DNA from: Planctomycetota bacterium
GTDB taxonomy: Bacteria > Planctomycetota > PLA2 > JAEUHO01
Length of the DNA: 64,000 bases
Assembly: GCA_965223505.1 (NCBI GenBank)
Contig: CBDCWP010000031.1
Coordinates: forward strand, 64,001 to 128,000
Direction of reading: 5' to 3'
The notes under the pieces are model-generated. The model had not been told where the DNA came from and searched no databases. It worked only from the letters and a program-made list of their open reading frames with translations. Shown here piece by piece: positions 1 to 64,000 of this stretch. How positions within the stretch are numbered: position 1 is the first letter of the stretch; the number at the start of each line of letters is the position of its first letter. Both the position numbers and the translations under genes were made by a program.

Positions 1-2270
1 CCGCCGCTCTCGTCGTCGATCTCGAGGGAACCGCCGACACGCGTCGCAACGATCGTGGCAATCGGCTCGCCGTCGCCTTCCAGATGCAGCTTGCCGTGTT
101 CGTCGCGCCGCACCGCGGTGGTCTTGCGTCCGACCGGCCGAAGATCCAGCCGCCCGACGACGCCGTCGACACCGTCGATCGTGTAGAGCAGCGTGCCCGC
201 GATGAGCGGCGCGCGCAGCTGCACGAACGCGAAGACCCCGAGCAGGAGCGCGACGCCGGCCAATCCCAAGAGGACGTATGCCCACAACCCCCAGCGCGCC
301 GGCGCCTCGACGAGCACCTCGTAGTCGTAGTTGACCTGCCGCAGCGCGTCTTCCGGCCAATGCACCCGGATCTTCACCCACGCCTGCGCGTCGTCGAAGA
401 TCGACGTCTCCATCATCGGCGCGCCGGCAGGCGTGATCCGCCAGCGGCCGCCTTCCATCGACTCGATGTTCCAGTCGGTGATCGACGTGCCTTCCAGGAC
501 CTCCACGGTGGGGGGCACGGCCTCGCGCGCCTTCTTCCAGACGCCGCCGCCGCCGTCGGCGTTCACGACGAGCTCGAGCGGCACCTGGACGTCGAACGCA
601 CCCTTCTTGACGAGCACGTGGGGGACGGCGGTGACGTCGACCGGCAGCAGCACCGGCCGGCGCGGCTCGAGCGCGATGCGGTGTTCGCCCGCGACCTCGA
701 CCCCGCCTTCCTTCAGACGGAACGTGATCATGCCCATCGACATGTCGCGCCAGCACTCAGGATCCTGCAGATCGAGGCGGAGCTCGAAGGGCCGTCCGAC
801 TTGGAGGGTGCGTGACTCCATGAGGTCCCAGACCCCGCCGTCGATCACGGCGTGCAGCAGCTCGCGAAGCTCCGGCGGAAAGCACTCCGCGACGAGCTGC
901 AGTCGATCCGGCGCGTATTCGTTGTCGCCGCGCAACGTGAGTGTGACCGCCGAGTCGTCCGCGGCGCGGGGGAGGCGCAAGGACGTCGGCCCGTCGTACT
1001 GCAGCGTGGCCTTGCCCGGCGGTACCTTGATGTCGAACAGAATCTCGAGCTTGCCTGCCGTGCTGGAGAGCTCGATGGTGCCAATCGCCTCGACGGCGAC
1101 CCCCTTGCGGGCGCGAACGGAGACGGTGACCGGCGCCTCGACGACGAATTCCGAGATCACCCGCTCTTCGCCGACCTCCACCTCGAGGTCGAACCATCGG
1201 CCGTTCTCCTCGGCGCCGACGATCTGCACGCTCCACTCGGGCTTGTGCTCGGTGTTCGTTCGACGCAAACGGAAGTGATGCTCTTCATGTCCCCCCACCG
1301 GTGGCCGGTGGGCATGGACGAGCAACGGCCGGCCGTCTTCCGTTTCGAGAACGGCGGCCTCGGCCAACGGCCACTCGAGGTGAACGGTTTGCGGAACAGG
1401 GCAGAGTGTGACGGTGTCATCCGTCCAGGGGTGAAACGAAACACGCGTCTTGTGGGGCTCGATCAGCGCCGGACGAGCGATGAAGACCTTTTGTTCGTCG
1501 TCGATGAATTCCAATCTGAGCTCGTCGTCCTGGGACCCCTTGACACCCACGAGTCCCGGCACGAAGCCTGTCGCAGTTCCCGCGGTCCAGACCTCGGCGC
1601 CGATCATGATGAAACCCCGCAGGCGCCAAGCCGGATCTGCGAAGGGCGACCATCCGCCGAACGTTGCTACGTGCGGTTTCTCGAACGCAAGGACCAACCA
1701 CGCCTTCTCCACGGCGCCGCGCAGGTTGGCGGGCATCGGCGACGGGAACGGATGGTCGATCCAGTAGACCTTGACGTCCTCCGGCGCGGTGTCCTGCCAG
1801 TACTTGGCGTCGCGGTCCCACTCGCGTCGGGCCGCCTCGGACGGGGAACCCGTGCCGCCGAACGCGCCGATCAACGCGACCCGCAGCGGGTCCTTCTTCT
1901 GATGCACCTGTGCGGCGAGGCGCAGCGCCGTTCGAATGTCGGTCAGACCCGACAGCTCGTATCCGGTGACGCTCGCGTGCTCCTTCAACCGCGCGAGCCG
2001 CCGGGCCGGATCGGCCTCGTTCACGACGGCCTTCAGGTCACGCCCGCGACTCCGGCCCTCGGCGTCGGCGCCGAGCGCCACGAGCTTCACGCGGTCGCCC
2101 CGCAGCGCGAGGACCTCGATCAGACGCAGCGTCTTGGTCCGGTACGTCTCGATCTGCTCCTTCGACGCCATGCCGTGGTCGAGAACGACGACCCAGTCCT
2201 CCGCCCATGCGGGCTCGACGAAGCACGCAGCGGCGGCGAGGAGGATGACGAGGCGTCGAACGAGGAGCAT
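1..2270 (-). CDS. Secreted, membrane-anchored protein with degenerate vWA-like N-terminal domain (partial, runs off left edge)
   Basis: Read manually: ATG at 2270, MLLVRRLVILLAAAACFVEPAWA signal peptide, DWVVVLDHGMAS and GLTDIRTALRLA vWA-like segments, TM helix WGLWAYVLLGLAGVALLLGVFAF near 230-300. Frame is open to base 1, so it is absent from the ORF track. Confidence 0.75.
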   Translation of the reverse strand, partial: MLLVRRLVILLAAAACFVEPAWAEDWVVVLDHGMASKEQIETYRTKTLRLIEVLALRGDRVKLVALGADAEGRSRGRDLKAVVNEADPARRLARLKEHASVTGYELSGLTDIRTALRLAAQVHQKKDPLRVALIGAFGGTGSPSEAARREWDRDAKYWQDTAPEDVKVYWIDHPFPSPMPANLRGAVEKAWLVLAFEKPHVATFGGWSPFADPAWRLRGFIMIGAEVWTAGTATGFVPGLVGVKGSQDDELRLEFIDDEQKVFIARPALIEPHKTRVSFHPWTDDTVTLCPVPQTVHLEWPLAEAAVLETEDGRPLLVHAHRPPVGGHEEHHFRLRRTNTEHKPEWSVQIVGAEENGRWFDLEVEVGEERVISEFVVEAPVTVSVRARKGVAVEAIGTIELSSTAGKLEILFDIKVPPGKATLQYDGPTSLRLPRAADDSAVTLTLRGDNEYAPDRLQLVAECFPPELRELLHAVIDGGVWDLMESRTLQVGRPFELRLDLQDPECWRDMSMGMITFRLKEGGVEVAGEHRIALEPRRPVLLPVDVTAVPHVLVKKGAFDVQVPLELVVNADGGGGVWKKAREAVPPTVEVLEGTSITDWNIESMEGGRWRITPAGAPMMETSIFDDAQAWVKIRVHWPEDALRQVNYDYEVLVEAPARWGLWAYVLLGLAGVALLLGVFAFVQLRAPLIAGTLLYTIDGVDGVVGRLDLRPVGRKTTAVRRDEHGKLHLEGDGEPIATIVATRVGGSLEIDDESG

Positions 2271-2310
2271 CCACGGAGCGTACCTCGCGTTCGGGACGGC
2301 GTCGCCGCGC

Positions 2311-3255
2311 TCAGGGCCGTCCGCACAGGCGCCGGTAGACGCAGGCCTCGCACTTCACGCGGTCCTCGGTCATGGCGAAGTCCTCGCGCATGGCGACATT
2401 GCCCTGCTTGTCGCGCAGGCGCGTACGCATGGCCGCGATGCTGGCGCGCATGGTCCGACGCGTCTCCTTGATGTCCTCCTCGGTGGAGGGCAGCGTGAGC
2501 ACCTGCATGTCGTCGCCGAGGAAGACCAGGTTGGTCGTCACGCGCTGTGACGGCACGCCGCGCGACGCCTCCATGTACATCGCGTAGACGCCGAGCTGGG
2601 ACTTGTAGGCCTCCGCCTTCGGCTCGCCCGTCTTCCAGTCGTAGATCTCGATGCGGCCGTCCGGCATGGTGCGGGCGAAGTCGAGCACGGCCCAGACCGG
2701 TGTGCCCTCGAACTCGAACTGGTCCAGCTGCTCGATCGGCAGCCAGTCGCGCGGATTCGATTCGCGAATCGACGCCCAGAGGTCCGACGTGAGGAAGTCC
2801 CCGATGGCGCGCTTCGCCTTGGTATTGAGCGCCCGCCACTCGTCGCCGGAAACCTCGTCGCCGTACTCGTGCTCCGCGAGGCCGAACATCTTCTTGGGAC
2901 GGTCCCGGTAGAAGCCGCGCTTGCTCTGCCGCCAGTCCTCGCGCATCCGCAGCGTCACGCCCTCGACCTCGTTCGCCGGCTCGACCTGCGGGCGTACGAA
3001 CGCCAGCTCGTTCTTGAGCGCCGACTCCTGCAGGTCGCGGAGGATGCGCTCGATCGTCTCGTGAACGACGGTGCCGACCCACGCCCAGCGGTTGCTCAGG
3101 TTCTTCAGCGTGTACGCCTCGCGCACCTCGGCCGGGGCGTTGGGCTCCCAGCCGCCCCAGGAGCCGTAGTAGTTCCACCAATACTGCCGCTTGCAGTATG
3201 CGAAGGCCGCCGCACGGGAAGCCGACCAGGTGAACTCGTTCTCGAGCTTTTTCAC
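2311..3255 (-). CDS. PD-(D/E)XK nuclease, Cas4/AddB-like with predicted 4Fe-4S cluster
   Basis: N-terminal WSAS...C, LDF...IYDWKTG nuclease motif, QLGVYA, C-terminal CxxCxYxxxC. Confidence 0.85.
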   Translation of the reverse strand: MKKLENEFTWSASRAAAFAYCKRQYWWNYYGSWGGWEPNAPAEVREAYTLKNLSNRWAWVGTVVHETIERILRDLQESALKNELAFVRPQVEPANEVEGVTLRMREDWRQSKRGFYRDRPKKMFGLAEHEYGDEVSGDEWRALNTKAKRAIGDFLTSDLWASIRESNPRDWLPIEQLDQFEFEGTPVWAVLDFARTMPDGRIEIYDWKTGEPKAEAYKSQLGVYAMYMEASRGVPSQRVTTNLVFLGDDMQVLTLPSTEEDIKETRRTMRASIAAMRTRLRDKQGNVAMREDFAMTEDRVKCEACVYRRLCGRP

Positions 3256-3298
3256 CGGCTAAGGATAGGGGGAACGCCTCGGGTCCGGCCAGCCCGCT

Positions 3299-6259
3299 CT
3301 ACGGGGCGCGCAGGGTGATACGGGCGCTCGCGTTGCCGCCCGGCGAGACGTAGACCCGCGGCGGATCGGTGACCTGGGTCCAGTCCTCGTACGTGATCTT
3401 GACCGTGTACGTGCCGGCCGCCAGGTCCGCGATCGACGCGCGGCCCTCTTCGTTCGTGACGCTGTTGTCGCTGTCGAACAGGTTGACGAGCGAGTACGTC
3501 TTGCGCACCGCCTGTCCGCGTTCGTCGTAGAGCCGAAGCTTCGCGCCCTGGACGGGATGACCGGACTCGTCCTCGACGAGGATGTCCACGGCGCCGCCGC
3601 GCGTGAGCGTGCCGTCGACCGTCGCGCCCTGGGTGTCCAGCGTGACCGCCTTCTCGTCGGGGCCGTATCCGGCCGCTTCGAACCGCACGGTGTACGAGCC
3701 GGGCTCCATCCCCTGCAGGTAGTACTTGCCGTCACTGCCGGACGTGCTGAGCGAGAACGTGAACACCGGGCGGCCGTTGGCGTCCTTCAAGGAGACCGTC
3801 GCGTCCTCGACCGGGACCCCCGCGTCGTCCTTGACGGTGCCGCTGAGCGTCGTGCCTTGCGGGAGCTTCAGGTCGCCCAGGTCGCGCGACTCGTTCTCCT
3901 GCAGCAAGAGGGGATCGCTCAGGTACTGCGCGTGTCCGGGCGAGTTGACACGTACACGATACGTCCCGGCGCTCAGGCCGCCGGCCTCGAACGTGCCGTC
4001 CTGGTTGACGCTCATCTGCGCCTTGATCGACGTCCAGATCTCGTCGCCCTCCTCGACCGACTCGACGTAGGCCCATGCGCCGCTGACGGGTTTCCCTTCG
4101 GCGTCGACCGCGCGGCCGCGCAGTGTGCCGCTGCCCATATCGATCCTCACGTCCAACGACGTCGTGCCCTCGGCGAACGTGGCGCTCTTGCTCGTCGAGA
4201 GACCGCCGCCCGTTTGCACCATGACGGTCACGCGTCCCGTGCGCAGACCGGACGCGCTGAAGCGGCCGTTCTCGTCCGTCACGGCCGACGCGATGAAGCG
4301 CATGCCGCGATCGTCCGTGACGCTGATCGTGGCGCCGGCGACGGGCTTCTCGTTCATGTACACCGCGCCGGTGACCGTGCCGCCGGCACCCTGGGTCTCG
4401 AAGTCGACGGTGACCGGGTCTTCGCCCGAAACGACGACGCCCGACTTCATGAGACCGGCGGCGCCGGGCTCGAACGGACCGGTCGACATCTGGTACGTGC
4501 CGGGGGAGATGGCGTCGAAGGCGTAGTAGCCCCTATCGTCACAGTAGGTGACGTAGGTGGATCGCGTCTCCCAGAACGTCTGGAACAGGTTGACCTGTTC
4601 GCCCGCGATCCCGTTTCCGTCCGGATCGTAGACGTGGCCTTCGATGCGCGCGCCCTTCGTCAGGCGGACCGTGACCTCCTCCGCCTGAGACGCGAGCTTG
4701 GCTTCCGTCTCGAGCACGGTGTCGCAGTGCTTCGGGTGGACGACGTGCAGCTTGACCGGACCCAGGCCGAGGCCGCTCACCTCGAAGGCACCGTCCGCGT
4801 CCGTGCGCGTGTAGTGCTCGCGGGACTTCGTCGGCGGGAAACCGCCCATCTTCACGTAGACCTCGGCGCCCGACACGTGTTCGCCGTCGCCGTGCGTGAC
4901 GACGCCGCGGACGACGCCGGTTTCCGGCATGACGACCTCGAGCTTCGTCGTTTCGCCGACCTTGACTACCGCCTTGCCGTCTTCGGAGAGCGTTCCATCG
5001 TCGGCGAGGATGCGGAACTGCCACGTTCCCGTGGGGAGGTTCACGGCAAACGTGCCGTCGGCGTTCTCGATCTTCGTCGTGAAGCTGTAGACGTAGCCGT
5101 AGGGCTCGGCGCGGTAGGGCCGAACCTGCGCGTTCGTGACCGGGGTGCCGTCGGCCCAGGTCGCGACGCCCTCGACGCGGCCCGTACCGGCGAGCTTCAG
5201 AACGACGCCGGAGCCGGGACTCTTGGTGTTCGTCAGGACCGATCCGCCCTCTTCCTGCCACGCGATGACCATGTAATTGCCCCGCCGGAGTCCGTCCATC
5301 ACGAACGAGCCGTCCTTGCCGGTCGTGGCGGGCAGGCTGGGCTGGAACGTCGGCATCGCGAAGCCCATGACGGCGGCGCCGGCGACAGGCGCGTTGTCCG
5401 AGTCCACGACCTTGCCGCTGATCGACTCCGCGAGCAGCATCTGAACGCTGAGGTGGCGCGTGCGCCCGGACGCGACGACGACCTGGTTCGTGCCGGTCGT
5501 CGCGAAACCCCTGGCGCTGACGGCGACGTTGTACTTGTCCGGGTGCAGCGGCCCGAGCCGTGCCTTGCCGAGCTCGTCCGTGACACCCGCCTTGTGGCGC
5601 ACCGACTTCACACCCGCCATCTCCGGTCCCATGGAGAGGTGGATGTCCCACGGCATCGTCGTCGCCAAGACGTTGGCGCCCCGGATGGGACGCCCCATCG
5701 GATCGGTGACCTTGACCTCGATGGCGTCGGTCTGATCGGGTCGACGCCGGAGGTCGATCGTCGCGAGCGTGATGACGGCGGCCGCTTCGACCTTCTCCCC
5801 GTCGACCATCGTGAATCCGACGGGCTGCGCGAGAACCGTCTTCGCGAGAAAGCCGTCGGCCGCGGCGCGCAACGTGTGCTGTCCGTCCGGCAGCCCCTTC
5901 ATCTCCCAAGTGCCGTCCTTGCGAGTACGGACACCCCGCTCGTTGCCGGGAAGCACGACCCGGACCCGCGCGAGATAGAGCGGCTGCTCCTCGCCGGTGA
6001 TCATGCCCTTGATCGTGTTGGGGCCCAGGCCGAGGTCGAGGGCGCCTACGGGGTCGCCTTCGTACTCCGTGAGGTCGGCAAGCTCCGCCTCGCCTTTGCC
6101 GCGGCCCTTCAAGCCCGCGCCTTCGAGGTCGCCGGCTTCTCCGACCTCGCCATCGGACCCGTCGTCGCCGGATCCGAAGAAGCCCAGCGGATCCAAGGTG
6201 AAGAACAACGCGGCGACCGCGATCACCGCCAACAGTACAAACCACGCGGACCGATTCAT
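3299..6259 (-). CDS. Membrane-anchored protein with tandem carboxypeptidase-regulatory-like (beta-sandwich) repeats
   Basis: N-terminal TM; repeated GxVxDxxGxPVxGAxV...TDxxGxF...GL..GxY units; SD GGAGG before ATG. Confidence 0.85.
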   Translation of the reverse strand: MNRSAWFVLLAVIAVAALFFTLDPLGFFGSGDDGSDGEVGEAGDLEGAGLKGRGKGEAELADLTEYEGDPVGALDLGLGPNTIKGMITGEEQPLYLARVRVVLPGNERGVRTRKDGTWEMKGLPDGQHTLRAAADGFLAKTVLAQPVGFTMVDGEKVEAAAVITLATIDLRRRPDQTDAIEVKVTDPMGRPIRGANVLATTMPWDIHLSMGPEMAGVKSVRHKAGVTDELGKARLGPLHPDKYNVAVSARGFATTGTNQVVVASGRTRHLSVQMLLAESISGKVVDSDNAPVAGAAVMGFAMPTFQPSLPATTGKDGSFVMDGLRRGNYMVIAWQEEGGSVLTNTKSPGSGVVLKLAGTGRVEGVATWADGTPVTNAQVRPYRAEPYGYVYSFTTKIENADGTFAVNLPTGTWQFRILADDGTLSEDGKAVVKVGETTKLEVVMPETGVVRGVVTHGDGEHVSGAEVYVKMGGFPPTKSREHYTRTDADGAFEVSGLGLGPVKLHVVHPKHCDTVLETEAKLASQAEEVTVRLTKGARIEGHVYDPDGNGIAGEQVNLFQTFWETRSTYVTYCDDRGYYAFDAISPGTYQMSTGPFEPGAAGLMKSGVVVSGEDPVTVDFETQGAGGTVTGAVYMNEKPVAGATISVTDDRGMRFIASAVTDENGRFSASGLRTGRVTVMVQTGGGLSTSKSATFAEGTTSLDVRIDMGSGTLRGRAVDAEGKPVSGAWAYVESVEEGDEIWTSIKAQMSVNQDGTFEAGGLSAGTYRVRVNSPGHAQYLSDPLLLQENESRDLGDLKLPQGTTLSGTVKDDAGVPVEDATVSLKDANGRPVFTFSLSTSGSDGKYYLQGMEPGSYTVRFEAAGYGPDEKAVTLDTQGATVDGTLTRGGAVDILVEDESGHPVQGAKLRLYDERGQAVRKTYSLVNLFDSDNSVTNEEGRASIADLAAGTYTVKITYEDWTQVTDPPRVYVSPGGNASARITLRAP

Positions 6260-6369
6260 TGCACGCCTCCGCGGCGGGGGAACAGCGGTACGGTACCCCT
6301 TGCGAGTGGGCCTGACGCGTCGTTCCCAAGTGGACGGGCAGCTCCGATTCGAAACGGGCTCAAGTGCGT

Positions 6370-6395
6370 GACCGTCCTAGGACGATAGGACGGTC
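6370..6395. promoter_or_regulatory. Perfect inverted repeat, probable GntR/YtrA autoregulatory operator
   Basis: GACCGTCCTA-N6-TAGGACGGTC ending 3 nt before the GntR ATG. Confidence 0.75.
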
Positions 6396-6398
6396 GCC

Positions 6399-6833
6399 AT
6401 GGAGATCCGTGTCGACCCCGCCCGCGCCACGCCGCCCTCGCGACAGATCGTCGAGGCCGTCCTGGAGCGCATTGCAGGCGGGCTCCTGGGGCCCGGCGAC
6501 AAGCTTCCCAGCGTGCGCAAGCTCGCGGCGGCCGCGCTCGTCAACCCCAACACGGTCGGCAAGGCCTACCGCGACCTCGAGGCGATGGGCGCGGTTGCCG
6601 GGCGCAGCGGCGCCGGGGTCTTCGTCACCGACGCCGGACCCGCGACCGCGAAGGCGGACCGCCGCGCGGCGTCGCTCGACGCGGTCCAGACGGCGATCGA
6701 GACCGCCGTGCGCGTCGGCCTTCCGGCCGATCAGCTCGCCGGCCGGATCGAGAATTGGCTGCGCGGCGCCGTGAAGGCCAACGGAAACGGCGCCGCGAAT
6801 GGAAACGGCAACAACGGGAGAAACGGACGATGA
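6399..6833 (+). CDS. GntR family transcriptional regulator, YtrA subfamily
   Basis: QI...I..G.L.PGDKLPSVRKLA...VNPNTVGKAYRDLE..G...G.GVFV wHTH with short C-terminus; followed by ABC genes. Confidence 0.92.
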   Translation: MEIRVDPARATPPSRQIVEAVLERIAGGLLGPGDKLPSVRKLAAAALVNPNTVGKAYRDLEAMGAVAGRSGAGVFVTDAGPATAKADRRAASLDAVQTAIETAVRVGLPADQLAGRIENWLRGAVKANGNGAANGNGNNGRNGR

Positions 6834-7573
6834 CCCCTACGAACGTCGGCATCGACATTTGCGACGTGCATCAGCGCTACGGCCGCAGGCCCGTGCTGAA
6901 AGGAGTGACGCTGGCAGTGCCCGAAGGCGCCACGACGGTGCTTCTGGGCGCGAACGGCGAGGGCAAGACGACGCTGCTCAAGCTCTGCCTGGGCGTCTTG
7001 CGGCCGCGCGAAGGCGTCGTGCGCGTGCTCGACATGGATCCCATCAGCGACGCGTCGAAGCTGCGCGAGACCATCGGCTACGTTCCCGACAAGCCGGACG
7101 CGTACGGCTGGATGCGCATCGGCGACCTGTTTCGATACCTGCGCGCTCACTACCCGACGTGGGACGACGAGAGAGCCCGGGAGCTCGTCGACACGCTCGT
7201 CATCCCGACCCGTTCGAAGTTCAAGCAGATGAGCCGCGGCCAGGGCATGAAGGCCATGCTCGCCGCCGCGTTGTCGCACCATCCGGACGTGCTCTTGCTC
7301 GACGAGCCGTTCGGCGGCCTCGATCCCCTCGTTCGCGAAGACGTGCTGCGCAACGTGATCGAAGCGATGGGCGACCGCCCGCGCACCGTGTTGTTGACGA
7401 CGCACGACCTCGACGTCGCGTCGCGCGTCGCCGACCGCATCGCCGTGATGGCCGACGGGGTCATCTCGGCAGAGGGGCCGGCAGCCGAGATCGCCGGCAA
7501 CGACGAGGACAGTCCGACGCCCGAGAGCCTGCGCCGCGCGCTGGCCGAGGCCGTGCAAGGGAGCTACGCATGA
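6830..7573 (+). CDS. ABC transporter ATP-binding protein (YtrB-like)
   Basis: Walker A GANGEGKTT, signature MSRGQ, Walker B LLLDEP, H-loop TTHD; ATGA overlap with the GntR stop. Confidence 0.92.
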   Translation: MTPTNVGIDICDVHQRYGRRPVLKGVTLAVPEGATTVLLGANGEGKTTLLKLCLGVLRPREGVVRVLDMDPISDASKLRETIGYVPDKPDAYGWMRIGDLFRYLRAHYPTWDDERARELVDTLVIPTRSKFKQMSRGQGMKAMLAAALSHHPDVLLLDEPFGGLDPLVREDVLRNVIEAMGDRPRTVLLTTHDLDVASRVADRIAVMADGVISAEGPAAEIAGNDEDSPTPESLRRALAEAVQGSYA

Positions 7574-9552
7574 AGCGCTTGACGATCGGTTTGTGGAAGG
7601 AGTGGCGCGATCATCGCGGCGTGCTGCTCGGGCTGCTCGGCGCGATTCCGCTGCTCACGTTCCTGGGCTTCTGGGCGTTCGCCGAGGAGTTCGAAGGCGC
7701 GCGCGTGTGGAGCGTGACGGGCTGGTTCCTGAGCGTGTCGCTCGTGCTGCTGCTCTTCAGCGTCGCGGCCGACCTCGTGGCCGGTGAGACGCGCCGCGGC
7801 ACGATGGCCCTGGTGCGGCGGCTGCCGCGCTCGATGGTGTCGTCGTTCGTCGTGAAGCTCTCGTTTCTCGTCGTCTCCGTCGCCACCGTGACGGTCGTGC
7901 AGATGGGCTCGCTCGCGGCCGCGTGGGCGTTGTTCATCGGCGACGGACGCGGGCAGGCCGTGTTCGACAGCCTCGCGTCGTTCCCCGGAGGTCAGGTTTG
8001 GGCGCAGGCGCTCGGCGTCATGTTGCTCATGTCCTGGACGCTTGTGACGTCGACCTGGCTGGGGCGCAGCGGCGCGGCGGCGGTGGCTTCGATTCTCGTC
8101 TTGGCGTTGATCGCCCTGCCGTGGGCGCTCTTGCACTATTGGCATCCGTACTTCCTGCGCTTCGACGAGAGCTACATCCCGTCGGTCGTGGCGATCTTCG
8201 CCGTACTCGCGCTCGTGGTCGCCGCGGTCTCGTATCTACGCGGGCTGCGCTTCCATGCCGCGGCGTGGCGACCGGCGGCCTACGGCGCGGTCTGCCTGTT
8301 CGTCATCACCGGCGCGTCCTACGGCTACGCACAGGCCCGTCTCGACTCGTGGCTCGATCTCGATCCCGCGGACGAGGACTTCTTCATCCACGACGCCTAC
8401 TACGGCGCCGGCGGCCACAAGCTCTACCTCAACGTGTATCGCAACCACCCGTGGTACGGCGGCGCGCCCGCCAAGCACCTGCCGCGCGGCGGCTCCATCG
8501 CGGACGAGCGCGGCACGCCGATGCAGGCCTGGGTCGTCGACCTCGAGAGCGGTTCGATCGACAAGCAGGCAATCGACGGTCTCACGACCTTCAATCTGCC
8601 GATGGACGCACAGTTCCAGAGCGCGCAGTGGGGTGGGTTTCACTCGGCGCGGATTCCCATTCCGTTGCTGGTCCGGTATCGGATCCACGACGACAAGCTG
8701 ACTGCGGTCGATTGGGTCGATGCCCGAACGGGCGCGCTCGTCGACACGTTGCCGCCGCGTGTGCGCAACGAGAAGACCGAGGCGTTGCTGCGTGACGCAC
8801 TGCGCGAGTCCGCCTACGTGCGCGACAGCAAGGGGCGGCGCGTGTGGCTGCGGGAGCTGGCGCTCGAGCGCGAGGGGGAGGAACGACCGATCGAGCCCGG
8901 CGTGCGCGCGATCCGGGGTGCCAGCGCGGTGCCCACGCCGGACGGCTGGCACGTCGTCGCCTTCGGCAGGAACAAGATCCAACGCACGCTCATCGACTAC
9001 GAAACGGGCGAGGAGCACCAGCTGCCCATGCACTTCGGTGCGATCCTGTCGCGCGACTGGTCGCTCATGGGGAACCGAACGAAGAACTTCGAGCTGGTCC
9101 CGCTGCAGGGGCAGACCGGCGTGCCGCAGATCGTGAACCCGCCGCAGTTCACCGTGCAGTGCGTCGCGCGCGACGCCATGTTGGCGTTGCGAGGGCCGAA
9201 AGCGAAGTACCGGCTGGAGCTCTGGAACCCGCTGACCGGCGAGACGCAGCCGGTCGCGTGGCCCGGCGTCGATCACCTTCGCGGCAACGACGTGCTCGTG
9301 CGCGGACGGGACCGCCACGGTCGTCCGCTCTTGTCCGTGCGGCGGGGCGCGAACGTCCCGTTCCGATACGTCTGGGGCGTGTTGGACGTCGCGAGCGCGA
9401 CCGTACGGCCGCTGCGCGAAGGTGGGCCCGGCGAGAGCGTATGGCCGCTCGTGTTGGACGACGACGGCTCGCTCGTCGCGGTCGAGGACTACAAGCGCGT
9501 CGTGCGCTACGGTCCGAACCCCGACGTGCGTGAGGTGCTCTTCCCGCGCTAA
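7570..9552 (+). CDS. ABC-2 type permease with large C-terminal soluble domain
   Basis: MKRLTIGLWKEWR start (ATGA overlap), about 8 hydrophobic helices, E..RGT...R.P motif, beta-rich C-terminus. Confidence 0.8.
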   Translation: MKRLTIGLWKEWRDHRGVLLGLLGAIPLLTFLGFWAFAEEFEGARVWSVTGWFLSVSLVLLLFSVAADLVAGETRRGTMALVRRLPRSMVSSFVVKLSFLVVSVATVTVVQMGSLAAAWALFIGDGRGQAVFDSLASFPGGQVWAQALGVMLLMSWTLVTSTWLGRSGAAAVASILVLALIALPWALLHYWHPYFLRFDESYIPSVVAIFAVLALVVAAVSYLRGLRFHAAAWRPAAYGAVCLFVITGASYGYAQARLDSWLDLDPADEDFFIHDAYYGAGGHKLYLNVYRNHPWYGGAPAKHLPRGGSIADERGTPMQAWVVDLESGSIDKQAIDGLTTFNLPMDAQFQSAQWGGFHSARIPIPLLVRYRIHDDKLTAVDWVDARTGALVDTLPPRVRNEKTEALLRDALRESAYVRDSKGRRVWLRELALEREGEERPIEPGVRAIRGASAVPTPDGWHVVAFGRNKIQRTLIDYETGEEHQLPMHFGAILSRDWSLMGNRTKNFELVPLQGQTGVPQIVNPPQFTVQCVARDAMLALRGPKAKYRLELWNPLTGETQPVAWPGVDHLRGNDVLVRGRDRHGRPLLSVRRGANVPFRYVWGVLDVASATVRPLREGGPGESVWPLVLDDDGSLVAVEDYKRVVRYGPNPDVREVLFPR

Positions 9553-10502
9553 CGACCGCGCCGTAGGTGAACGACGGGATAGGTCTGCAGAACCAGGTCG
9601 AGATTCGGGTGTCGTCCGAGGAGGTCACCCACCCGCTTGGGGTCGACCGCCGCCTGACGCGCTTCGATGCGCTGGATGTCGGGGTTGAGCTCGATCAGCC
9701 GCGTGAGTCCATCGTGTGTGATCAGCGTGCGGTCGATCTCGAGGTGACGCAGGCTCGACATCCGTCCGATCCACTCGATCGCGGTGTCGTCGACCGAGAT
9801 GCCGTTGAGCTTCAGCGTCTGCAGGCGGTCCATGTGGGGGAGCCGGTCGAAGTCGCGCGGCGCGACCTTCGTGTCGGTCAGATGAAGCGATAGCAGATCC
9901 GAGCGGATGTGCGCCAGGCCCTTGCCGGTGACGTTCGTTGCGCGCAAGTCGAGATGGTCGAGGGGAATCTGCGCCAGGACGGCGAGGTCGTCGTCGGTGA
10001 TGTTCGTGCCGTGAAGACTCAGGCTCTTCAGGTTCGGCAGCGAGGCGAGCAGCTCGAGGTCGGCCGGTGTGAGCGTGGCGCCCTTCAGGCTGATGTTGCG
10101 AAGCTCTTCGAGCTCGACGCGGCTGAAGGCGCGCATGCGCTCCAAGAGCGCCTGACCAGCGGGTGGTGCTTTTTCGTCGCTCGCAGAAGGCGATGCAGCC
10201 GGCTGCGGACCAGCGTCGGTAGCGGGCACGAGCCGAGCGAGCCGCGCCGTCTCCCGCCTGCTCTCTTCCAGCGCCTGCTCGAGCTCTTCGATGCGCCCGT
10301 GAAGCGCGTCCGGATCGTCGTCCCCGAGCTGGCGTCGCTCCGGTTCCAGCGTCGGCGCCACGGCGCGCGAATCGAGACCGTGGTCGGCGGACGAAGCCGG
10401 CAGCTGCGAATCCGGCGTGCGCTGCGATCGACCGAGCGCCCACCCGACCCCGACACAGATGACGACGACGACGCCGATAGCGATGACCTTGCCTGCGGTC
10501 AT
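9549..10502 (-). CDS. Membrane-anchored leucine-rich-repeat protein
   Basis: MTAGKVIAIGVVV TM, coiled coil, LxxLxLxGTxITDxxL repeats; SD GGAGG upstream. Confidence 0.85.
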   Translation of the reverse strand: MTAGKVIAIGVVVVICVGVGWALGRSQRTPDSQLPASSADHGLDSRAVAPTLEPERRQLGDDDPDALHGRIEELEQALEESRRETARLARLVPATDAGPQPAASPSASDEKAPPAGQALLERMRAFSRVELEELRNISLKGATLTPADLELLASLPNLKSLSLHGTNITDDDLAVLAQIPLDHLDLRATNVTGKGLAHIRSDLLSLHLTDTKVAPRDFDRLPHMDRLQTLKLNGISVDDTAIEWIGRMSSLRHLEIDRTLITHDGLTRLIELNPDIQRIEARQAAVDPKRVGDLLGRHPNLDLVLQTYPVVHLRRGR

Positions 10503-10579
10503 GCGTCCTCCGGCAAGATCATACGCCGTTCGCAAGGGTCGAACGACCCGGCAGGGGGGCGCGCTCGCGGCGCTCGCCG

Positions 10580-11572
10580 CTAGCCGAGCGCGAGCATGCG
10601 CTCGACGGGCTTCAGCGCGCGGATGCGGATGTCTTCCGGCACCGTGATCTCCGGCTGGAGGTCGCGCAGCGCCGTGTACAGCTTCTCGAGCGTGTTGAGG
10701 CGCATGTACGGACAGACCGCACAATTGCAGCCCGAGCTCGGCTCGGCGCAGATGATCTTCACGCCCGGGCGCTTCTGACGCATCTGATGCGTCACGCCCA
10801 TCTCCGTGGCCACGATGAACTCGTCGCAGGACATGTCCGTCACGACGTGACTGATCAGCTGCGACGTGGACCCGATGAAGTCGGCCATGTTCAGCACGGC
10901 CTGCTCGCACTCCGGGTGCGCGACGAGCTGCGCGTTCGGATGTTCGTTCTTCATGCGCTGCATCTGACGCGCGGTGAACTGCTCGTGCACGACGCAGAAG
11001 CCGGGCCACAGCACCATCTCGCGACCGGAGTGCTTCTGTACCCAGCGGCCGAGGTGCCGGTCGGGCGCGAAGACGATCTTCTTGTCCTTCGGCAACGACT
11101 CGACGACACGAACGGCGTTCGACGACGTGCAGATGATGTCGCTCATCGCCTTGATTGCCGCGGACGTGTTGATGTAGCTGACGACCAGGTGGTCGGGATA
11201 CTGCTCCATCCATTCCGCGAACAGGTCCGGCGGGCAACGGTCCGCCAGGCTGCAGCCGGCGTCCGAGTCCGGCATGACGACCGTCTTCTCGGGGTTGAGG
11301 ATCTTGGCGGTCTCCGCCATGAAGTGCACACCGCAGAAGGCGATGACGTCCGCGTCGGTCTTGGCGGCCTGCTGTGAGAGTCCCAGGCTGTCGCCGACGT
11401 AATCGGCCAGATCCTGGATCTCGGTGTCCTGGTAGTAGTGCGCCAGGACGACCGCGTTGCGCTCTTTGCGTAGGCGCGCGATCTCCGCCTCGACGTCGAG
11501 GGCGGGGTCGAACGCTTCCCGGTCCGGAATGGCGGTGGGTAGCGGCATCTGCGGGACGGCTTGGGGACTCAT
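10580..11572 (-). CDS. nadA: Quinolinate synthase A
   Basis: VLAHYYQ, GDSL, FCGVHFMAETAKILNP, AGCSLA, YINTS, C.VH, AHPEC, CPYM motifs. Confidence 0.97.
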   Translation of the reverse strand: MSPQAVPQMPLPTAIPDREAFDPALDVEAEIARLRKERNAVVLAHYYQDTEIQDLADYVGDSLGLSQQAAKTDADVIAFCGVHFMAETAKILNPEKTVVMPDSDAGCSLADRCPPDLFAEWMEQYPDHLVVSYINTSAAIKAMSDIICTSSNAVRVVESLPKDKKIVFAPDRHLGRWVQKHSGREMVLWPGFCVVHEQFTARQMQRMKNEHPNAQLVAHPECEQAVLNMADFIGSTSQLISHVVTDMSCDEFIVATEMGVTHQMRQKRPGVKIICAEPSSGCNCAVCPYMRLNTLEKLYTALRDLQPEITVPEDIRIRALKPVERMLALG

Positions 11573-11607
11573 GGCCCCCAAGGATACGGGGTCCGCGCGG
11601 CTCAGGG

Positions 11608-12276
11608 CTACCGATCCGCAGTGCGGTCCGCCTCGAGCTTCGGAAGCGCGCCCGTTTCGAACGGCCCGCCCGGCAGCAGGTCGTTGGCGTGCGCGAGGAG
11701 GCGCGGCAACACCTCGTCGATCGTGATCGGGCGCTGTAGCTGCCTCGCCATCGAGGTCATCACCTTGCCGTCGAGTCCGCAGGGGTTGAACGTCTCGAAC
11801 GGTGCGAGGTCCGTCGCGACGTTGAGCGCGAGACCGTGCCAGGTGACCCAACGGCGTACGGCGATGCCGAGGCTCTGGATCTTTTGCAGGCCGATCCAGA
11901 CGCCGGTGAGTCCGTCGCGCCGCCCGGCCTCGATCCCGAAGTCGGCCAGGGTGCGGATGCCGATCTCTTCGAGGTCGCGCTGGAACGCATGCAGGTCGCG
12001 GCGCGCCTGCGTGAGATGGATGATCGGGTACGCGACGAGCTGGCCGGGACCGTGATAGGTCGCTTCGCCGCCGCGCTCGACCTTGACGATCGGAAAGCGC
12101 TCGTCGTAGTCGGCCCCGTCGGGCGTCTTGCGGCCGAGCGTGATGACGTGCTCGTGCTCGCCCGTGAGCAGCAGGTTCGGGATCCGATCTTCCGCGCGCG
12201 CGACCACGAGTCGCTGCTGCAACGCGTGCAGCTCGGCGTACGGCGCCGTGCCCCAGTGATGGTGCAGGCCGCCCAC
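11608..12276 (-). CDS. lipB: Lipoyl(octanoyl) transferase
   Basis: EH..VITLG, RGGEATYHGPGQLVAYPI, TGVW...KI.SLGI, HGLALNV, NPCG. Confidence 0.96.
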   Translation of the reverse strand: MGGLHHHWGTAPYAELHALQQRLVVARAEDRIPNLLLTGEHEHVITLGRKTPDGADYDERFPIVKVERGGEATYHGPGQLVAYPIIHLTQARRDLHAFQRDLEEIGIRTLADFGIEAGRRDGLTGVWIGLQKIQSLGIAVRRWVTWHGLALNVATDLAPFETFNPCGLDGKVMTSMARQLQRPITIDEVLPRLLAHANDLLPGGPFETGALPKLEADRTADR

Positions 12277-12279
12277 CGG

Positions 12280-13320
12280 CTATGCCTTCGTCTTGGTGAA
12301 AGCCGCCTCTTCGACGAGATCGACGAACGCCTCGGGTTCGACGCGTGCGTTCGCGGCGCCGACACCCAGCTCTTCGATGAGGTAGCGCGTGCCGACCGCG
12401 TTGTCGGTCGCAGGACCGGCGATGACGTCGATCGCGAGATCGTGCTCCTGCAGCCACTTGACGCCGCCCCAAGCCGCGACGAGGTCGTTGGCCGTGAGCA
12501 CGTGCGCCTGGATGAGGGAGCGGAACTCGGCGTCGCGCAGGATCGAGTCGACGCCGTACTGCCCGATGATGCCGTCGCCCATCTCGGCGACGATCACGTC
12601 GAGCTCGACGTCGGCTTGCGACGGCATGGAGCGCAGCACGCGCTTGGCGACGGGCGCGACGTCGTCGAGCCCGGCGGTCGTGGGATAGCCGCACTCGAGG
12701 AACGTCAGCACCGCGGCCGCGCCGTGGTCGACCATGTTCAGCGGATCGCGTACGGCGGCGATGCCGGTCAGCTTCGCGCCGCCGCACGCATAGCCGCGCT
12801 GCGACAGGCGCGAGATGATCTCGCAAGCCGCGACGGTCTTGCCGGAGTTCATGCAGGTCCCGGAGACGACGACGACCGGCGGGATGGGCGTGTCCGGGTC
12901 CGGTTCCGGCACGGCCGCGTCGGCGATGTTCAACCCCTTGCCTTCGTGCGTGACCATGCCGAGCACCTCGACGCGCAGCGGATGGCCGACGTCGCGGTTC
13001 TCGCTGACGGCTTCGCCGAGCACGCCGCCGAGGTTGAGCAGGTTGATGGTGTCGCCGGCCTTCAACGATTGCGGCACGCGCCCCACGAAGCCACGCAGCG
13101 CGTCGCGGCGACCCAGCGCGCCGACGAGAACGTCGCCCTTGCCCACGTGCGCCATCCGGCCGGTGTTGAGCTCCATCAGGTCGTAGACGCGCTTCTCTTC
13201 GAGCGCGCGCACGACGAGCACCTGTCCGCTGCGGCAGTCGATGCGGCGCGTGAACGTGACTTCGGGACCGAGGTCGAGCGTGTGCACGACACTGGCGATC
13301 TTGTGCGGGCGGATCTTCAC
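12280..13320 (-). CDS. DUF1611-like P-loop protein
   Basis: GTG start overlapping the argG stop (GTGA); GALG.R.AL.G, SGTCMNSGKT P-loop, KLTG...RD...M.D.GA, EMGDGI. Confidence 0.75.
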   Translation of the reverse strand: MKIRPHKIASVVHTLDLGPEVTFTRRIDCRSGQVLVVRALEEKRVYDLMELNTGRMAHVGKGDVLVGALGRRDALRGFVGRVPQSLKAGDTINLLNLGGVLGEAVSENRDVGHPLRVEVLGMVTHEGKGLNIADAAVPEPDPDTPIPPVVVVSGTCMNSGKTVAACEIISRLSQRGYACGGAKLTGIAAVRDPLNMVDHGAAAVLTFLECGYPTTAGLDDVAPVAKRVLRSMPSQADVELDVIVAEMGDGIIGQYGVDSILRDAEFRSLIQAHVLTANDLVAAWGGVKWLQEHDLAIDVIAGPATDNAVGTRYLIEELGVGAANARVEPEAFVDLVEEAAFTKTKA

Positions 13321-14528
13321 GACGTTCCCTTCGCGCGTTCGGCCGCGCGCCGGGCGAGCGCCGACGGAATGCCGTAGAGCCGGGCGAAGCCCGCGGCCTC
13401 CTCTCCCGTCCAGCCGGTGGCCTCCTCGCCGTAGACGGCGATCTCGGGATCCATGAGCGAGTGCGGCGAGCGCGCGCCGACGATGGTGCACGACCCGCGG
13501 TGCAGCTTCACGCGTACGTCGCCCGTCACACGTTCGTTGGCGCTGTCGAGGAACGCCTCGAGATCGCGCATGACCGGGTCGTAGAACTGCGCTTCGTGCA
13601 TGAGATTGCCGTAGAAGCTGCCGAGCGTCTCGCGCCAGTAGCTCTGCCAGCGTGTCTGCACGAGCTTCTCGAGGTCGCGATGCGCCTGGATGAGGATGAG
13701 CGGGCCGGGCGCTTCGAAGGCGAGCCGTCCCTTGACGCCGAGGATGGTGTCGCCGAGGTGGATGCCGCGCCCGACGCCGTGGGGGCGAGCGCGCTCGTTC
13801 AAGGCCGCGACGATGGCGACGCCGTCCATGGCGACGCCGTCGAGCGAGATCGGCAGGCCTTGCTCGAAGCCGATGACGAGTTCCTCGGGCTCGGCATCGG
13901 CGGACTCCGGCGCTTCGGTCATCGTGTAGGCGCGGTCGGGCGGAACCTGCCAGGTGTCGTGCGTCTCCTTGCCGCCGATGGTGGTGCCGAAGAGACCCTC
14001 GTTGATGGAGTACTCGACGGTCTTCGCATCGATGTCGAAGCCGCGCTCGGCCAGCCAGTCGCTCTCCTGCTGCCGGGACCAGTTGAGGTCGCGGATGGGG
14101 GCGTGGATGGTGAGCTTCGGATCGAGCGCGCGAATGGCGACGTCGAAGCGGATCTGATCGTTGCCGGCGCGGGTGGAGCCGTGGGCGACGGCATCGGCGC
14201 CGACGTCGTGGGCGACCTGGACGACGGCTTCGGCCTGGGCGGTGCGCTCGGCGCCGACGGAGACGGGGTAGACGCCGCCGCGCAGACAGTTGCCCTTGAT
14301 GAGGTAGGCGACGAAGCGGTCGTAGACGTCTTGCTTGGCGTCGACGACGCGGTGCTCGGACACGCCGAGGGCTTTGGCGCGGTCGGCGATGTCGGCGAGC
14401 TCGCGGTCGGAGAAGCCGCCGGTGTCGACGGTGACGGTGACGATGTCGGCGCCGGTCTGTTCGCGCAGGTAGATCGCGCAGAAGGTGGTGTCGAGGCCAC
14501 CGGAGAATGCGAGGACGATCTTCGACAC
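13317..14528 (-). CDS. argG: Argininosuccinate synthase
   Basis: KIVLAFSGGLDT PP-loop, AHGST..GNDQIRFD, G+G...GDTILG.KGR..FEAP. Confidence 0.96.
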   Translation of the reverse strand: MSKIVLAFSGGLDTTFCAIYLREQTGADIVTVTVDTGGFSDRELADIADRAKALGVSEHRVVDAKQDVYDRFVAYLIKGNCLRGGVYPVSVGAERTAQAEAVVQVAHDVGADAVAHGSTRAGNDQIRFDVAIRALDPKLTIHAPIRDLNWSRQQESDWLAERGFDIDAKTVEYSINEGLFGTTIGGKETHDTWQVPPDRAYTMTEAPESADAEPEELVIGFEQGLPISLDGVAMDGVAIVAALNERARPHGVGRGIHLGDTILGVKGRLAFEAPGPLILIQAHRDLEKLVQTRWQSYWRETLGSFYGNLMHEAQFYDPVMRDLEAFLDSANERVTGDVRVKLHRGSCTIVGARSPHSLMDPEIAVYGEEATGWTGEEAAGFARLYGIPSALARRAAERAKGTS

Positions 14529-14631
14529 GGGGGGGTGGGCTCCGAATTGCCCGGAAACGGGGGCGAACCCGAGATGGTAGTCCGGGGGCCGAATTGGCGC
14601 ACGGAAATGGGGCGTGCTGACAGATTCGCCG

Positions 14632-14891
14632 TACGCCGGCACTCCGGCTTCGCCTGCGTGCCTTGCTACCCCCCAAACCCGGTTTGGGGCAACCCCGAAT
14701 TGAGGACCGGGGCGATTCGACTCCAGCCTTCATCACCCGCGCGTAGGGACTCGAACCCCTCGACTTCCGCGCTTTGCGCTCCAGCCAAGGGAACCCCATC
14801 GCTTCTTCAGGGGGGAACTGTGTAGTTCCCCCCTACGCCGGCACTCCGGCTCCGCCTACGTGCCTTGCTACCCCCCAAACCCGGTTTGGGG
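14632..14891. repeat. Two 58-bp direct repeats (14632-14689 and 14834-14891) with internal palindromes; part of a tRNA-linked tandem repeat
   Basis: TACGCCGGCACTCCGGCT(T/C)CGCCT(G/A)CGTGCCTTGCTACCCCCCAAACCCGGTTTGGGG, 56/58 identical. Confidence 0.92.
14738..14759 (-). repeat. 22-bp duplicate of the tRNA-Arg 3' part (T-arm plus acceptor strand)
   Basis: CGCGCGTAGGGACTCGAACCCC identical to 14955-14976. Confidence 0.9.
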
Positions 14892-14912
14892 TTCACCACC
14901 GAATTGTGAAGA

Positions 14913-14940
14913 CGGAGGCCGGCTCGCTCTCCGGCCTCCG
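14913..14940 (-). terminator. Hairpin downstream of tRNA-Arg, possible intrinsic terminator
   Basis: 10-bp stem CGGAGGCCGG/CCGGCCTCCG with 8-nt loop, followed on the minus strand by TCTTCACAATT (weak U-tract). Confidence 0.55.
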
Positions 14941-14949
14941 CCACGAATT

Positions 14950-15026
14950 TGGTACGCGCGTAGGGACTCGAACCCCAAACCTCCTGATCCGTAGTCAGGT
15001 GCTCTATCCAATTGAGCTACGCGCGC
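14950..15026 (-). tRNA. tRNA-Arg (anticodon ACG)
   Basis: GCGCGCGTAGCTCAATTGGATAGAGCACCTGACTACGGATCAGGAGGTTTGGGGTTCGAGTCCCTACGCGCGTACCA; 77-nt cloverleaf with encoded CCA. Confidence 0.98.
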
Positions 15027-15243
15027 ACGTGAACTCAGCGAGGGCGGACCTTACTGCCGCCCCACGAACCCGGCAAGGACGGCCCCGACCGCTCCACCGA
15101 CCCCCCGGCAACGTCCCGCAATCAACCCCGGCTGGTAGAGGCACCCCGCCGACGCCATGCCGTTCCTTTCGGCCTCTCGCCGGCGGCGAAATGGATTCCA
15201 GCGGATTCGGCCATTGCTGTTGTTCAGCCCGTACTACTCGATC

Positions 15244-16065
15244 ATGAGAACTGCATTTGTCTGCTACGACCGCTCGCAGCGCCACACGGTGGAAGCGCTG
15301 GCGAAAGACATCAGGTCCCTCGGTTGGGACCCCTGGTTCGACCGGGAAATCAAGCCGTCCGACAACTGGTGGCCACGGATCCTCGAGAAGAGTAGGACGT
15401 GCGACGTCTTCATCTATGCCTTCTCCGCCGAGTCGGCGTCATCCGAAGCCTGCGACGTCGAGTCGAGATGGGCAGCCGACTGCGACCGGATCCTCCTGCC
15501 GGTTCAACTCGAGTCGGGGTCGATCTCCGGACTGCCGGCCTTCGCCGCCAGTAGACAGGCCATCAAGTACGAGCCGGACTCGAGGACCTCGCTCAAGCAA
15601 CTGGAAGATGCGCTCGCCGGCATCCCACCGACGCCGCCGCAACCCGAGCCGCTTCCGCCCGCGCCGGATCCACCGGGCTTCCTCGTGAACAGCATCAACG
15701 AGCTCGCAGGCAGCTCGACACCCGATCCGAAAGAGCAGCAAGGTCTGGTTGACAGCGCTGCCAAGCGCAACTGGCGTGAGGAGGAGATCGATGATGCGAT
15801 CACGGCACTTCGCCGGTTACGGGGCAACCCCGTCGTCATCGGAACGGTGCGAGACAAGATCGATCGAGTTCTCGCCGACCTCACCGAACGGCGGTCCCCG
15901 GCCGATGCCGTCGAGTTTCAGGAGGTCACGCTACCGGATCCGCCCGAGCTCCCCGATGATGACGCACTCGTCGTCGTCGAGGAGAAGAAAGAGACGAGCG
16001 CGCTCGAGGTCATCGGCGGGATCGTCGTCGTCCTCTTCATCCTCGGCATGATGCAGAGTTGCTAA
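15244..16065 (+). CDS. TIR-domain protein with Pro-rich linker, helical domain and C-terminal TM anchor
   Basis: AFVCYDR...WDPWFDREI....WW..I....CDVFIYAFS.ES..SEAC.VE TIR_2 pattern; terminal hydrophobic helix. Confidence 0.85.
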   Translation: MRTAFVCYDRSQRHTVEALAKDIRSLGWDPWFDREIKPSDNWWPRILEKSRTCDVFIYAFSAESASSEACDVESRWAADCDRILLPVQLESGSISGLPAFAASRQAIKYEPDSRTSLKQLEDALAGIPPTPPQPEPLPPAPDPPGFLVNSINELAGSSTPDPKEQQGLVDSAAKRNWREEEIDDAITALRRLRGNPVVIGTVRDKIDRVLADLTERRSPADAVEFQEVTLPDPPELPDDDALVVVEEKKETSALEVIGGIVVVLFILGMMQSC

Positions 16066-17267
16066 CGGGACAAACGTCGCAGGACGTCCGCCGGGATCTT
16101 CGGGCGGCCCGCCGCGTCGCCCTTCGAGAGCTCGAGCACGTACTTCGCCCGGAAGAGCATCTCGTCCACCATCGGATTGTTCGTCATCGTCGTCACCTGG
16201 CTCGGCAGCTTGCGCTCGATGCTGATCGAGATCCGCACCACCAGGCCGGTCTCGGGGTTCACGTAGAACGTCCCAACGATCTGCTTGACGGCCAGTCGAA
16301 TCGCGGCGGCCACGGTCATGCCGGTCGCCGGGTCCTGAATGAGCGAGTCGTCGAACGTCGTCCTGAATCCGTCGCAGCGAACGTCGCCGATCAGGCTCGG
16401 GTTGTCGGCCTCGACGCCGTCGCCGGACTCGATCGCCGCGGCGAGGTCCGTGAAGCCCAGAATGCCCTTCAGCTCGCGCGCGAAGCCGGCGACGGGGGGC
16501 GCGCTCGTGCCCTCCCACGTGTGGCGTTGGATGACCCGCTCGACCTTGCGGTACACGTCCAGCTTGCCGGCTTCGGTCTCGATCGATGCGCTCGTCACAC
16601 CGTCGCGCGTGATCCACGCTTCGAAGGGCCCATCCGGACCGCTGCCGAAAGGGTTCATGCCGCCGGGGAACGGCGAGATCCGCGTCACGCGCGCGTCGAT
16701 CGCGATGTCGTCCAACGCCGCGGTCTTGCGAAGCGCGGCAACGAGCTTCTGCTTGTGCTCCGGCGCCGGTCGCGGAGCGTCCGGCGTGGCTTCAGCCGAC
16801 CCGTCGTCCTTCTTGGGGTCCTGCTGGACGCCCTTGAAGCGTGCCCACGCGTCGTCGAGGATGGCGAGCATGCGTTTGGGCGCCAATCCGACGGTGACCT
16901 CACCCTTGCCCTCGAACAGCAGGTTGCCGTCGTTGTCGATGAGCAGGAAGTTGCTGGCGACGGACGTGCGCTTGTCCGCGAGCTTCCAGGCGTCCTTTCC
17001 CGTGACGCTGTCGTCGATGTCGATGGCGACGGCGCGCTCGTTGATCTGCTTGACGACCGAGGCATCCGTGAACAGCCCACCGGGCTTCATCATCTCCTTG
17101 CCGGGTCAGGTCGCCGGTCCGGTGATGAAGACGAGCAGCAGCTTGCCGTCGGCCTTTGCTTGCGCCACGGCTTCGGGAACGTCCCGGCGCCACTTGACCT
17201 CGTCGGCTGCGTAGGCGGCGGTTCCAGCGAGCAGGATCAACATCGACAGGCAAGCGGCGCGCTTCAT
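16062..17267 (-). CDS. Secreted thioredoxin-fold protein with in-frame UGA (17106-17108), candidate selenoprotein
   Basis: Signal peptide, VKW.RD..EA.A.AKADGKLLLVFITGPAT-UGA-PGKEMM...LFTD.SV.K.INE.AVAIDID, continuing in frame into ORF 16062-17093; SD GGGAGA before ATG 17267. Confidence 0.75.
17069..17089 (-). promoter_or_regulatory. Candidate bacterial SECIS hairpin
   Basis: UGAA-GCCC-GGU-GGGC-UG-UUCA; apical loop begins with G, 24 nt after the UGA. Confidence 0.55.
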
Positions 17268-17419
17268 GGTGTTCTCCCGGACAGCTGCATGCACCGTCCT
17301 AGACGCATTTGACACGCCCGCTGTTGGTCCTGCCGCGCGGAGGTCGGCAGAAAGTCCCGGCTGTGCGGCGCCTCGTCCGACCCTGTACCCTCTGGGTCGC
17401 TCTGGCGGAGAGGTGCTCG

Positions 17420-20332
17420 ATGCGGGGAATCAGCCGTTGCTGCATGGTGCTGGGGGTGCTGCTCGCCGGCGCCGCGGCGCCCGCTCCGGTCCGTGCGGAC
17501 GAGCCGCCCGCCGACGCCGACGCGTGGCACGCCGCGGTCGCGCACGCCGCGGCCGCGTTCGACCGGGCGGCGCTCACCGGCCTGGCCCGTGCACCGCGCG
17601 GCGACGCCTGGATCGCGACCGACCGGATGGTCGCCCGCGGCTTCGTGCAGATGGCGGATCACTTCGCCTCGCAGGTGGCGGCGCCCGATGCGGAGGCGCT
17701 GCGTCGCTACTTCCGTGGCGAACCCGAACCCCGACGAGTCGAGCGCGCCGTGCTCGACCAGATCCGCCAGCGGCTCGAGGGCGGCGACGCGTTGGGGGCC
17801 GCGCGTGCGGCTGCGAAGCACGGCGACGGGTTGCCGGATCTCCTTCGCTATCGCTTCCGTTTCATCGAAGCGTGGGCCTGGCGCTTCGCGGGCGAGCTCG
17901 ACGCGGCGCGCAGCGCCTTCGAGGCGGCGGAGACGATTGCGACGCGTCTGGGATGGCTCCAGGCGATGCTGGACAGCGTGACGGGACTGTTCGAGACCGT
18001 CGCGTACGCCGATCGTGCGGCCGCCGAAGCGGCGCTGGTGCGCCGCGGGCAAACCGCGGCGAAGCTCGGGGAGCCTGTGGTGGTTCTCGAGACGCAGGTT
18101 TGGCGCGGCGGCGTCGAGGCGGAGAGCGGACGGATCACGGCAGGCGTTCAGCGCCTTCGAGCCGCGCTCGCCGAGCTGACCGTGCACCAGAAGGACGAGT
18201 ACACGGGCGAGGCGCACGCGACGCTGGCGCAAGCGCTCGTGATGGGGGGGCAGTACGGTCTCGCCTTGAATCACGGCGCGGAGGCCGCGCGGTGCTTCGA
18301 GCGGGCCGAGCACGTCGAGGGGGCGCTGTACGCGCGCGCATCGATCATCGCGGCGTACTCCGATATCGGCCTCGACGAGTCCGTCGCTCGGCTTTGCAAG
18401 GTCCAGGTGGCGCAGGCGCAGGGCGTCGACGCGCAGCTGCTCGCGGACGCGCGCCTTGCGTGGGCGATCTCCGCTGCCCGACTGGGCGATGCGGACCTGG
18501 CGGCGGCGAAATTCGCGGAAGCGCTGGCGTACTTCGACGCACACGACGACCATCGCCAGTCCGCCATCCTCCGCATCAACCGGGCGAGCGAGCTCCACAT
18601 GCCGATTGAGGACTGGGAGGCCGCGGCACGGGATCTCGCCCACGTGCTGGAGAGCGAGGCGATGTCGCGTCGGCTCCAGGGTTATGCACATCTCTTCCTC
18701 GGAGACGTTCACGCCGCGCGCGGCGATGACGAAGCGTCGGGTGACGCGTACCAACGCGCGGAACGGGCGGCGACGGAGACCGGCGATCGCACGCTCAAAG
18801 CGATCGCGCTGGCGGGACTCAGCGAGCGGGCGTTCGATCGCGACGCGACCGAGGCGCTGGATCTCGCCGTTCGCGCGAGTGCCGAGATCCTCGCGGAAGC
18901 CGATCATCTCGCCGACACGGAGGCGGTTTCGTTTCTCGGGCAGGCGGCACCGGTTCGCGCCGCAGCCGCGCGGCTGCGCGCGGCGTTCGCGATCGGTGAC
19001 CCCGCCATCGCGTTCGACACCATCGAAGCCGTGCGTGCGGTTGCCCTGCTGGACAGTCTCGGCGGTGTCGGACAGGTCTATCGCGCCGCCCTGCCGGACG
19101 AGCTCCGCATTGCGCTCGAGCAAGCGCAGCGGCGACTCCGCGATGCGGAAGCCGCTCACGACGCGGAGCTCGCAGGCGACGGGAACTTGAAGCGGCTCGC
19201 GCGCGTCCGCGCGGAGCGGCAGACCGCTCGAACGGTCTTGACGGAGACGCAATCCCGCCTGCAGAGGGAGGCGGCTCGCATTGCGCGCGTGTCTCGCCCT
19301 GCGTTCGTCTCCCACGACGCGCTCCGGGCATGGCTCGCACCGCACGAGGTCTTCGTTCACTACGCCGTCGTCGACGCGTCGCTGCACGCCGTCGTCGTCG
19401 ATCGAGCGGGTGTGCGGTTGCTATCGATCGGCGCCGCCGCCGCCGCGCTCGCGTCGGTCTCGGTGCTCGACACGTACCGGCGTCCACGTCGGGCAGGTGA
19501 GAACGAGCGCAAGCCCGCGACCGTCTTCCGGTCCCTCGCGAACGAGTTGCTCGGCCCGCTCGAACTTGCGCCGACCGTCACCAACGTCATCGTTTCGCCG
19601 TCGGCAGAGATCGCGAATCTCCCGTGGCCCAAGATCGGACGGCACGCCGACGTGGCGTTGACGCTCGCTCCCTCCGCGTCGGTGCTGATGCTGTTGTCGA
19701 ACGACCCCGTGCGCGTTACACGCAAGCGCCTCGTGCTCGCGGATCCCGACTACACCGGCAGGAGCAGGCTCTCACCGCTGCCTCGGTCCGGTGACGAGGG
19801 CCGTGCCGTTGCTCGCGAGACCGACGAGCTGCGATTGGGGGCCGAGGCGTCGGAGTCGACGCTGCGCGACGTGCTTCACGGCCGTGACGAGGCGTGGTCG
19901 GTGGTGCACTTCGCGTGCCACGGCATTGTGAACCGCGAGTGGCCGGCCCTCTCGTCGTTGGCCCTTGCGCAGGATGCCGGGCACGACGGGTTTCTGACCG
20001 GCGCCGAGATCCTGGCGTTGCCGCTCGACGCCGATCTGGTCGTTCTGTCGGCATGCGACACGGGCACGATGACCGCGGTCGCGGGCGAAGGCTATCTGGG
20101 CGTTCCGCGGGCGCTCCTCGCGGCGGGCGCGAGCCGGATCCTCGCCAATCTGTGGCGCGTCGACGACCGGGCCGGCATGGAGCTCATGCGACTCTTCTAC
20201 GCTGCGCTCGAGGCCGGCGCGATGCCGATCGAAGCGCTGCGAAGCGCGCAGGAGGAGCTACCCGCGATCGATGCGAAGTGGGCGGACCCGTACTACTGGG
20301 CGGGATGGGTGTGCTGGGGGTCTCCGCGCTGA
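17420..20332 (+). CDS. CHAT (caspase/HetF-like) protease with TPR-like helical region and apparent signal peptide
   Basis: VHFACHG and LVVLSACDT catalytic dyad, LW.VDD, PYYWAGW C-terminal motif; SD GGAGAGG. Confidence 0.9.
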   Translation: MRGISRCCMVLGVLLAGAAAPAPVRADEPPADADAWHAAVAHAAAAFDRAALTGLARAPRGDAWIATDRMVARGFVQMADHFASQVAAPDAEALRRYFRGEPEPRRVERAVLDQIRQRLEGGDALGAARAAAKHGDGLPDLLRYRFRFIEAWAWRFAGELDAARSAFEAAETIATRLGWLQAMLDSVTGLFETVAYADRAAAEAALVRRGQTAAKLGEPVVVLETQVWRGGVEAESGRITAGVQRLRAALAELTVHQKDEYTGEAHATLAQALVMGGQYGLALNHGAEAARCFERAEHVEGALYARASIIAAYSDIGLDESVARLCKVQVAQAQGVDAQLLADARLAWAISAARLGDADLAAAKFAEALAYFDAHDDHRQSAILRINRASELHMPIEDWEAAARDLAHVLESEAMSRRLQGYAHLFLGDVHAARGDDEASGDAYQRAERAATETGDRTLKAIALAGLSERAFDRDATEALDLAVRASAEILAEADHLADTEAVSFLGQAAPVRAAAARLRAAFAIGDPAIAFDTIEAVRAVALLDSLGGVGQVYRAALPDELRIALEQAQRRLRDAEAAHDAELAGDGNLKRLARVRAERQTARTVLTETQSRLQREAARIARVSRPAFVSHDALRAWLAPHEVFVHYAVVDASLHAVVVDRAGVRLLSIGAAAAALASVSVLDTYRRPRRAGENERKPATVFRSLANELLGPLELAPTVTNVIVSPSAEIANLPWPKIGRHADVALTLAPSASVLMLLSNDPVRVTRKRLVLADPDYTGRSRLSPLPRSGDEGRAVARETDELRLGAEASESTLRDVLHGRDEAWSVVHFACHGIVNREWPALSSLALAQDAGHDGFLTGAEILALPLDADLVVLSACDTGTMTAVAGEGYLGVPRALLAAGASRILANLWRVDDRAGMELMRLFYAALEAGAMPIEALRSAQEELPAIDAKWADPYYWAGWVCWGSPR

Positions 20333-20350
20333 TCGCGAAGCGGCCGACCG

Positions 20351-21007
20351 CTACGGCACGGCAGTGGTCTTCGACTTCTGCTTGAATTTCACCTCGAACG
20401 CGCCGTCCCGATACGGGTAGTAGCAATCGGCCGTGTACTCGCCGGGAGAGGGGCCGTTCTTCATCACGATGACGATGTCCTCGTGAAAGCTCTCTTCCGT
20501 GCCCACAGCCGGGTTGACCGTGACCGCGTCCACCGTCATCTCCTCCCATCCGGGCGTGGACCGTTCGATGAACATCTTGAGCTCGATCTTCCACGCGTAA
20601 CCGGACCAAGGCATGTCGAGGTCGATCAGACGAAACGACGTATCCGTGTTGACCGCCGCGCACTCGAGGGGGCCGTTCGTCACGGACTGCTCGTTGTCGC
20701 CGTAGATCTCGTCGACCCCGCCCGGCGTCGGCCTGACGGTCATGACGACGCTTTGCGCGGCACCAAACTTCACCTTCCGGTCGGACTTGTTGAGGAAGCG
20801 TATGCGTGTCGGCGGCGGGTTCGGATCTCCCTCGAGGCCCACGAACTCCTCGAGGCTGGAGATTCGCATCTCCATGTCGTCGATGCGCGCATCCGGCGGC
20901 TCTTCACCTCGCTTCCTGACCTTCGGCGCGTCCTCGTCGCCTTCCTCGCATGCGCCGAGAAGCGCTCCGAGCGCGATGCACAAAACCACTGCGACATGTC
21001 TGGTCAT
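20351..21007 (-). CDS. Lipoprotein of unknown function (paralog of 22838-23398)
   Basis: Lipobox LLGAC; PTRIRFLNKSDRKVKF motif; SD GAGGAG. Confidence 0.75.
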   Translation of the reverse strand: MTRHVAVVLCIALGALLGACEEGDEDAPKVRKRGEEPPDARIDDMEMRISSLEEFVGLEGDPNPPPTRIRFLNKSDRKVKFGAAQSVVMTVRPTPGGVDEIYGDNEQSVTNGPLECAAVNTDTSFRLIDLDMPWSGYAWKIELKMFIERSTPGWEEMTVDAVTVNPAVGTEESFHEDIVIVMKNGPSPGEYTADCYYPYRDGAFEVKFKQKSKTTAVP

Positions 21008-21020
21008 CCGTCTCTCCTCG

Positions 21021-22754
21021 CTATTGAACGATGTTGATCCCGACCTGTGTGTCCTGGTGCGAAAGCCACGCGACGTCATTGTCGTCCGTCTGGTCGCGCC
21101 CGGGATGCGTCGCTCGCCATTCCAGGCGAAATCCGTTCCCGTGCATGTCGCGCGGGATGCGGATTTGGTAGGAAGCCGCGATCCAGGTGGCGATCGGATC
21201 CCGAAAGTGATAGCGGCCCACCACCCGCGGTGCGTGGCCTCGCTTCGTGAGTGTGAACGTGAGGAGGGCCTTGCGGATCGGGACCGTCCCGCGATTCTCG
21301 ACCTGGATCCCGACGATCTTCAGCTTCTCGCCCGCGGTCACTCGGACTTGATTCGCGTTCCGGTGACCTTCGACATGTGCGCGGATGGGAAGGCACCTGG
21401 AACCCGGCCAGACGTGGCACCCTGCGACGGTCGCCAGGTCGCAGAACCTCCGGATTTTCCAATCGCCGCGCTCGGGCGGCTGCTCGGCCAGGAAGTGACG
21501 GATGCACGCATAGTCGGCGGCGCGCGCATAGTCGGCGCCGGTGTCGCCCGGGGGGACGTAGACCGACGTGCGCGCCACCATGATCGTCAGGGCGCCGCAC
21601 TCGTGGCCGTGGAGCAGCGCGTGGCCCAGCTCGTGGGTGATCGTCCGTTCCCGATTCGACGGCCGAACGCGCCCCTTGATCAGAACGTCGGCCTCGACGA
21701 ACCGTCCCGTCTCCGCGTCGACCCACAGATAGCACTTGCCCTCGTTCGAGCCCAATCGGTACGGCCCCGTGGTCACCTCCTGGCCCAGGATCACGATGCC
21801 CGACCGGCTGTCCTGCATGAACGCAGGATGCGTACCGTCCCCCGGCGACTCCGTCGAGAACGTGAGCGGCGGACTTCCACCCACCGTTGCGACGTGATTC
21901 CACGCACGGAACCCTGCGGCCACCTCCTCGCGCAGCCCGGCTTCCGTGTTCTTCAGATGGAACTCGATACCGCGGTCCAGCCAGGGGACGACGCCCTCTG
22001 ACTCCGACTGGTCGATGCAAGAGCTGTTGCAGCTCATGCTCTGCGTCGCGAAGGGGTTGACGAACGAGCTCGTCGTCTCGCGCTGAATGCAGTTGCAGAC
22101 GAGCGACGCCGACACCGTCGAGATGGCCGTCGGCTCGTGTTCGACCGGAGACGCGAAGAGTCCCTCCTCGCCGAAAGGCAGCTTCGACTGAGGGGGCGGC
22201 GGTTCGACGCACACGCGGCGCTTGCGATGCAGCGTCGGCTCCAACGCCGACAAGGCACGGTGAATTCGTCCGTCCGCGTCGAGGCCGAGCCGGAATCCCT
22301 CTTCGTCGCTCATGCGACCGGTTTCGGAGACCGCGTAGACGCCGTCGAGCACGTTCTGATTCTCGGCGGCGTTGGTGAGGACCACGTAGCGTCGCTTCGG
22401 CTCGAGGCGGACCGTGCCCTTGCTCGGGATCAGCTCGAGGCCGTTGGGCGCGCGGCCCCCTTCGACGTAGAACGTGAACGACGACGCGCCGGGCGTGTCC
22501 GGCTTCAGCCAGTGCGTTTCGTCCATCTCGTAGCGCGTCGCCGGAAGCCCCAGCGGGCTCTCGCTCTCGAACGTCACGCGCCGAACGCGGCCGCGGACCA
22601 CGGCGTTCGCCGACCGAAACGCGGCTCGAATCTCGCGCTCGGCCGCGGTGAGGCGATCGGACGAGGACTTCTCGTCCGCCAGCGCCGTGCCGAAGCCGAG
22701 CAAGAGCAGCGCCACGAGCGCCGTCCGTGAGAACAAGTCACACCTCCCAATCAT
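21021..22754 (-). CDS. Secreted zinc metalloprotease (metzincin/matrixin-like) with N-terminal beta domain and C-terminal Ig/CARDB-like domain
   Basis: Signal peptide; GFRAWNHV; EADVLI; THELGHALLHGH zinc motif; TIM Met-turn; VENRG...DDND tail. Confidence 0.8.
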   Translation of the reverse strand: MIGRCDLFSRTALVALLLLGFGTALADEKSSSDRLTAAEREIRAAFRSANAVVRGRVRRVTFESESPLGLPATRYEMDETHWLKPDTPGASSFTFYVEGGRAPNGLELIPSKGTVRLEPKRRYVVLTNAAENQNVLDGVYAVSETGRMSDEEGFRLGLDADGRIHRALSALEPTLHRKRRVCVEPPPPQSKLPFGEEGLFASPVEHEPTAISTVSASLVCNCIQRETTSSFVNPFATQSMSCNSSCIDQSESEGVVPWLDRGIEFHLKNTEAGLREEVAAGFRAWNHVATVGGSPPLTFSTESPGDGTHPAFMQDSRSGIVILGQEVTTGPYRLGSNEGKCYLWVDAETGRFVEADVLIKGRVRPSNRERTITHELGHALLHGHECGALTIMVARTSVYVPPGDTGADYARAADYACIRHFLAEQPPERGDWKIRRFCDLATVAGCHVWPGSRCLPIRAHVEGHRNANQVRVTAGEKLKIVGIQVENRGTVPIRKALLTFTLTKRGHAPRVVGRYHFRDPIATWIAASYQIRIPRDMHGNGFRLEWRATHPGRDQTDDNDVAWLSHQDTQVGINIVQ

Positions 22755-22837
22755 CCCGCCGTACGCCAATAGCCGGTCGGACAGGTTATCTGAGAGCGTG
22801 GATCGACCGCAAGTCGCCGAGTCCGCAGCGGTTCTCG

Positions 22838-23398
22838 CTACGGCACGTCCTCCAGGGTCGCCTGCTGGTAGTGCCACAACTCGTCCGGTTCGTCGTCGTC
22901 CTTGTCGTACGTGAAGTAGCAGCGCGCCGTGTAGTCGTCGCCGTCGTTCTCCAGGAAGATGAAGATGTCGCGCACGAAGCTCTCTTGTCCCACGTCGGAT
23001 GCATCGCACTCGGCCGACGGCACGTCGAGAGGCACGAAGGTGTTCGCTGTGCTCGTCTCGATCCAGAGCTTGAGGGTGACCCGGCTGGTGTAGACGTTCT
23101 CCTCGGCGAAGTCGAGGGTGCAGTCGTTGTCGCACACGTAGGACCGATCGAGCGGGTAGTACGGTGAGTCGGGATCCGCTCTGGCGGCTCGCACCATCAT
23201 CACGACGCTTCGCTCGCCGTCGACGTGACTGAATTTCACACGCCGATCCGACTTGTTGAGGAAGCGAATCCTCGTCGGCGCCGGTCGGTTACGACGCTCT
23301 GCGCTCTTCGCGCCGTCACCGGCGTCCTTTGCCTTCTCACCGCACCCCGCCAGGGGGAAGAGCGAACACAGGACGAAGCAAGCGAGTCGTAGCAGCAT
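22838..23398 (-). CDS. Lipoprotein of unknown function (paralog of 20351-21007)
   Basis: Lipobox LAGC; PTRIRFLNKSDRRVKF motif; SD GGGAGG. Confidence 0.75.
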   Translation of the reverse strand: MLLRLACFVLCSLFPLAGCGEKAKDAGDGAKSAERRNRPAPTRIRFLNKSDRRVKFSHVDGERSVVMMVRAARADPDSPYYPLDRSYVCDNDCTLDFAEENVYTSRVTLKLWIETSTANTFVPLDVPSAECDASDVGQESFVRDIFIFLENDGDDYTARCYFTYDKDDDEPDELWHYQQATLEDVP

Positions 23399-23531
23399 GC
23401 GCCTCCCGTCGTAGGGGGTGCCCCTTCAGGCGCAGTACCGCCCCCGACCTGTCTCGAAAAACACGTGCGCAGGATCCTATGCCCGCGGGTGCAAACGATG
23501 CAAGGCGCCCGATGCGGGCCGCGCCCGTCTG

Positions 23532-24875
23532 CTACGAATTGTCGGCCGCGGCGCGGATCGCGTCTCGAAGCGCCCGCTCGCTCTGCTGGCCCATCAGCCG
23601 GCGCCGGCCGATGTCGAACGTCGGCAGGCCCTTCAAACGCGCCTTGCGCGCGAGCTTGCGGTCACGCACGAGCTCCGCCGGCGGCGTCTTCTCGTTGACG
23701 AACTGCTGGAGCGCCCTCGCGTCCAGGCCCACGCGGCGGGCCGCGCGGAACACTTCGCTGCGCTTCTGCGACTTCGTCTCCATGAGCGCACGGAAGAGCT
23801 CCTCTTCCTTGCCGACCTGCCTCGCGTACATGCAAGCTCGCGCCCAGAGCGGATACTCGTCCGAAGACCAGGTGTAGATCCGCCGACGCTTGACCTCGAC
23901 GTTCAGCTCCGCGAGCACCTTGTCGAGCCTTTGGTGCGACTTGCGGCAGTGCGGGCAGTACGCATTCAGGTACTCGACGATCAGCACCCGGGGTTGCGGC
24001 TTCGGCGCCGGCTCGGGGTCCGGTTTCGGCGCCGGCGTCGTTGCCGGAGCAGGCGTCGGCGGCGGCGGCGGCTCGGGCGTGATCTCGATCGCAACGACCG
24101 GCTCGTCGGGCTCCGGGTTGACGAGCAGCGCGGCGGCCGCCTCGCTGGTTTCAGGGTCGTCGTCGTCGAGCGCCGGCGGAGGCGGTGGAGGCGGCGGTGC
24201 AGGGAGCGAGGCCGTCGATGGCTCGACCACGGCGTTCGTCGGGGACTCGAGGGCCGCCGGCGCTTCCGCCAACTTGCGCTGCGGCGAGGCCGCGCGCACG
24301 AGGATCTCGAGCGGTTCGAGGTCCTCGTCGGCCAACGGGACCGCCTCCTCGTACGTGGGCACCTCCTCTTGCGGCATCGCGAACGGCGCGACGCACACCA
24401 CGAAGCCCAGCATCGTCCAGGCGATCTTGCTGCCGATCGACTCGCGATCATGCCAGTCGTAGACCGGGCGCGACACGGCGTTCAGCACGATGATGCCGCC
24501 GCCGACGATGGCCGCCACGTCGACGACGACGCACAGCGGACAGAACGACTTCAGTACGAACGCCTGGTAGAGAAAGAGCGCCGTGCCGACGGCGACGCAA
24601 AGGCAGCCGCCTGCGGCGCGCAGCGTCCGTCCCAGTCCGCGGGACGGCAGCGTCAGCAACAGCAGGACCGCGAACGCGCTCGCCCCCAGGATCGATGTGG
24701 GGATGCCCGCTACCGATCCGAGCGGGCTCTCCGCCGCCTTGTCACACGCCTCTTCGAGTGGACAGAACGAGGGACCGGGCCGGAAGTGGTCGGCCACGAG
24801 GACCGCGCTGACGCCCAGCGCGACCAACACGGAGATTCGAGCGTAGACGATCAGCTGCGAAAGGGGGGATCGCAT
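23532..24875 (-). CDS. VKOR-family membrane oxidoreductase fused to a DsbA-like thioredoxin domain
   Basis: Loop cysteines FC.....C, G+P.S.LG, FCPLC, Pro/Glu-rich linker, EYLNAYCPHC, GLPTF cis-Pro loop. Confidence 0.88.
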   Translation of the reverse strand: MRSPLSQLIVYARISVLVALGVSAVLVADHFRPGPSFCPLEEACDKAAESPLGSVAGIPTSILGASAFAVLLLLTLPSRGLGRTLRAAGGCLCVAVGTALFLYQAFVLKSFCPLCVVVDVAAIVGGGIIVLNAVSRPVYDWHDRESIGSKIAWTMLGFVVCVAPFAMPQEEVPTYEEAVPLADEDLEPLEILVRAASPQRKLAEAPAALESPTNAVVEPSTASLPAPPPPPPPPALDDDDPETSEAAAALLVNPEPDEPVVAIEITPEPPPPPTPAPATTPAPKPDPEPAPKPQPRVLIVEYLNAYCPHCRKSHQRLDKVLAELNVEVKRRRIYTWSSDEYPLWARACMYARQVGKEEELFRALMETKSQKRSEVFRAARRVGLDARALQQFVNEKTPPAELVRDRKLARKARLKGLPTFDIGRRRLMGQQSERALRDAIRAAADNS

Positions 24876-24993
24876 GGTGATTCCAGACTTCCACGGCTGG
24901 AGCGCCTGCCGCACGCCCCTCCCAGAGCCTCCCAGGCCCGCCTCATCATCGACCGGAGGCCGATCTGAACTTGAGCTTCATCACCGAGACGCT

Positions 24994-26757
24994 CTAGCGG
25001 GCGGCAGTCCGCTTCGCCTCCAGCGCCTCCCAACGCCCGTAGGACGCGGCGACCTCGCGTTCGAGCTGCTCCAGCCGGGACTTGGCCTCCGCGATCACCG
25101 CGCCGTCGCGGCGGAAGAAAGCCGGATCGGCCATCTCGTCGTGCAGCGCCGCCACCGCCGACTCCAGCGCCTCGATGCGGGCGGGCAGGTCGCGCAGCTC
25201 CCTCTTCTCGGATCGATCCAGCGGCGATACGGGCCGGGGGCTGCTCTTGCGTTCGCGCTTGCTGCGCCGCGGTCGCTCCGGGTCCGTCGATTTGCGTTGC
25301 GCGAGCCAGTCCGTGTACCCGCCAGCAAACTCGTTGACGACGCCGTCTCCCTCGAGCACCAGCGTGCTCGTCACGACGTGATCCAGAAGCTCGCGATCGT
25401 GGCTCACGACCAGTACCGTGCCCGCGTACTCGGCAAGCAGCGCCTCGAGCACCTCGAGGGTCTCGACATCCAAGTCGTTGGTCGGCTCGTCGAGCACCAG
25501 CACGTTGGACGGTCGCGCGAACAGACGGGCCAGCAAGAGCCGGTTGCGCTCGCCGCCCGAGAACAGCCGCACGGGGCTGCGCGCTTGATCCGCGGAGAAG
25601 AGGAAGTTGCGCAAGTACCCGATCACGTGGAGCTGGCGACCGTTGACCAAAACCGTCGACGCGCCGTCTCCCACGTTCTCGATGGCGGTTGCGTTCTCAT
25701 CGAGCGTTCGGTGCAGCTGATCGAAGTAAGCGATCTTCAGATTCGTTCCATGGCGAATCGTGCCCGCGTCGGGCGCGAGCTCGCCGAGCAGGAGCCGCAA
25801 GAGCGTCGTCTTGCCGGAGCCGTTGGGGCCGATGACGCCCACGCGCTCACCGCGCATGATCGTCGTCGAGAGATCGCGCGCGATCGCCTGTCCTTCCCAG
25901 TCGAAGGAGACCCCTTTGGCCTGCAGGACGAGGCGGCCCGAGCGCTCGGCGCTCTGCGCCGTGATGCGGACGGTTCCTTCGACATCGCGGCGCGCGCTGC
26001 GTTCCGTACGCATCTCGCCGAGTCGCTTGACGCGGCCCTGGTTGCGCTTGCGGCGCTCCCGAACGCCGCGCCGAATCCACACCTCTTCCTCGGCCAACTT
26101 CTTGTCGAACTGTGCTTCGCTGCGCGACGCCGCCTCGAGGGCCGCCTGCTTGCGGTCCACGTACCGGTCGTAGTCCGCGTCGAAACGCGTCAGGTGTCCG
26201 CGATCGATGTCCAGGATGCCCGTGGCGAGCGCGCGCAAGAAGGCGCGATCGTGCGTGACGAACAGGAGCGTGGTCGCCTGTCGCCGCAGGAAGTCCTCGA
26301 GCCAGGCGATCGACGCGACGTCGAGATGGTTGGTCGGCTCGTCGAGCAGGAGCAGGTCCGGCTCCATCGCGACGGCTCGCGCCAGCAGCGTCCGTCGCCG
26401 CAAACCCGCCGAGAGGTCGCTGAAGTTGGCATCCGGGTCGAGACCGATGCGCGAGACGGCCGTGTGCGCGGCTCGTTCGTCGGCGCCGCCGGCGAGCACG
26501 ACGTCCAGCACGCTCCCGGCCATGCCAGCGGGCACGTCCTGCTCGAGCGTGGCGACGCGCAAGCCGGACGATCGAACGACCTCGCCCTCGTCGGGCTCCG
26601 TCACGCCCTGGATGACCTTCAGCAGCGTCGTCTTGCCGCTGCCGTTGCGTCCGAGCAGGCAGAGCCGTTCCTTGCGCTCGATGACGAGATCGACGCCGGC
26701 GAGGACGGGCGGGCCGCCGAAGGCGACGACGACGTTGCTGAGCTGGAGAAGCGGCAC
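24994..26757 (-). CDS. uup: ABC-F family ATPase (Uup-like)
   Basis: Two ABC domains (GRNGSGKTT, LLDEPTNHLD; GPNGSGKTT, SGGERNRL), EEVWIRRG..RR.RN.GRV linker, C-terminal coiled coil. Confidence 0.9.
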   Translation of the reverse strand: MPLLQLSNVVVAFGGPPVLAGVDLVIERKERLCLLGRNGSGKTTLLKVIQGVTEPDEGEVVRSSGLRVATLEQDVPAGMAGSVLDVVLAGGADERAAHTAVSRIGLDPDANFSDLSAGLRRRTLLARAVAMEPDLLLLDEPTNHLDVASIAWLEDFLRRQATTLLFVTHDRAFLRALATGILDIDRGHLTRFDADYDRYVDRKQAALEAASRSEAQFDKKLAEEEVWIRRGVRERRKRNQGRVKRLGEMRTERSARRDVEGTVRITAQSAERSGRLVLQAKGVSFDWEGQAIARDLSTTIMRGERVGVIGPNGSGKTTLLRLLLGELAPDAGTIRHGTNLKIAYFDQLHRTLDENATAIENVGDGASTVLVNGRQLHVIGYLRNFLFSADQARSPVRLFSGGERNRLLLARLFARPSNVLVLDEPTNDLDVETLEVLEALLAEYAGTVLVVSHDRELLDHVVTSTLVLEGDGVVNEFAGGYTDWLAQRKSTDPERPRRSKRERKSSPRPVSPLDRSEKRELRDLPARIEALESAVAALHDEMADPAFFRRDGAVIAEAKSRLEQLEREVAASYGRWEALEAKRTAAR

Positions 26758-26791
26758 CCGCGTAGCTTCGCAGACGAACCGCTCGAGACCG

Positions 26792-27109
26792 TCAGGCGTC
26801 CCAGAGCGACGACGCGGCGACGCGCCGCCGGTCGTCGAACACGACACCCTCGGCTTCGAGGATGAGGCGCTGGAGACGCTCGCCGGCGGGATCGCCTCTG
26901 TCGCTGATCCGGCGCTGGGCGTTCACGATGCGATGCCAAGGAACGCCGGAGTCCTCGGAGAGCCGTCGAAGCGCGGCGCCGACCATCCGTGCCGTACAGC
27001 CGTGCACCTGTGCGGCGATCTGACCGTAGGTCGCGACGCGTCCTTCAGGTACGGCGCAGACGGCCTCGTGGATGCGCGCATCGAGCCACGGAAGTCGCGA
27101 CGAGCCCAT
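26792..27109 (-). CDS. atl: Alkyltransferase-like protein (MGMT family, Trp variant)
   Basis: VPEGRVATYGQIA, ARMVG.AL, PWHRIVN (Trp replaces catalytic Cys), Q...L.AEGV. Confidence 0.88.
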   Translation of the reverse strand: MGSSRLPWLDARIHEAVCAVPEGRVATYGQIAAQVHGCTARMVGAALRRLSEDSGVPWHRIVNAQRRISDRGDPAGERLQRLILEAEGVVFDDRRRVAASSLWDA

Positions 27110-27813
27110 CACCGCGGCGGATCGTGCCGGTACACGAAAAGGCGCGACTTCTGCGCGTCGCGCGTCGGCACCTCTCCTGCGGGGGCGACGAAGTCCCACT
27201 CGCCGACGTAGTTCCGGTCGCCGGTGGGCAGGAGATAGTAGATCGTCAAGGCCCGGGGATGCGCGTCGAGCGAGCTCTTGATCCGGTCCCGCACCGCGTC
27301 GATCACCGGCGGATAGAAGGGGTTGAACAGGAAGGCGATGGACATGTCGTCGGGCGGGTCGAACGTCATGGCGTTGCCGCCGACGACCTCGACGTCGTCG
27401 CACTTGCGGCCCTTGATGCGCGGGATGTTGTCCTGCGCCGTGGCGCTCAGCGCTTCGGAGAGCTCGATCCCCACGATGCGTCGAAACGGATGTTGCGCCG
27501 CCGCCGCGACGATGCGGCCCTTGCCCGATCCGTAGTCGACGAGAACGTCCTCCCCCGGGCGGATCGTCATGTGGGCGAGGGCACGGCGCACCAGCGGATA
27601 GGGGGTCGGCTCGTAGTGGGCCGAGGTGTCGTCCTGGCCGAGGTCGGCGCGATCGACATATCCCTTGGTGTGTACGCCGAGGCGCCACTCGTGAAACTCC
27701 TCGTTCAGGCGGAAGCGCGTCCAGCGCAGCGTGCTGCGAAGCCCCTGCTCCCGTGTGCGACGCACGACCTTGCCGACGAATCCGAGCACGAGCCCCTCCG
27801 AGGAGCGCGGCAT
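27109..27813 (-). CDS. Class I SAM-dependent methyltransferase
   Basis: YEPT, VDYGSGKGR, GIELS, FLFNPF. Confidence 0.85.
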   Translation of the reverse strand: MPRSSEGLVLGFVGKVVRRTREQGLRSTLRWTRFRLNEEFHEWRLGVHTKGYVDRADLGQDDTSAHYEPTPYPLVRRALAHMTIRPGEDVLVDYGSGKGRIVAAAAQHPFRRIVGIELSEALSATAQDNIPRIKGRKCDDVEVVGGNAMTFDPPDDMSIAFLFNPFYPPVIDAVRDRIKSSLDAHPRALTIYYLLPTGDRNYVGEWDFVAPAGEVPTRDAQKSRLFVYRHDPPR

Positions 27814-27828
27814 TGTAGAGGGGGTGCG

Positions 27829-28923
27829 CTACACGGTCGCTCGCGGCCGCGACGGACGACCGGACACCGGACTGTTCGAAAGCGCGGCCCGCTCGAGCTC
27901 GAGCAGCCGCTGCTTGCGCCAGACGCCGCCGCCGTATCCGGACAGCGAACCGTCCGATCGAACGACGCGGTGGCACGGAATCACGATCGCGATGCGGTTC
28001 TGACCGTTCGCCGAGCCCACGGCGCGACTCGCGCCCGGACGACCGACGTGCTCCGCCACCTCTCCGTAGCTCTGGGTCGCGCCGTACGGAATCGTTCGAA
28101 GGTGCGTCCACACGGCTTGCTGAAACGGCGTCGGCCGCGTGTCGAGCGCAACGTCGAAGGCGGTGAGTCGGCCCGCGAAATACGCCGCCAGCTCCCGCTC
28201 GACCTGTGCGAGGTGTTCGTTGCTGCCGGGCACGACCGATCGGCGGAACCGAGTGCGCACCTGCTGCAGCTCCCGCTCCAACGCGCGCCGGTCGACGAAC
28301 TCGAGCAGCACGAGACCGTGCTCGGAGGCGATGGCGATCATCGGTCCGAGCGGGCTCGAGATCCACGCTGCCGTCAGCGCCTCCTTCGAGCGCGACGCAC
28401 CGGGCGGCATGCCGAACACCTTCGCGAACGCGTCCCGGAAGCCGCTTTCGGACTCGTAGCCCGCGTCGACGCCGGCTGCCGAGATCCCTGCGCCTCGCGA
28501 GAGCGCACGCATCGCGATACCCAGCCGCCAGGCGCGCTGAAATGCCTGAAAGGTCACCCCGAAGTGCCGCACAAAGTAGCGCCGCACCGTCGCCGGGTTC
28601 AGGCCCTCTTCGATGAGCTCGCGATCGCGGATGCGGCGGTTCGGCGCACTGCCGACGCTGCGGATGAGACGAGCCGCCCACGACGGGCGGTCCGGATCCC
28701 GGTCGAGCGGACGGCACACTTTGCACGGCCGATAGCCGGCATGGAGGGCGGCCGCCGCGGTCGAAACGAACTCGACGTTCTGCGGCTTCGGCTTTCGGGC
28801 ACGGCAGACAGGACGACAGAAGATGCCGGTGGTCCGAACACACGCGAAGAACAGCCCGTCGTACGACGCGTCGCGCCGCACCAGCGCGTCGAACATCTCA
28901 GGGTCGGGCGGAAGCGTCTGCAC
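27829..28923 (-). CDS. ada: Bifunctional Ada regulator / O6-methylguanine-DNA methyltransferase
   Basis: RD..YDG.F..CV.TTGIFCRPVC, GYRPCKVC zinc site, AraC HTH, IPCHRV active site. Confidence 0.95.
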   Translation of the reverse strand: MQTLPPDPEMFDALVRRDASYDGLFFACVRTTGIFCRPVCRARKPKPQNVEFVSTAAAALHAGYRPCKVCRPLDRDPDRPSWAARLIRSVGSAPNRRIRDRELIEEGLNPATVRRYFVRHFGVTFQAFQRAWRLGIAMRALSRGAGISAAGVDAGYESESGFRDAFAKVFGMPPGASRSKEALTAAWISSPLGPMIAIASEHGLVLLEFVDRRALERELQQVRTRFRRSVVPGSNEHLAQVERELAAYFAGRLTAFDVALDTRPTPFQQAVWTHLRTIPYGATQSYGEVAEHVGRPGASRAVGSANGQNRIAIVIPCHRVVRSDGSLSGYGGGVWRKQRLLELERAALSNSPVSGRPSRPRATV

Positions 28924-28994
28924 GGCCGGAGTCTAGCGACCGGTCGAACGGCCTCCACCGCGCATCGGACGACCAATTCGGATTCCCACCGGTG

Positions 28995-30440
28995 TCATGC
29001 GCTGGAATGCTCCTCGACCCGCCGCGCCGCGGCGTTCGCCACGAGAAGTTGCCAGCGCGCGTCGTGTCGAAACAGCTTGTGTCGAATCGGCTCGCGGAAG
29101 AGCGGCAGCCACGCCCACATGAGCCGGACGAGCGAATACCCCACGCTCATTCCGAAGATGCCGAAGAGCACCGGAAATGCACTCATCCACTCGGGAAGGG
29201 GCCGGCCGATGTACCTCGTGGCCCCGACCGTCAAGCCGCCCACGAGCAGACACCCGACCAGCGCCATCAACGCGAGGTTGAGGGCGCGTACCGTGCGTTC
29301 GACCCTGGGACCGTCGATCACGGAGGCACGCACCTCGCCCTTCGGGAAGATGCGCGAGAGGATCCACGCGAAGGCGCCCAGCAGGATGTAGCTGTCAATC
29401 GCGAGCTCGGATCCCATCGCGTGCGCCATTACGACGTGCGTGCCGTGAATGAGCGCGTTGAACGGCGGGACCGAGATCAAGAGCGCCACGGGCAAGAGGA
29501 AGACGTTCCAGTGCTTGGACAGCGACAGGAAGCGCTTCGCGGCCCCGAAGGACGCGCCGAGGACCTTCGGCCGCCCGAGCTTGCCCACGATGTCTCGCAA
29601 GAGGCTCCAGAGGATGATGATCTCGAGCATGCTCACGACGAACGCGACCCACTTGACGAGATGCGACTGCGGTAGGTGGTAGGTGTGGTGCGTGTAGTTC
29701 GTGAACGAGTTCAGCAATCCCAGTCCGAACAGGGCGAATGCCGAACGTGACTGCGCCACGGAGCGGTCGCGTGAGAGGCGTTCGCCCACGTACAGCAGCG
29801 AGCCGTACACCATCTGGTTGAACGACGCGACCAGTGTCCCGCACGACTTCCACTGGATCTGGAGGTCGGCAACGGGCTGCGAGCTCACGAACGGCAGAAG
29901 GTGCGCATGGCCTTCCGCGAAGGTGTACACGAACAAGCAGGCGCCGGCGGTCCACATGTACACGTAGACGGGCCTGGACCAGAAGCCGCGCCGGACACGG
30001 CGCAGAAACGTCCAGAGGAACAAGACCCAACCGACCAAGATCGATACGGATATCAGCGGATGGAATCCGAGGTACTCCCGGCCCGAGGTGATTCCGAGCG
30101 GCAGCGTGACGATCGTCGCGATGCCTGCCAGACCCCAGCAGACCATGTGCGCCCGATACCGGCGCCGTTCGCCGCGATTCGGTTCGCCGAAGGTCTCGAA
30201 GAGGAACCAGTACATGCAAGCGACGCAGCCCAGGTAGATCCAGGCCGAGGCGAAGGTCGTGTGCAACGGTCGGATCTGGACGAGGCTGATGCCCGCGTTC
30301 GCCATCGGCCGTGAGAACGCGGGAACGTAGTACAGCGCACCGAGCGCGCCCATCAGGACGGACAGGAGCATGCAGGCGAACGCACAGGCCATCGCCACCA
30401 GCACCATGCGCTCGCCGGACTTGAAGACGGGGTCGTTCAC
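28995..30440 (-). CDS. Heme-copper oxidase superfamily subunit I, divergent NorB-like
   Basis: About 12 TM; RPLHT, GREY, HH pair (NYTHHTYH), SMLE, N...HGT....HAM; GTG start overlaps the cytochrome stop. Confidence 0.85.
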   Translation of the reverse strand: MNDPVFKSGERMVLVAMACAFACMLLSVLMGALGALYYVPAFSRPMANAGISLVQIRPLHTTFASAWIYLGCVACMYWFLFETFGEPNRGERRRYRAHMVCWGLAGIATIVTLPLGITSGREYLGFHPLISVSILVGWVLFLWTFLRRVRRGFWSRPVYVYMWTAGACLFVYTFAEGHAHLLPFVSSQPVADLQIQWKSCGTLVASFNQMVYGSLLYVGERLSRDRSVAQSRSAFALFGLGLLNSFTNYTHHTYHLPQSHLVKWVAFVVSMLEIIILWSLLRDIVGKLGRPKVLGASFGAAKRFLSLSKHWNVFLLPVALLISVPPFNALIHGTHVVMAHAMGSELAIDSYILLGAFAWILSRIFPKGEVRASVIDGPRVERTVRALNLALMALVGCLLVGGLTVGATRYIGRPLPEWMSAFPVLFGIFGMSVGYSLVRLMWAWLPLFREPIRHKLFRHDARWQLLVANAAARRVEEHSSA

Positions 30441-31204
30441 TTGTACTCGAACCACGGAAGGCCGTCCGTGGTCTCCTGCGCCTTGGGGGCGGCATCGCGA
30501 AACGACGCATGAATGGACTCCGCGTTCGCGCCCAACCAAGTCAAGAAGTCCAGGAGGTCGTCACGCTCCTGCGGAGCGAGGGCGAACCGCGGCATGCCCT
30601 TCGACGGGATCCCGTTGGCCAGCATGGCGGCGACGCCTTCGCGTCCGAGCTTCGTGATCAGGTGCGTGAGATCGGTTCCCTTGTGCTCGGCCATGGGGTT
30701 GGGGAGATGGCAGCCGATGCACTTCTGCGCGAAGAGCACGTCGCGGCCGTGCGCCTGCGCCGGGGTCATGAACACGCCGTCTTCGACCGCTCGCGACACC
30801 GCCTCTGCCAGTACCTCCGCGCCGTCGAAACCGCGATACGGCGGCAGCTGGCCGCGGCCGGTCTCGTGGACCTCGGCCAGAAACGCCTCAATTGCCCGGC
30901 GGTCTGCGTCACTCAGGTCGAACGCCGGCATCTGGCCGGCGCCGATGGTGAGGACGGTGTCGACCCGTGCGCGGGTCAGGCGTTCCGTCGCGTTGGTGAG
31001 GTCGGGCCCGAGGAACCCGCCGAATCCGTAGATCTGATGGCAGCTCTGACAGTTGTGGCGGTGCCAGACATCGCGGCCCGCGGACGCCTGACCCGACAAC
31101 GCCGCCGTCGCCCGGCCCGCGGGATCCGTGTACACCAGCCAACCTTGCAGAAAGAACACGGCCACCAGACTGACGAGGAGAACCTGGCGGGCGCGCGTGC
31201 TCAT
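30437..31204 (-). CDS. Membrane-anchored diheme cytochrome c (NorC-like N-terminal domain)
   Basis: N-terminal TM; G..VW...NCQSCH..YG.GG.LGPDLT...MP; second CIGCH...GTDLT...MP. Confidence 0.9.
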   Translation of the reverse strand: MSTRARQVLLVSLVAVFFLQGWLVYTDPAGRATAALSGQASAGRDVWHRHNCQSCHQIYGFGGFLGPDLTNATERLTRARVDTVLTIGAGQMPAFDLSDADRRAIEAFLAEVHETGRGQLPPYRGFDGAEVLAEAVSRAVEDGVFMTPAQAHGRDVLFAQKCIGCHLPNPMAEHKGTDLTHLITKLGREGVAAMLANGIPSKGMPRFALAPQERDDLLDFLTWLGANAESIHASFRDAAPKAQETTDGLPWFEYK

Positions 31205-31935
31205 CTACGTTCGGTGAGCTCCGAGTTCGTGGCGACGTAGATCGTATCCGTTTGGTCGTCGTCGATCATCGGGTTGAACACGACGATCTCGTGCGTCGCG
31301 ACGTCGGCGAACGCGGTCGAGAGCAGCCGGGTGAAGGCGTCGTTCGTCGCACCCGCCGACCACAGCGCGAACACGCCGCCCGGCGACAGCAACGCCGCCG
31401 CCGATGCCATCGCGCCGCGCTCGTAGAAGCGACCGTGCGCCGGACCCAGCCAGGCGTCGGGCGCATGGTCGATGTCCACGAGGATCGCGCCGTACCCGCC
31501 GGCGACCGCGATCTCGCTCTCCGCACCCCGGCCGACGAGCGCGAAAAAGTCGCCTTGACGCAGCGTGCAGCGTTCGTGCCCGCACAAGGACGCCCCGAGC
31601 GGAACGAGACCCGTTTGGTGCCACTCGATGACCTCCGGCAACAGATCGACGACCGTGACGCTGCGCGCGCGCTCGTCGCCGAGCGCGGCCCATGCCGTGT
31701 ACCCGAGGCCGAGCCCGCCGACCAGCACGTCGAACGGTTCATCCGGCGCGTCAGCGAGCGCAAGCAGAGAGAGCTGCTGCTCCGACTCGTTGAGCCAGCT
31801 CGACATCAACAGGTCGTCATTGAGCTTGATCTCGTAGATGGGCTCGGGGCCGAGCCCCGGCACCGTCCTGCGACGCAGCACGAGCTCGCCCAACGCGCAC
31901 TGACGGACGTCGAGCTCTTCGTAGGTGGTGCTCAT
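31201..31935 (-). CDS. Spermidine-synthase-like SAM-binding protein
   Basis: GEL.LRRR, LMSS...SE..L, VLVGGLGLGYT, ILVDIDH.P, GG.FALWS. Confidence 0.85.
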   Translation of the reverse strand: MSTTYEELDVRQCALGELVLRRRTVPGLGPEPIYEIKLNDDLLMSSWLNESEQQLSLLALADAPDEPFDVLVGGLGLGYTAWAALGDERARSVTVVDLLPEVIEWHQTGLVPLGASLCGHERCTLRQGDFFALVGRGAESEIAVAGGYGAILVDIDHAPDAWLGPAHGRFYERGAMASAAALLSPGGVFALWSAGATNDAFTRLLSTAFADVATHEIVVFNPMIDDDQTDTIYVATNSELTERR

Positions 31936-31961
31936 GGAACGCGCATCGTCGATGCGTCGGG

Positions 31962-33143
31962 TCAATTCGAGCCAGGGAAATCGAAGCCGTCCGCGCGCTT
32001 GCCCGGCGACATCGGCTTTCCCACCGCCTCCGGCAACGTGTCATGGCGGACATAGCCGCCGGGCGCGCTTGCCGGCGTCGGCTGCCAGCGGCCGTCGACG
32101 TCGTTGTTGAGACTCACGCCCGGCACGGTGCTCTGCCCGGCATACGAAACGCGGAACAGCTCCAACGCGCCGATGCGTAGGACGACGTGGTCGCCGCCGT
32201 TGTTCAGACCCAGTGTTCCGGTCGAAGCCGTCTGCGCATGTCCGGTCGCGTGGCGCGGCGCGAAGCCCGTCGGCGTTCCGGCGCCGAAGACGACGATCGA
32301 GCCACCGATGGGCAGCGTCGTCGGATTCGGAAACGCGTGTCGCAGGGTCGAGGCGTCGTGGACCGTGAGGCCGCTCAGGTCGAGGGGCCGCCGACTCACG
32401 TTGACCAGCTCGACGAACTCGTCGGACGTGGCGCTCGCAACGCCGTCGTCGTTCGCATCGACGCCGCCGGGGTTCGCGAGCAACTCGTTGACGATCAGGT
32501 CCCCGGCATCGACGGCTTCGGAGTGGAAGAGCATCGCGGACGCAGACCGAGCGCCCTGTGAGAGCACGACGTGGACATCCTCATTCACGACGATGCCGGG
32601 GGGAACACGGGCGATGAGCGTCGTCTCGCCGACCACGTCGACGGACGATGCCTCCACGCCGCCGAACGCGACCACGGGACTCTCGAGCGAACCGAATCCG
32701 CTTGCCTCGATCGTGATGCGAGTCCCACCCGAGGTTGCGTGATGACTTCCGATCCCGGGTCGAATCGAGATCCGCGGTGGGGGCGGGTCGTACGCGAAGA
32801 GGTCCGGCGCGTGTGCGGCGCGTTGATCGAGGATCACGCTCACGTTCGCAGCGCCCTCGCTGCCGGCCGGAAGCACCACCTCGATCGCTTCGTCCGACAC
32901 CACGCGGGCGGACACCCGGCGAACGCCGATGACCGCGAATGCCGTCGCCGGCGACCCGGCCGCAAGGAAGCCCTCGCCGCGAAGGACGAGCGGCGTGCCG
33001 CCGTGGACGGGGCCGGTCGAAGGTTCCACAGCGGCGAGCACCAACGGTGCGGACCCGATCGGAGGCGGTGTCGATCCACCGCACCCGGCCAGCCAGGGGA
33101 TCACAAGCAGGAGACAGGCGTAGGAGCGCAGCGAGGCGTGCAT
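31962..33143 (-). CDS. Lipoprotein with two IPT/TIG domains and a lamin-tail domain
   Basis: Lipobox LAGC; VEP..GP..GGT....G.GF; LIVNELLA.P..D.N.DG...DEFVELVN...LDLSG; LNNGGD; SPG. Confidence 0.85.
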   Translation of the reverse strand: MHASLRSYACLLLVIPWLAGCGGSTPPPIGSAPLVLAAVEPSTGPVHGGTPLVLRGEGFLAAGSPATAFAVIGVRRVSARVVSDEAIEVVLPAGSEGAANVSVILDQRAAHAPDLFAYDPPPPRISIRPGIGSHHATSGGTRITIEASGFGSLESPVVAFGGVEASSVDVVGETTLIARVPPGIVVNEDVHVVLSQGARSASAMLFHSEAVDAGDLIVNELLANPGGVDANDDGVASATSDEFVELVNVSRRPLDLSGLTVHDASTLRHAFPNPTTLPIGGSIVVFGAGTPTGFAPRHATGHAQTASTGTLGLNNGGDHVVLRIGALELFRVSYAGQSTVPGVSLNNDVDGRWQPTPASAPGGYVRHDTLPEAVGKPMSPGKRADGFDFPGSN

Positions 33144-33310
33144 GCCGTGACATCGCGCGGGTCGACGCGGGGGATACGCGTGCCGCGCGACCGGTGCGGC
33201 CGCGTCGAGAGGCCGATCTCCTCGGGCCTCGCGGATTTCCGCTGAAAACCTGCGGACCGCGTCCGCTGACCGCGCATTCCCCCGCAGACCTCGCCACCAA
33301 GGAGAATGAC

Positions 33311-34144
33311 ATGGGTACATCGATTCGACGCAAGAGCCGCGGCTTCCGGCTGGGTGCGCGCCTCCTGCAGAGCGCGCTCGTATGTGCCGCCCTACTCGTC
33401 GCCGGCTGCGGCGGCGGGGGCGGATCGTCCGGCGTCGGCGGCGCCACCGGCATCGGCTTCCTCCCGACCAGCCTCAACCAGGCGGCCTATCGCGGCGGGA
33501 ACGTCTACGAGTACGGATACCGTTCCTTCGCGAACATCGACTTCACGGGCGCACCCGCGGACACCGACTACTCGCGCTGGGCAATGCTGCACGACGGATC
33601 CACGTACCGCCTGTTCTTCGGCCGCCTCAACCGCTCGTCGATCTACCAGTTCGGTTACAACCCCGCTTCGGGGGACTACGAGTACGGCTTCAACTCGATC
33701 GACGAGATCGCGGTCACCGGCTTCCCGGCCGACGCCGACCGTTCGTCCTTCAAGATGCTCCACGACGGGGCGCGCTACCGGATCTTCATGCGCAGCCTCT
33801 CGGACCCGCGAAACCTCTATCAAGGCGCCTTCAACTCGTCCACCGGATCGTACGTGTACGGCTTCGCTTCCATCGACCGGATCAGCACGACCGGACTGCC
33901 GGCCGACGCCGACCTCTCGCGCTGGGCGATGCTGTACGACGGGAGCGTGTACCGACAGTACGTGGGAAGGGTGGGCCGGCCGGATGCGATGTATCAGTGC
34001 GGGTTCGACGGCCGCACCTACGACTTCGGCCATCGCTCGATCTCGTCGTTGTCGATCTCCGGCATGCCGGCCAGCAGTGACACGCGCAGCGTCTCGATGC
34101 TCCACGACGGAACCGACTACCGCCTCTTCCACCTGTCCGACTAG
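33311..34144 (+). CDS. Lipoprotein with four ~57-aa tandem repeats (beta-propeller-like)
   Basis: SD AAGGAG; lipobox VAGC; four copies of Y.YG..S...I..TG.P...D...W.ML(H/Y)DG..YR. Confidence 0.85.
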   Translation: MGTSIRRKSRGFRLGARLLQSALVCAALLVAGCGGGGGSSGVGGATGIGFLPTSLNQAAYRGGNVYEYGYRSFANIDFTGAPADTDYSRWAMLHDGSTYRLFFGRLNRSSIYQFGYNPASGDYEYGFNSIDEIAVTGFPADADRSSFKMLHDGARYRIFMRSLSDPRNLYQGAFNSSTGSYVYGFASIDRISTTGLPADADLSRWAMLYDGSVYRQYVGRVGRPDAMYQCGFDGRTYDFGHRSISSLSISGMPASSDTRSVSMLHDGTDYRLFHLSD

Positions 34145-34209
34145 CTCGTCATGCGAGCAGGATGGCCACCGAGGGCGGCGTCGGGATGGCGCCGCCCGTG
34201 CTGCGTTCC

Positions 34210-37548
<3,339 letters not shown>

Positions 37549-37611
37549 GAAGTCAGCCTCGCAAGGAACGACGGGCGCGGCAAGCCGGTACACTCCCGGC
37601 GGGAGGCGTGT

Positions 37612-38193
37612 CTGAGCATCCAACCCGATCCCGGCGAGGTCACACGGTTGCTGCGCGCGATGCAGGCGGGCGACACGGGCGCCGCGGACGAGCTGCTTCC
37701 CGCCGTCTACGACGAGCTGCGCGGGCTGGCGCGCCGCTATTTCGCCGCCGAGCGCGCCGAGCACACGCTGCAACCCACCGCGCTCGTGCACGAGGTCTAC
37801 ATCCGCATCGCCGACCAGACCGCGAGCACCTGGAAGGACAAGGCGCACTTCCTCGGGATCGCCGCGCGCGTCATGCGGCAGATCCTCGTCGATCACGCGC
37901 GCCGCAAGAGCGCGAAGAAACGCAGCGGCAAGCGCGAGCTCGTGACGCTCGACGCGCAGCCCGACGACGAGGCGGCCTCGGCGGTGGACGTCGAAGCCGT
38001 CGACCTCGCCATCGAGAAACTGTCGTCGCTGGATGCGCGCAAGGCGCGCGTCGTCGAGCTGCGCATCTTTGCGGGCATGACGATGGAAGAGGTTGCCGAA
38101 GCCCTTGCGGTCTCCAAGCGCACCGTCGAGGGAGACTGGGCATTCGCCAGCGCGTGGTTGCGCGGCGAGCTCGAGCGCTCGAGCCAGTCCTAG
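37612..38193 (+). CDS. ECF RNA polymerase sigma factor, TIGR02999-type
   Basis: VTRLL...GD..A..EL.P.VYDELR.LA, HTLQPTALVHE.Y, MRQILVDHAR, RTV..DW.FA.AWL; start uncertain (CTG 5 nt after GGGAGG). Confidence 0.9.
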   Translation: MSIQPDPGEVTRLLRAMQAGDTGAADELLPAVYDELRGLARRYFAAERAEHTLQPTALVHEVYIRIADQTASTWKDKAHFLGIAARVMRQILVDHARRKSAKKRSGKRELVTLDAQPDDEAASAVDVEAVDLAIEKLSSLDARKARVVELRIFAGMTMEEVAEALAVSKRTVEGDWAFASAWLRGELERSSQS

Positions 38194-41100
38194 GGCGTGT
38201 ACGTGAACACCACGTCCTTCGCGCCGGACTCCGCTTCGATCTCTCCCACGGGTTCGCCCATGTAGCCCACGATCTTCCAGCGACCGGGCGGTAGGCCCTG
38301 AATCGTGAAGCGGCCGTCCTGCGTCGTGCGCGCACCGATGCGGAGCGACCCGCGCTCGGCGATCAGGAACGGTCCCTTCGTCGGCCCCTGGAAGTTCTCG
38401 ATGAGCCCCGTGATCGTCGCGCCTTGCTTCGGATGCAGCTCGAACGGGCCGTCCGAGGGACGCACGTCGTCGGCCATCGCGTAGCGGCCGTCCGCGTGCC
38501 CCGCGTAGACGACGCCCACCACGTCCGAGACGTCGTCGATCCAGAAGCGATTCCCGTCTCCCTTGTTCGCCTGCCACGTGTGTCCGGGCTTGCTGAAGCG
38601 GATGTGCCATCCGTCCAGCCCCTTCTTGTCGTGCAGGGTGCCCTCGAGCTTCGCGACGTTCGGCAGGACGAACCGCAGCCCGCGCGCGGGTGCGTCGGAC
38701 TCCTGCGGCTCGGCGCCGCCGAACCCGCCGCCTTCGGCGCGCACGGCGTAGCGCCCCGCAGCGACGGGACCGACCCGAAAGGCGCCCGCCGCGTCGGTGC
38801 GTCCGCGCGCGGACACCCCGCGGTTCGCTTTCGCCGCGCCGTAGGCGGCGACGCTCGCACCCGCGACCGGTTCGTTCGCCTCGTTCAAGACGACGCCTTC
38901 GATCCAGACCCCGGCGCCGAGTCGAATCACGAGGTCGCCGCCGAGCTCGAGCTCGCGAATCGCGTTCGGGTAGGGGGGCGTCGCCTTCACTGCGGTGACG
39001 CGTACCTTCGCGACGCCGCGCTCGGGAATTCCCTCCGCGACGAAGACACCGTCGTTGTTCGTCGCGCCGTAGCGGCTCCAGCGCGCGCCGCCGTGAACGC
39101 CCGACATCGAGACCTGCGCCTCGCGGACCGGCTCGTCGTCCGCGCCGACGACCCGAAGCTCGTGCCGGTGTCCGCGCGTGAGCGTGATGCGCACCTCGCT
39201 CTGGTCCGCGGGCACCTCGATCGCGGGGACCGGCAGGAACGCCGGCGGCGGCCGAATCGTGAGCTTCACGGTTTCGAGCGCCAACGCAGCCAGCACGAAC
39301 ACGCCCTCGTCGTTCGTCAGCGCGTACTTCTGTGCGATGAAGTCGCCCGCCTGCACGTTGACGTTGGCGACCGGCTGCCCCTCGGTGTCTCGTACGTGAC
39401 CTTCGATGCGACGTCCCTCGCGCAACCGAATCTCGCGCTCCGACGTGCCACGGGCGATGTCGAGGGTCTGCGGCAGGTAGTCGAGCGACCGTCCGTCCGC
39501 GTCCCGCACGTCGGTGACCGTGAGCTTCAGCGACTCGCCTTCTTCCGGTTGCTGCATGACCAGCGTGCCGTCGGAAACCGTCTTGTCGCCGCGAAACGTG
39601 TGGTTGCCGCGCGCGCGCTCGAACGTGACCTTCGCGGTCGGCACCGGCGCACCGTCCGGCCCCAGGATGCGAAGCGTGACGTCGGTCGTGGACCCGCCGC
39701 TGCGGACGACCGCGTGGATGTCGTCGTCCGGCGTCCACGCGCCGTCCGCCCAGTCGCTGCGGACGCGCAGGCGGTAGCGCTTCGCGGCGCCGACCTCGAC
39801 GTCGAACCGACCCTGCGCGTCCGTGATCGTGTTGCCCTCGCGGAAGTTGCGGTTGTCCGCGTTGAAGACCCAGACCGCAGACAGCGCGACGGGGGAGCCG
39901 TCCTCGCGCCGCAACACGCCGCGCAGACGCTTCTTCGACTCGACGCGCACCACGATGTCGTCGCGCTTCTCGCCCCACGCCACCTCGACATCGACCATGT
40001 GCGGGCGGATGCGGACCTTGTAGACCCCCGGCGCCAGTCCGTCGAACACGAACGAGCCGTCGGAGCCCGTCGTCATCGCGTAGTGGTAGGTCGTCATCAG
40101 CGCAGCGCCGACGCCTTCGACCGGTCGATCGTTCTCGTCGAGCACGCGCCCGGCGATGCGGGCGCCCTCGCGCAACGTCAGCGCGACTGCTTGCGGGGTT
40201 TCAATCGACGTGAGCTCGATGGGTTTCTCCGCGAGAGCGAGCTGCGTGCCCTTCCGCGCCTCGAGCGTCCATCGGAACCCGGGTGGGAGTCCGGAGAGAC
40301 GACAAGTTCCGTCCGCGGCCGTACGCAGGCCGGCCGGCCGGCGTTCGAAGAAGGCACCGCGGCTGCGTGTGTCCTTGCGCACGACGGATGCGCTCACGAC
40401 CGCATCGCCGACCGGCGTGCCGTCGGTGTCCGTCACGCGAACGTCGATGGCGGCGCCGCGCGCCGCGATCAGCTCGATCCGCGTCGTGCCACCCTCCGCG
40501 GGCGCATACACGGCAACCAGCCCGGGCGATGTGCTCTTGACGGCGCCGTCCTCCTGCTCGGGGACGTACCACCCCGCGCCGCGGCCGGTGAGCGCGTAAC
40601 GCGCGCCCGGTGTCACCACGAATCGAAACGAGCCGTCCTCGGCGCTCAGCGCGCGCTGCGCGACGTAGCGCGGGCCGTGCGCGCCGATCTGGACGCCGGC
40701 GATGGGTTCACCGTCGGCGCTTCGAACGCTGCCTTCGATCGCCGCGCCGCGCTGAAGCGTGAGGTTCGCCTCGACGACGTCGCCCGCAGCGAGCGGCCGG
40801 TCGCCGCCGCCGTACGTGCCGGTCGAGAAGCCCTCGGCGTCGACGACGATCTCCCCGAGCTTCCCGGGCGGCAATCCGTCGGCGACGTAGGCGCCGTCGT
40901 CGTCGGTCAGCGCGAGACCGGCGGCGTACAAGCCGAGCTCGCCTTCCGCGATCGGGATGGTCACACGGGCGTTCGCAATCGGCCGGCGCTTCGCGTCGAC
41001 GACCGCACCGCGTACGGTCACGCCCCGCGCTTCGAACGCCTGTAGCCGAACGTTGGCGCTCGGAACCGGGACGCGGAACTGCCGCCGAACGCGACCCCCG

Positions 41101-42407
41101 ACGTGCACATCGAGCTCCGCGACGCCGACGGGAATCGCCGCGATACGGAAGCGTCCGTCGGCGTCGGTGCGGATGCCGCGCAGATGCGGGGCGCTGCCGA
41201 TGTGCCGCTTCTGGAACGGCCCCGTCAGCATGTACGCCTCGAGCTCCGCGGCGATGCCGTTCCCCTGCGCGTCGACGACCTGCCCTTCGAGCGGCACGCC
41301 TTCGCCGACGGTCAGCACGAATTCCTGGCCGGAGAGGGTCAGCGCCTGTACGCGTCGCAGCGCGCCGACACGAGGTGCGGGCGGGCGCGCCTCGACCTCG
41401 AACACGCCGTCGACCGGCAGGTCGCGGAAGACGAAGCGACCCCGTGCGTCGGTGGTCGTGGTCCGGGCGGGGGGCGTGGACGGCGTGCTGCGCCAACGCC
41501 AGCGGGCAATCCTCAGCTTGTCGACGTTCGAGCGCTCGGGAACGCGCAACCAGACTTCGACGTCGCGCTGCGGCGCACCGCCTGCGTCGATGACCCGACC
41601 GGCCAACCGCTTGTCGCCGTGCGGCGCGGCGGCCGGCGCCGGCGTCTCCGGTTGCGGTTGCGGCCGCCCCTGAAGGACGGTCGGCGCCTCGTCGGACGCG
41701 TCGCCACCGTCCGCGACCAGTTCCTGCGCCGGCGCCGGCGACGGCGGCATCGCGTCGCTGTTCGATGCCACCTGCCACCAGACGACCGAGAGCGCCGACA
41801 CCAACACCGCCGCGGCGATGCCCCACTTCGTCTTCGACACCATGACGCCTCCTCCGGCGAGCATCGGCAGCAGCGCGAGCTGCCACGTTCGTTCGTTGCC
41901 GCCATGTCGCGTCGTGAGCTCCGTGCGCAGCTGCTGCAGCGCGCGCTTGATGCGGGAGCGCACCGTCTCGACGGGTACGCCGAGCTCACCGGCGATCTTG
42001 CGGGGAGGCTGGTTGTCGAAGAAGCGCCGCAGGATCACCATGCGGTTCGGTTCCGAGAGCGTCAGCATCGCGTCGAGCAGCTGCTTCTGCGTCTCGACGC
42101 GTTGAATCGACTCGACGGTCGACGGCGCGTCGTCGCGCCGAAGTACGCCGTGCTCGTAGCGATCACGGCGCCGCGACGCGCGTGCGGACTCACGCGCCTT
42201 GTTGCGCACGATGCCCGACAGCCAAGGACCCCAGCCCTTGCGGCGCGTCGCGGCACGCTGCCAGCCCGTGATCAGCGCTTCCTGTGCGACGTCGTCCCCG
42301 CGGTGGGCGTCGCCCACCAGCGTGCGCGCGAGCCGGCGGCACCCGTCTACCTGCGCGAGCAGGCCTTCGAGATCGAGTCCATCGAGCTTCGGCACGTTCG
42401 ACGCCAT
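38190..42407 (-). CDS. ECF sigma-70 fused to TM helix and many carboxypeptidase-regulatory-like repeats
   Basis: Region 2 DDVAQEA...WLSGIVRN, region 4 IA.ELGVPVETVRSRIKRA, TM, then repeated G.V.D..G.P...TD..G.F units; SD GTGGAGG. Confidence 0.9.
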   Translation of the reverse strand: MASNVPKLDGLDLEGLLAQVDGCRRLARTLVGDAHRGDDVAQEALITGWQRAATRRKGWGPWLSGIVRNKARESARASRRRDRYEHGVLRRDDAPSTVESIQRVETQKQLLDAMLTLSEPNRMVILRRFFDNQPPRKIAGELGVPVETVRSRIKRALQQLRTELTTRHGGNERTWQLALLPMLAGGGVMVSKTKWGIAAAVLVSALSVVWWQVASNSDAMPPSPAPAQELVADGGDASDEAPTVLQGRPQPQPETPAPAAAPHGDKRLAGRVIDAGGAPQRDVEVWLRVPERSNVDKLRIARWRWRSTPSTPPARTTTTDARGRFVFRDLPVDGVFEVEARPPAPRVGALRRVQALTLSGQEFVLTVGEGVPLEGQVVDAQGNGIAAELEAYMLTGPFQKRHIGSAPHLRGIRTDADGRFRIAAIPVGVAELDVHVGGRVRRQFRVPVPSANVRLQAFEARGVTVRGAVVDAKRRPIANARVTIPIAEGELGLYAAGLALTDDDGAYVADGLPPGKLGEIVVDAEGFSTGTYGGGDRPLAAGDVVEANLTLQRGAAIEGSVRSADGEPIAGVQIGAHGPRYVAQRALSAEDGSFRFVVTPGARYALTGRGAGWYVPEQEDGAVKSTSPGLVAVYAPAEGGTTRIELIAARGAAIDVRVTDTDGTPVGDAVVSASVVRKDTRSRGAFFERRPAGLRTAADGTCRLSGLPPGFRWTLEARKGTQLALAEKPIELTSIETPQAVALTLREGARIAGRVLDENDRPVEGVGAALMTTYHYAMTTGSDGSFVFDGLAPGVYKVRIRPHMVDVEVAWGEKRDDIVVRVESKKRLRGVLRREDGSPVALSAVWVFNADNRNFREGNTITDAQGRFDVEVGAAKRYRLRVRSDWADGAWTPDDDIHAVVRSGGSTTDVTLRILGPDGAPVPTAKVTFERARGNHTFRGDKTVSDGTLVMQQPEEGESLKLTVTDVRDADGRSLDYLPQTLDIARGTSEREIRLREGRRIEGHVRDTEGQPVANVNVQAGDFIAQKYALTNDEGVFVLAALALETVKLTIRPPPAFLPVPAIEVPADQSEVRITLTRGHRHELRVVGADDEPVREAQVSMSGVHGGARWSRYGATNNDGVFVAEGIPERGVAKVRVTAVKATPPYPNAIRELELGGDLVIRLGAGVWIEGVVLNEANEPVAGASVAAYGAAKANRGVSARGRTDAAGAFRVGPVAAGRYAVRAEGGGFGGAEPQESDAPARGLRFVLPNVAKLEGTLHDKKGLDGWHIRFSKPGHTWQANKGDGNRFWIDDVSDVVGVVYAGHADGRYAMADDVRPSDGPFELHPKQGATITGLIENFQGPTKGPFLIAERGSLRIGARTTQDGRFTIQGLPPGRWKIVGYMGEPVGEIEAESGAKDVVFTYTP

Positions 42408-42425
42408 TTGCCTCCACCTTGATCG

Positions 42426-42451
42426 TGGCCGCTCGAGGCAAAAGCGGTTCG
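42426..42451 (-). promoter_or_regulatory. Putative ECF promoter upstream of the sigma fusion
   Basis: Minus strand CGAACCG-N5-GCCTCG-N2-CGGCCA, same blocks and spacing as 46304-46329. Confidence 0.6.
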
Positions 42452-42492
42452 TCCAGACTATGCTCAACCCGATGCCGTAAGGGAGCCCGAAG

Positions 42493-42852
42493 CTGGACCT
42501 GTGTCGAATCGTCCTTCTGGTGCGGGACTTCGAGCGGTCACTCGCGTTCTATCGGGACGTGCTGGGCCTGGACGCTGACCCGGTTCATCCCGGGTGGGCG
42601 GTGTTTCGAACGAACGACATCTTGTTGTGCCTCCGCGGCCCATGGCCGGAGATGACGTTTCACGTAGACGACTTCGGTCGTTCGCCGGATGAGCTGCTCT
42701 TCCGGGTCGCCGATCTCGACGCCGCACGCGCGGCACTCGAGGCGCGGGGCGTCGTCGTGGCGCCGACACACGAGCCCGGACCCGGATTGCGCGTCGCCGA
42801 GCTGGCTGACCCCGACGGCCGACGCATCGCCCTGGAGGAGCGTACGGGCTAG
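42493..42852 (+). CDS. VOC/glyoxalase family protein
   Basis: IVLLVRDFERSLAFYRDVLG, F.VADLDAA...L.ARGV, DPDGRRIAL; first strand requires a start upstream of GTG 42520, probably CTG 42493. Confidence 0.85.
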   Translation: MDLCRIVLLVRDFERSLAFYRDVLGLDADPVHPGWAVFRTNDILLCLRGPWPEMTFHVDDFGRSPDELLFRVADLDAARAALEARGVVVAPTHEPGPGLRVAELADPDGRRIALEERTG

Positions 42853-43014
42853 GGTTCGTCTGCCAATCGTCCTGCTGCGGTCAGCGACCCTCTCGCTGCG
42901 ACAGGCCCGAATTCGGAACCTCGCAAAGGGCCAGAGCCCGCCTGCGGCGAGAACCGGCTCGTCCGGCCGCGTCGGTCGCCCCACCCCGACGGAGAGTCGT
43001 CAGACAGCCCCTAG
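42849..43014. mobile_element. Candidate MITE (158 bp) flanked by CTAG direct repeats
   Basis: CTAG-GGTTCGTCTGCCAAT...GTCGTCAGACAGCCC-CTAG; imperfect terminal inverted repeats (9/15, shared GG...GTCTG.C). Confidence 0.4.
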
Positions 43015-46000
43015 GGCTTCTCGAGCCTCAGCACGACGTCGCGCGCGCCATGGGCGACGTCCGCGAGGTCCGCCCGGTAGAGCACCGTCTCGACCATGGC
43101 CTGGGCGACCAGCGTCACCGTGTCCGAACGCTGCGGGTCGGTGATGAGGGTGAACGTGCCGTCCTCGCGCGTCGTGAACGAGTACAGGGGGCGGCCTGCG
43201 TCCACGCTCCGCACATACCCCTTGGCGAAGGGCGCGCCGTCGGGTCCGAACAGCGTGCCGGTCAAGACCGAACCCATGCGCAGCTTCACGACGATCTCCT
43301 GTCCGGCGGGTGTGACCTCCTGTCCCGGCGGCGCGACCCACGGCCGCTCGGCGTTGCCGGCGTACGAGATCGTGAGCGTGCGCTCGAGCGCCGGGATCTT
43401 CTCGATGGTGACGCGTCCGTCCGCGCCGGTCTGCAGGACGCCCGCACCCGGCAGAGCGGGGTTCAGGATGATGTACGCGGTCTTGACCGGGTTGCCGTCC
43501 GGGTCGAGGACGAGCACCGACAGGCTCTTGTCCTCGGCAAGGCGCTTCGTGACGACGCGTACGTCCTTGGTGCCGACGCGTACGCCTTCGAGGCGTCCGG
43601 CGAATGGGACGTTGACCGGCTGGGAGCCCATGTTCGTCTTCTGCCACGCCATGCCCTCGAAGACGAGGTCCACGACAGAGTCCGGCGGCAGCGCGAAGCT
43701 GAACTTGCCGAGCTCGTTCGAGGTCGCGTTCGCCAGCACGTCGTCCCCGCGACGGGCTTCCAGCATGGCGCCGGCGATCGGCGACCCACCGGGCTGCACG
43801 ATGACGCCGGTGATGTACGCCGCTTTGCGCATCGTGATCGTCACCTCGTCCGTGTTCGGATCGACATCGACGCCCGACGCACGCTGATAGGGGTTGTCGC
43901 CCAGCATCAACACCCGCACCGTGACCGTCTCGGCCGGGAGCACGAGCTCCAGGCCCCCGTGTCCGTCCACCTGGCCGCTCACGTTCAATCGGCCGGTCGC
44001 GTCCGTCGCGATCACGAACGCGCCGGCGACCGGCTTTCCGTCCTCGTCCTTCACCCGGACGCTGACGCTGCGCCCGCCCTCGTACGTGAGGTCTTTCTCC
44101 GTCGTCTTGCCTTCGACGAGCTCGACGCGCGCCGAGGCGCCGGGGCGCGTGCCGGTGCGCGACGCGAGCTGGTACGCGCCCGGCGGCACGTCGACGAAGC
44201 GGAAGCGGCCGAGGTCGTCCGTCCGGCGTTCGACCGTCTGACCGTACGAGGTCTGCGCCGGCTCGCCCGAGCGGCGCATGGACGCGCGGTCCTCGTTGGC
44301 GCCCATGAGGCTGACGCCGACACGCGCCGCGGGCGTGCCGTCCGATTCGAGAACACGGCCGATGAGCTCGCACGGACGCGGCAGCTTCAGGTCGCCCAGG
44401 TCGATGACGTCCTCGGTCGAGGCGTCGAAGTCGAAGAGCATGCGGGCGTGTCCCCGCGCGCGCACGATGAGCGTGTGCGGCATGTCTCGCCGCAGGCCGT
44501 CGAGCTCGAAGCGGCCGTCCGCACCCGTTCGTGTCGAGTCGAGCGACGTCTGCTGGTCGTCGTTGTGGAACTGCGAGCCGATTGCCGCGACGCGCACGCG
44601 GTCCACGGGTGCGCCGTCGTGTCCGAGGATGCGGCCGACGACCCGGTTGCCGCGTTTCAGCTCGAAGTCGATCTCGGAGCGGCGTCCGACGTTCGCAAAC
44701 GCGCGGCCGTAGCCCTCGGCGAGCACGTGGATGTCCATGACGTGCTTGCCGCTCCAACCCGGCAGGACGTACCGGCCGTTGGCATCCGTGCGCACCTCCG
44801 GCTCGAGCACCCAGTTGACGCCGACCCTGGCGTTCTCGATCGGCTTGCCGGTGTACGCGTCCGTCACTCGTCCCGTCAGCGTTCGGCCCTCGGGCAGCGT
44901 CAGCTCGAAGCTTCCCTTCGCGCTGCCGGGCGTGATGACCTCCACCCAGCCCGGGTTGCCCCAGCCTTCGCGGGTGACGTGCACGTCGAGCGTCGCGCTG
45001 ATGCCGGGCGGCAGTCCGGTGAAGACGACGTCGCCGTCCGCGTCCGTCGTCCCGAGCCGGCGCAGCGCCGAGTCGCCCTTGTGGCCGCCCCGGAACAGCT
45101 CGACCGGAACGTCGTCCGCCGGCGAGCCGTCCGGTGCCCTGACCGTGACCGTCAGCTCGACGCCCGCGTGCAAGCGCACGCGCAAGCGCTCGCCTGCCTG
45201 GACTTGCGCCATCTCCGTTTGCGCAAACCCTTCGGCGGTCACGCGCAGGTGGACGAAGTCGCCGCGCGCGAGCCGGATGGAGAACGTCCCGTCGGAGGCG
45301 CTCCATCCGAGCTCGCCGGTCTCCTCCTCGTTGTGCCCGCCATCGGTGATCAGGTCCGCGTAGCGCCAGGGGAAGCGAACGACCTGAAGTCGCGCGCCGG
45401 CAACGGGCGTCCCGTCGGGGCCCACCACGATGCCGTGCAGGTCACGGTCACGGTCGACCGTCGCGAGGTCGACCGGTGCGGGGATGCGCACCGCCGACGC
45501 CGGCTCGTGCTCGAGCGCGGAACCGTCGCCGCGACCGGTCAGACCGGTTTCGCCGGCGGCGTCGTCGCCTTCGAGCATCGCCCGCTCGTCGACGGCGTCG
45601 TGCGCATCGGACGCACTGCCGTCGAACACGCCGAACCACCAGCACGTCGTCAACGCCACGAGCACGATTGCCGCGCCCGCGATCCACTGTGTCTTTGCGC
45701 TCATCACCGCACCTCCGATCGTGGCGGGAAGCCACGGCGCCGGACGCAGCGCCGGCACCGGAAGCAAGGCGACCTGCCATGCTCTCCGGTTGCCGTCGTG
45801 CTTCTCGTCCAGCGCCAGCCGCAGCTGATGGAGGGCGCGCTTGAGCCGCGTTCGCACCGTCTCGACGGGAACCTCCAGCTCGCGCGCGATGACGCGCGGC
45901 GGTTGGTTCTCGAAGAAACGTCGCCAGACGACGGTCCGGTACGCATCGGGCAGCGTCATCACGGCGTCGAGCAACCGTTTCTGCGCTTCGACGCGGACGG

Positions 46001-46286
46001 CGAGCTCGGCGGTCGACGGGGCCGCGTCCGGGCGCAGCGCCGCCTGCTCGTGCCGCACGCGCCGCACGGCGGCACGCTTCGACTCGCGCGCCTTGTTACG
46101 CACGATGCCCGCGAGCCAGCCCCGCCATCCGCGGCTATCGGGCGGCGGACGCTGCATACCGGTCAGGAGCGCATCCTGCGTGACGTCGTCGGCGCCCTGC
46201 GGATCGCGTACGAGCTTCTCGGCCAGCCGGCGCGAACCGTCCACGTGCGACAGCAGCGCATCGAGGTCGGGTTCGTTCGGCGTCAT
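43011..46286 (-). CDS. ECF sigma-70 fused to TM helix and carboxypeptidase-regulatory-like repeats (paralog of 38190-42407)
   Basis: DDVTQDA...WLAGIVRNKARES, RFFENQPPR.IA.EL.VPVETVRTRLKRA; TM; repeats. Confidence 0.9.
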   Translation of the reverse strand: MTPNEPDLDALLSHVDGSRRLAEKLVRDPQGADDVTQDALLTGMQRPPPDSRGWRGWLAGIVRNKARESKRAAVRRVRHEQAALRPDAAPSTAELAVRVEAQKRLLDAVMTLPDAYRTVVWRRFFENQPPRVIARELEVPVETVRTRLKRALHQLRLALDEKHDGNRRAWQVALLPVPALRPAPWLPATIGGAVMSAKTQWIAGAAIVLVALTTCWWFGVFDGSASDAHDAVDERAMLEGDDAAGETGLTGRGDGSALEHEPASAVRIPAPVDLATVDRDRDLHGIVVGPDGTPVAGARLQVVRFPWRYADLITDGGHNEEETGELGWSASDGTFSIRLARGDFVHLRVTAEGFAQTEMAQVQAGERLRVRLHAGVELTVTVRAPDGSPADDVPVELFRGGHKGDSALRRLGTTDADGDVVFTGLPPGISATLDVHVTREGWGNPGWVEVITPGSAKGSFELTLPEGRTLTGRVTDAYTGKPIENARVGVNWVLEPEVRTDANGRYVLPGWSGKHVMDIHVLAEGYGRAFANVGRRSEIDFELKRGNRVVGRILGHDGAPVDRVRVAAIGSQFHNDDQQTSLDSTRTGADGRFELDGLRRDMPHTLIVRARGHARMLFDFDASTEDVIDLGDLKLPRPCELIGRVLESDGTPAARVGVSLMGANEDRASMRRSGEPAQTSYGQTVERRTDDLGRFRFVDVPPGAYQLASRTGTRPGASARVELVEGKTTEKDLTYEGGRSVSVRVKDEDGKPVAGAFVIATDATGRLNVSGQVDGHGGLELVLPAETVTVRVLMLGDNPYQRASGVDVDPNTDEVTITMRKAAYITGVIVQPGGSPIAGAMLEARRGDDVLANATSNELGKFSFALPPDSVVDLVFEGMAWQKTNMGSQPVNVPFAGRLEGVRVGTKDVRVVTKRLAEDKSLSVLVLDPDGNPVKTAYIILNPALPGAGVLQTGADGRVTIEKIPALERTLTISYAGNAERPWVAPPGQEVTPAGQEIVVKLRMGSVLTGTLFGPDGAPFAKGYVRSVDAGRPLYSFTTREDGTFTLITDPQRSDTVTLVAQAMVETVLYRADLADVAHGARDVVLRLEKP

Positions 46287-46303
46287 CGACCCTCCACTCT
46301 AGT

Positions 46304-46329
46304 TGGCCGGCCGAGGCCGATTCGGTTCG
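46304..46329 (-). promoter_or_regulatory. Putative ECF promoter upstream of the second sigma fusion
   Basis: Minus strand CGAACCG-N5-GCCTCG-N2-CGGCCA followed by GTGGAGG SD. Confidence 0.6.
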
Positions 46330-46394
46330 GGAAAAGCCAGATGTGCGCCGCACACGGCGATCTGCTACGACTTGGGGCGGATAGAAGGGAGTTC

Positions 46395-47162
46395 ATGATG
46401 ATGATGACATGGTTTGGTGCGGCGTCCCCGTTGTCGGTCGTCGCTATTGTCCTTGCTACCGTGCTCGTGATGCTGTTCCTGCGCAGCTACAAGGAGGGCC
46501 GCTTCAAGATCGGCCTCATCGAGATCGGCGCCGCACTCGCCGTCGCCGCGTTCTACATGTTCTTCAGCGGCGAGATCAAGGAGCTCTCCGTCGGTGACGT
46601 CAAGCTCACCCGCAACCTCGAGCGAGCGGCTCGTCGACCTGCCCTCGCTGCGTCGAGCGCTGTCGAGTTCAAGGAGCTGCCCGCAGACCCCAAGCTGGGA
46701 ACGTCACAGATTCCGAGGTACCGGCGAAGCGGACTTGAAGCGCTGAGTTTCACCATCGGAGGGCAACAATACGATTCGTCGGTGATCCGCGAGTATCTGA
46801 CGCAGCTCACGACCAAAGGCAAGCTCAAGTACCTGGTGTTCAACGACACCGACGGAGCGACAGTGTGCATCGCAGACGCGGTACGGCTGGCGCAAGCTGT
46901 GAGGACCGACTCGTTTGCGAACGAGTTGACCGAGTGGATCAGGGGTGGGGAGCTCGACGCGCTGACGTCGCTGCCCGGCTACGTCTACAAGGACGACTTC
47001 ATCCGCATGGACATGACCAAGGCCGAAGCGCTCGATACGCTCGTCACGGCGGCGCTCGTAGAGGCGCCGGTGGTAGACGACAAGGGCCGCTTCATCGGCG
47101 TGGCCCGACGCGACGACATCGTCGCCGCGCTCACGCTCGCGCTTGCCGAGGGCGCGAAGTAG
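46395..47162 (+). CDS. Membrane protein with two N-terminal TM helices and C-terminal CBS domain
   Basis: SD AAGGGAG; two TM; T..EAL..L......APVVDDKGRFIGV....I CBS motif. Confidence 0.8.
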   Translation: MMMMTWFGAASPLSVVAIVLATVLVMLFLRSYKEGRFKIGLIEIGAALAVAAFYMFFSGEIKELSVGDVKLTRNLERAARRPALAASSAVEFKELPADPKLGTSQIPRYRRSGLEALSFTIGGQQYDSSVIREYLTQLTTKGKLKYLVFNDTDGATVCIADAVRLAQAVRTDSFANELTEWIRGGELDALTSLPGYVYKDDFIRMDMTKAEALDTLVTAALVEAPVVDDKGRFIGVARRDDIVAALTLALAEGAK

Positions 47163-47165
47163 CGC

Positions 47166-48494
47166 CTACGTACCCTGCGTGTACTGGATCCAGACCGCTG
47201 CGGTCTGCACCTCGTCGCCCTGATGGCCCGTAACGATGGCCTTGCCGATCGGCAACAGCCAGCGGCCCTCGCGCAGCTCCGTGTTCTTGTCGATCAACCG
47301 CAGCTCCGGCAGCTCGATCGTCACTGTCGGACCGGCGCCGAGGTCCGTCTCGAAGTCCGGCATCGTGTACGGCCAGGCCCAGCGTACGTGCAGCGTCGTG
47401 CCGTCTTCGCCCCGTTCGAGCCGGGCGTCGCGTCCCGACAGGATCGTCCCGATGACCGGGTCGGCCACGGTTGGCCAGCCCTTCGGAAGCGGCGCGTCGC
47501 GCTCGTGACCGTCGGGAACGATCACGTCGTAGTCCTGGACGTACGACGTCTGGAGCAGCGACGCGATACGCGCGCCGCTCACCGCGGCCGAGGTGAGCTC
47601 CAGGCGACCGAAGTGGCGCGCGCGTCGACGGATGAGCTCGCGGGCCGCCTGCTCGGTCATCAGCGTGCTCGGCAACGCGGCGTCCACCATCACGAAGTCC
47701 AGGACGACCGCCGCGTTGCCGCTCGTCGCGTTCGCGGCCTCGGCGACCATCGCGCGCAGGTCGACGTCGGTGGTATCCAGACCCCAAGCCCTTTCGGCGT
47801 CGACGGAGAGAGGTTCGGGCGCGGCGGGGGCCCGCTCGGCCGTGACCCCGGGCAGCGCCACCTGCGTCACGTCGCCGACGGCCGTCACCGACGCCGTGAG
47901 CTCGATGCGTCCGGAGCCGTCGGGCGCGGGGAGCCTTGCAAGTGTCAGCGTCGAGCCGATCTCGACCTTGCGAACACCACTGGATCGTCCCAGGTCCAGC
48001 TTGGGTAGCTGGACCTTCCCGGGTGCGCCGCCGCGCGTGAAGCGCACGGTCTTCTTGCGAATGGGCGTTCGCAGGTCGGCCGCGGTCGCGTCGAACCCGA
48101 CCCACGCGGAGGACGCATCGCCTTCGACGGGGACGACCAGCAGGTCGAGCGTCACGCCGTCCTGGAGGATGCCGATGATCGGGTCCACGACCCACGAACC
48201 TTCGCTGACCTCCGCGTCGTAGTCCTGCACGAAGGAGAGTTGATTCAGCACCGTGACCTGCGAGAGCTGCCCCGGCTGTACGCCGATCTTCGGCGCGGTG
48301 AGCACGCGGGGCCGGCCGCTGCGCACGACGCGAAAGCGCGTCTCGACGACGTAGTGGGGCCCGTCCATCCCGTCGAGCTGCACAGCGGGAACGCGGACCT
48401 CGTTGTCGAGGAGATTCGGCGCACGGCGGCGCGGGCTGCGCGCGCACGCGATCAAGGCGACGGAGAGAACGGCTAGACAAGTGGTCAATCGCAT
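47166..48494 (-). CDS. Putative lipoprotein with two secretin-like (GspD C-terminal) segments
   Basis: Lipobox LIAC; TAPKI...GQ...V.VLNQ.SFVQDYD.EV......DPIIG.LQDG..LD, and a second copy SYVQDYDV...DPVIG.I.SG...IELPEL. Confidence 0.65.
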   Translation of the reverse strand: MRLTTCLAVLSVALIACARSPRRRAPNLLDNEVRVPAVQLDGMDGPHYVVETRFRVVRSGRPRVLTAPKIGVQPGQLSQVTVLNQLSFVQDYDAEVSEGSWVVDPIIGILQDGVTLDLLVVPVEGDASSAWVGFDATAADLRTPIRKKTVRFTRGGAPGKVQLPKLDLGRSSGVRKVEIGSTLTLARLPAPDGSGRIELTASVTAVGDVTQVALPGVTAERAPAAPEPLSVDAERAWGLDTTDVDLRAMVAEAANATSGNAAVVLDFVMVDAALPSTLMTEQAARELIRRRARHFGRLELTSAAVSGARIASLLQTSYVQDYDVIVPDGHERDAPLPKGWPTVADPVIGTILSGRDARLERGEDGTTLHVRWAWPYTMPDFETDLGAGPTVTIELPELRLIDKNTELREGRWLLPIGKAIVTGHQGDEVQTAAVWIQYTQGT

Positions 48495-48689
48495 GGCCCC
48501 AGCTTGGCCGGCGGCCGCCATGCAGCGGTCACTCCACCGTCATTCGGTCGTAACCTCCCTCAGGACCTTGGGCTGCGCGGCGCGAGCGAGTTCGATCACG
48601 GCGCCGCGTTGCGGCGTGGACGAACTTGCACTCGGGTCGGCCCCGGAAGTCTGGTACGACGGGGGCCCCCGGCCGGATCGGAGAGGTCC

Positions 48690-49178
48690 TTGTCCGCCGT
48701 CCTCATCGCCCTCGCCATCGCCGCGCTGCTCGTCGGGTTCCTCGGTTGCATCGTTCCCGTGCTGCCGGGGCCGCCCATCAGCTTCGTGGCCGTGCTGCTC
48801 GTCTGGGGGGCGCAAGGCTGGGACGCCGAGACGTTCGGTGCCGCGACCGTGGTCGTGCTCGCGGCCGCGACGATCATCGTGACCATCCTGGATTTCGTCG
48901 TGCCCATCTGGGGCGCGAAGAAATACGGGGCGTCGAGCGCGGGCATCTGGATGTCGGTGCTCGGCATGCTCCTCGGCATCTTCTTCTTCCCGCCGTTCGG
49001 CATGGTGCTCGGCGCGTTCTTCGGCGCGCTCGCCGGCGAGTACATGGCGGGCAAGGGCGACGGCGACGCGTGGAGAGCCGCGTGGGGCGTCTTCGTCGGA
49101 ACGATGCTGGGCGTCTTCCTGAAGCTCGTCGTCTCCGGCGTCATCACCTTCTACACGGTCCGGGAGCTCTTTGCATAG
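48690..49178 (+). CDS. DUF456 family membrane protein
   Basis: G..GCIVPVLPGPP, D.....WGAKKYGAS, PPFG...G.F.GA..GE; TTG start after GGAGAGG. Confidence 0.88.
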   Translation: MSAVLIALAIAALLVGFLGCIVPVLPGPPISFVAVLLVWGAQGWDAETFGAATVVVLAAATIIVTILDFVVPIWGAKKYGASSAGIWMSVLGMLLGIFFFPPFGMVLGAFFGALAGEYMAGKGDGDAWRAAWGVFVGTMLGVFLKLVVSGVITFYTVRELFA

Positions 49179-49227
49179 CGGGTACGCGAGCGGGGCTACA
49201 CTTCGCTCGTTGCCGCGGAGGTGTTTC

Positions 49228-50739
49228 GTGCCGCGATTCGTCGCCTATCCGATCATCGCGACGCTGCTTGCGTTCGCGTGCCCGATGCTCGCGCTGGACA
49301 CGAGCGCGGAAGAGTCGCAGCGCATCACGTCGAAGGAACGCAAGCAGCGTCTCTCGAAGCTGCGCACGGTCTCCAACAAGTGGTACTTCGAGCGCAAGCG
49401 CTTTCCGATCGAGTGCCCGCGCTGCAAAGGCACCGGCACCGAGACGATCGTCGGTCGCGGCGTGCGGCGGATCAAATGCCGTCAGTGCGACGGCCGGAAG
49501 CTGTGGATCGGGAACAAGTCGTATCGCAAGGTCTACTACGAGATGAAGTCTCCCGCGTTTCAGGCCTTGCCCGGCATCAAAGACACGCTCACGAAGCAGT
49601 TCATCGCCGCGCGCCGGGGCCGGCCGTGGCCGAGCCGATTCAAGCGCTACCGCTTCAAGGGCACGGAGCTGGTGGACGACACGCACGGCATCGCGCGTTG
49701 GGTGCTCGGACACAACAAGCGTCCCACCGAGAGCAAGTGGATCTGGGTGCCGAACGAGCCGGGCGGCAAGAAGGGCCAGTGGTACCTCTACGACCCGCGC
49801 GCCGACGGCCCCTGGCCCGAGCGGTCCCTCGCGCCCGAGCCGCTGCCCGTGTGGCAAGACGTGTCGCAGGACGAGCACAAGGTGCTGCGCGCGGCGATCG
49901 GCAACGCGCGGCTCACCTTCACGTCGTTCGAGTACGCGAGACAGGGCGGCCGCATCCTCGTGCGCTTGAGCGCGACCGAGGACGCCGACGGACGCCCTCC
50001 GGTCGAGCGCGTCGGACCCGACGCCATTCGCCTCGCGCGCTGGGTGCTGACGGCCGACACGCAGTGGCAGGCGCTGCGCTGCGAGTGGCACATTCCGTGG
50101 AAGAACATGAGCGGTCTGATCGAGCTGAAGCCAGCCTGGATCTCGGAGATCACCCGCGAGCGGTTCGAAGAGACGAACTGGCACGCGCTCGACCGCCGCG
50201 CACAGATCGAGCGGTTCCAGTGGCAGAACATTCGTCACGAAGGCTGGGCGCCGTGTCTCGCGGATCCCGAACCGAAGCCCGAGCCCGAGCCCGAGCCGCA
50301 ACCGGAAGCCCGACCCGAGCCCGAGCAACGACCCGAGCCGGAGCCGCGACCCGAGCCCGAGTCGCAGCCCTTCGTCGCGCCCCCGCCGATCGAACCGGAG
50401 AGCGGCGGCGCGGTGCCCGAGCTCTCGAGGTCGCAGCGCAAGAACGCGGAGCAAGCGATCGCGCGGATGCGGGCGCTGTTTCAGGAGGCCACGGACCTCT
50501 ACAACGAGAGCGTGCAGGCCAAGCAGGCCGGTGTCCTCGACCTGTGGCAGGAGAAGATGGCCGAGGCACGCTCGCGGATGGGGGAGCTCACCGACGTCTG
50601 GAACGACGAGATCGTCCTGAAGATGCCCCACAACTGGGACTGGGACGAGGACCAGGTCGCCGACCACTACTTCGGCGAGATCTGGAACGACGTCAACAAG
50701 CTCAAGGCGATTCTGCGCAAGACCGGGCACGCCCGGTAG
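49228..50739 (+). CDS. Secreted hypothetical protein with DnaJ-type Cys motifs, Pro-Glu linker and helical C-terminus
   Basis: SD GGAGGT plus GTG; signal peptide; CPRCKGTG...CRQCDG; (PE)n repeat near 50265-50360. Confidence 0.75.
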   Translation: MPRFVAYPIIATLLAFACPMLALDTSAEESQRITSKERKQRLSKLRTVSNKWYFERKRFPIECPRCKGTGTETIVGRGVRRIKCRQCDGRKLWIGNKSYRKVYYEMKSPAFQALPGIKDTLTKQFIAARRGRPWPSRFKRYRFKGTELVDDTHGIARWVLGHNKRPTESKWIWVPNEPGGKKGQWYLYDPRADGPWPERSLAPEPLPVWQDVSQDEHKVLRAAIGNARLTFTSFEYARQGGRILVRLSATEDADGRPPVERVGPDAIRLARWVLTADTQWQALRCEWHIPWKNMSGLIELKPAWISEITRERFEETNWHALDRRAQIERFQWQNIRHEGWAPCLADPEPKPEPEPEPQPEARPEPEQRPEPEPRPEPESQPFVAPPPIEPESGGAVPELSRSQRKNAEQAIARMRALFQEATDLYNESVQAKQAGVLDLWQEKMAEARSRMGELTDVWNDEIVLKMPHNWDWDEDQVADHYFGEIWNDVNKLKAILRKTGHAR

Positions 50740-50796
50740 ACGAGGGCGCCGAGGGCCACGGGCCAATCTGGCGGGGCGGCCGAATGCCCGTATTCT

Positions 50797-50815
50797 GATC
50801 TTGAGAATCGTTCTC
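50797..50815 (+). promoter_or_regulatory. Fur-box-like operator upstream of feoA
   Basis: GATCTTGAGAATCGTTCTC matches 14/19 of GATAATGATAATCATTATC, directly after a TATTCT -10-like hexamer. Confidence 0.8.
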
Positions 50816-50829
50816 GATTTGGACGCGGC

Positions 50830-51090
50830 ATGAGCGAGCCCAACGGCACCCCCCTCGACGGCGAACGGACCATCGACGACCTCGGCGCGGGCGATGCCTG
50901 CCACGTCGTCTCCATCCAGCGCGGCACGGGCATGCGCCGGCGGCTGATGGAGCTGGGGTTCATTCCCGGCACGCCGTTGCGCCTCGTGCGCCGGGCGCCG
51001 CTCGGCGACCCGATCGAAGTGGAACTGCACGGCGCCCACGTCTCCATGCGTCGCGCAGAAGCGCGCACGGTGATCGTCCGTGGCGCCTGA
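50830..51090 (+). CDS. feoA: Ferrous iron transport protein A
   Basis: RRRLMELGFIPG....VRRAPLGDPIEV...SMRR.EA. Confidence 0.96.
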   Translation: MSEPNGTPLDGERTIDDLGAGDACHVVSIQRGTGMRRRLMELGFIPGTPLRLVRRAPLGDPIEVELHGAHVSMRRAEARTVIVRGA

Positions 51091-53209
51091 GATCGCGGCA
51101 CACACCCTCAACGTCGCGCTGGCGGGCAATCCCAACAGCGGGAAGACGTCCGTCTTCAACGCGTTGACCGGTCTGCGGCACAAGGTCGGCAACTATCCAG
51201 GCGTCACGGTCGAGCACGTCGTCGGGTCGTTCCAGCTCGACGGGCGGGACGCGCTCGTCACGGACCTGCCCGGCGCGTACAGCCTCTCGGCGCGCTCGGA
51301 GGACGAGCGCATCGCGCGGGACGTCTTGCTCGGTCACGAGCCCGGCGTCGCGCGGCCGGACATCCTCGTGATCGTCGTCGACGCGTCCACGCTCGTCCGC
51401 AACCTCTACTTCACGACGCAGCTCTTGGAGACCGGTGTTCCGACGGTCGTCGCGTTGAACATGATCGACGTCGCGGAGAAGGCCGGCCGGCCGGTCGACG
51501 CGCCCGCGCTGGAAGCCGCGCTCGGCGTTCCCGTCGTGCCGGTCATCGCGCGGACCGGGGAGGGCATCGACGACCTGCGCGCCGCGCTGCCGAACGCGCG
51601 CGTCGCGTCGCAGCACATGCAGCTTCCCGACGCGGCGGACGCGGCGATGGACGCCGTCGTCACCGTGCTCGCGTCGGCGGCCATCGTTCCCGGCGGATCG
51701 GAGCGCAGCGAAGCGCTGCGACTCCTGACCGACGCCGACCTCGACGACCCGATCATCGAGCAGGGCGGCGCGCCGCTTCGCGACGCGGTCGTCGCGGGCC
51801 GCGACGCAATGGAAGCGGCCGGCCTCGATCGGGAGGCGCTGGAGGCCGAGCACCGCTATGCGTTCTGCATGGCGGCGGCCAAGGACGTGCTCACCAAGCC
51901 GGTGCAGGAAGGGCCCGGCGCGTCGGAGCGCGCCGACCGCGTTCTCACGCATCCCGTGCTCGGTCCGGTCATCTTCCTCGTGCTCATGGCGCTGATCTTC
52001 CAGGCGGTCTACGAGTGGGCAGGTCCGTTCATGGACCTCATCGAAGAGGGTGTGGGATTGGTCAGCGGCTGGGTCGCCGGCGCGCTCGGCCCCGGCATGC
52101 TCACCGACCTGCTGGTGGGCGGCGTCATCACGGGCATCGGCAACGTCATCATCTTCCTGCCGCAGATCTGCATCCTCTTCCTGCTGTTGACGATTCTCGA
52201 AGACCTCGGGTACCTGGCGCGCGCCGCGTTCCTCATCGATCGTCTGATGAAGGGGTTCGGCTTGCAGGGCAAGGCCTTCGTGCCGCTGATGTCGTCGTTC
52301 GCCTGTGCGATCCCCGGCATCATGGCGGCGCGAACGATCGAGAGTCGGCGCGACCGCATGGTCACGATCCTCGTCGCGCCGTTGATGTCGTGTAGCGCGC
52401 GGTTGCCGGTCTACGCCTTGATGATCGGCGCGTTCATTCCGCCCGCGTATCAGGGTCTGACGCTGCTGGGCATGTACTTGCTCTCGATCGGCGTGGCGCT
52501 CGTCGCCGCGTGGGTCCTACGGAAGACGATGTTCCGCGGCGAGTCGTCGTCGTTCCTGCTCGAGCTGCCGAGCTACAAGCTGCCGACGATCGGTAGCGTC
52601 CTGCGCACCGTCTGGATGCGCGGCAAGGTCTTCGTCAAGGAAGCGGGGACGATCATCCTCGCCATCTCGATCATCCTGTGGGTGCTCGCCTACTTCCCGC
52701 GCAACGAGGCGATCGCCGTCCAGGCCGACATGCGGATCGCGGCCGGAGAGCCGGAGGAAGAAGTCGAGCTCTGGCGGCAGGCCGCACAGAGCGAACAGAG
52801 CTACGCCGGGCGGATGGGCAAGGCGATCGAGCCCGTGATCGAGCCGCTCGGCTTCGACTGGAAGATCGGTGTCGGCCTCGTCGCGTCCTTCGCCGCGCGG
52901 GAGGTGCTCGTCTCGAGCCTCGGCATCGTCTACGGCGTAGGCGAAGCCGACGAGGAGTCGATCCCGCTGCGCGAGCGATTACAGGCCGACACGAAGCCGG
53001 ACGGGAGTCCGTCGTTCACGTGGCTCACGGCTTTGTCGTTGATGGTCTTCTTCGTGCTCGCGAGCCAGTGCATGTCGACGCTGGCGATCGTCAAGCGCGA
53101 GACCAACTCGTGGAGGTGGCCGATCTTCATGTTCACGTACATGACGATCCTGGCCTACGTCGGGAGTCTCATCGTATATCAGGGCGGCCGTGCCCTAGGA
53201 TGGGGCTAG
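51080..53209 (+). CDS. feoB: Ferrous iron transporter B
   Basis: GNPNSGKT, GNYPGVTVE, DLPGAYS, LEDLGYLAR, SCSARLPVY, AAREV. Confidence 0.97.
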   Translation: MAPEIAAHTLNVALAGNPNSGKTSVFNALTGLRHKVGNYPGVTVEHVVGSFQLDGRDALVTDLPGAYSLSARSEDERIARDVLLGHEPGVARPDILVIVVDASTLVRNLYFTTQLLETGVPTVVALNMIDVAEKAGRPVDAPALEAALGVPVVPVIARTGEGIDDLRAALPNARVASQHMQLPDAADAAMDAVVTVLASAAIVPGGSERSEALRLLTDADLDDPIIEQGGAPLRDAVVAGRDAMEAAGLDREALEAEHRYAFCMAAAKDVLTKPVQEGPGASERADRVLTHPVLGPVIFLVLMALIFQAVYEWAGPFMDLIEEGVGLVSGWVAGALGPGMLTDLLVGGVITGIGNVIIFLPQICILFLLLTILEDLGYLARAAFLIDRLMKGFGLQGKAFVPLMSSFACAIPGIMAARTIESRRDRMVTILVAPLMSCSARLPVYALMIGAFIPPAYQGLTLLGMYLLSIGVALVAAWVLRKTMFRGESSSFLLELPSYKLPTIGSVLRTVWMRGKVFVKEAGTIILAISIILWVLAYFPRNEAIAVQADMRIAAGEPEEEVELWRQAAQSEQSYAGRMGKAIEPVIEPLGFDWKIGVGLVASFAAREVLVSSLGIVYGVGEADEESIPLRERLQADTKPDGSPSFTWLTALSLMVFFVLASQCMSTLAIVKRETNSWRWPIFMFTYMTILAYVGSLIVYQGGRALGWG

Positions 53210-53244
53210 GGCGTGATCTCGATGATCCCACGAGGGGAACGAGC

Positions 53245-53394
53245 GTGACCATCCAGGAAGTCCTCGTGTTCGGACTCGTCGCCGCGGCGGTGCTGTACGT
53301 CGGCTACCGTTTCTGGCGTCGGCGCACGAACTGCTGCGGCGAGAAGGAGTGCCCGGCAGCCAAGCGCATGGTGGACAACATCTCACGCTCCTGA
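53245..53394 (+). CDS. FeoB-associated small Cys-rich membrane protein
   Basis: 49 aa: TM helix then RRRTNCCGEKEC; directly after feoB; SD GAGGGG. Confidence 0.75.
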   Translation: MTIQEVLVFGLVAAAVLYVGYRFWRRRTNCCGEKECPAAKRMVDNISRS

Positions 53395-53453
53395 TTTCCC
53401 GCGGACGCCCGCGTAGAATCCCGCCCTCTCTCTCTCCCGGGGGGTGTATTCGG

Positions 53454-55587
53454 ATGCGACGTTCGATGCGAAGTGCCGTTGGTCTCCTCTGCCTGGCCGT
53501 CCTGTGCGCGATGGGCGCCGCGCCCGTCCATGCGGAAGAGGTGGATCCCGCCTTCGGTTGGCCGCTCGCGGCATGGAAGCAGCAGCGCAAGCTGGAGGAA
53601 TCGCTGCTGTCCGGCCCGCCGGCCGCCGCGCTGCGAACGTGGCACGACCGGTTCTGCGCGCGCCCGCATCCCGCCGGCACCAAGCAGGACCAGTGGATGA
53701 TCAACGAGCTCGAAGGGGCGTTCGAAGACATCGGCGTGAAGGTCGAGCGGCACGACTTCTGGCCGTACCTGCCGCAGTTCGTCAGCGCCGAGGCGCTGGC
53801 CGTCGACGACGGCACGCCGATCGCGCTGCGCATCAAGGAAGCGCCGCTACCGGAGGACGAGTACACGACCCACCCGGAGCTGTTGCCCGGCTGGAACGGC
53901 TACAGCGGCTCCGGAGACGTGATGGGTGAGGTCGTCTACGCCAACTACGGAACGAAGGCGGACTTCGAGCAGCTCGCGAAGCTCGGTGTCTCTTGCGCCG
54001 GCAAGGTCGTCATCGCGCGCTACGGCAAGAACTACCGCGGCTACAAGGCCAAGTTCGCGGAAGCCGCAGGCGCGATCGGCCTCGTCATGTACACGGACCC
54101 GGCCGACAGCGGGTGGGGGCGCGGGATCATGTATCCCGAGGGCGGCTGGGCGCACGAGTCGTCGATTCAGCGCGGCTCGATCAAGACGCTCGCGTATCCC
54201 GGCGACCCGCTCACCCCGTTCGAGCCGGCCACCAAGGACGCGAAGCGGCTCGATCCGGACGGCGTGCCGCTGCCCCGGATTCCCGTGCAGCCGATGGGGT
54301 GGCGCGCCGCGCAGGAAATCATCGGGCGCATGCGCGGCGAGGCGGTGCCGAAGGGCTGGCAAGGTGGACTGCCCTACGCCTATCGACTGACCGGCGGTTC
54401 GAAGCTGCAGGTGCGGTTGCGAATCGAGCAGAAGCGCGCCGTGACGCAGACATCGAACGTGCTCGGTGTCATTCGTGGCGCGAAGCACCCCGCGCAGAAG
54501 ATCATCGTGGGCTGCCACTTCGACGCGTGGACGTTCGGCGCCGGTGATCCGCACGCCGGGACCATCGTGCTCTACGCGGTTGCCCAGGCGTTCGCGCAGG
54601 CGGCTCGCAGCGGGTCACCGCCCGACCGGACGTTGGTGTTCGCCAACTGGGGCGCGGAGGAGATGGGGATCATCGGCTCGACCGAGTGGTGCGAGGCGAA
54701 CCGTGACGACCTGCTGGCGAACGGCGTCGCCTACATCAACCTCGACATGGCGGCGATGGGGACGAAGTTTCGTTGCAGCGCCGATCCGTTGCTTCAGGAG
54801 GTCGTGACCGCGGCGACGATGCTCGTGACGCAGGCCGGCGCCGACAAGAGCGTTCACGCGGCGTGGACCGCGGACACGGGCGGCAAACCGAAGTTCGGGG
54901 TGCTCGGCGGCGGCTCCGACCACGTCGGCTTCGTTTGCCATCTCGGCATTCCGTCGATGGCCTTGGGCGCCGGCGGTTCGCAGGGGGTGTCGTACCACTC
55001 CGGACACGACAACCTCACGTGGTACCGCAAGGTCGTCGGCGACGACTACGCCGGCGCGCAGATGCTCGCGCAGGTGTGCAAGATCGTCGTCGCGCGCCTG
55101 GCCAACGCGCCGTTGATTCCCTACGGCCTCGGCGCCTACGGCGGCGCAGCCAACGAACACCTCGACGCGCTCGAGGCGCGCGCGAAGGAGCTCGAGTTCG
55201 CTGCGACGTTCCAGGACCTGCGTGAGGCGTTCGCGACCCACGCGTCATCGGGCGAGCGGGTGAAGACACTCTTGCGCGGCGCGGCGGGCCGGGGGGGATC
55301 TGACCGACGAACAGCTGCAGGCCGTGAACAAGGAGCTCGTCTCGGTTCCGCGAGCGTGGCTCGACCGCAGCGGCCTGCCCGGCCGACCCTGGTATCGCAG
55401 TCTGTTTGCGGCGACCGACCCGAACTCCGGCTACGCGGCGTGGATGCTGCCACTGCTGCGGGAATGCGTCGAGCTGAAGCGCAACGCCATGTTGACGCAC
55501 AGCCGTGACCGCTACGGGACGGCGCTCTACCGACTCCAGAAGTCGATCGACGCGTTGTCCGCGCTGGTTCCCGCCGAGAACCGCTAG
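53454..55587 (+). CDS. M28 peptidase, glutamate carboxypeptidase II / transferrin-receptor-like, with apparent frameshift at G7 tract 55291-55297
   Basis: PH.AG, PA domain (YANYG, IARYG..YRG.K), GCHFDAW..GA.DP..GT, WGAEE.G.IGSTEW, GGGSDH, YHS..D; the dimerisation-domain motif GLPGRPWYR lies in the next frame. Confidence 0.88.
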
Positions 55588-55605
55588 CGCGCGGTCGCCG
55601 TCTCC

Positions 55606-55905
55606 TCACCGCCGAATCGTCCTGCCAGCTCGCGCGTTCGCAGGATCGGTGACGTACAGATTCGCCATCGGCGGGCTCGCGTTCGCTCGCTCGATGGCGC
55701 CGAGCACGAAGGCGAGGTCCAGCTGCACGCCGTCGGAGCGAACCGACTCGTCGAAGACGTGTTCGAGCGCCTGGCGCGTCAGCACGCGCGCGGCGTCGAG
55801 CTCCGCCGGCTGGGGTTCGGCGTACGGGTCATGGCGGGTCCAGTCGGCGACCTGCGCGAGCCGGTTCGTCAGCGCTCCAACCCGTTCGTCCAGTCGCGCG
55901 CTCAT
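55606..55905 (-). CDS. Hypothetical protein
   Basis: 99-aa ORF with SD GGAGA, helical; no recognised motif. Confidence 0.5.
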   Translation of the reverse strand: MSARLDERVGALTNRLAQVADWTRHDPYAEPQPAELDAARVLTRQALEHVFDESVRSDGVQLDLAFVLGAIERANASPPMANLYVTDPANARAGRTIRR

Positions 55906-55984
55906 GACGCTTCCATCTCCCCGCCAAAAGAGCGGTCTTACGAAGTGGGACGGATCGCCAGGGGGCGCGGCGTTTCCCGGATCC

Positions 55985-56380
55985 TCACGCCGACGGGCCG
56001 ACGACGCTGCGAATCGCGTCGACGAGGTTGTCAGGCCGAAACGGCTTCATGAGGAACGCGGTCGGATGCGCGTCCGGTAGGCGAGCGCGCGTCTCCTGTT
56101 CGTTCCACCCCGTCGTCAGGATCACTCGCACGCCCCGGTCCATGTCCCGCAGCTTGCGCAGAACGACGTCGCCCGACATCTCCGGCATCGTGACGTCGAG
56201 CAGCACCGCGCCGATGCGATCGCCGCTCTCGCGGAAGATGTCCAACGCGCTGGGACCGTCGGGCGCCGCCAGCACCTGATACCCCGCGTTTTCCAGCATC
56301 ATCGTCACGACGGTGCGCACCGACGCGTTGTCATCGACAACGAGCACCGTGTCTTCAACGTGTCCTTTCGACGCAGCCAC
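55985..56380 (-). CDS. Stand-alone response regulator receiver protein
   Basis: VLVVDD, LLDVTMPEMSG, ILTTG, FLMKPF. Confidence 0.9.
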   Translation of the reverse strand: MAASKGHVEDTVLVVDDNASVRTVVTMMLENAGYQVLAAPDGPSALDIFRESGDRIGAVLLDVTMPEMSGDVVLRKLRDMDRGVRVILTTGWNEQETRARLPDAHPTAFLMKPFRPDNLVDAIRSVVGPSA

Positions 56381-56464
56381 CGCATACCCCCCCCCGATGC
56401 ACGACGACCTTGCGTAGTCTAGTTCAACCGAAGACAGGGCGACGTCATTGCGGAATCTCGAAAT

Positions 56465-56935
56465 TCAATCGTCGAGGGGCAGCGGTGCGGGCGTGAATCC
56501 GTCGTCGTAATGAATGAGCGGCGGCGCACCCGGGGCGTCCGCGGTCAGGTCGGCGCCGTTCGCGACGCGTCGTCCGTGCTCGATCCAGGGCTGAAGCTCC
56601 GACCAGAGCCGGTCCCAACGGACGTGGTCGGTATCGCCGTCGTAGTCGCGCACCTTCTCCGTGGCCTGGGCCATGAGCTTGGCGAACCCGCTCGCGTGAA
56701 ACCCGCGCGAGAGATGCACGAACGCGGCCGCGTACTGGATGAGCCCCTGGATCCAGAGCCGGTTCGCGCCCTCGCTTTCGTGCCAGATCTCCTCCCAGTC
56801 CTCGTGGGCTTCGTAGAACCGCCGGGCGTTGAAGTACGCCACGGCACGATCGAACCGCCCCCGCCGTTCCTCCGCGCTCATGAAGTCGTCGTCGGTGACC
56901 ACGACGGGAGTGTGCCACACCCGGGCGTCCGTCAC
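56465..56935 (-). CDS. DUF309 family protein
   Basis: FN...FYEAHE.WE.IW, QGLIQ.AAA..H. Confidence 0.85.
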   Translation of the reverse strand: MTDARVWHTPVVVTDDDFMSAEERRGRFDRAVAYFNARRFYEAHEDWEEIWHESEGANRLWIQGLIQYAAAFVHLSRGFHASGFAKLMAQATEKVRDYDGDTDHVRWDRLWSELQPWIEHGRRVANGADLTADAPGAPPLIHYDDGFTPAPLPLDD

Positions 56936-56999
56936 CCGAACCGAACCCTCGTTGCTATCCTGCGTTGCATTCCCCGGACCCCACCTCAGGAGTCGATCC

Positions 57000-58256
57000 A
57001 TGCGGCACGCACTGCTGTTCCTTGCGCTGACGGCCTGTTTGCTTCCGGCCTGCGGCGACGACACGACCAACGAACCTGCGAACAAGGGCAACGCCGGCGC
57101 GAGCGCGAACAAGGCGCCCGCCGAAGGCGACGGTGCGACGACGGACGCGGTCACCGCAGCGATGAAGAAGGGCCGCGCGTTCCTGCTCTCCCAAATGAAC
57201 GACAAGGGGGCGGTCGGCGACAGCGCGGCGAAGGTTCCGCCGAATCCCGGCTTCACGGCGCTGGCCGCGGGCGCGATCATCGGCGCCACGCCCCGTGACG
57301 CCGTACGCAACGACGAGGACATCGAGCGGGCGCTGTCGTTCCTGATCGGCTTCCAGCAGGAGAACGGTGCGATCGTCGATGGGTCGGGCAAGGACAACTA
57401 CGTCACGAGCGTCGTCATCGCGGCTCTCGCCGCGTCGCGGATTCCGGACTACGCCAAGCCCATGGCGGCCGCGCGCGACTACATCGTCGGCTCGCAGATC
57501 ACCGGCGACGAAAACGATCTCTCTTTCGGCGGCGTTCCGTACAAGCAGGACGACGGGCAGCCCTCCGACCTGTCGAACCTTCAGTACGCGGCCGAAGCGG
57601 CCAAGGCGGCCGGCCTACCGAAGGATCACGTGTTCTGGAAGAACACGTTGAAGCTGCTCGAGCGCTCGCAGAACAACTCGGAGTACAACACGGTCACGCA
57701 CGAGGTGGAGCACGACGGAGAGACGATCGTCGTCGTGTCGGGCAACGACGGCGGCGCCGGCTACGGCCCGGGCATGACCAAGGCCGATCCGCCCTACGTG
57801 AAGCGTGCCGACGGCAAGTGGGAGGTCAAGAGCTACGGCTCGATGACCTACGCGCTGTTGAAGTGCTACCTGTTCGCGGGTCTCGGCGCCGACGATCCGC
57901 GCGTGAAGGCGGCCGTCAGCTGGATCTCGAACAACTTCACCGTGGATCGCAATCCCGGCTTCGAAGGCGCCGAGGATCCGGCCAAGGCCGGTTGGTCGGG
58001 CTTCTACTACTACCTGCACGCCGCGGCGCGCGCGCTCGGCGAGTACGAGGCGGTCACCGGAAAGCCACTGGTCGTGACGGACGCCAACGGCGTCAAGCAC
58101 GACTGGCGCAAGGAGATCGGCGAGAAGCTCGTCTCGCTGCAGAACGACGACGGCAGCTGGCAAAACGAGAACCCACGCTGGTACGAGGGCATGAAGGTCA
58201 TCTCGACGAGCTACGCCCTGCAGACGCTGGCGTTCGTGCAGAACCGCCTCCCCTGA
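57000..58256 (+). CDS. Prenyltransferase/squalene-oxidase-repeat (alpha/alpha barrel) lipoprotein
   Basis: Lipobox LPAC; QQENGA, D.SN.QYA, NDGGA.Y, SYGSMTYA.LK, QNDDGSW QW-like repeats. Confidence 0.85.
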   Translation: MRHALLFLALTACLLPACGDDTTNEPANKGNAGASANKAPAEGDGATTDAVTAAMKKGRAFLLSQMNDKGAVGDSAAKVPPNPGFTALAAGAIIGATPRDAVRNDEDIERALSFLIGFQQENGAIVDGSGKDNYVTSVVIAALAASRIPDYAKPMAAARDYIVGSQITGDENDLSFGGVPYKQDDGQPSDLSNLQYAAEAAKAAGLPKDHVFWKNTLKLLERSQNNSEYNTVTHEVEHDGETIVVVSGNDGGAGYGPGMTKADPPYVKRADGKWEVKSYGSMTYALLKCYLFAGLGADDPRVKAAVSWISNNFTVDRNPGFEGAEDPAKAGWSGFYYYLHAAARALGEYEAVTGKPLVVTDANGVKHDWRKEIGEKLVSLQNDDGSWQNENPRWYEGMKVISTSYALQTLAFVQNRLP

Positions 58257-58276
58257 CCGTCGAGCTCCACCTGAGG

Positions 58277-58942
58277 ATGCGGTGGCTCTGCACCGCGCTC
58301 GTCCCGCCCTGTGTCGCGCTTGCGATCGCCGGCGGTGCGCCGGACGACGCGCGCGGGCTCTTCCAGGCGCATCTCGGCGCGCTCGTGGCCGTCGCCGCGA
58401 CGTGCGCCTTCGCGGTGCGCGCACGCATCGGGGACGCGGTCGCGCTCGTCGTCGGCGCCGGGCTGTGCGCGGTCGTGCATCTCGCGTGGCGCGGAACCGA
58501 CGGTGCGTTCGCCCTCGCCGTGCTGGTCGCCGGGTCCGGAGCGGCGTCGTCGGGCCTGGCCGCGGTCGGGCGCGCGATCGGTGCGTCCGCGTTGCCGTGC
58601 GGCGCGCTCGGCGCGGCCGTCGTGTGGGCCGCGATGTCGGGCGTCTTCTGGGCGGACGACGTCGCCGCGTCCCTGCCCTACGGCAAGCAGCACGCGTTTC
58701 GGCAGGCCGTGTTGCACGCCGACGCCGCGACCGCCTGTGCGTACGGCGTGGCGCACTTCGACCGCCTGCACGACCCGGTCGTGTACGCCCGTGCCCGCCT
58801 CGCGGAGACGCTCTTGACGCGGCCGGATCCGCTGCCGACGGGTGCGCTTTGGCTCTGTCTTGGCCTGCTCGCGTGGACCGTGGCAGTCTGGCGCGGCGCG
58901 GACCGCGAGGCCGCCGCCACCGACGATGACGAACCAAGCTGA
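58277..58942 (+). CDS. Integral membrane protein of unknown function
   Basis: Several Ala/Gly-rich hydrophobic helices; co-oriented and closely spaced with flanking genes. Confidence 0.6.
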   Translation: MRWLCTALVPPCVALAIAGGAPDDARGLFQAHLGALVAVAATCAFAVRARIGDAVALVVGAGLCAVVHLAWRGTDGAFALAVLVAGSGAASSGLAAVGRAIGASALPCGALGAAVVWAAMSGVFWADDVAASLPYGKQHAFRQAVLHADAATACAYGVAHFDRLHDPVVYARARLAETLLTRPDPLPTGALWLCLGLLAWTVAVWRGADREAAATDDDEPS

Positions 58943-60302
58943 TCCCACGCCGCAACACGTGCTCGTCGTCGGAGCGGGCGGGATCGGATGTCCGGCGGCC
59001 TGGGGGCTGCGGGAGCGCGGCACGCCGCGCGTGACGCTGATCGACCCGGACGTCGTCGAGGCGTCGAACCTGCCGCGCCAGGTGCTCTACACACCGGACG
59101 ACGTGGCGCGTCCGAAGGCCGAGGTGGCTGCCGAGCGGTTGGGGGGCGCGGCGCGCGGCGTCTTCGGCGTGCACGCCCGCCTGGACGATGCGAACGCCGA
59201 CCGCTTCCTCGACGGCGTCGACGTCGTCATCGACGCGACGGACGGCGCGCGCGTCAAGGACTGGGTCAACCAGCTGGCGGTCCGCACGCGCCTGCCTCTG
59301 GTTCACGCGGCGGGCTTGCGCGCGGAGGCGCGGCTGCTGCCGGTGCCGGCGGGCGGCCGGCCCTGCCTGGCCTGCCTGTTCGGGCGGCTCGAGGACGAGA
59401 CCGGTTCCTGCGCCGACCTCGGCGTCTGGAACGCGGCGGTGGGGACGGTCGGCTTCCTTGCTGCGCAGTGCGCGCACGAGCTCGCGGCGCGCCGGGCACG
59501 GGCGGCGTATCACGTGCTCGATTTCGAGACGCTTCGTCGCACCGATCTGGACGTGCGGCCTGACGACGCGTGTCCGGTTTGCGTGACGGAGGGCGCGCCG
59601 GTCGAGGCGTACCCCGATGACGCCGCGTGCGCGCCGACCGAGCCGGCGCAGGCCGCGATGCCGTCCGGCGACGTGCTGGATCTGGTCGAGGAACGCTGTC
59701 CGATGAACCTCCTGCGCGCTCGCCGCGCGCTCGAAGCGTGCCCGGTGGGCGACGTGCTCGAGATCCATCTCGGCGCGGAAGGCGCGGAGACCGTGCCGAG
59801 CGGGGTGCAGGCGCTCGGCCACGACGTGATCCTGCGCGAACCGCTCGGCGCGGGACTGCGGCTCGAGGTGCGGGCGGGCGACACGGCCGACCGGGCCGTT
59901 CTCGATCCGGGCGCCCTGAAGCGCTTCGCGCGGCAGGTCGTGTTGCCCGAGATCGGCGAGGCGGGGCAGGCACGACTACGGGACGCGACGGTGTCGGTGC
60001 GCGGCACGGGCGCCGCGCTTGCGTCCTGCGCGCTCTATCTCGCTGCGAGCGGCGTCGGCATGCTCTACGTGCAGGGCGACGTCGCGCCGTTCGGCGCCGC
60101 CTCAATCGTCGACGTCTGTGCGCGCCGGTCGATCGGCACCGTGACCGCCTGCGACCACGAGCCGCGCGTCGACGTCGTCTGCGACACGGACACCGTCGAC
60201 GGCGTCGTCGCGTCCATCGCGGGGGACGACGCCCTCGCGCGCGGGGCCGTCTTCGCGCATCGCGTCCAGCGGGAGATCGTGAGCGCCTACGACGGCAAGT
60301 GA
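58926..60302 (+). CDS. ThiF/MoeB adenylyltransferase - TusA - degenerate ThiF fusion
   Basis: VLVVGAGGIG, IDPD.VE.SNLPRQ, DATD, CLAC, SC...G, CPVC; LDL..ERCPMN TusA-like; RFARQVVLPEIG.AGQ.RL. Confidence 0.85.
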   Translation: MTNQADPTPQHVLVVGAGGIGCPAAWGLRERGTPRVTLIDPDVVEASNLPRQVLYTPDDVARPKAEVAAERLGGAARGVFGVHARLDDANADRFLDGVDVVIDATDGARVKDWVNQLAVRTRLPLVHAAGLRAEARLLPVPAGGRPCLACLFGRLEDETGSCADLGVWNAAVGTVGFLAAQCAHELAARRARAAYHVLDFETLRRTDLDVRPDDACPVCVTEGAPVEAYPDDAACAPTEPAQAAMPSGDVLDLVEERCPMNLLRARRALEACPVGDVLEIHLGAEGAETVPSGVQALGHDVILREPLGAGLRLEVRAGDTADRAVLDPGALKRFARQVVLPEIGEAGQARLRDATVSVRGTGAALASCALYLAASGVGMLYVQGDVAPFGAASIVDVCARRSIGTVTACDHEPRVDVVCDTDTVDGVVASIAGDDALARGAVFAHRVQREIVSAYDGK

Positions 60303-61204
60303 CGGTAGAGATTCAAGTAGAAGCTCAGGACGCGCGCGGCGATCACGCCGCCGATGACCAACATCATCACGACCGGCAGGATGGCCGTGGTCTTCTTGCG
60401 GCGCAGCTCCACGTCGAGCTCGAGCTCGGAGGCGATTCCGCGCGCGGCCTGCGCCGTCTCGCCGGCGCGCTCGGCGGCGATGAGTCGGTCGGCGAACGAA
60501 TGCGGGATCGTCTTCCAGGCGCCCCCCAGATCGAGGCCCTCGCGCACACGGCTGCGCGCGTTGTAGAGATCCACGGCGGCGCGCCCGCCCGCGCCCGCGA
60601 CGACGGCCAGCTCCAGCGTTTCGTTCAGCGGCACCCCCGCCTGCTCGCACGCGGCCAGCACGGTGAACGCGCGCGCGTCGGCCTCTTCGACGCGGTTGCG
60701 TGTGAGCAGGTTGTTCGACGGCGGCCGCGGGGCGACGATCTCGTTGGGCACCGCTTCGGGCACGCTCGCGCGCCTCGAGAGGATGACGTAGAGGAGGACC
60801 GGGACGAGTGTCGCGGCGCTCCACTTGAGTCCGGCAAAGAACTCGCCCTTGACCCAGTCGGGGCCCGCGAGCAGGACGGCGCCGAGGCAGGCGAGGAACA
60901 TGGGGTAGGCGAGCGCGGCCTTGCGCTGCTTCGTGCGGCGCGCCTCCTCTTCGTGGGCGTCGGCGATCTGCGCCAGGGTCTGCTCGAGGGTGCCGCTCTT
61001 CTCGCCGGCGTGCAGCAGGGCCCGGTCCACGGGCGTCACGAATCGTTGAAGCGCGGACGCCAGGCTCTCCCCGCCCGCGAGGGCGTCCCGCGCTTCGTGC
61101 AACCGGCCGTCGCGGCCGCCGGCGGACTCGACGATCTCGGGCCAGGACAGGCCCGCCCGGTAGAGCGTCGCCATGCTGCGAAATTGTGCCGCTTTCAATG
61201 CCAT
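60287..61204 (-). CDS. Type II secretion / type IV pilus F-family (GspF/PilC-like) membrane protein
   Basis: GESLA.AL, AGEKSGTLE..L..IA, ALAYP, AGVPL.E.L, AERAGE. Confidence 0.82.
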   Translation of the reverse strand: MALKAAQFRSMATLYRAGLSWPEIVESAGGRDGRLHEARDALAGGESLASALQRFVTPVDRALLHAGEKSGTLEQTLAQIADAHEEEARRTKQRKAALAYPMFLACLGAVLLAGPDWVKGEFFAGLKWSAATLVPVLLYVILSRRASVPEAVPNEIVAPRPPSNNLLTRNRVEEADARAFTVLAACEQAGVPLNETLELAVVAGAGGRAAVDLYNARSRVREGLDLGGAWKTIPHSFADRLIAAERAGETAQAARGIASELELDVELRRKKTTAILPVVMMLVIGGVIAARVLSFYLNLYRHLPS

Positions 61205-61366
61205 GCGGCCCCCAAGCTACCTCGCCCGTCACCACAGGTCCGAGCGGGTCGCGAACTGCGGCCGATCCGGCTCGTTCCATCGAACGGCGCCGCCCTCCAA
61301 CCGCTATGATGGCGGACTGCCCGGTTGCGTTCCCCCAACCGGGTCCCCTGCGGAAAAGAGCTCCTC

Positions 61367-62476
61367 ATGTCACAAGTCATCGAATGCCCTAGCTGTTCCA
61401 AGAAGTTCAAGTTGCCGCCGCAGCCGCCGGCCATCTTCACCTGCACCGGATGTCAGACGCCGATGGACCTCTCCGACTTCGGCGGCGCCGAGGCGCCTCC
61501 GCCTCCGCCCGCCGGCCGTCGCGCCGTGCGCCGCGGCGGCGGTCGCAGCGCGCCGCGACGGGGCGGGCGTCCCTCCGCCCGCCGGGGGCGCGGCCGCGGC
61601 GCGCGCGGCGGGCACGACGACTACGACGACGAAGACGGCGGGTACCGCGGGCGCGGTCGCCGCGAGCAGAACAACACCGGTCTGGTCATCGGCGCCGGCG
61701 TCGCGGTGATCATCGCGGTGATCGCGGTCATTGCGATCACGAAGGACGATGACCCGGCCCCGGACGAGGGCACCAACGTCGCGGACAACGAAGCGGGCGG
61801 CACCGGCGCGACCGACACCACCGGCATGATGACGACGCCCAACCCGATGAACCCCGGCGGGGTGCCGGGAACGCCGACACCGGTTCCGTCGGGCACCAAC
61901 CCGTCGGGCGCGAACCCGGACGCGAACCCGGGTGCGAATCCCGCGGGGGCGGACCCGGCGGCAGGCAGCGAGGATCCGCAGGCCGGTCGCCTGCCCCGGC
62001 GTCGAAGCGGTTCACTCAGGCTCAAGAACATCAATCTCAAGGTGTTCGACTGGCCGGACGAGGTCCCGGCGGAGACCCGCGGCAAGGTCGAGGAGGCGAT
62101 CGAGAACCTGTACCTCGGTGGCCGCGACGGCATCGACGCCGAGGCGTACCTGGTGAAGGAGGGCCACAAGATCTGTGGTCGCATCATCAGTGAGTTCAAG
62201 ACCGTCACCGACGAGTTCGGTCTGGATAGTCGCGAGGGGATGTCGCGTTTGATGGTGCTCGACCGAACCTTGCGCAAGATCGACGGTTATCAGGAACGCC
62301 GCTGGCGCCGCTACGAGCCGATCAAGCACGCGTCGGCCGAGAGCTATGCGATGAGCGGCATGAAGATCTGGGTGCACTGGTGGGACTCGGGTGAGTGGAA
62401 GGAAGAGCCTCGCAAGCCCTGGGATCCGCGGATCGACAGCAAGGACGACGAAGAAGAAGAGAAGAAGGACTCGTAA
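61367..62476 (+). CDS. Membrane protein with N-terminal zinc ribbon, Arg/Gly-rich linker, single TM and low-complexity NP-rich region
   Basis: CPSC...[26 protein letters not shown]. Confidence 0.75.
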
Positions 62477-62486
62477 CGGCGCGCCC

Positions 62487-64000
62487 GTGTCCGACGCTTC
62501 GGGACCGACCCTGACCCGCGACGGCATCGCGCGCTCGGACGCACCGTTTCGTCTGACGAGCCGGTTTCGACCCGCCGGTGACCAGGCGGACGCGATTCGC
62601 GCGTTGGTCGAGGGCGACCGCAGCGGCGCCAAACAGCAGGTTCTGCTCGGCGTGACCGGCTCGGGCAAGACGTTCACGATCGCGAACGTGATCGCCGCGC
62701 TGAACCGGCCGACGCTGATCCTCGCGCCCAACAAGACGCTCGCCTCGCAGCTATTCGAGGAATTCCGCGTCTTGTTCCCTGAGAACGCGGTCGAGTACTT
62801 CGTCTCGTTCTACGACTACTACCAGCCCGAGGCGTACGTGCCCGCACGGGATCTCTACATCGAGAAGGACGCGTCGATCAACGACCGCATCGATCGCATG
62901 CGTCACGCCGCGACGAAGGCCGCGCTGACGCGCCGCGACGTGATCGTCGTGGCCAGCGTCTCGTGCATCTACGGCCTCGGCTCGCCGGAGGAGTACCGCA
63001 ACTTCCACGTCTGGATCCAGGAGGGCGACGAGGTCGACCGCGACGTGGTCCTGCGGCGTCTGGCGCGCATCCGCTATCAGCGCAACGACGTCTCGCCCGG
63101 CCGCGGCTGCTTTCGCGTGCGCGGCGACGTCGTGGAGATCGGACCGGCGGACTCGTCCGACCGTCTCCTGCGCGTCGAGTGGTTCGGCGACACGGTCGAA
63201 CGCATCGAAGAGATCGATCTGCTGACGGGCGAGGTCCTGGGCAAGCGCGACTCGGCGTCGTTCTTCCCGTCGAGCCACTACATGCAGAGCGACCAGGCCC
63301 TGAAACGGGCGATCCGCGAGATCGCGCAGGAGTTGGAAGAGCGCGTCGAGTTCTTCAAGGCGAACGGGAAGCTGGTCGAAGCGGACCGGTTGCTGCGCCG
63401 CACGAAGTACGACCTCGCCTTGATGCGCGAAACGGGCTTCTGCCCCGGCATCGAGAACTACTCGCGGCATCTGGACGGACGGCAGGTGGGGGAGCCGCCG
63501 GCGACGTTGCTCGACTATCTCGACGAGGACTTCCTGTTGGTCGTGGACGAGAGCCACGTCGCCGTGCCGCAGGTCGGCGGCATGTTCCACGCCGACCGTC
63601 GGCGCAAGGAGAACCTGGTCGAGTACGGCTTCCGGCTGCCGTGCGCGCTGGACAACCGGCCGCTCACGTTCGAGGAGTTCGAGGCGCGCATCGACCGGAC
63701 GCTCTACTCGTCGGCGACGCCGGGACCGTACGAGCGCAAGCGCGCCGAGGGGCACGTCGTCGAGCAGGTCATCCGTCCTACCGGGCTGATCGACCCCGCG
63801 GTCGAGGTGCGGCCGGCCCGCGGGCAGGTGGACGACCTGCTGTCGGAGGTGCGCGCGCGGGCGGAGCGCGACGAGCGCGTCCTGGTCACCACGCTGACGA
63901 AGCGCATGGCGGAGGATCTGACGGAGCACTTCACGGACATCGGCGTGAAGGCGCGCTACATGCACTCGGACATCAACACGTTGGAGCGCGCGGAGATCCT
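62487..64000 (+). CDS. uvrB: Excinuclease ABC subunit B (partial, runs off right edge)
   Basis: Read manually: [86 protein letters not shown]; start approximate. Confidence 0.97.

What the first reader, a model, noticed from the sequence alone, without database searches (positions are those of the whole stretch)
16062..17267. Candidate selenoprotein: thioredoxin fold with UGA at the redox Cys and a SECIS-like hairpin
Seen: the ORFs 17106-17315 and 16062-17093 are in the same frame, separated by one TGA. Read through, they give signal peptide - KLLLVFITGPAT-U-PGKEMM...LFTDASVVKQINERAVAIDID. A hairpin (UGAA-GCCC-GGU-GGGC-UG-UUCA) has a G-initiated loop 24 nt after the UGA. Known: this matches the thioredoxin-like pattern LLVFF...WCxxC..M...F.D..V...+N..V.+.+D, with UGA at the first Cys, and bacterial SECIS elements lie just 3' of the Sec codon. 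Inference: a 401-aa exported Sec protein with no resolving Cys (U-P-G-K), fused to an unrecognised beta-rich C-terminal domain. Gene callers would split it.
Basis: partly seen in the sequence, partly recalled or inferred. Interest (0 to 1): 0.8.

Follow-up and report, generated by a model that had tools for sequence, protein, structure and literature searches.

The report
Exported selenoprotein with lipid-carrier domain

Summary
Window 16062-17267 (- strand) is one 401-codon gene with an in-frame TGA at 17106-17108. The genome (a Planctomycetota MAG) has tRNA-Sec, selA, selB and a Sec-containing selD. An ortholog at 33% identity in another family of the same order keeps TGA at the same column, inside the same motif (FITGPxT-U-PGK). 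In 34 of 34 CxxC-bearing Thioredoxin_7-like homologs that column is the first Cys. A GC stem with a GGU triloop lies 24 nt after the UGA, like the hairpins after three other thioredoxin-fold TGA genes of this genome.

The active site is remodelled. Lys replaces the second Cys, and Ser-Asn replaces the cis-Pro-Thr that 32 of 32 homologs keep. The "unrecognised beta-rich" C-terminal domain models confidently (pLDDT 92.5) as a LolA/LppX/LprG-like lipid-carrier fold.

A larger sister family (W-U-P-G-K, about 300 aa) turned up in 46 of 401 sampled Planctomycetota genomes. It always carries one TGA, has a covarying SECIS and has rare Cys forms. Neither family has a Pfam or NCBIfam model or a row in a 2026 review table.

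Function is inferred: a single-selenol redox enzyme acting on a hydrophobic, probably lipid, substrate. The scan had earlier noted two TlpA-like selenoproteins elsewhere in this genome, but not this gene.

The parts
16062..17267 (-). Whole coding sequence of the selenoprotein: 401 codons plus stop TAG at 16062-16064
   Evidence: GC3 of 0.83 before and 0.91 after the TGA in this frame
17274..17278 (-). Shine-Dalgarno-like GGGAG, 6 nt upstream of ATG 17265-17267
   Evidence: Read directly from the sequence; function inferred
17208..17267 (-). Predicted signal peptide, residues 1-20 (MKRAACLSMLILLAGTAAYA, AYA|A cleavage site)
   Evidence: Sequence features only (basic n-region, hydrophobic core, AxA); orthologs and homologs have the same kind of N-terminus. 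No predictor was run.
16833..17204 (-). Thioredoxin_7/DsbH-like domain, residues 22-145
   Evidence: Pfam hits below threshold; AlphaFold2 pLDDT 86; Foldseek top hits are the Thioredox_DsbH protein 7tkv, 3f9u, ERp19, DsbH and AGR2
17106..17108 (-). TGA = selenocysteine codon 54, at the first-Cys column of CxxC
17097..17108 (-). Active-site motif U-P-G-K (Lys at the resolving-Cys column)
   Evidence: the +3 column is C in 33 of 34 homologs (A in 1) and K in 3 of 3 Sec forms
17069..17092 (-). SECIS-like hairpin: lower stem UGA/UCA, upper stem AGCCC/GGGCU, triloop GGU (17079-17081) 24 nt after the UGA
   Evidence: It uses the rarer codons CCC-GGT-GGG for Pro-Gly-Gly (GGT 6%, GGG 18% of Gly codons in four genes). 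The ortholog has GCGGCCC-GGC-GGGCUGU at the same place.
16950..16955 (-). Ser105-Asn106 in place of the cis-Pro-Thr/Ser of thioredoxin folds
   Evidence: Pro in 32 of 32 homologs with a residue there; S/S/E then N/N/N in the three Sec forms
16968..16970 (-). Arg100, invariant in the three Sec forms (R-x5-N with Asn106)
   Evidence: the column is variable in CxxC homologs (R 6, K 6, G 5, D 4...)
16776..16832 (-). Low-complexity linker, residues 146-164 (QQDPKKDDGSAEATPDAPR...)
   Evidence: pLDDT falls to 49-58 at the end of the N-domain model
16065..16775 (-). C-terminal LolA/LppX/LprG-like domain, residues 165-401
   Evidence: AlphaFold2 pLDDT 92.5, pTM 0.89; Foldseek top hits LprF, LprG, LppX, LolA, RseB, 63 hits at E<=1e-3; ESM Atlas nearest clusters are LppX_LprAFG; it also occurs as stand-alone secreted proteins of about 250-300 aa

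Best explanation
Window 16062-17267 (- strand) is a single gene for a 401-residue exported selenoprotein.

Shown: UGA codon 54 lies at the column of the nucleophilic first Cys of the CxxC motif of Thioredoxin_7/DsbH-like proteins. The UGA and its flanks are conserved in a distant ortholog. The genome encodes the complete bacterial Sec system.

Inferred: SelB-GTP-Sec-tRNA(Sec) is recruited by the small GC hairpin with a GGU triloop 24 nt downstream, so the ribosome inserts Sec instead of terminating. The Sec pathway then exports the product, and signal peptidase I cleaves it after AYA(20).

Shown: the mature protein has two domains. The first is a thioredoxin fold whose active site is rebuilt to U-P-G-K ... 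R-x5-[S]-N, with no second Cys and no cis-Pro. The second is a LolA/LppX/LprG-like half-barrel of the kind that holds acyl chains.

Inferred, about 0.3 on its own: the lone selenolate attacks an oxidised group (a hydroperoxide, or a disulfide or sulfenate) on a hydrophobic, probably lipid, ligand held by the C-terminal domain. This would work in the manner of GPx or 1-Cys peroxiredoxin. The selenenic acid or selenenylsulfide would then be resolved by an outside thiol, for which the several exported UxxC TlpA-like proteins of this genome are candidates.
For: Sec machinery in the genome:
- tRNA-Sec scores 69.2 bits against a cut-off of 47, and ARAGORN calls it SeC(tca).
- selA 507 bits, selB 336 bits, selD 338 bits with its own in-frame TGA.

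Conservation of the TGA:
- The G026 ortholog (same order, other family; 33-34% identity over residues 5-364) has TGA at the same column in ...LLMVFITGPKT-U-PGKALLRPGGLFT....
- In G026 the 40 residues after the TGA lie in no ATG-started ORF, yet they are conserved.
- A HMMER profile search of 1.84 billion representatives found N-terminal fragments that stop exactly before the column: P0009 and P0012, plus two independent ones, P0028 (...FITGPET) and P0053 (...FITGPKD). It also found C-terminal fragments that start just after it (P0002, P0006).

Sec/Cys pairing:
- 34 of 34 CxxC homologs have Cys at the U column, in an alignment made with U as an unknown symbol.
- Cys forms of the sister family read W-C-P-G-K.

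Coding frame and sequence quality:
- GC3 is 0.83 before and 0.91 after the TGA.
- Contigs from two samples show TGA.

Hairpin:
- A GGU triloop lies 24 nt after the UGA. Three other thioredoxin-fold TGA candidates of the same genome have GGUCU, GGU or GUU loops 19-23 nt after UGA by the counting.
- The background rate of such a hairpin is 0.73% of all TGAs.
- The sister family has an 8-9 bp stem with a GUU loop 25 nt after UGA. There, 92.7% of cells are paired, 4 of 9 pairs show compensatory changes, and 0 of 500 shuffles reach the observed covariation.

Folds.
Against: - There is no selenium labelling, peptide or RNA evidence.
- Only two members of this exact family are verified at DNA level. 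The two extra N-terminal fragments show only that an ORF ends at the column, not which stop codon is there.
- The hairpin is short (5 contiguous pairs). The folding energy of the 72-nt stretch is ordinary for its composition (z 0.38, and 1.03 in the ortholog).
- The ortholog's loop is GGC, not GGU. Two sequences give no compensatory change, and the stem lies in the conserved peptide P-G-G-L.
- A covariance model of the sister family's SECIS matched the window only through the shared UGACCNGGCAAG string and skipped the hairpin (13.3 bits).
- selD of the same genome has a different hairpin, so no single SECIS rule holds here.
- Pfam hits are below the gathering threshold (19.5 and 17.5 bits against 27).
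- No Cys-form ortholog with the full two-domain architecture was found among 71 hits.
- Assembly depth is only about 4-5.
- The functional part rests on domain architecture alone. Gene neighbourhood is not conserved between the two orthologs.
Confidence: 0.85

Rival explanations
1. The TGA is a plain stop. The locus is either a pseudogene (a nonsense mutation in a former CxxC gene) or an assembly or read error, and no full-length protein is made.
For: A gene caller would read it this way. Depth is low, about 4-5. The family is rare: 2 of 40 genomes of the class and 2 of 401 sampled genomes of the phylum carry it.
Against: The same TGA sits in the same motif in an ortholog at 33% identity from another family. 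Both flanks are conserved as protein. GC3 is high on both sides. Three assemblies from two samples agree. The sister family has TGA at the same column in 51 of 51 near-full-length matches.
Confidence: 0.03
2. The TGA is passed by something other than Sec insertion: near-cognate read-through (Trp, Cys or Arg), or termination followed by re-initiation at ATG 17093. The latter would give a cytoplasmic 343-residue protein without a signal peptide.
For: An ATG pair lies only 4 codons after the TGA. The SECIS-like hairpin is short and not statistically exceptional by energy.
Against: The ortholog has no Met until 40 residues after the TGA, yet those residues are conserved. The column is the catalytic Cys in 34 of 34 homologs. 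The genome has full Sec machinery. In the sister family, 45 of 46 genomes that carry the TGA form have selA, against 290 of 401 overall (related genomes are not independent). The stand-alone relatives of the C-terminal domain are themselves secreted.
Confidence: 0.05
3. Same gene and same Sec, but a different job. The lone selenol forms transient mixed selenenylsulfides with Cys of envelope proteins, as a monothiol isomerase or chaperone in the manner of CxxS proteins such as AGR2. Alternatively it binds a soft metal or carries selenium or sulfur, with the LolA-like domain docking to lipoproteins or the membrane rather than presenting a lipid substrate.
For: The structural neighbours of the N-domain include AGR2/AGR3, ERp19 and DsbH. 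That AGR2 has a single-Cys CxxS site is recalled knowledge, not from a call. LolA-fold proteins also act as protein-binding regulators, such as RseB and GerS (abstract seen in the listing).
Against: Loss of the cis-Pro, which in thioredoxin-fold oxidoreductases helps hold the substrate peptide (established knowledge), argues against ordinary protein-disulfide chemistry. The nearest fold matches of the C-domain are the lipid carriers LprF, LprG and LppX. Nothing here tests the chemistry directly.
Confidence: 0.3

Closest known systems
Thioredoxin_7 (PF13899) / Thioredox_DsbH (PF03190) exported CxxC proteins
   Same: Same fold and same N-terminal pattern (W..d...A...Ak..gKpllv.ft, then the active site, then F.D..V....N..fV.v.vD). 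Exported. Best Pfam and Foldseek matches.
   Different: Sec replaces the first Cys, Lys replaces the second, and Ser-Asn replaces cis-Pro-Thr. Scores fall below the Pfam gathering thresholds. A LolA/LppX-like domain is fused at the C-terminus.
W-U-P-[GA]-K thioredoxin-like family of Planctomycetota
   Same: Shares the U-P-G-K motif at the same column, the loss of cis-Pro (E-N-T there, S-N here), the R-x5-N spacing, a signal peptide, and a G[GU]U triloop hairpin 24-25 nt after the UGA.
   Different: About 28% identity to the whole protein. The sister family has a 7-residue insertion with a conserved Cys (C-x7-U) and Trp before Sec. Its C-terminal half is different. Its SECIS stem is much longer (8-9 bp) and covaries. 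It is common (46 of 401 genomes) and has Cys forms. G000 itself has no match at E<=1e-5.
Trx7/PDZ domain-containing selenoprotein (NCBIfam NF041199; 'PDZ domain-containing protein, pfam13899, CxxU' in the review tables)
   Same: It is the only Thioredoxin_7-based selenoprotein family listed in the passages read of the 2022 and 2026 reviews. It is also an exported multi-domain protein. A gene that looks like it (CVP-U) is in G026.
   Different: Sec is at the second position (CxxU), not the first. It has a PDZ rather than a LolA-like partner domain. P0001 gives no hit to NF041199 at E<=1, and P0004 gives only 14.6 bits against a cut-off of 300.
LolA / LppX / LprG / LprF (LolA superfamily, PF07161 LppX_LprAFG)
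   Same: The C-terminal domain has the same fold: an N-terminal helix plus a curved antiparallel sheet with internal helices. Foldseek gives E 1e-6 to 1e-4 and TM about 0.5. ESM Atlas nearest clusters are LppX_LprAFG.
   Different: No Pfam hit. Sequence identity is 11-15%. It is not a lipoprotein of its own but an internal domain behind a redox domain. Ligand binding is untested.
Glutathione peroxidase and 1-Cys peroxiredoxin (mechanistic analogues only)
   Same: They have a thioredoxin fold with a single Sec or Cys at the N-terminus of helix 1 and no nearby resolving Cys, and activating polar residues (Asn/Gln/Trp in GPx, Arg/Thr in Prx; recalled knowledge). GPx4 acts on lipid hydroperoxides (recalled).
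   Different: No sequence relationship was detected (no Pfam GSHPx or AhpC-TSA hit at E<=1). The catalytic residues are not aligned. Activity is untested.

Membership tests
Bacterial selenoprotein (criteria as used in Zhang et al. 2005, PMC1088965, passages read) | In-frame TGA conserved in at least two different sequences | tested here: met
   Window and G026 carry it at the same column. Two more ORF fragments end at that column. The sister family carries it in 51 of 51 matches.
Bacterial selenoprotein | Cys in homologs at the aligned column (at least 2 Cys homologs, majority of pairs) | tested here: met
   34 of 34 CxxC homologs. The Cys forms P0133 and P0154 of the sister family read W-C-P-G-K.
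Bacterial selenoprotein | Stem-loop just downstream of the UGA with a small apical loop containing G | tested here: met
   AGCCC-GGU-GGGCU lies 24 nt after the UGA. It is a weak element: 5 contiguous pairs and an unexceptional energy. bSECISearch and deep-Sep were not available.
Bacterial selenoprotein | Sec machinery (selA, selB, selC, selD) in the genome | tested here: met
   all are above the curated cut-offs.
Bacterial selenoprotein | Selenium actually incorporated in the protein | not testable with these tools
   Needs 75Se labelling or mass spectrometry.
Thioredoxin_7 / Thioredox_DsbH (Pfam) | Score at or above the Pfam gathering threshold | tested here: not met
   19.5 and 17.5 bits against 27. 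P0003 gives no hit at E<=0.1.
Thioredoxin_7 / Thioredox_DsbH (Pfam) | Thioredoxin fold with the active site at the N-terminus of helix 1 | tested here: met
   AlphaFold2 model with pLDDT 86. Sec (model residue 35) lies between strand 24-30 and helix 36-39. The best-ranked Foldseek hits are DsbH-family and thioredoxin-like proteins.
Thioredoxin_7 / Thioredox_DsbH (Pfam) | CxxC dithiol motif and cis-Pro loop | tested here: not met
   The motif is U-P-G-K, and S-N stands where 32 of 32 homologs have Pro.
LolA superfamily / LppX_LprAFG | Sequence match to the family model | tested here: not met
   No Pfam hit for P0001 at E<=1, nor for 10 stand-alone relatives (P0008, P0010, P0011, P0014-P0019, P0021) at E<=0.1.
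LolA superfamily / LppX_LprAFG | Open beta-barrel with helical plug (fold) | tested here: met
   pLDDT 92.5. The best-ranked Foldseek hits are LprF, LprG, LppX, LolA and RseB. ESM Atlas gives a lead to the same family.
LolA superfamily / LppX_LprAFG | Binds acyl chains or lipids in the cavity | not testable with these tools
   Needs ligand analysis of the purified domain.
Trx7/PDZ selenoprotein NF041199 | Model score; CxxU motif; PDZ domain | tested here: not met
   P0001 gives no hit at E<=1. The motif is UxxK, and there is no PDZ hit.

The most novel reading that the evidence does not exclude
This would be an envelope selenoenzyme that arose independently of glutathione peroxidases. It has a Thioredoxin_7 scaffold stripped of its second Cys and its cis-Pro (U-P-G-K ... 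R-x5-S-N) and wired to an LppX/LolA-like lipid-holding domain. The protein would reduce oxidised lipids (hydroperoxides) of the planctomycetal envelope, as a bacterial, periplasmic counterpart of GPx4. Together with the widespread W-U-P-G-K sister family, it would define a new class of single-selenol thioredoxin-fold enzymes that databases now hold only as truncated 'hypothetical' or 'thioredoxin family' proteins.
Probability: 0.2. Interest if true: 0.75.

Novelty: new variant of a known kind. Interest (0 to 1): 0.55.

Why it matters
Thioredoxin-fold selenoproteins are a known kind, and new families are reported regularly. This one differs in three ways.

1. The redox site is not a Cys-to-Sec swap in a CxxC enzyme. 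It is a rebuilt single-selenol site (UxxK, no cis-Pro), which points to chemistry other than dithiol exchange.
2. It is fused to a lipid-carrier fold. That suggests a hydrophobic substrate and gives a concrete, testable hypothesis for an envelope lipid-redox enzyme.
3. Following it uncovered a large sister family in Planctomycetota: at least 250 protein clusters, present in 46 of 401 sampled genomes. Public records hold it almost only as truncated pieces, although it has a textbook covarying SECIS.

Both families would be worth adding to selenoprotein annotation models, because gene callers now split or truncate them.

Tried and rejected
- Metagenome scans. The search for related loci on metagenome contigs back-translated the Sec column as Cys and found no relative among 146 pattern matches. 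A degenerate DNA pattern with TGA (F/I-T-G-P-x-x-U-P-G-K) gave 14 stretches, and all 14 were chance matches with no ORF continuity. Genome contigs gave only the G026-like record JAJFFH010000058.1.
- The word-index protein search with P0001 found only the window's own truncated ORF.
- Rfam at E<=10 over 14000-18500 gave no SECIS-like family, only a tRNA at 14953-15026 and chance hits.
- A covariance model R1 was built from 29 SECIS elements of the sister family. It hit the window's TGA site at 13.3 bits (E about 0.01) and the ortholog at 12.1 bits. Both hits came only through the shared UGACCNGGCAAG coding string, with the hairpin deleted, so this gives no independent support for the window's hairpin.
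- The minimum-free-energy z-scores of the 72-nt stretches are not significant.
- Synteny: the neighbours in the window are a TIR_2 protein, a CHAT protein, argininosuccinate synthase and a tRNA. At the ortholog, by my own reading of the ORF translations without a family search, they are an aconitase-like gene, an EamA-like transporter and a HEAT-repeat-like protein. They do not correspond.
- No thioredoxin-like gene lies within about 1.5 kb of two stand-alone C-domain genes (L048, L049).
- RNA evidence: no RNA holder was listed among the sequencing runs.
- A3, a global alignment of all hits, misaligned the C-domain-only proteins and was not used for folding.
- TGA as a sense codon of an alternative genetic code was considered and rejected. 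selA and selB are open without any in-frame stop, and TGA ends ordinary ORFs in this genome.
Full report
**1. The observation**

On the minus strand, the ORF 17106..17315 ends in TGA (17106-17108). The ORF 16062..17093 lies in the same frame 12 nt further on. Read from ATG 17267, which has a GGGAG 6 nt upstream, with TGA as U, the frame gives 401 residues ending at TAG 16062-16064.

GC at third codon positions is 0.83 for the 53 codons before the TGA and 0.91 after it, in this frame only. Logan contigs of three runs cover 17106-17108 with no differing letter, at a depth of only about 4-5. These runs come from two samples of one study, which may be the window's source.

The hairpin is as described. 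The upper stem is AGCCC/GGGCU and the triloop GGU begins 24 nt after the UGA. A short lower stem sits below an internal loop.

**2. Is the genome able to read UGA as Sec?**

Yes. All four components are present:
- tRNA-Sec scores 69.2 bits against a cut-off of 47, and ARAGORN calls it SeC(tca).
- selA scores 507 bits.
- selB scores 336 bits.
- selD scores 338 bits and carries its own in-frame TGA in GG-U-AAK.

selA and selB are open without internal stops, so TGA is not a general sense codon here.

**3. Is the TGA conserved?**

A six-frame search of 41 related genomes found one full-length relative, in G026. G026 belongs to the same order but another family, and the match has 34% identity over residues 5-364 with one TGA. 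The TGA is at the same column...RLLMVFITGPKT-U-PGKALLRPGGLFTKAEV... against ...KLLLVFITGPAT-U-PGKEMMKPGGLFTDASV....

In G026 the next Met lies 40 residues after the TGA. The conserved stretch between them therefore belongs to no ATG-started ORF.

A HMMER profile of the two proteins was run against 1.84 billion representatives and gave 71 hits. Among them were:
- N-terminal fragments that stop exactly before the column: P0009 and P0012, plus the independent P0028 (...FITGPET) and P0053 (...FITGPKD).
- C-terminal fragments that begin just after it: P0002, and P0006 starting MRPGGLFT....

No hit spans both the column and the C-terminal domain, so no Cys form of this architecture was seen.

The family is rare. 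It occurs in 2 of 40 genomes of the class and 2 of 401 sampled genomes of the phylum, G000 included in both counts. One public record was named by the tool, a Planctomycetota MAG contig.

**4. What stands at this column in homologs?**

I aligned the N-terminal domains of the three Sec forms and two fragments with 34 Thioredoxin_7-like hits. I used MAFFT L-INS-i with U kept as an unknown symbol, so it could not attract Cys. The seven hits longer than 450 aa entered only as the matched segment.

| Column | 34 CxxC homologs | Three Sec forms |
|---|---|---|
| Sec column | Cys in 34 of 34 | U in 3 of 3 |
| +3 (second Cys) | Cys in 33, Ala in 1 | Lys in 3 of 3 |
| cis-Pro | Pro in 32 of 32 with a residue there | Ser, Ser, Glu |
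| After cis-Pro | Thr or Ser | Asn in 3 of 3 |

Arg100 is also invariant in the Sec forms and variable in the homologs.

The rest of the site has been rebuilt as U-P-G-K ... R-x5-[S/E]-N.

**5. The two domains**

Pfam gives only sub-threshold Thioredox_DsbH (19.5 bits) and Thioredoxin_7 (17.5 bits) against a threshold of 27. NCBIfam gives nothing useful.

An AlphaFold2 model of residues 20-160, built with 34 aligned sequences, has pLDDT 86. It shows a thioredoxin fold with the Sec between strand 1 and the first helix. Its best Foldseek matches are a Thioredox_DsbH protein (7tkv), 3f9u, ERp19, DsbH and AGR2, followed by thioredoxins.

The C-terminal domain (residues 165-401) has no Pfam family. 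It recurs as stand-alone secreted proteins of about 250-300 aa. Its model has pLDDT 92.5 and pTM 0.89. The model matches LprF, LprG, LppX, LolA and RseB, with 63 chains at E<=1e-3 and TM about 0.5. The ESM Atlas nearest clusters are LppX_LprAFG (score 0.92, a lead only).

**6. The SECIS question**

By folding energy alone the region is unremarkable: z = 0.38, and 1.03 in the ortholog. The deep-Sep paper notes that SECIS-like structures become more frequent with GC content (PMC12013277, passages read). I therefore looked for context within the same organism.

A scan of G000 for in-frame TGA with open flanks and a U-[GPA]-[GPA]-x motif behind a hydrophobic strand returned 13 rows, this gene among them. 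By my reading, six of the others are thioredoxin-fold candidates: UAGC, UGPC (twice), UAPC, UPAC and UPGC. The other six look like chance.

Three of the six have GC stems with GGUCU, GGU or GUU loops. These start 19-23 nt after the UGA by the counting, or 20-23 nt in the folds. The window's GGU loop at 24 nt fits that pattern.

I then defined the class as at least 5 contiguous pairs, a loop of 3-5 nt starting GGU or GUU, placed 18-27 nt after TGA. Under this definition:
- It follows 781 of 106,414 TGAs in the genome (0.73%).
- It follows 0.72% of random positions.
- It follows 4 of the 7 candidates.

The definition is post hoc, and selD does not fit it.

The hairpin is written with the rarer codons CCC-GGT-GGG. 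GGT is 6% and GGG 18% of Gly codons in four genes. The ortholog keeps CCC and GGG and has a 7-pair stem with a GGC loop at the same place. With two sequences and a conserved P-G-G-L peptide, no covariation can be shown.

**7. A sister family**

A weak hit in G035 turned out to read GMW-U-PGK. I searched with that 302-residue protein over 401 Planctomycetota genomes. This gave 51 near-full-length matches (E<=1e-45) in 46 genomes, and all 51 have exactly one TGA.

In the 30 loci fetched, the motif is W-U-P-G-K in 29 and W-U-P-A-K in 1. A conserved Cys lies 8 residues before Sec, and E-N-T stands at the cis-Pro place.

The sister family's SECIS is clear: GGACAGGA-GUU-UCCUGUCC, with the loop 25 nt after the UGA. 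On 26 distinct sequences:
- 92.7% of cells pair.
- 4 of 9 pairs show changes on both sides.
- 16 cells are compensatory, against 4.8 in shuffles.
- 0 of 500 shuffles reach the observed score.
- Slid controls fall to 23-53% paired.

Of the 46 genomes, 45 have selA at E<=1e-40, against 290 of 401 overall. Related genomes are not independent, so this is indicative only.

The protein database holds at least 250 clusters at E<=1e-10. Of the 120 listed, 118 cover only 72-80% of the query, that is, the part after the TGA. They are named "hypothetical protein" or "thioredoxin family protein". The other two cover 91% and are Cys forms reading W-C-P-G-K (five sequences inspected).

No NCBIfam model fits. 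The best is NF041383, at 14.8 bits against a cut-off of 275. G000 itself has no member at E<=1e-5.

A covariance model of this SECIS found the window only through the shared coding string.

**8. Mechanism**

Shown:
- The gene is one frame.
- The TGA is conserved at a catalytic-Cys column.
- The Sec machinery is present.
- A small G-loop hairpin lies at the usual distance.
- The two folds are as described.
- The active site lacks a second Cys and the cis-Pro.
- The mature N-domain of the window protein has no Cys at all.

Inferred:
- SelB-dependent Sec insertion.
- Export and cleavage after AYA(20).
- A single-selenol catalytic cycle.

A lone Sec on a thioredoxin fold, flanked by Lys, Arg and Asn, and joined to a lipid-carrier fold, is most simply read as an enzyme that attacks an oxidised group on a hydrophobic ligand. 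It would then be recycled by an outside thiol, in the manner of GPx or 1-Cys peroxiredoxin. I put about 0.3 on that. I put a similar weight on a mixed selenenylsulfide (AGR2-like) or carrier role. Neighbourhood gives no help.

**9. Comparison with what is known**

The 2026 review of prokaryotic selenoproteomes is PMC13188914. I searched its main text for the terms below and read the table passages those searches returned.
- UxxK occurs only in the row for selenophosphate synthetase.
- UPG occurs only in the PrdC row, as UPGQ.

The 2022 review (PMC9312934, one passage read) likewise lists only the pfam13899 PDZ protein with CxxU.

The literature search for selenoprotein together with LppX, LolA, LprG, Thioredoxin_7 or DsbH found no paper joining them among the 12 listed of 109. 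The scan's own notes hold nothing similar. They do note two TlpA-like selenoproteins elsewhere in this genome, which agrees with my scan. I did not open supplementary tables of the surveys.

**10. Verdict**

It is a new variant of a known kind.

- Confidence that it is a genuine Sec-encoding gene: about 0.85-0.9.
- Confidence in the proposed chemistry: about 0.3.
- Interest: 0.55.

Noticed in passing
L027:1081-1986(-) and L056-L085 (sister-family loci in other Planctomycetota genomes): A widespread family of exported thioredoxin-like proteins of about 300 aa with the motif AAPxC-x7-W-U-P-[GA]-K. All 51 near-full-length matches, in 46 of 401 sampled genomes, have one TGA. The SECIS is a covarying 8-9 bp stem with a GUU loop. 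Rare Cys forms exist. Public records hold mostly the truncated post-TGA piece, named 'hypothetical' or 'thioredoxin family protein'. No NCBIfam model fits.
   Followed up: yes
G000 contigs (strand-oriented positions): C5(+)23891, C10(-)44334, C21(+)354008, C34(+)163976, C43(+)78912, C44(-)131451: Six further in-frame-TGA candidates with thioredoxin-fold context in the same genome: UAGC, UGPC, UAPC (Thioredoxin_7-like N-terminus), UPAC, UGPC and UPGC. Three of them have GGU, GUU or GGUCU-loop hairpins 19-23 nt after the UGA.
   Followed up: partly
G000:C8:38315-39232 (L018): selD of this genome is itself a selenoprotein (GG-U-AAK). Its downstream hairpin differs from the GGU/GUU-triloop type, so SECIS elements are heterogeneous within one genome.
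   Followed up: partly
L086 (G026:C48:157300-160300, - strand) and L087 (G275:C15:96000-99000, + strand): G026 also has a Thioredoxin_7-like gene with C-V-P-U-KDC and a long C-terminal part, which looks like the known Trx7/PDZ CxxU type. G275 has a variant of the sister family with W-U-K-G-T instead of W-U-P-G-K.
   Followed up: no
window 15157-16065 (+), 17309-20332 (+), 13317-14642 (-), 14953-15026 (-): The neighbours of the selenoprotein gene are a TIR_2-domain protein (convergent, its end touching the gene's stop), a 1007-aa CHAT-domain protein (divergent), argininosuccinate synthase and a tRNA. There is no evident functional link and no synteny with the ortholog's locus.
   Followed up: partly
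P0003 (L022:1495-2586) and P0006: Two orthologs have a Cys (G-S/A-C-T) in the loop after the last strand of the thioredoxin domain, where the window protein has G-E-V-T. By thioredoxin-fold topology this loop should lie near the active site and could act as a resolving Cys in those orthologs. It is not conserved.
   Followed up: no

What the first reader, a model, noticed from the sequence alone, without database searches (positions are those of the whole stretch)
28995..31204. NorBC-like heme-copper enzyme with rewired metal ligands
Seen, by eye alignment to cNOR NorB and cbb3 CcoN: the helix II His (RPLHT), GREY, the HH pair, the SxLE Glu and the high-spin heme His are kept. The helix VI metal-ligand His (HLWVEG in NorB, QWWYGH in CcoN) is absent, reading DLQIQWKSCGTLVASFNQ. 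The HxH heme motif is H-A-M, implying His/Met ligation of the low-spin heme. The partner is a diheme rather than monoheme NorC-like cytochrome, and no norQ/norD or other denitrification genes are adjacent. Known: ligand substitutions define non-canonical heme-copper families (alternative NO reductases, putative NO dismutase). Inference: non-standard chemistry or a poorly characterised family. It may belong to an already named family; I cannot tell without a tree.
Basis: partly seen in the sequence, partly recalled or inferred. Interest (0 to 1): 0.75.

Follow-up and report, generated by a model that had tools for sequence, protein, structure and literature searches.

The report
Lysine-for-histidine relative of nitric oxide reductase
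Two overlapping genes encode a membrane haem enzyme related to bacterial nitric oxide reductase in which one metal-binding histidine and one haem-binding histidine are replaced; it belongs to a family already named in print as a possible nitrous oxide reductase, whose chemistry has never been tested.

Summary
Window 28995-30440(-) encodes a 481-aa haem-copper-superfamily subunit I. Window 30437-31204(-) encodes its membrane-anchored dihaem cytochrome c; the two genes overlap by 4 nt.

Alignments to real cNOR and cbb3 sequences agree. His60, GREY, His251/His252, Glu273 and His340 are kept. The helix VI metal-ligand His position is Gly201. The second low-spin-haem His is Met342.

New here:
- An invariant Lys198 sits one helical turn before Gly201.
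- Cys200 is clade-specific, not a general feature.
- A sister clade carries His198/Asp201/Ala273 instead.

In a tree the family is its own clade, apart from cNOR+qNOR and cbb3. It very probably equals the "N2Ored" family of Murali et al. 2024 (PNAS). That match rests on one genome, by elimination, and on shared taxa. No accession match was found.

No norQ, norD, nir or nos gene lies in the window or in 80 related loci.

Likely function: a cytochrome-c-fed reductase of a small nitrogen oxide. I favour NO over N2O. This is unproven.

Verdict: a real, unusual enzyme and a new member of a named but uncharacterised family. Interest is moderate.

The parts
28995..30440 (-). Catalytic subunit: 481-aa haem-copper-superfamily subunit I, cNOR/cbb3-like, 12 core transmembrane helices plus a C-terminal helix. 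The ORF as listed runs up to 30539.
   Evidence: ORF; start codon and overlap; Pfam COX1 58 bits; AF2 model; Foldseek top hits NorB and CcoN
30437..31204 (-). Electron-entry subunit: 255-aa cytochrome c with an N-terminal membrane anchor, a NorC/CcoO-like first haem domain (CQSCH at residue 52) and a second c-type domain (CIGCH at residue 162)
   Evidence: Two Cytochrome_CBB3 stretches. S. meliloti NorC finds this gene by tblastn in 70 of 80 related loci. Two CxxCH in 77 of 85 ORFs of the cluster. It lies upstream of the HCO gene in all 78 sources where both were found.
30437..30440 (-). GTGA overlap of the cytochrome c stop codon and the HCO start codon (translational coupling inferred)
30261..30263 (-). 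His60 codon (RPLHT, helix II): first axial ligand of the low-spin haem
   Evidence: Aligned with the helix II His of cNOR, qNOR, cbb3, A and B references; His in 312 of 314
30075..30077 (-). Glu122 codon (GREY loop between helices III and IV)
   Evidence: Aligned with GREF (cNOR) and SREY/SKEY (cbb3); Glu in 312 of 314. Its Ca2+-site role in cNOR is recalled, not tested.
29838..29849 (-). K198-S-C200-G201 on helix VI. Gly201 occupies the canonical CuB/FeB His position. Lys198 lies one turn nearer the periplasm.
   Evidence: Alignments; Lys in 314 of 336 family sequences, and Gly201 in 313 of those 314; helix 189-223 is continuous in the model
29817..29819 (-). Asn208 codon, invariant, on the same helix face, at or next to the position of the second helix VI Glu of cNOR
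   Evidence: Asn in 314 of 314; alignment
29685..29690 (-). His251-His252 codons (end of helix VII): the two retained ligands of the non-haem metal
   Evidence: Aligned with HH of all references; His in 311 and 312 of 314
29622..29624 (-). Glu273 codon (SMLE, helix VIII), counterpart of the cNOR SxLE Glu
   Evidence: Glu in 312 of 314; Ala in 18 of 19 sister-clade sequences
29415..29423 (-). H340-A341-M342 on helix X. His340 is the proximal ligand of the high-spin haem. Met342 replaces the second low-spin-haem His.
   Evidence: Aligned with HGH (cNOR), HAH (qNOR), HVH (cbb3) and HFH (A, B); Met in 308 of 314 and in 19 of 19 sister-clade sequences

Best explanation
The two genes encode a two-subunit, cytochrome-c-dependent membrane reductase of the haem-copper oxidoreductase superfamily. 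It belongs to the clade that Murali et al. 2024 call 'N2Ored', a third lineage beside cNOR/qNOR and cbb3.

Shown:
- The fold.
- The conserved two-gene module.
- Which residues are kept and which are replaced.
- The clade position.

Inferred electron path: a periplasmic donor reduces the two c haems of the anchored subunit. Electrons then pass to a low-spin haem b held by His60 and Met342. His/Met ligation should raise its potential; the paper estimates about 150 mV for the same change in nNOR. From there they reach the high-spin haem on His340.

Inferred active site: the non-haem site beside that haem has been rebuilt. The helix VI His and the cNOR ligand Glu are gone (Gly201, Ala205). What remains is His251, His252 and Glu273, a 2-His-1-carboxylate set. 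Invariant Lys198 sits one turn above the vacated position, and Gly201 makes room for its side chain. I take Lys198 to be either a fourth ligand or the charge and proton donor of that site.

Substrate (my estimates): a small nitrogen oxide.
- NO reduced to N2O by a stand-alone scavenging enzyme: about 0.4.
- N2O: about 0.25.
- O2 or peroxide: about 0.15.
- Something else: about 0.2.
For: Fold and kinship:
- Pfam COX1.
- AF2 model with pLDDT 89.
- Foldseek top hits are cNOR NorB, TM 0.77-0.83.
- The sister-clade profile hits NorB 4xyd_A at E 1.6e-12 and 3o0r_B at E 1.7e-10, and nothing else at E<=10.
- hhalign of the window's clade against four cNORs: probability 96.6, E 5.4e-10.

Clade (tree of 74 rows):
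- Lysine type, 49 rows, is one clade (support 96).
- With the histidine type, 13 rows, support is 98.
- Both are separate from cNOR+qNOR (99) and cbb3 (99).

Residues: and the counts.

Two-subunit unit:
- 4-nt overlap.
- Cytochrome c found beside the HCO gene in 78 of 80 loci and upstream in all 78 sources holding both.
- Four fused HCO-cytochrome c proteins among the representatives.

Three-site swap between sister clades, Lys198/Gly201/Glu273 against His198/Asp201/Ala273. It argues that these positions belong to one site.

Family name:
- L064 comes from MAG isolate SZUA-318 and encodes a lysine-type protein with its cytochrome c.
- That protein has no NCBIfam hit, so it is not CcoN.
- Dataset S6 lists that genome with A 1, C 1, eNOR 1, N2Ored 1.
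- Taxa agree: Planctomycetota, Gemmatimonadota, Bacteroidota, Gammaproteobacteria.

NO favoured:
- The nearest characterised relatives are NO reductases.
- The paper reports the tyrosine-less families tested so far as NO reductases, and cites a 2-His-1-Glu myoglobin model with NOR activity.
Against: - No activity, metal content or spectrum is known for any member. Literature searches found no characterisation.
- I had no model coordinates. That Lys198 reaches the site is inferred from helix periodicity and covariation, not measured.
- hhalign against cNOR opens a 9-column gap in helix VI and there places the cNOR His opposite Asp192. Local alignment is therefore not unanimous, although no alignment supplies a His.
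- No accession match was found to the 11 N2Ored representatives of Dataset S4, among the accession numbers that the three look-ups of 30 proteins returned. Many proteins returned none, including all 10 asked about.
- The paper's main text calls gNOR the first family to replace an active-site His. That sits badly with this family being theirs, or the statement is loose.
- Absence of norQ/norD nearby does not show that they are absent from the genome.
- The module is not linked to any nitrogen-oxide gene in 80 loci, so context gives no substrate clue.
Confidence: 0.6

Rival explanations
1. It is a membrane-bound, NosZ-independent nitrous oxide reductase, as Murali et al. suggest for the family. 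N2O would be reduced to N2 at the haem/rebuilt non-haem site with electrons from cytochrome c.
For: The paper proposes this, citing the sulfide- and acetylene-insensitive, membrane-bound N2O reductase of Flexibacter canadensis. Dataset S6 lists Solitalea canadensis with N2Ored 1, and S. longa and S. koreensis with 0. That S. canadensis is the renamed Flexibacter canadensis is recalled. The His/Met haem fits a high-potential acceptor (inference).
Against: - S. canadensis also has nosZ and nosD in Dataset S8, as does SZUA-318. An extra reductase is therefore not required by genome content.
- No nos or other N-oxide genes lie near the module in 80 loci.
- No haem/non-haem-iron enzyme is known to reduce N2O (recalled).
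- The authors give no experiment for this family in the text I read.
Confidence: 0.22
2. The distal pocket holds no second metal. The Lys198 ammonium group stands in for the lost cation, and the enzyme uses the high-spin haem alone, for example for O2, peroxide or NO handling at low rates, or as a sensor.
For: Both cNOR ligands on helix VI (His and Glu) are gone. No norQ/norD relative is in the window or in 80 loci; that these insert FeB in cNOR is recalled. Many host genomes in Dataset S6 carry only A-family oxidases besides this enzyme.
Against: His251, His252 and Glu273 remain almost invariant: 311, 312 and 312 of 314. That is hard to explain without a metal or an equally demanding role. 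The sister clade has three or four His plus Asp, which looks like a metal site. qNORs work without NorQ/NorD (recalled).
Confidence: 0.15
3. It is a separate, unnamed family that only resembles the published N2Ored family in taxonomy.
For: No accession-level match among those returned. The paper's remark that active-site histidines are conserved in all families but gNOR. SI Appendix and Dataset S2, which would show the family's residues, could not be read.
Against: - The SZUA-318 genome inventory leaves only the N2Ored slot for L064's protein.
- The Flavipsychrobacter member P0372 scores 32.9 bits against ccoN (cut-off 583), and that genus is listed only with A, C, N2Ored and, in one listed row, cNOR.
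- The whole-library profile search found only 383 representative clusters at E<=0.001, forming one graded family.
Confidence: 0.1
4. It is a decaying or non-functional copy of cNOR or cbb3.
For: Loss of two canonical ligands.
Against: - The substitutions are fixed, not scattered: Lys198 in 314 sequences, Gly201 in 313 of 314, Met342 in 308 of 314.
- They occur across several phyla.
- Both reading frames are intact and coupled.
- The model is confident.
Confidence: 0.02

Closest known systems
'N2Ored' family of the haem-copper superfamily (Murali et al., PNAS 2024, PMC11214002)
   Same: - Described as closely related to cNOR, within the C-family branch, and lacking the active-site Tyr.
- Same phyla.
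- One shared genome, SZUA-318, where the window's type is the only candidate for that label.
   Different: Nothing shown to differ. The paper's main text gives no residues for this family. Lys198/Gly201, His/Met ligation, the dihaem partner and the two sub-types are described here from my own alignments. Whether the SI Appendix already has them I could not see.
cNOR (NorB/NorC), e.g. PDB 3o0r and 4xyd
   Same: - Best structural match.
- Only significant sequence-profile match in the PDB, through the sister clade.
- Shared: helix II His, GREY/GREF loop, HH pair, SxLE Glu, proximal His, an anchored NorC-like haem c domain, no cross-linked Tyr.
   Different: - Helix VI His is Gly201, and the ligand Glu is Ala205 or a gap.
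- Lys198 is new.
- Second low-spin ligand is Met, not His.
- Partner has two c haems.
- No norQ/norD nearby.
- Separate clade in the tree.
cbb3 oxidase subunit CcoN, e.g. PDB 3mk7
   Same: Shares RPLHT, the D-x-x-x-Q-W lead-in to the ligand position on helix VI, and cytochrome c partners. TM-score 0.76-0.80.
   Different: - TIGR00780 scores 18.8 bits against a cut-off of 583.
- No CuB His on helix VI.
- Ser245 stands where the alignment puts the cbb3 helix VII Tyr (its cross-link role is recalled).
- Has the cNOR-type Glu273, which cbb3 lacks.
- No CcoO, CcoP or CcoG relatives nearby.
nNOR
   Same: Low-spin haem read as His/Met ligated (paper text).
   Different: nNOR is related to the B-family, has CuA-type partners and keeps cNOR-like active-site residues. 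The window enzyme is in the C/cNOR branch with a cytochrome c partner. No nNOR sequence was on hand for the tree.
gNOR and NOD
   Same: Other superfamily members with one active-site His replaced: Asp in gNOR, Asn in NOD (recalled). The sister clade here has Asp at the old His position.
   Different: gNOR is B-family-related with a cupredoxin partner. NOD is a qNOR derivative of about 750-800 aa (recalled). The window protein is 481 aa and branches apart from the two qNOR-like references. No NOD or gNOR sequence was in the tree.

Membership tests
Haem-copper oxidoreductase superfamily, subunit I | Twelve-helix COX1 fold | tested here: met
   Pfam PF00115 at 58 bits against a cut-off of 34.8; AF2 helices; Foldseek E 2.5e-9 and 5.6e-9 to NorB 4xyd_A and 3o0r_B, 6.8e-9 and 1.5e-8 to cbb3 CcoN 8smr_E and 3mk7_A
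Haem-copper oxidoreductase superfamily, subunit I | Six canonical His: two for the low-spin haem, one for the high-spin haem, three for CuB/FeB | tested here: not met
   Four of six are present (His60, His251, His252, His340). The helix VI ligand position is Gly201 and the second low-spin ligand is Met342.
cNOR | FeB site of three His plus Glu on helix VI (HLWVEG) | tested here: not met
   KSCGTLV-A aligns with YVVHLWVEG of four cNORs; profile alignments agree
cNOR | SxLE Glu on helix VIII and GRE(F/Y) loop | tested here: met
   Glu273 and Glu122
cNOR | Monohaem NorC partner; norQ/norD accessory genes in the cluster | tested here: not met
   Partner has two CxxCH. NorQ and NorD queries hit 0 of 80 loci and not the window.
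cNOR | Branches within the cNOR clade | tested here: not met
   cNOR+qNOR form a clade (support 99) that excludes the window's family (quick search, 12 references)
cbb3 oxidase (C-family) | Reaches the curated CcoN model score; CuB His on helix VI; Tyr on helix VII | tested here: not met
   18.8 bits against 583.15; Gly201 and Ser245 at those positions
N2Ored (Murali et al. 2024) | Clade close to cNOR in the C-family branch, without the active-site Tyr | tested here: met
   Tree; profile hit to NorB; no Tyr at the cbb3 helix VII position. In the A and B references the helix VI block is not reliably aligned, so their Tyr position was not tested. Paper text.
N2Ored (Murali et al. 2024) | Assigned to the family by the authors' HMM or tree | tested here: inconclusive
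   By elimination in one genome (SZUA-318) and by matching taxa. No match to the 11 listed accessions among the accession numbers that the look-ups of 30 proteins returned. The authors' HMM, alignment (Dataset S2) and SI Appendix were not readable.
N2Ored (Murali et al. 2024) | N2O reductase activity | not testable with these tools
   No experiment in the text read. It is a suggestion from the Flexibacter canadensis literature.
nNOR / eNOR / sNOR / gNOR / bNOR | B-family descent with a CuA-type (cupredoxin) second subunit | tested here: not met
   The partner is a c-type cytochrome. The window protein groups with the C/cNOR branch against the A and B outgroup, support 99. No sequences of these five families were in the tree.

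The most novel reading that the evidence does not exclude
Lys198, with Gly201 making room, is a first-sphere part of the binuclear centre. It could be a direct amine ligand, a carbamylated carboxylate-type ligand that replaces both the lost His and the lost Glu, or a stand-in for the metal itself.

That would make this the first haem-copper-superfamily enzyme with a lysine-built active site. With it, the family would reduce N2O without copper or NosZ. That would be an unrecognised N2O sink in aerobic Planctomycetota, Gemmatimonadota and Bacteroidota.
Probability: 0.12. Interest if true: 0.9.

Novelty: new member of a known kind. Interest (0 to 1): 0.55.

Why it matters
Enzymes of this superfamily make or consume NO, N2O and O2, so an uncharacterised branch bears on greenhouse-gas budgets.

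This branch is widespread:
- 383 representative clusters in 1.84 billion proteins.
- 165 species-level genome loci.
- 293 GTDB genomes and 597 metagenome hits in the paper's Table 1.

If it reduces N2O, it is a NosZ-independent sink. If it reduces NO, many bacteria now scored as non-denitrifying are N2O sources.

For enzymology it offers a natural experiment. Two sister clades build the non-haem site differently: Lys/Gly/Glu against His/Asp/Ala. Both have a His/Met low-spin haem.

Annotation pipelines call these proteins 'cbb3-type cytochrome c oxidase subunit I' or 'nitric oxide reductase subunit B'. Neither name is justified by the residues.

Tried and rejected
1. Single-sequence phmmer against PDB sequences found no oxidase. 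A profile was needed.

2. Accession link to the paper's 11 N2Ored representatives. Three cluster look-ups of 30 proteins gave no match among the accession numbers returned. All 10 proteins asked about returned no accession.

3. EGHAH as a relocated ligand: rejected. It lies at the end of helix V, in an insertion relative to cNOR. His178 is His in 165 and Asn in 133 of 314. Glu176 is invariant and unexplained.

4. Cys200 as a key residue: rejected as a family feature. It occurs in 128 of 314.

5. hhalign of the window's clade against four cNORs gave a 9-column gap inside helix VI. I set this local placement aside for two reasons:
- The model shows one continuous helix 189-223.
- HMMER and MAFFT alignments are anchored by the shared Asp and Trp.

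6. Conserved neighbours. None beyond the two genes.
- The next five clusters are overlapping-frame shadows of the two genes.
- The best real neighbour occurs in 9 of 81 sources.
- Those tested were asparaginase, an M20 peptidase, a histidine kinase, a sigma-54 activator and a solute symporter.

7. FNR-type box upstream of the cytochrome c gene. One mismatch or fewer in 3 of 75 loci against 1 of 375 control pieces. Two or fewer in 9 of 75 against 28 of 375. Too few to claim regulation.

8. Promoter and terminator consensus scan of 27700-33600: none found.

9. Distances in the model: not possible, because coordinates are not given to scripts.

10. No complex prediction was run. Synteny, overlap, fusions and NorC homology already make the pairing likely.

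Full report
**What is at the coordinates.** Two co-oriented ORFs lie on the minus strand. The first is 30437-31204, 255 aa. The second is 28995-30539, a 514-aa ORF.
- The second most likely starts at GTG 30440. That gives the 481-aa protein the protein database holds for this window (P0001).
- It also gives a GTGA overlap with the stop codon of the first gene.
- Residue numbers below follow the 481-aa form. Their codons were checked against the DNA.

**Identity of the large protein.**
- Pfam places it in COX1 (E 9.9e-16, 58 bits).
- NCBIfam gives only traces of CcoN: 18.8 bits against a cut-off of 583.
- A single-sequence search of PDB sequences finds no oxidase.
- An AlphaFold2 model built on 21 relatives is confident: pLDDT 89, pTM 0.89. 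It shows the twelve helices of subunit I plus a C-terminal helix.
- Foldseek ranks cNOR NorB first (4xyd_A and 3o0r_B, TM 0.77-0.83). Next come cbb3 CcoN (0.74-0.80), then B- and A-type oxidases and qNOR.

**The residues.** I aligned the protein with real references in three ways.

1. A profile of 21 family members aligns end to end with cbb3 3mk7_A, though weakly (E 0.05).
   - RPLHT pairs with RPLHT.
   - DLQIQWKSCG pairs with DAMVQWWYGH.
   - HAM pairs with HVH.

2. A profile of the sister clade hits only NorB in the PDB: 4xyd_A at E 1.6e-12 and 3o0r_B at E 1.7e-10. hhalign ties that clade to the window's clade at probability 100, E 6.5e-55.

3. MAFFT L-INS-i of 62 family members with 12 references taken from named plasmid records. 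The references are four cNOR, two qNOR-like, three cbb3 or cbb3-like, two A-type and one B-type.

All three agree on the following:
- His60 is the helix II haem ligand.
- Glu122 sits in the GRE(Y/F) loop.
- His251/His252 are the helix VII pair.
- Glu273 matches the cNOR SxLE Glu, which cbb3 lacks.
- His340 is the proximal ligand of the high-spin haem.
- Met342 stands where every reference has the second low-spin-haem His.
- Gly201 stands where cNOR and cbb3 have the helix VI metal ligand.
- The cNOR ligand Glu four residues later has no counterpart (Ala205 or a gap).

One comparison differs locally. hhalign against four cNORs (probability 96.6) opens a nine-column gap inside helix VI. I discount that placement for two reasons. 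The model shows one unbroken helix 189-223. The other alignments are anchored by the shared Asp192 and Trp197. No alignment supplies a His.

The residue numbers of P. aeruginosa cNOR and P. stutzeri cbb3 that I had in mind while reading these alignments are recalled from the structure papers, not taken from a call.

**What is conserved.** This sample is biased towards relatives of the window protein and of one Flavobacteriales member.
- Position 198 is Lys in 314, His in 19 and other in 3.
- Within the lysine type: Gly201 in 313 of 314, Asn208 in 314, Glu176 in 314, Glu273 in 312, His251 in 311, His252 in 312, His340 in 311, Met342 in 308.
- Position 200, Cys in the window, is Asn in 129, Cys in 128 and Tyr in 39. 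It is a clade mark, not a catalytic constant.
- His178 of EGHAH is His in 165 and Asn in 133. It lies at the periplasmic end of helix V, so it is not a relocated ligand.
- The histidine type reads His198, Asp201 (18 of 19), HHH on helix VII (third His in 15 of 19) and Ala273 (18 of 19). It keeps Met342 in 19 of 19.

The two clades therefore differ by a coupled three-site swap. I take that as evidence that positions 198, 201 and 273 belong to one site. Lys198 lies three residues, one helical turn, before the vacated ligand position and on the same helix face.

**The partner and the unit.**
- The 255-aa protein has an N-terminal hydrophobic anchor and two CxxCH motifs (residues 52 and 162).
- It has two Cytochrome_CBB3 domains.
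- S. meliloti NorC finds its first domain by tblastn in 70 of 80 related loci.
- A scan of one genome per species returned 165 loci, of which the best 80 were kept.
- The window's cytochrome c and HCO proteins each find a counterpart in 78 of those 80.
- The cytochrome gene lies upstream in all 78 sources that hold both.
- Four representatives are single proteins of 788-824 aa with the HCO domain followed by FixO or cytochrome c domains.
- No other neighbour is conserved. After five clusters of overlapping-frame shadows, the best real one occurs in 9 of 81 sources.
- Queries for NorE, NorQ, NorD, NirK, NnrS, NosZ, NosD, NosL, CcoO, CcoP, CcoG, CcoI, HemN and Hmp gave almost nothing. NorE hit one locus, CcoI hit one locus, and the rest hit none in 894 kb plus the window.
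- Pfam on 32 window ORFs shows no other respiratory gene.

**Where it sits in the superfamily.**
- A whole-library profile search found only 383 representative clusters at E<=0.001 among 1.84 billion. The family is sharply bounded.
- In a maximum-likelihood tree of 74 rows (quick search, SH-aLRT support only), the lysine type (49 rows) is one clade (96). The histidine type (13 rows) is one clade (100).
- Together they form a clade (98). It is distinct from cNOR+qNOR (99) and from cbb3 (99).
- The order of these three is unresolved. A- and B-type sequences lie outside.
- I left out of the tree the truncated or aberrant representatives (for example P0165, P0205, P0206, P0209, P0238, P0167) and the fused forms.
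- No NOD, eNOR, sNOR, gNOR, nNOR or bNOR sequences were available.

**Is it already named?** Murali et al. [quoted passage not shown]
- What I read of it: abstract, sections 5 and 7, the reference list part 1, passages by search, Datasets S1 and S5 whole, and parts and searches of S4, S6 and S8.
- What I could not read: the SI Appendix, S2 and S3.
- They place the family in the C-family branch.
- Their Dataset S6 lists it in Bacteroidota, Planctomycetota (UBA1135, Phycisphaerales), Gemmatimonadota and some Proteobacteria. My relatives come from the same groups.

One genome links the two sets. Locus L064 is from MAG isolate SZUA-318. It carries a lysine-type gene with its dihaem cytochrome c and has no NCBIfam match. 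Dataset S6 lists g__SZUA-318 with exactly A 1, C 1, eNOR 1 and N2Ored 1. By elimination this protein is their N2Ored.

The same logic holds for a Flavipsychrobacter member (32.9 bits to ccoN). That genus is listed only with A, C, N2Ored and, in one listed row, cNOR.

Against this:
- None of the 11 listed accessions turned up among the accession numbers that three look-ups of 30 proteins returned.
- The main text says gNOR is the first family to replace an active-site His.
- The main text mentions lysine and methionine only for eNOR and nNOR. The residues described here are therefore not in the text I could read.

I put the identity at about 0.85-0.9.

**Function.** Nothing is measured for any member. 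Five literature searches found no characterisation.

The N2O idea rests on Flexibacter canadensis. Solitalea canadensis, which I recall to be the same organism renamed, has the family while two congeners lack it. But it also has nosZ, nosD, qNOR, nirK and nap.

I favour NO for four reasons:
- The closest characterised relatives are NO reductases.
- The paper reports the tyrosine-less families tested so far as NO reductases.
- The retained His251/His252/Glu273 set resembles the 2-His-1-Glu model that the paper cites as NOR-active.
- The module stands alone in largely aerobic lineages that often carry only A-type oxidases besides it. That fits scavenging rather than a respiratory pathway.

His/Met ligation should raise the low-spin haem potential; the paper estimates about 150 mV for nNOR. 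All of this is inference.

**Verdict.** It is a new member of a family that has a name but no biochemistry. The points added here:
- Lys198/Gly201 in place of the ligand His.
- The sister clade with His/Asp/Ala.
- A His/Met haem across both clades.
- A strict two-gene unit with occasional fusion.
- No link to denitrification genes.

Noticed in passing
related proteins P0240-P0273, P0284 (not in the window): A sister clade (Gammaproteobacteria and Opitutales by source names) reads QWH-x-x-D, HHH and Ala where the window's clade has QWK-x-x-G, HH and Glu273. It keeps the H-A-M motif. Its profile hits cNOR NorB far better than the window's clade does.
   Followed up: partly
related proteins P0160, P0175, P0200, P0201: Single proteins of 788-824 aa fuse the HCO domain to C-terminal FixO and cytochrome c domains. 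The order is the reverse of the gene order in the window.
   Followed up: partly
window 31201-31965 (-) and 31962-33320 (-): A 254-aa ORF has only a weak aminopropyltransferase-like hit. It overlaps the cytochrome c start by ATGA. The TIG/LTD-domain ORF upstream overlaps it by TTGA, so four genes may be chained. Neither upstream ORF has a counterpart in the 80 related loci. The start codons are unverified.
   Followed up: partly
window 29913-29915 (Glu176) and 29865-29867 (Asp192): Glu176 at the periplasmic end of helix V is invariant in both clades (314 of 314 and 19 of 19). It lies in an insertion that cNOR lacks. Asp192 (Asp or Glu) aligns with a conserved Asp of cNOR and cbb3. Their roles are unexplained.
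   Followed up: partly
loci such as L036:2850-5237 and L009:4846-8103: A HAMP histidine kinase (9 of 81 sources) and a sigma-54-dependent response regulator (7 of 81) recur near the module in a subset of genomes.
   Followed up: partly
window 15157-16065 (+) and 17309-20332 (+): A TIR-domain protein and a 1007-aa CHAT-domain protein lie about 1.2 kb apart, with one ORF on the opposite strand between them. This may be a defence or signalling pair.
   Followed up: no
window 38190-42467 (-), 43011-46286 (-), 3299-6259 (-): Very large proteins made of repeated CarboxypepD_reg domains. Two of them have sigma-70 region 2 and 4 domains at the N-terminus.
   Followed up: no
window 34210-39978 (-): A long ORF holds a Ser/Thr protein kinase domain and a C-terminal FGE-sulfatase domain. 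Its N-terminal third is probably not coding, since it overlaps 38190-42467.
   Followed up: no
window 23532-24914 (-) and 27829-28923 (-): A VKOR-DsbA fusion with a proline-rich linker. A full-length Ada (methylphosphotriester and O6-methylguanine methyltransferase) gene starts 72 nt downstream of the HCO gene.
   Followed up: no
window-wide, e.g. 26989-29391 (+), 29395-30510 (-): At 66-74% G+C, long open frames appear on the wrong strand or frame across real genes. Such shadow ORFs of the two genes formed five of the seven largest 'conserved' clusters in the neighbour analysis.
   Followed up: yes

Follow-up and report, generated by a model that had tools for sequence, protein, structure and literature searches.

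A putative single-chain, asymmetric E1-like enzyme of Planctomycetota built from a ThiF domain, a TusA domain and a degenerate ThiF remnant

Domain architecture of the ThiF-TusA fusion protein

The window (the whole stretch of 64,000 nt analysed here) contains at 58926..60302 (+) a gene for 458 residues plus stop, in which three parts follow one another: an intact ThiF domain (N-domain), a TusA domain and a C-terminal module of 135 residues (C-module). A first-pass annotation, made from the sequence alone, had read the product as ThiF, TusA and degenerate ThiF in one chain, and this architecture was confirmed by Pfam, hhalign and motif counts over 78 homologues (74 non-gap rows for GxGGxG). 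The pipeline annotation of these proteins is plain 'ThiF family adenylyltransferase', in which the C-module is missed. Scores against NCBIfam equivalog models lie below the cut-offs for both ThiF (TIGR02356, 162.4 versus 275) and MoeB (TIGR02355, 124 versus 376.6; NF006444, 157.6 versus 449), and Pfam found no match to the rhodanese domain PF00581 in the protein.

The ATG at 58926, which gives a 17-nt overlap with the end of the preceding gene, stop codon included, matches the N-termini of 27 aligned homologues, and no RYxRQ-like helices were found in the in-frame stretch upstream from a GTG at 58842. Together, the homologue starts and this upstream stretch rule out a wrong start or frameshift as the cause of the absent N-terminal helices described below. 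A search for the ThiF-TusA-ThiF architecture, proposed as a check in the first-pass annotation, gave at least 78 homologues on many independent contigs. Since the same architecture recurs in at least 78 clusters of many different origins and at 25 Planctomycetota MAG loci, an assembly artefact is ruled out. The fold predicted for the single chain (AlphaFold) is confident overall (pLDDT 92.7, pTM 0.91), with the three domains at pLDDT 91–98; a linker of low confidence, variable in the alignment, occupies 59592..59669 (+), residues 223–248 (pLDDT about 60 in blocks 231–250).

The active ThiF/MoeB adenylation domain lies at 58926..59591 (+), residues 1–222. Residues 10–217 match positions 21–237 of the 238 of PF00899 (Pfam, E 9e-50), hhalign aligns the domain to positions 33–255 of a canonical MoeB profile (E 8e-58), and Foldseek matches it to ThiF (1zud) and MoeB (1jw9) with TM-scores by target of 0.78–0.81 at 28–30% identity. 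The first predicted structural element is a strand at residues 11–15. That the domain begins at strand 1, as read at first pass, is borne out by these late starts on both profiles; the RYxRQ helices are absent before strand 1, and the motif is found instead after the TusA domain, at residues 333–337.

The residues that mark an active PF00899 member are invariant, namely the glycines of the nucleotide loop (G16, G18, G19 and G21), the ribose Asp, the SNLxRQ Arg, the phosphate Lys and the Mg Asp. The loop, GAGGIG, is encoded at 58971..58988 (+), residues 16–21, and conforms to GxGGxG in 74/74 non-gap rows; D40, K64, D103 and D106 are present in 78/78 homologues. The SNLPRQ ATP motif at 59064..59081 (+), residues 47–52 (N48, R51 and Q52 in 78/78), is predicted to contact RFARQ of the C-module. 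A predicted zinc site is formed by two CxxC motifs, at 59364..59375 (+) and 59571..59582 (+), and the crossover region is short (residues ~150–168), with no inserted domain in Pfam or in the predicted structure. The crossover loop carries Cys162 (59409..59411, +), which falls in the hhalign column of the conserved Cys of canonical MoeB and would be equivalent to MoeB Cys187 and ThiF Cys184 as numbered in an excerpt of PMC13139853. The first-pass view of intact nucleotide, zinc and Cys motifs therefore holds: C147 and C150, C216 and C219, and C162 are all found in 78/78.

The TusA/SirA domain, noted at first pass between the two ThiF parts, occupies 59670..59873 (+), residues 249–316. Residues 250–306 score 37.8 bits against PF01206 in the whole protein and 42.2 bits alone, above the cut-off of 28.6, and the predicted structure shows the β-α-β-α-β-β order (strands 250–253, 277–282, 300–307 and 310–316; helices 260–271 and 284–296). 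Membership of PF01206 is further indicated by the Cys-Pro near the N-terminus of helix 1. Cys258, in ERCPMNLL (codon 59697..59699, +), is the presumed persulfide carrier; C258, P259, N261 and L262 are present in 78/78 homologues.

The C-terminal module

The C-module, at 59898..60299 (+), residues 325–458, has a truncated, degenerate ThiF fold according to hhalign, its fold when predicted alone, and docking. The C-terminal 129 residues alone match only positions 1–49 of the Pfam ThiF profile, at 26.1 bits below the cut-off of 28.1 (E 5.7e-6); hhalign aligns residues 325–385 with positions 9–69 of canonical MoeB (probability 99.1%, E 1.5e-18). The module consists of the RFARQ..GQ helices, a degenerate β1-αA-β2 unit and a long helix.

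The RYxRQ segment, placed by the first-pass annotation at about 59920, is RFARQ at 59922..59936 (+), residues 333–337. It is aligned by hhalign to RYNRH of canonical MoeB, lies in the predicted interface, and by its sequence is the likely counterpart of the arginine finger of MoeB (Arg14) and ThiF (Arg11). These fingers complete the site of the neighbouring subunit; according to the same excerpt (PMC13139853), MoeB and ThiF can do without the finger, and TcdA has none. Conservation of the module among homologues, on which the first-pass reading hinged, is evident: R336, V339, G347 and G376 are found in 78/78, and Q337 and Q348 in 77/78. The Gly loop, VRGTGAAL at 59997..60020 (+), residues 358–365, is reduced (G360 in 71/78, G362 in 57/78, the third Gly missing), and neither SNLxRQ nor a conserved Asp after β2 was found in the module among the 78 homologues. 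The long C-terminal helix at 60231..60293 (+), residues 436–456, is predicted to pack antiparallel on helix 169–187 of the N-domain and is conserved at G440 (74/78), A444 (76/78), D445 (71/78) and R449 (75/78). Of 22 aligned homologues, 4 lack the middle of the module, and the inactive part, ~135 residues here, is reduced to ~80 in some homologues. Of the earlier idea of a second degenerate ThiF copy the degeneracy thus stands (reduced loop, no SNLxRQ), but the copy is a ~135-residue remnant and not a full one.

Foldseek with the whole model matched the N-domain only, and therefore the C-module was folded and searched alone. It was predicted as a truncated ThiF fold (pLDDT 78.3), its N-terminal helices reaching pLDDT 61–69 alone versus 85–94 in the full chain. 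The best structural matches include Uba4 (VIA Z 13.4), MoeB (11.3) and inactive NAE1 (11.0), with 126–132 of 136 residues aligned; the inactive subunits SAE1 (Z 10.0) and Tcd1 (Z 9.7) and the inactive domain of UBA1 (Z 10.6) are matched as well. A simple circular permutation of the helices only is not favoured, because the module has its own β1-αA-β2 and long helix and folds as a ThiF remnant.

Predicted packing of the C-module on the N-domain

When given as separate chains, the C-module docked on the ThiF domain with an ipSAE of 0.93 in 3/3 runs, versus 0.00 for the best of three controls, with contact agreement of at least 97% and partner pLDDT of at least 88; the packing on which the first-pass interpretation depended is thus predicted. 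The docking tool's mark is reached by 116/157 solved complexes and 2/215 mismatched pairs, and the high score may reflect solved ThiF/MoeB homodimers already known to the predictor. The predicted interface comprises αA, the SNL 3-10 helix, the β5-β6 loop and the long helix, with RFARQ against SNLPRQ: residues 332–337 contact 46–51 (46–47 and 49–51 being part of the interface), and the long helices meet at 177–438, 174–441 and 173–441. In the TcdA dimer, the corresponding elements, said to be common to MoeB and ThiF, are α1 against the opposite 3-10 SNL helix, α3, α4, the β5-β6 loop and antiparallel long helices; as modelled, the interface is the canonical ThiF/MoeB/TcdA dimer face. Because residues 332–337 contact 46–51 in the docking, R336 would insert into the N-domain ATP site. 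The C-module seems to stand in for the second subunit that such enzymes usually have, in a way similar to eukaryotic ubiquitin-activating enzymes, and the model supports the first-pass interpretation of an active/inactive E1-like pair with a built-in carrier.

Covariation (mutual information over related rows) is weak overall, interface-by-interface pairs making up 1 of the top 20 and 7 of the top 50 inter-domain pairs at a background of 6.2%, a modest enrichment. The strongest inter-domain pair, 169–448, stands out and belongs to the predicted interface: 56 rows combine N with Q/E, and 20 combine P/G/S with L/M/C. At the top contact, 177–438, F-A is seen in 43 rows and the reverse, A-F, in 4.

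Docking used separate chains and is therefore blind to packing in cis versus in trans. The same contacts could be made in a domain-swapped homodimer, in which each C-module would lie on the N-domain of the other chain and, as in MoeB, two sites would be completed in trans; the classical bacterial MoeB/ThiF enzymes are all described as homodimers (excerpts of PMC10557695 and PMC12355090), and the about 100 residues of linker, TusA and linker between N-domain and C-module would permit the exchange. The single-chain AlphaFold model is nevertheless confident as one body (pTM 0.91, domains at pLDDT 91–98), and we consider such a swap unlikely; a pseudo-dimer closed in cis within one chain is the preferred arrangement.

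Distribution, neighbours and phylogeny

The at least 78 proteins with the same architecture have source names that are all Planctomycetota. Within a sample of 301 genomes of the phylum, the fusion is confined to the GTDB family of the window, where 9/10 other genomes have it; one same-family genome (92% complete) gave no match to it. An apparent split gene in one same-family genome is a frameshifted copy. Conserved next to the fusion gene are genes for an unknown secreted protein and for a membrane protein, a T2SS-F-like gene and uvrB. The survey for sulfur genes suggested at first pass came out empty, these conserved neighbours including no pointer to sulfur metabolism, no carrier and no PLP enzyme. 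A functional operon is unsupported, and the conserved neighbours look like plain synteny.

A tree of the adenylation domain was built from 38 chosen rows, among them 11 of the 78 fusions, and was rooted at the midpoint only. In it, the N-domains of the fusions fall into one clade (support 100/100), which groups with two-domain ThiF-TusA proteins and one further protein, P0087 (92/85). This clade falls outside the one that holds the planctomycete rhodanese-MoeBs (98/92), a placement that gives neither donor nor order of events.

Split versions in other lineages

In other lineages, adjoining genes encode a ThiF that lacks RYxRQ and may or may not be accompanied by TusA, a ThiS-like GG carrier, and a small degenerate ThiF in which RY(A/S)RQ is present. 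This split arrangement was seen in 3/3 genome loci and in 3/3 metagenome contigs having downstream sequence, and the separate genes lend Rosetta-stone support to the asymmetric pair. The operons that contain the split relatives are of the CysO/CysM type rather than Moco or thiamin operons, and they also encode CysM-like or ThrC-like PLP enzymes. One stand-alone mini-ThiF has zero Pfam matches. No specific relation between the C-module and the stand-alone degenerate ThiFs was detectable beyond the common first ~60 residues. Stand-alone C-modules of the 'EAWLRRYARQ' type and TusA-plus-C-module proteins are probably fragments, because their contigs measure 584–2399 nt or they start at an internal Met.

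Tentatively, these arrangements may belong to a widespread, unrecognised class of asymmetric E1-like enzymes, made of a helix-less active ThiF and a small ATP-blind remnant that keeps the helices, encoded by separate genes of an operon or joined into one chain in either order, TusA being present or absent. If so, the conversion of a homodimer into an active/inactive pseudo-dimer, a step regarded as typical of eukaryotic-type E1s, would have arisen repeatedly in plain sulfur metabolism, and the minimal ~80-residue remnant would define what a second subunit is really needed for.

Genome context and candidate substrates

The gene is the sole PF00899 and the sole PF01206 match in a genome that is 92.5% complete, and it is the sole ThiF in 8/10 related genomes checked, 2/10 having a second ThiF-family gene. 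The window has no ThiS/MoaD gene, as reported at first pass; the four PF02597 matches of the genome all lie on other contigs. The carriers encoded are MoaD (ending in GGG) with MoaE, ThiS (ending in GGG) with ThiG, and a third carrier ending in SGG; MoaC and seven Aminotran_5 genes are also present. The first-pass annotation had left the substrate open, but the gene is the only ThiF-family gene beside MoaD-MoaE, ThiS-ThiG and the third carrier, and the candidates can thus be narrowed to MoaD, ThiS and the third GG-ended protein.

The split relatives, whose operons also encode a ThiS-like carrier together with PLP enzymes of CysM-like or ThrC-like type, suggest another role, namely that of an enzyme dedicated to one special carrier, for example in CysO-type cysteine or homocysteine synthesis with the third GG-ended protein, and not a housekeeping one; the presence of that carrier and the scores below the MoeB and ThiF equivalog cut-offs would fit. 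Against this, no other ThiF-family gene was found that could serve MoaD-MoaE and ThiS-ThiG, here or in 8/10 relatives, and the conserved neighbours include neither a carrier nor a PLP enzyme. There is also precedent for one E1-like enzyme with several carriers in TtuC, and we regard a dedicated enzyme as quite improbable. TtuB is named as a carrier of TtuC in an excerpt of PMC5372717.

Proposed mechanism

We propose that the protein is probably a housekeeping E1-like adenylyltransferase for MoaD, ThiS and, probably, the third GG-ended carrier, in which the homodimer has been rebuilt as one asymmetric chain. From the domain make-up, the conservation, the predicted packing and the sole-ThiF and sole-TusA status computed here, we infer the following chemical steps. 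The N-domain would be the only active site, binding ATP-Mg together with the Gly-Gly at the carrier's C-terminus and making the acyl-adenylate. The C-module, a shrunken, ATP-blind ThiF remnant in place of the second MoeB/ThiF subunit, would contribute the helices of the dimer interface and would place the Arg-Gln of RFARQ next to the phosphate-binding SNLPRQ motif; the Arg may count for less than the interface. Cys258 of the TusA domain would be loaded with persulfide by a cysteine desulfurase and would attack the adenylate in cis, after which Cys162 of the crossover loop would resolve the acyl-disulfide and release the thiocarboxylate. It is very unlikely that the C-module takes no part in catalysis, as a structural cap or a regulatory tail, and that TusA is a binding or regulatory domain instead of a persulfide relay, for although MoeB and ThiF can do without the arginine finger and TcdA lacks it (as cited above), the middle of the module is freely deleted and TusA-fold proteins have other roles, a mere cap would not need an invariant R336 with nearly invariant Q337 and Q348, and the TusA Cys-Pro is present in 78/78.

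Comparison with known systems

The proposed single-chain adenylyltransferase resembles E. coli MoeB and ThiF (1jw9, 1zud, 1zfn) in the N-domain fold, all catalytic residues, the zinc-site motifs and the crossover-loop Cys, and the GG-ended β-grasp carriers that are their substrates are like those proposed here. The E. coli enzymes are symmetric homodimers with two active sites, each subunit having its own N-terminal Arg-finger helices, whereas here the active domain lacks the helices, a degenerate remnant in the same chain has them, and TusA is built in.

MOCS3, Uba4 and MoeZ likewise fuse a MoeB-like domain to a persulfide-carrying domain. In MOCS3 it is the rhodanese domain that works in cis, with Cys239 resolving the disulfide (PMC5372717, excerpt), and the proposed relay through TusA and Cys162 would parallel this thiocarboxylation. 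They differ in carrying a rhodanese, unrelated to TusA, and in being homodimers with full N-terminal helices. MOCS3-type enzymes, as rhodanese-ThiF or ThiF-rhodanese, are present in relatives of the same order and phylum. In E. coli, MoeB and free TusA are separate proteins, as are the products of E1-like and SirA genes found as neighbours, E1-like genes without rhodanese always adjoining a SirA/TusA gene in sulfur-assimilation operons (Iyer et al. 2006, PMC1779556); here they are fused. For E. coli, TusA persulfide has been proposed to pass its sulfur directly to MoaD-AMP on MoeB (PMC5372717, excerpt), a proposal supported by a natural MoeB/ThiF-TusA fusion, which shows TusA standing in for the rhodanese of MOCS3/Uba4. 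No described ThiF-TusA fusion or asymmetric MoeB/ThiF was found in the literature searched, much subscription literature being outside its coverage.

In its modelled pseudo-dimer of an active and a degenerate domain, the latter perhaps donating an Arg, the protein would resemble SAE1-SAE2, NAE1-UBA3, UBA1, BilD and Tcd1-Tcd2. In BilD an Arg of the inactive domain completes the active site, and the 2023 BilD preprint describes all other known bacterial E1-like proteins as homodimers (PMC10557695, excerpt). The order here is active, carrier, inactive, whereas in UBA1 and BilD the inactive domain precedes the active one. Compared with canonical E1s, the inactive part is only ~135 residues (~80 in some homologues), and there is no crossover-loop Cys domain and no ubiquitin-fold domain, Pfam and the predicted structure showing no further domain beyond TusA and the C-module; unlike the active/inactive E1 pairs, it would work without an E2, and the proposed pathway is sulfur transfer, not conjugation. 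The fusion would be a second way for bacteria to arrive at an E1 with active and inactive parts, with the domain order reversed and in housekeeping sulfur transfer instead of conjugation or defence. Its inactive half is pared down to the Arg-Gln helices, one β-α-β unit and an interface helix, and a monomer with one active site and so small a partner would offer a convenient minimal system for studying the contribution of the partner subunit.

Domain organization of the fused protein

The ThiF-TusA fusion gene is a single open reading frame encoding 458 residues at positions 58926–60302 (+) of the window. Pfam assigns a ThiF domain to residues 10–217 (profile positions 21–237 of 238, E 9e-50) and a TusA domain to residues 250–306 (37.8 bits, cut-off 28.6). 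When the last 129 residues were searched alone, a second ThiF stretch aligned with profile positions 1–49 only, at 26.1 bits, just below the cut-off. In a profile-profile comparison with a reference built from 16 canonical MoeBs, the N-terminal domain (N-domain) covered positions 33–255 (E 8e-58), and residues 325–385 of the C-terminal module (C-module) covered positions 9–69 (probability 99.1%, E 1.5e-18). These alignments imply that the N-domain begins at strand β1, without the two N-terminal helices of the family; the C-module opens with the very helices that the N-domain lacks, followed by its own β1-αA-β2. The motifs reported in the first-pass annotation, and their places in a ThiF-TusA-ThiF chain, were correct, and its claim that the helices missing from the N-domain reappear after TusA is borne out by the positions matched by the C-module. 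The N-domain fits the ThiF family by every catalytic feature tested; its N-terminal helices are absent, and curated equivalog cut-offs are not reached.

Conservation and phyletic distribution

A word-indexed search retrieved about 85 proteins with ThiF and TusA, mostly of 440–550 residues, and all source names given were Planctomycetota. Residue conservation was counted over an alignment of 78 of these proteins. The catalytic residues of the N-domain (D40, N48, R51, Q52, K64, D103 and D106) are kept throughout, as are both CxxC pairs and C162 (78/78), while its Gly loop is kept in all non-gap rows and the Cys-Pro of TusA is invariant. The C-module shows no variation at R336, V339, G347 and G376, has Q337 and Q348 each in 77 of the 78 rows, and keeps G440, A444, D445 and R449 of the C-terminal helix in 71–76. 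The C-module Gly loop is decayed (G360 in 71 and G362 in 57 of 78 rows, the third Gly absent), and the alignment contains neither an SNLxRQ motif nor a conserved Asp after β2 in this module; judged from these residues, the C-module cannot be an ATP site. Its middle part is variable and wholly absent in four of 22 aligned C-modules, which leaves a conserved core of about 80 residues, consisting of α1-α2, β1-αA-β2 and the last helix.

A pattern scan of species-representative genomes identified 27 loci, 25 of them titled Planctomycetota, -ia or -ales. The RFARQ-type motif was present in 22 of 24 loci checked; of the remaining two, one had no pattern match and one was frameshifted. In a same-family genome, the ThiF-TusA gene (L044:1600-3650, - strand) is broken across at least three reading frames, a state explained either by a pseudogene or by indel errors within a long contig. 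The phylum was sampled evenly with 301 genomes: a match including the TusA part was found in nine of the ten other genomes of the window's GTDB family, and in none of the 290 genomes outside it. In the 47 other matching genomes the alignment starts at query residue 38 or later, corresponding to an ordinary MoeB N-terminus. Genomes of the same order have a rhodanese-ThiF protein instead, and others in the phylum a ThiF-rhodanese protein, each with a normal RYARH/Q start.

Predicted fold and packing of the C-module

The full chain was predicted confidently as a single body (pLDDT 92.7, pTM 0.91), weak only at the linker (231–250), and a Foldseek search with this model matched its N-domain to ThiF and MoeB (TM-score by target 0.78–0.81). 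Folded alone, the C-module reached a pLDDT of 78.3, with its first helices at 61–69 versus 85–94 in the full chain, which fits helices that need the N-domain for order. In a structural search of 48,161 chains, it aligned over 126–132 of 136 residues with E1-like folds, from the N-terminal helices through the long helix, and matched Uba4 (Z 13.4), MoeB (Z 11.3), NAE1/APPBP1 (Z 11.0), TcdA (Z 10.7), UBA1 residues 52–420 (Z 10.6), SAE1 (Z 10.0) and Tcd1 (Z 9.7). Several inactive partners are among these best matches. By its predicted structure, the C-module is a truncated ThiF fold.

Packing of the C-module on the N-domain, set beforehand as a refutation test of the proposed single-chain pseudo-dimer, was indeed predicted. 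The N-domain (1–235), the C-module (323–458) and ATP were docked as separate chains, so that the result is alike for packing in cis and in trans. All three runs gave an ipSAE of 0.93 (best of three controls 0.00), with contact agreement of at least 97% and a partner pLDDT of at least 88. For the docking mark applied, the reference is that 116 of 157 solved complexes and 2 of 215 mismatched pairs reach it; these figures are only roughly valid here, and a pass that resembles solved homodimers may reflect memory of them.

On the N-domain side the predicted interface comprises αA (23–30), the SNLPRQ 3-10 segment (46–51, 53–58), residues 71–73, the β5-β6 turn (132–133), the end of the crossover loop with the long helix (162–181), and residues 198–205; on the C-module side it comprises α1 with RFARQ (329–337), residues 339–342, αA' (363–376) and the long helix (435–448). 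In TcdA, a ThiF-family enzyme, the dimer interface is described as formed by α1, α3, α4, the long α8, the β5-β6 loop and the 3-10 helix shaping the nucleotide site. There, α8 and α8' run antiparallel, α1 of one monomer contacts the 3-10 helix of the other, and these interface helices count among the features that TcdA shares most closely with MoeB and ThiF (PMC4405576). Since the predicted elements are those of the TcdA dimer, the C-module is predicted to occupy the place of the partner subunit on the canonical dimer face. The asymmetry is self-consistent: loss of the partner-serving helix in the N-domain is matched in the C-module by loss of the ATP site that such a helix would serve.

Sequence covariation lends limited support to this interface. 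The top inter-domain pair, 169–448, stands well ahead of the others and has both residues in the predicted interface; 56 rows combine N with Q/E, and 20 combine P/G/S with L/M/C. At 177–438, predicted as the closest contact, 43 rows have F-A and four have A-F. Overall, interface pairs are slightly enriched (one among the first 20 pairs and seven among the first 50, background 6.2%), and the rows are mutually related.

Split and rearranged relatives

Three loci from the pattern scan lie outside Planctomycetota (titled 'bacterium', Candidatus Binatia and 'delta proteobacterium') and carry a same-strand gene set (L034:9938-14210, L038:9941-12689, L039:9857-14363). Each encodes an active ThiF of 251–272 residues without RYxRQ, a GG-ended ThiS-family carrier and a CysM-like PLP enzyme; L034 and L039 have, in addition, a NIL-domain gene and one for a ThrC-like PLP enzyme. 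The last gene of each set encodes a second ThiF (219–280 residues) that starts with RYSRQ; two of these three proteins show decay of the Gly loop and lack SNLxRQ. Such an arrangement resembles an active/inactive E1-like pair, encoded by two genes, that would serve carrier-dependent synthesis of Cys/Met.

When metagenomes were scanned with a two-domain ThiF-TusA protein as query, three contigs with downstream sequence were obtained (L045:132-1863, L046:230-2176, L047:1-1409). All three encode a ThiF-TusA fusion whose ThiF lacks RYxRQ and, after it, a small ThiF with an RY(A/S)RQ start. The small ThiF has 157 residues in L047, where Pfam gives no hit for it at E 0.01 or better; in L046 the contig stops within it. 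In L045 and L047, the two contigs read through, a gene for a GG-ended ThiS-like carrier lies between the two, and in L045 a CysM-like gene comes next. All three parts of the fused protein thus recur as separate neighbouring genes beside a sulfur-carrier gene, which independently supports their joint action on carriers. Single-chain MoeB-like forms without TusA are rarer: P0087 (392 residues) has an active followed by a degenerate ThiF, and the reverse order was found in only two clusters of 386–396 residues, P0178 and P0187, the latter labelled a Myxococcota MAG protein.

Genomic context and putative substrates

In the window's genome (5.15 Mb, 92.5% complete), the fused gene is the sole match to both PF00899 and PF01206. 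Elsewhere in this genome, a MoaD ending in PPVGGG immediately precedes MoaE, and a ThiS ending in FVGGG immediately precedes ThiG; the genome further has MoaC, four rhodanese-domain genes and seven Aminotran_5 genes. A third protein of the ThiS/MoaD family has the C-terminus ALSGG and is encoded on contig C12:64776-64994 (-) (locus L006:1498-1833). Its gene adjoins one for a 357-residue protein resembling a BNR/sialidase-type repeat protein. Eight of ten related genomes have no ThiF-family match besides the fused gene; the other two have a second. On the simplest reading, the fused protein is the housekeeping activator of MoaD and ThiS, and possibly of the third carrier.

Directly upstream (58277–58942, +) lies a conserved gene for a 221-residue hydrophobic membrane protein without a Pfam match, the stop codon of which overlaps the ATG of the fused gene by 17 nt; homologues with 36–54% identity over the aligned stretch directly precede the fused gene in five other loci. 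A 475-residue probable secreted protein (56829–58256, +), for which Pfam gives no hit at E 0.1, has conserved counterparts encoded ahead of the ThiF-TusA gene in 15 other loci. A convergent T2SS protein F-like gene (60287–61204, -) with two PF00482 stretches overlaps the 3' end of the fused gene by 16 nt, a position kept in nine other loci.

Proposed mechanism and comparison with known systems

We propose a scheme modelled on that of MOCS3 and on a proposal for E. coli TusA, in which TusA-SSH is the direct donor to MoaD-AMP on MoeB (PMC5372717). The N-domain would adenylate the C-terminal Gly of the carrier, with Arg336/Gln337 of the C-module predicted beside the phosphate-binding SNLPRQ motif, where the Arg would contact phosphate. 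A cysteine desulfurase would load Cys258 of TusA, the TusA persulfide would attack the carrier adenylate, and Cys162 would resolve the acyl-disulfide. In MoeB and ThiF, Arg14 and Arg11, respectively, come from the partner subunit, and these arginine fingers are reported not to be essential in a 2026 paper (PMC13139853); by analogy, the main role of the C-module may be to provide an interface.

The ThiF/MoeB family and the active/inactive E1 design are already known, and rhodanese-less E1-like genes have been tied to adjacent SirA/TusA genes (Iyer et al. 2006, PMC1779556); what appears to be new is the ThiF-TusA fusion with a degenerate partner in one chain. No description of such a fusion or of an asymmetric MoeB/ThiF was found in a full-text collection that lacks many subscription papers, and the BilD preprint describes every other known bacterial E1-like protein as a homodimer (PMC10557695). 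The fused protein is proposed to work like MOCS3, Uba4 and MoeZ, but without their rhodanese domain. Its active/inactive design resembles that of eukaryotic E1s, BilD and Tcd1-Tcd2; compared with these, it has neither a Cys domain nor conjugation partners, its two halves are in reverse order, and its inactive half is far smaller.
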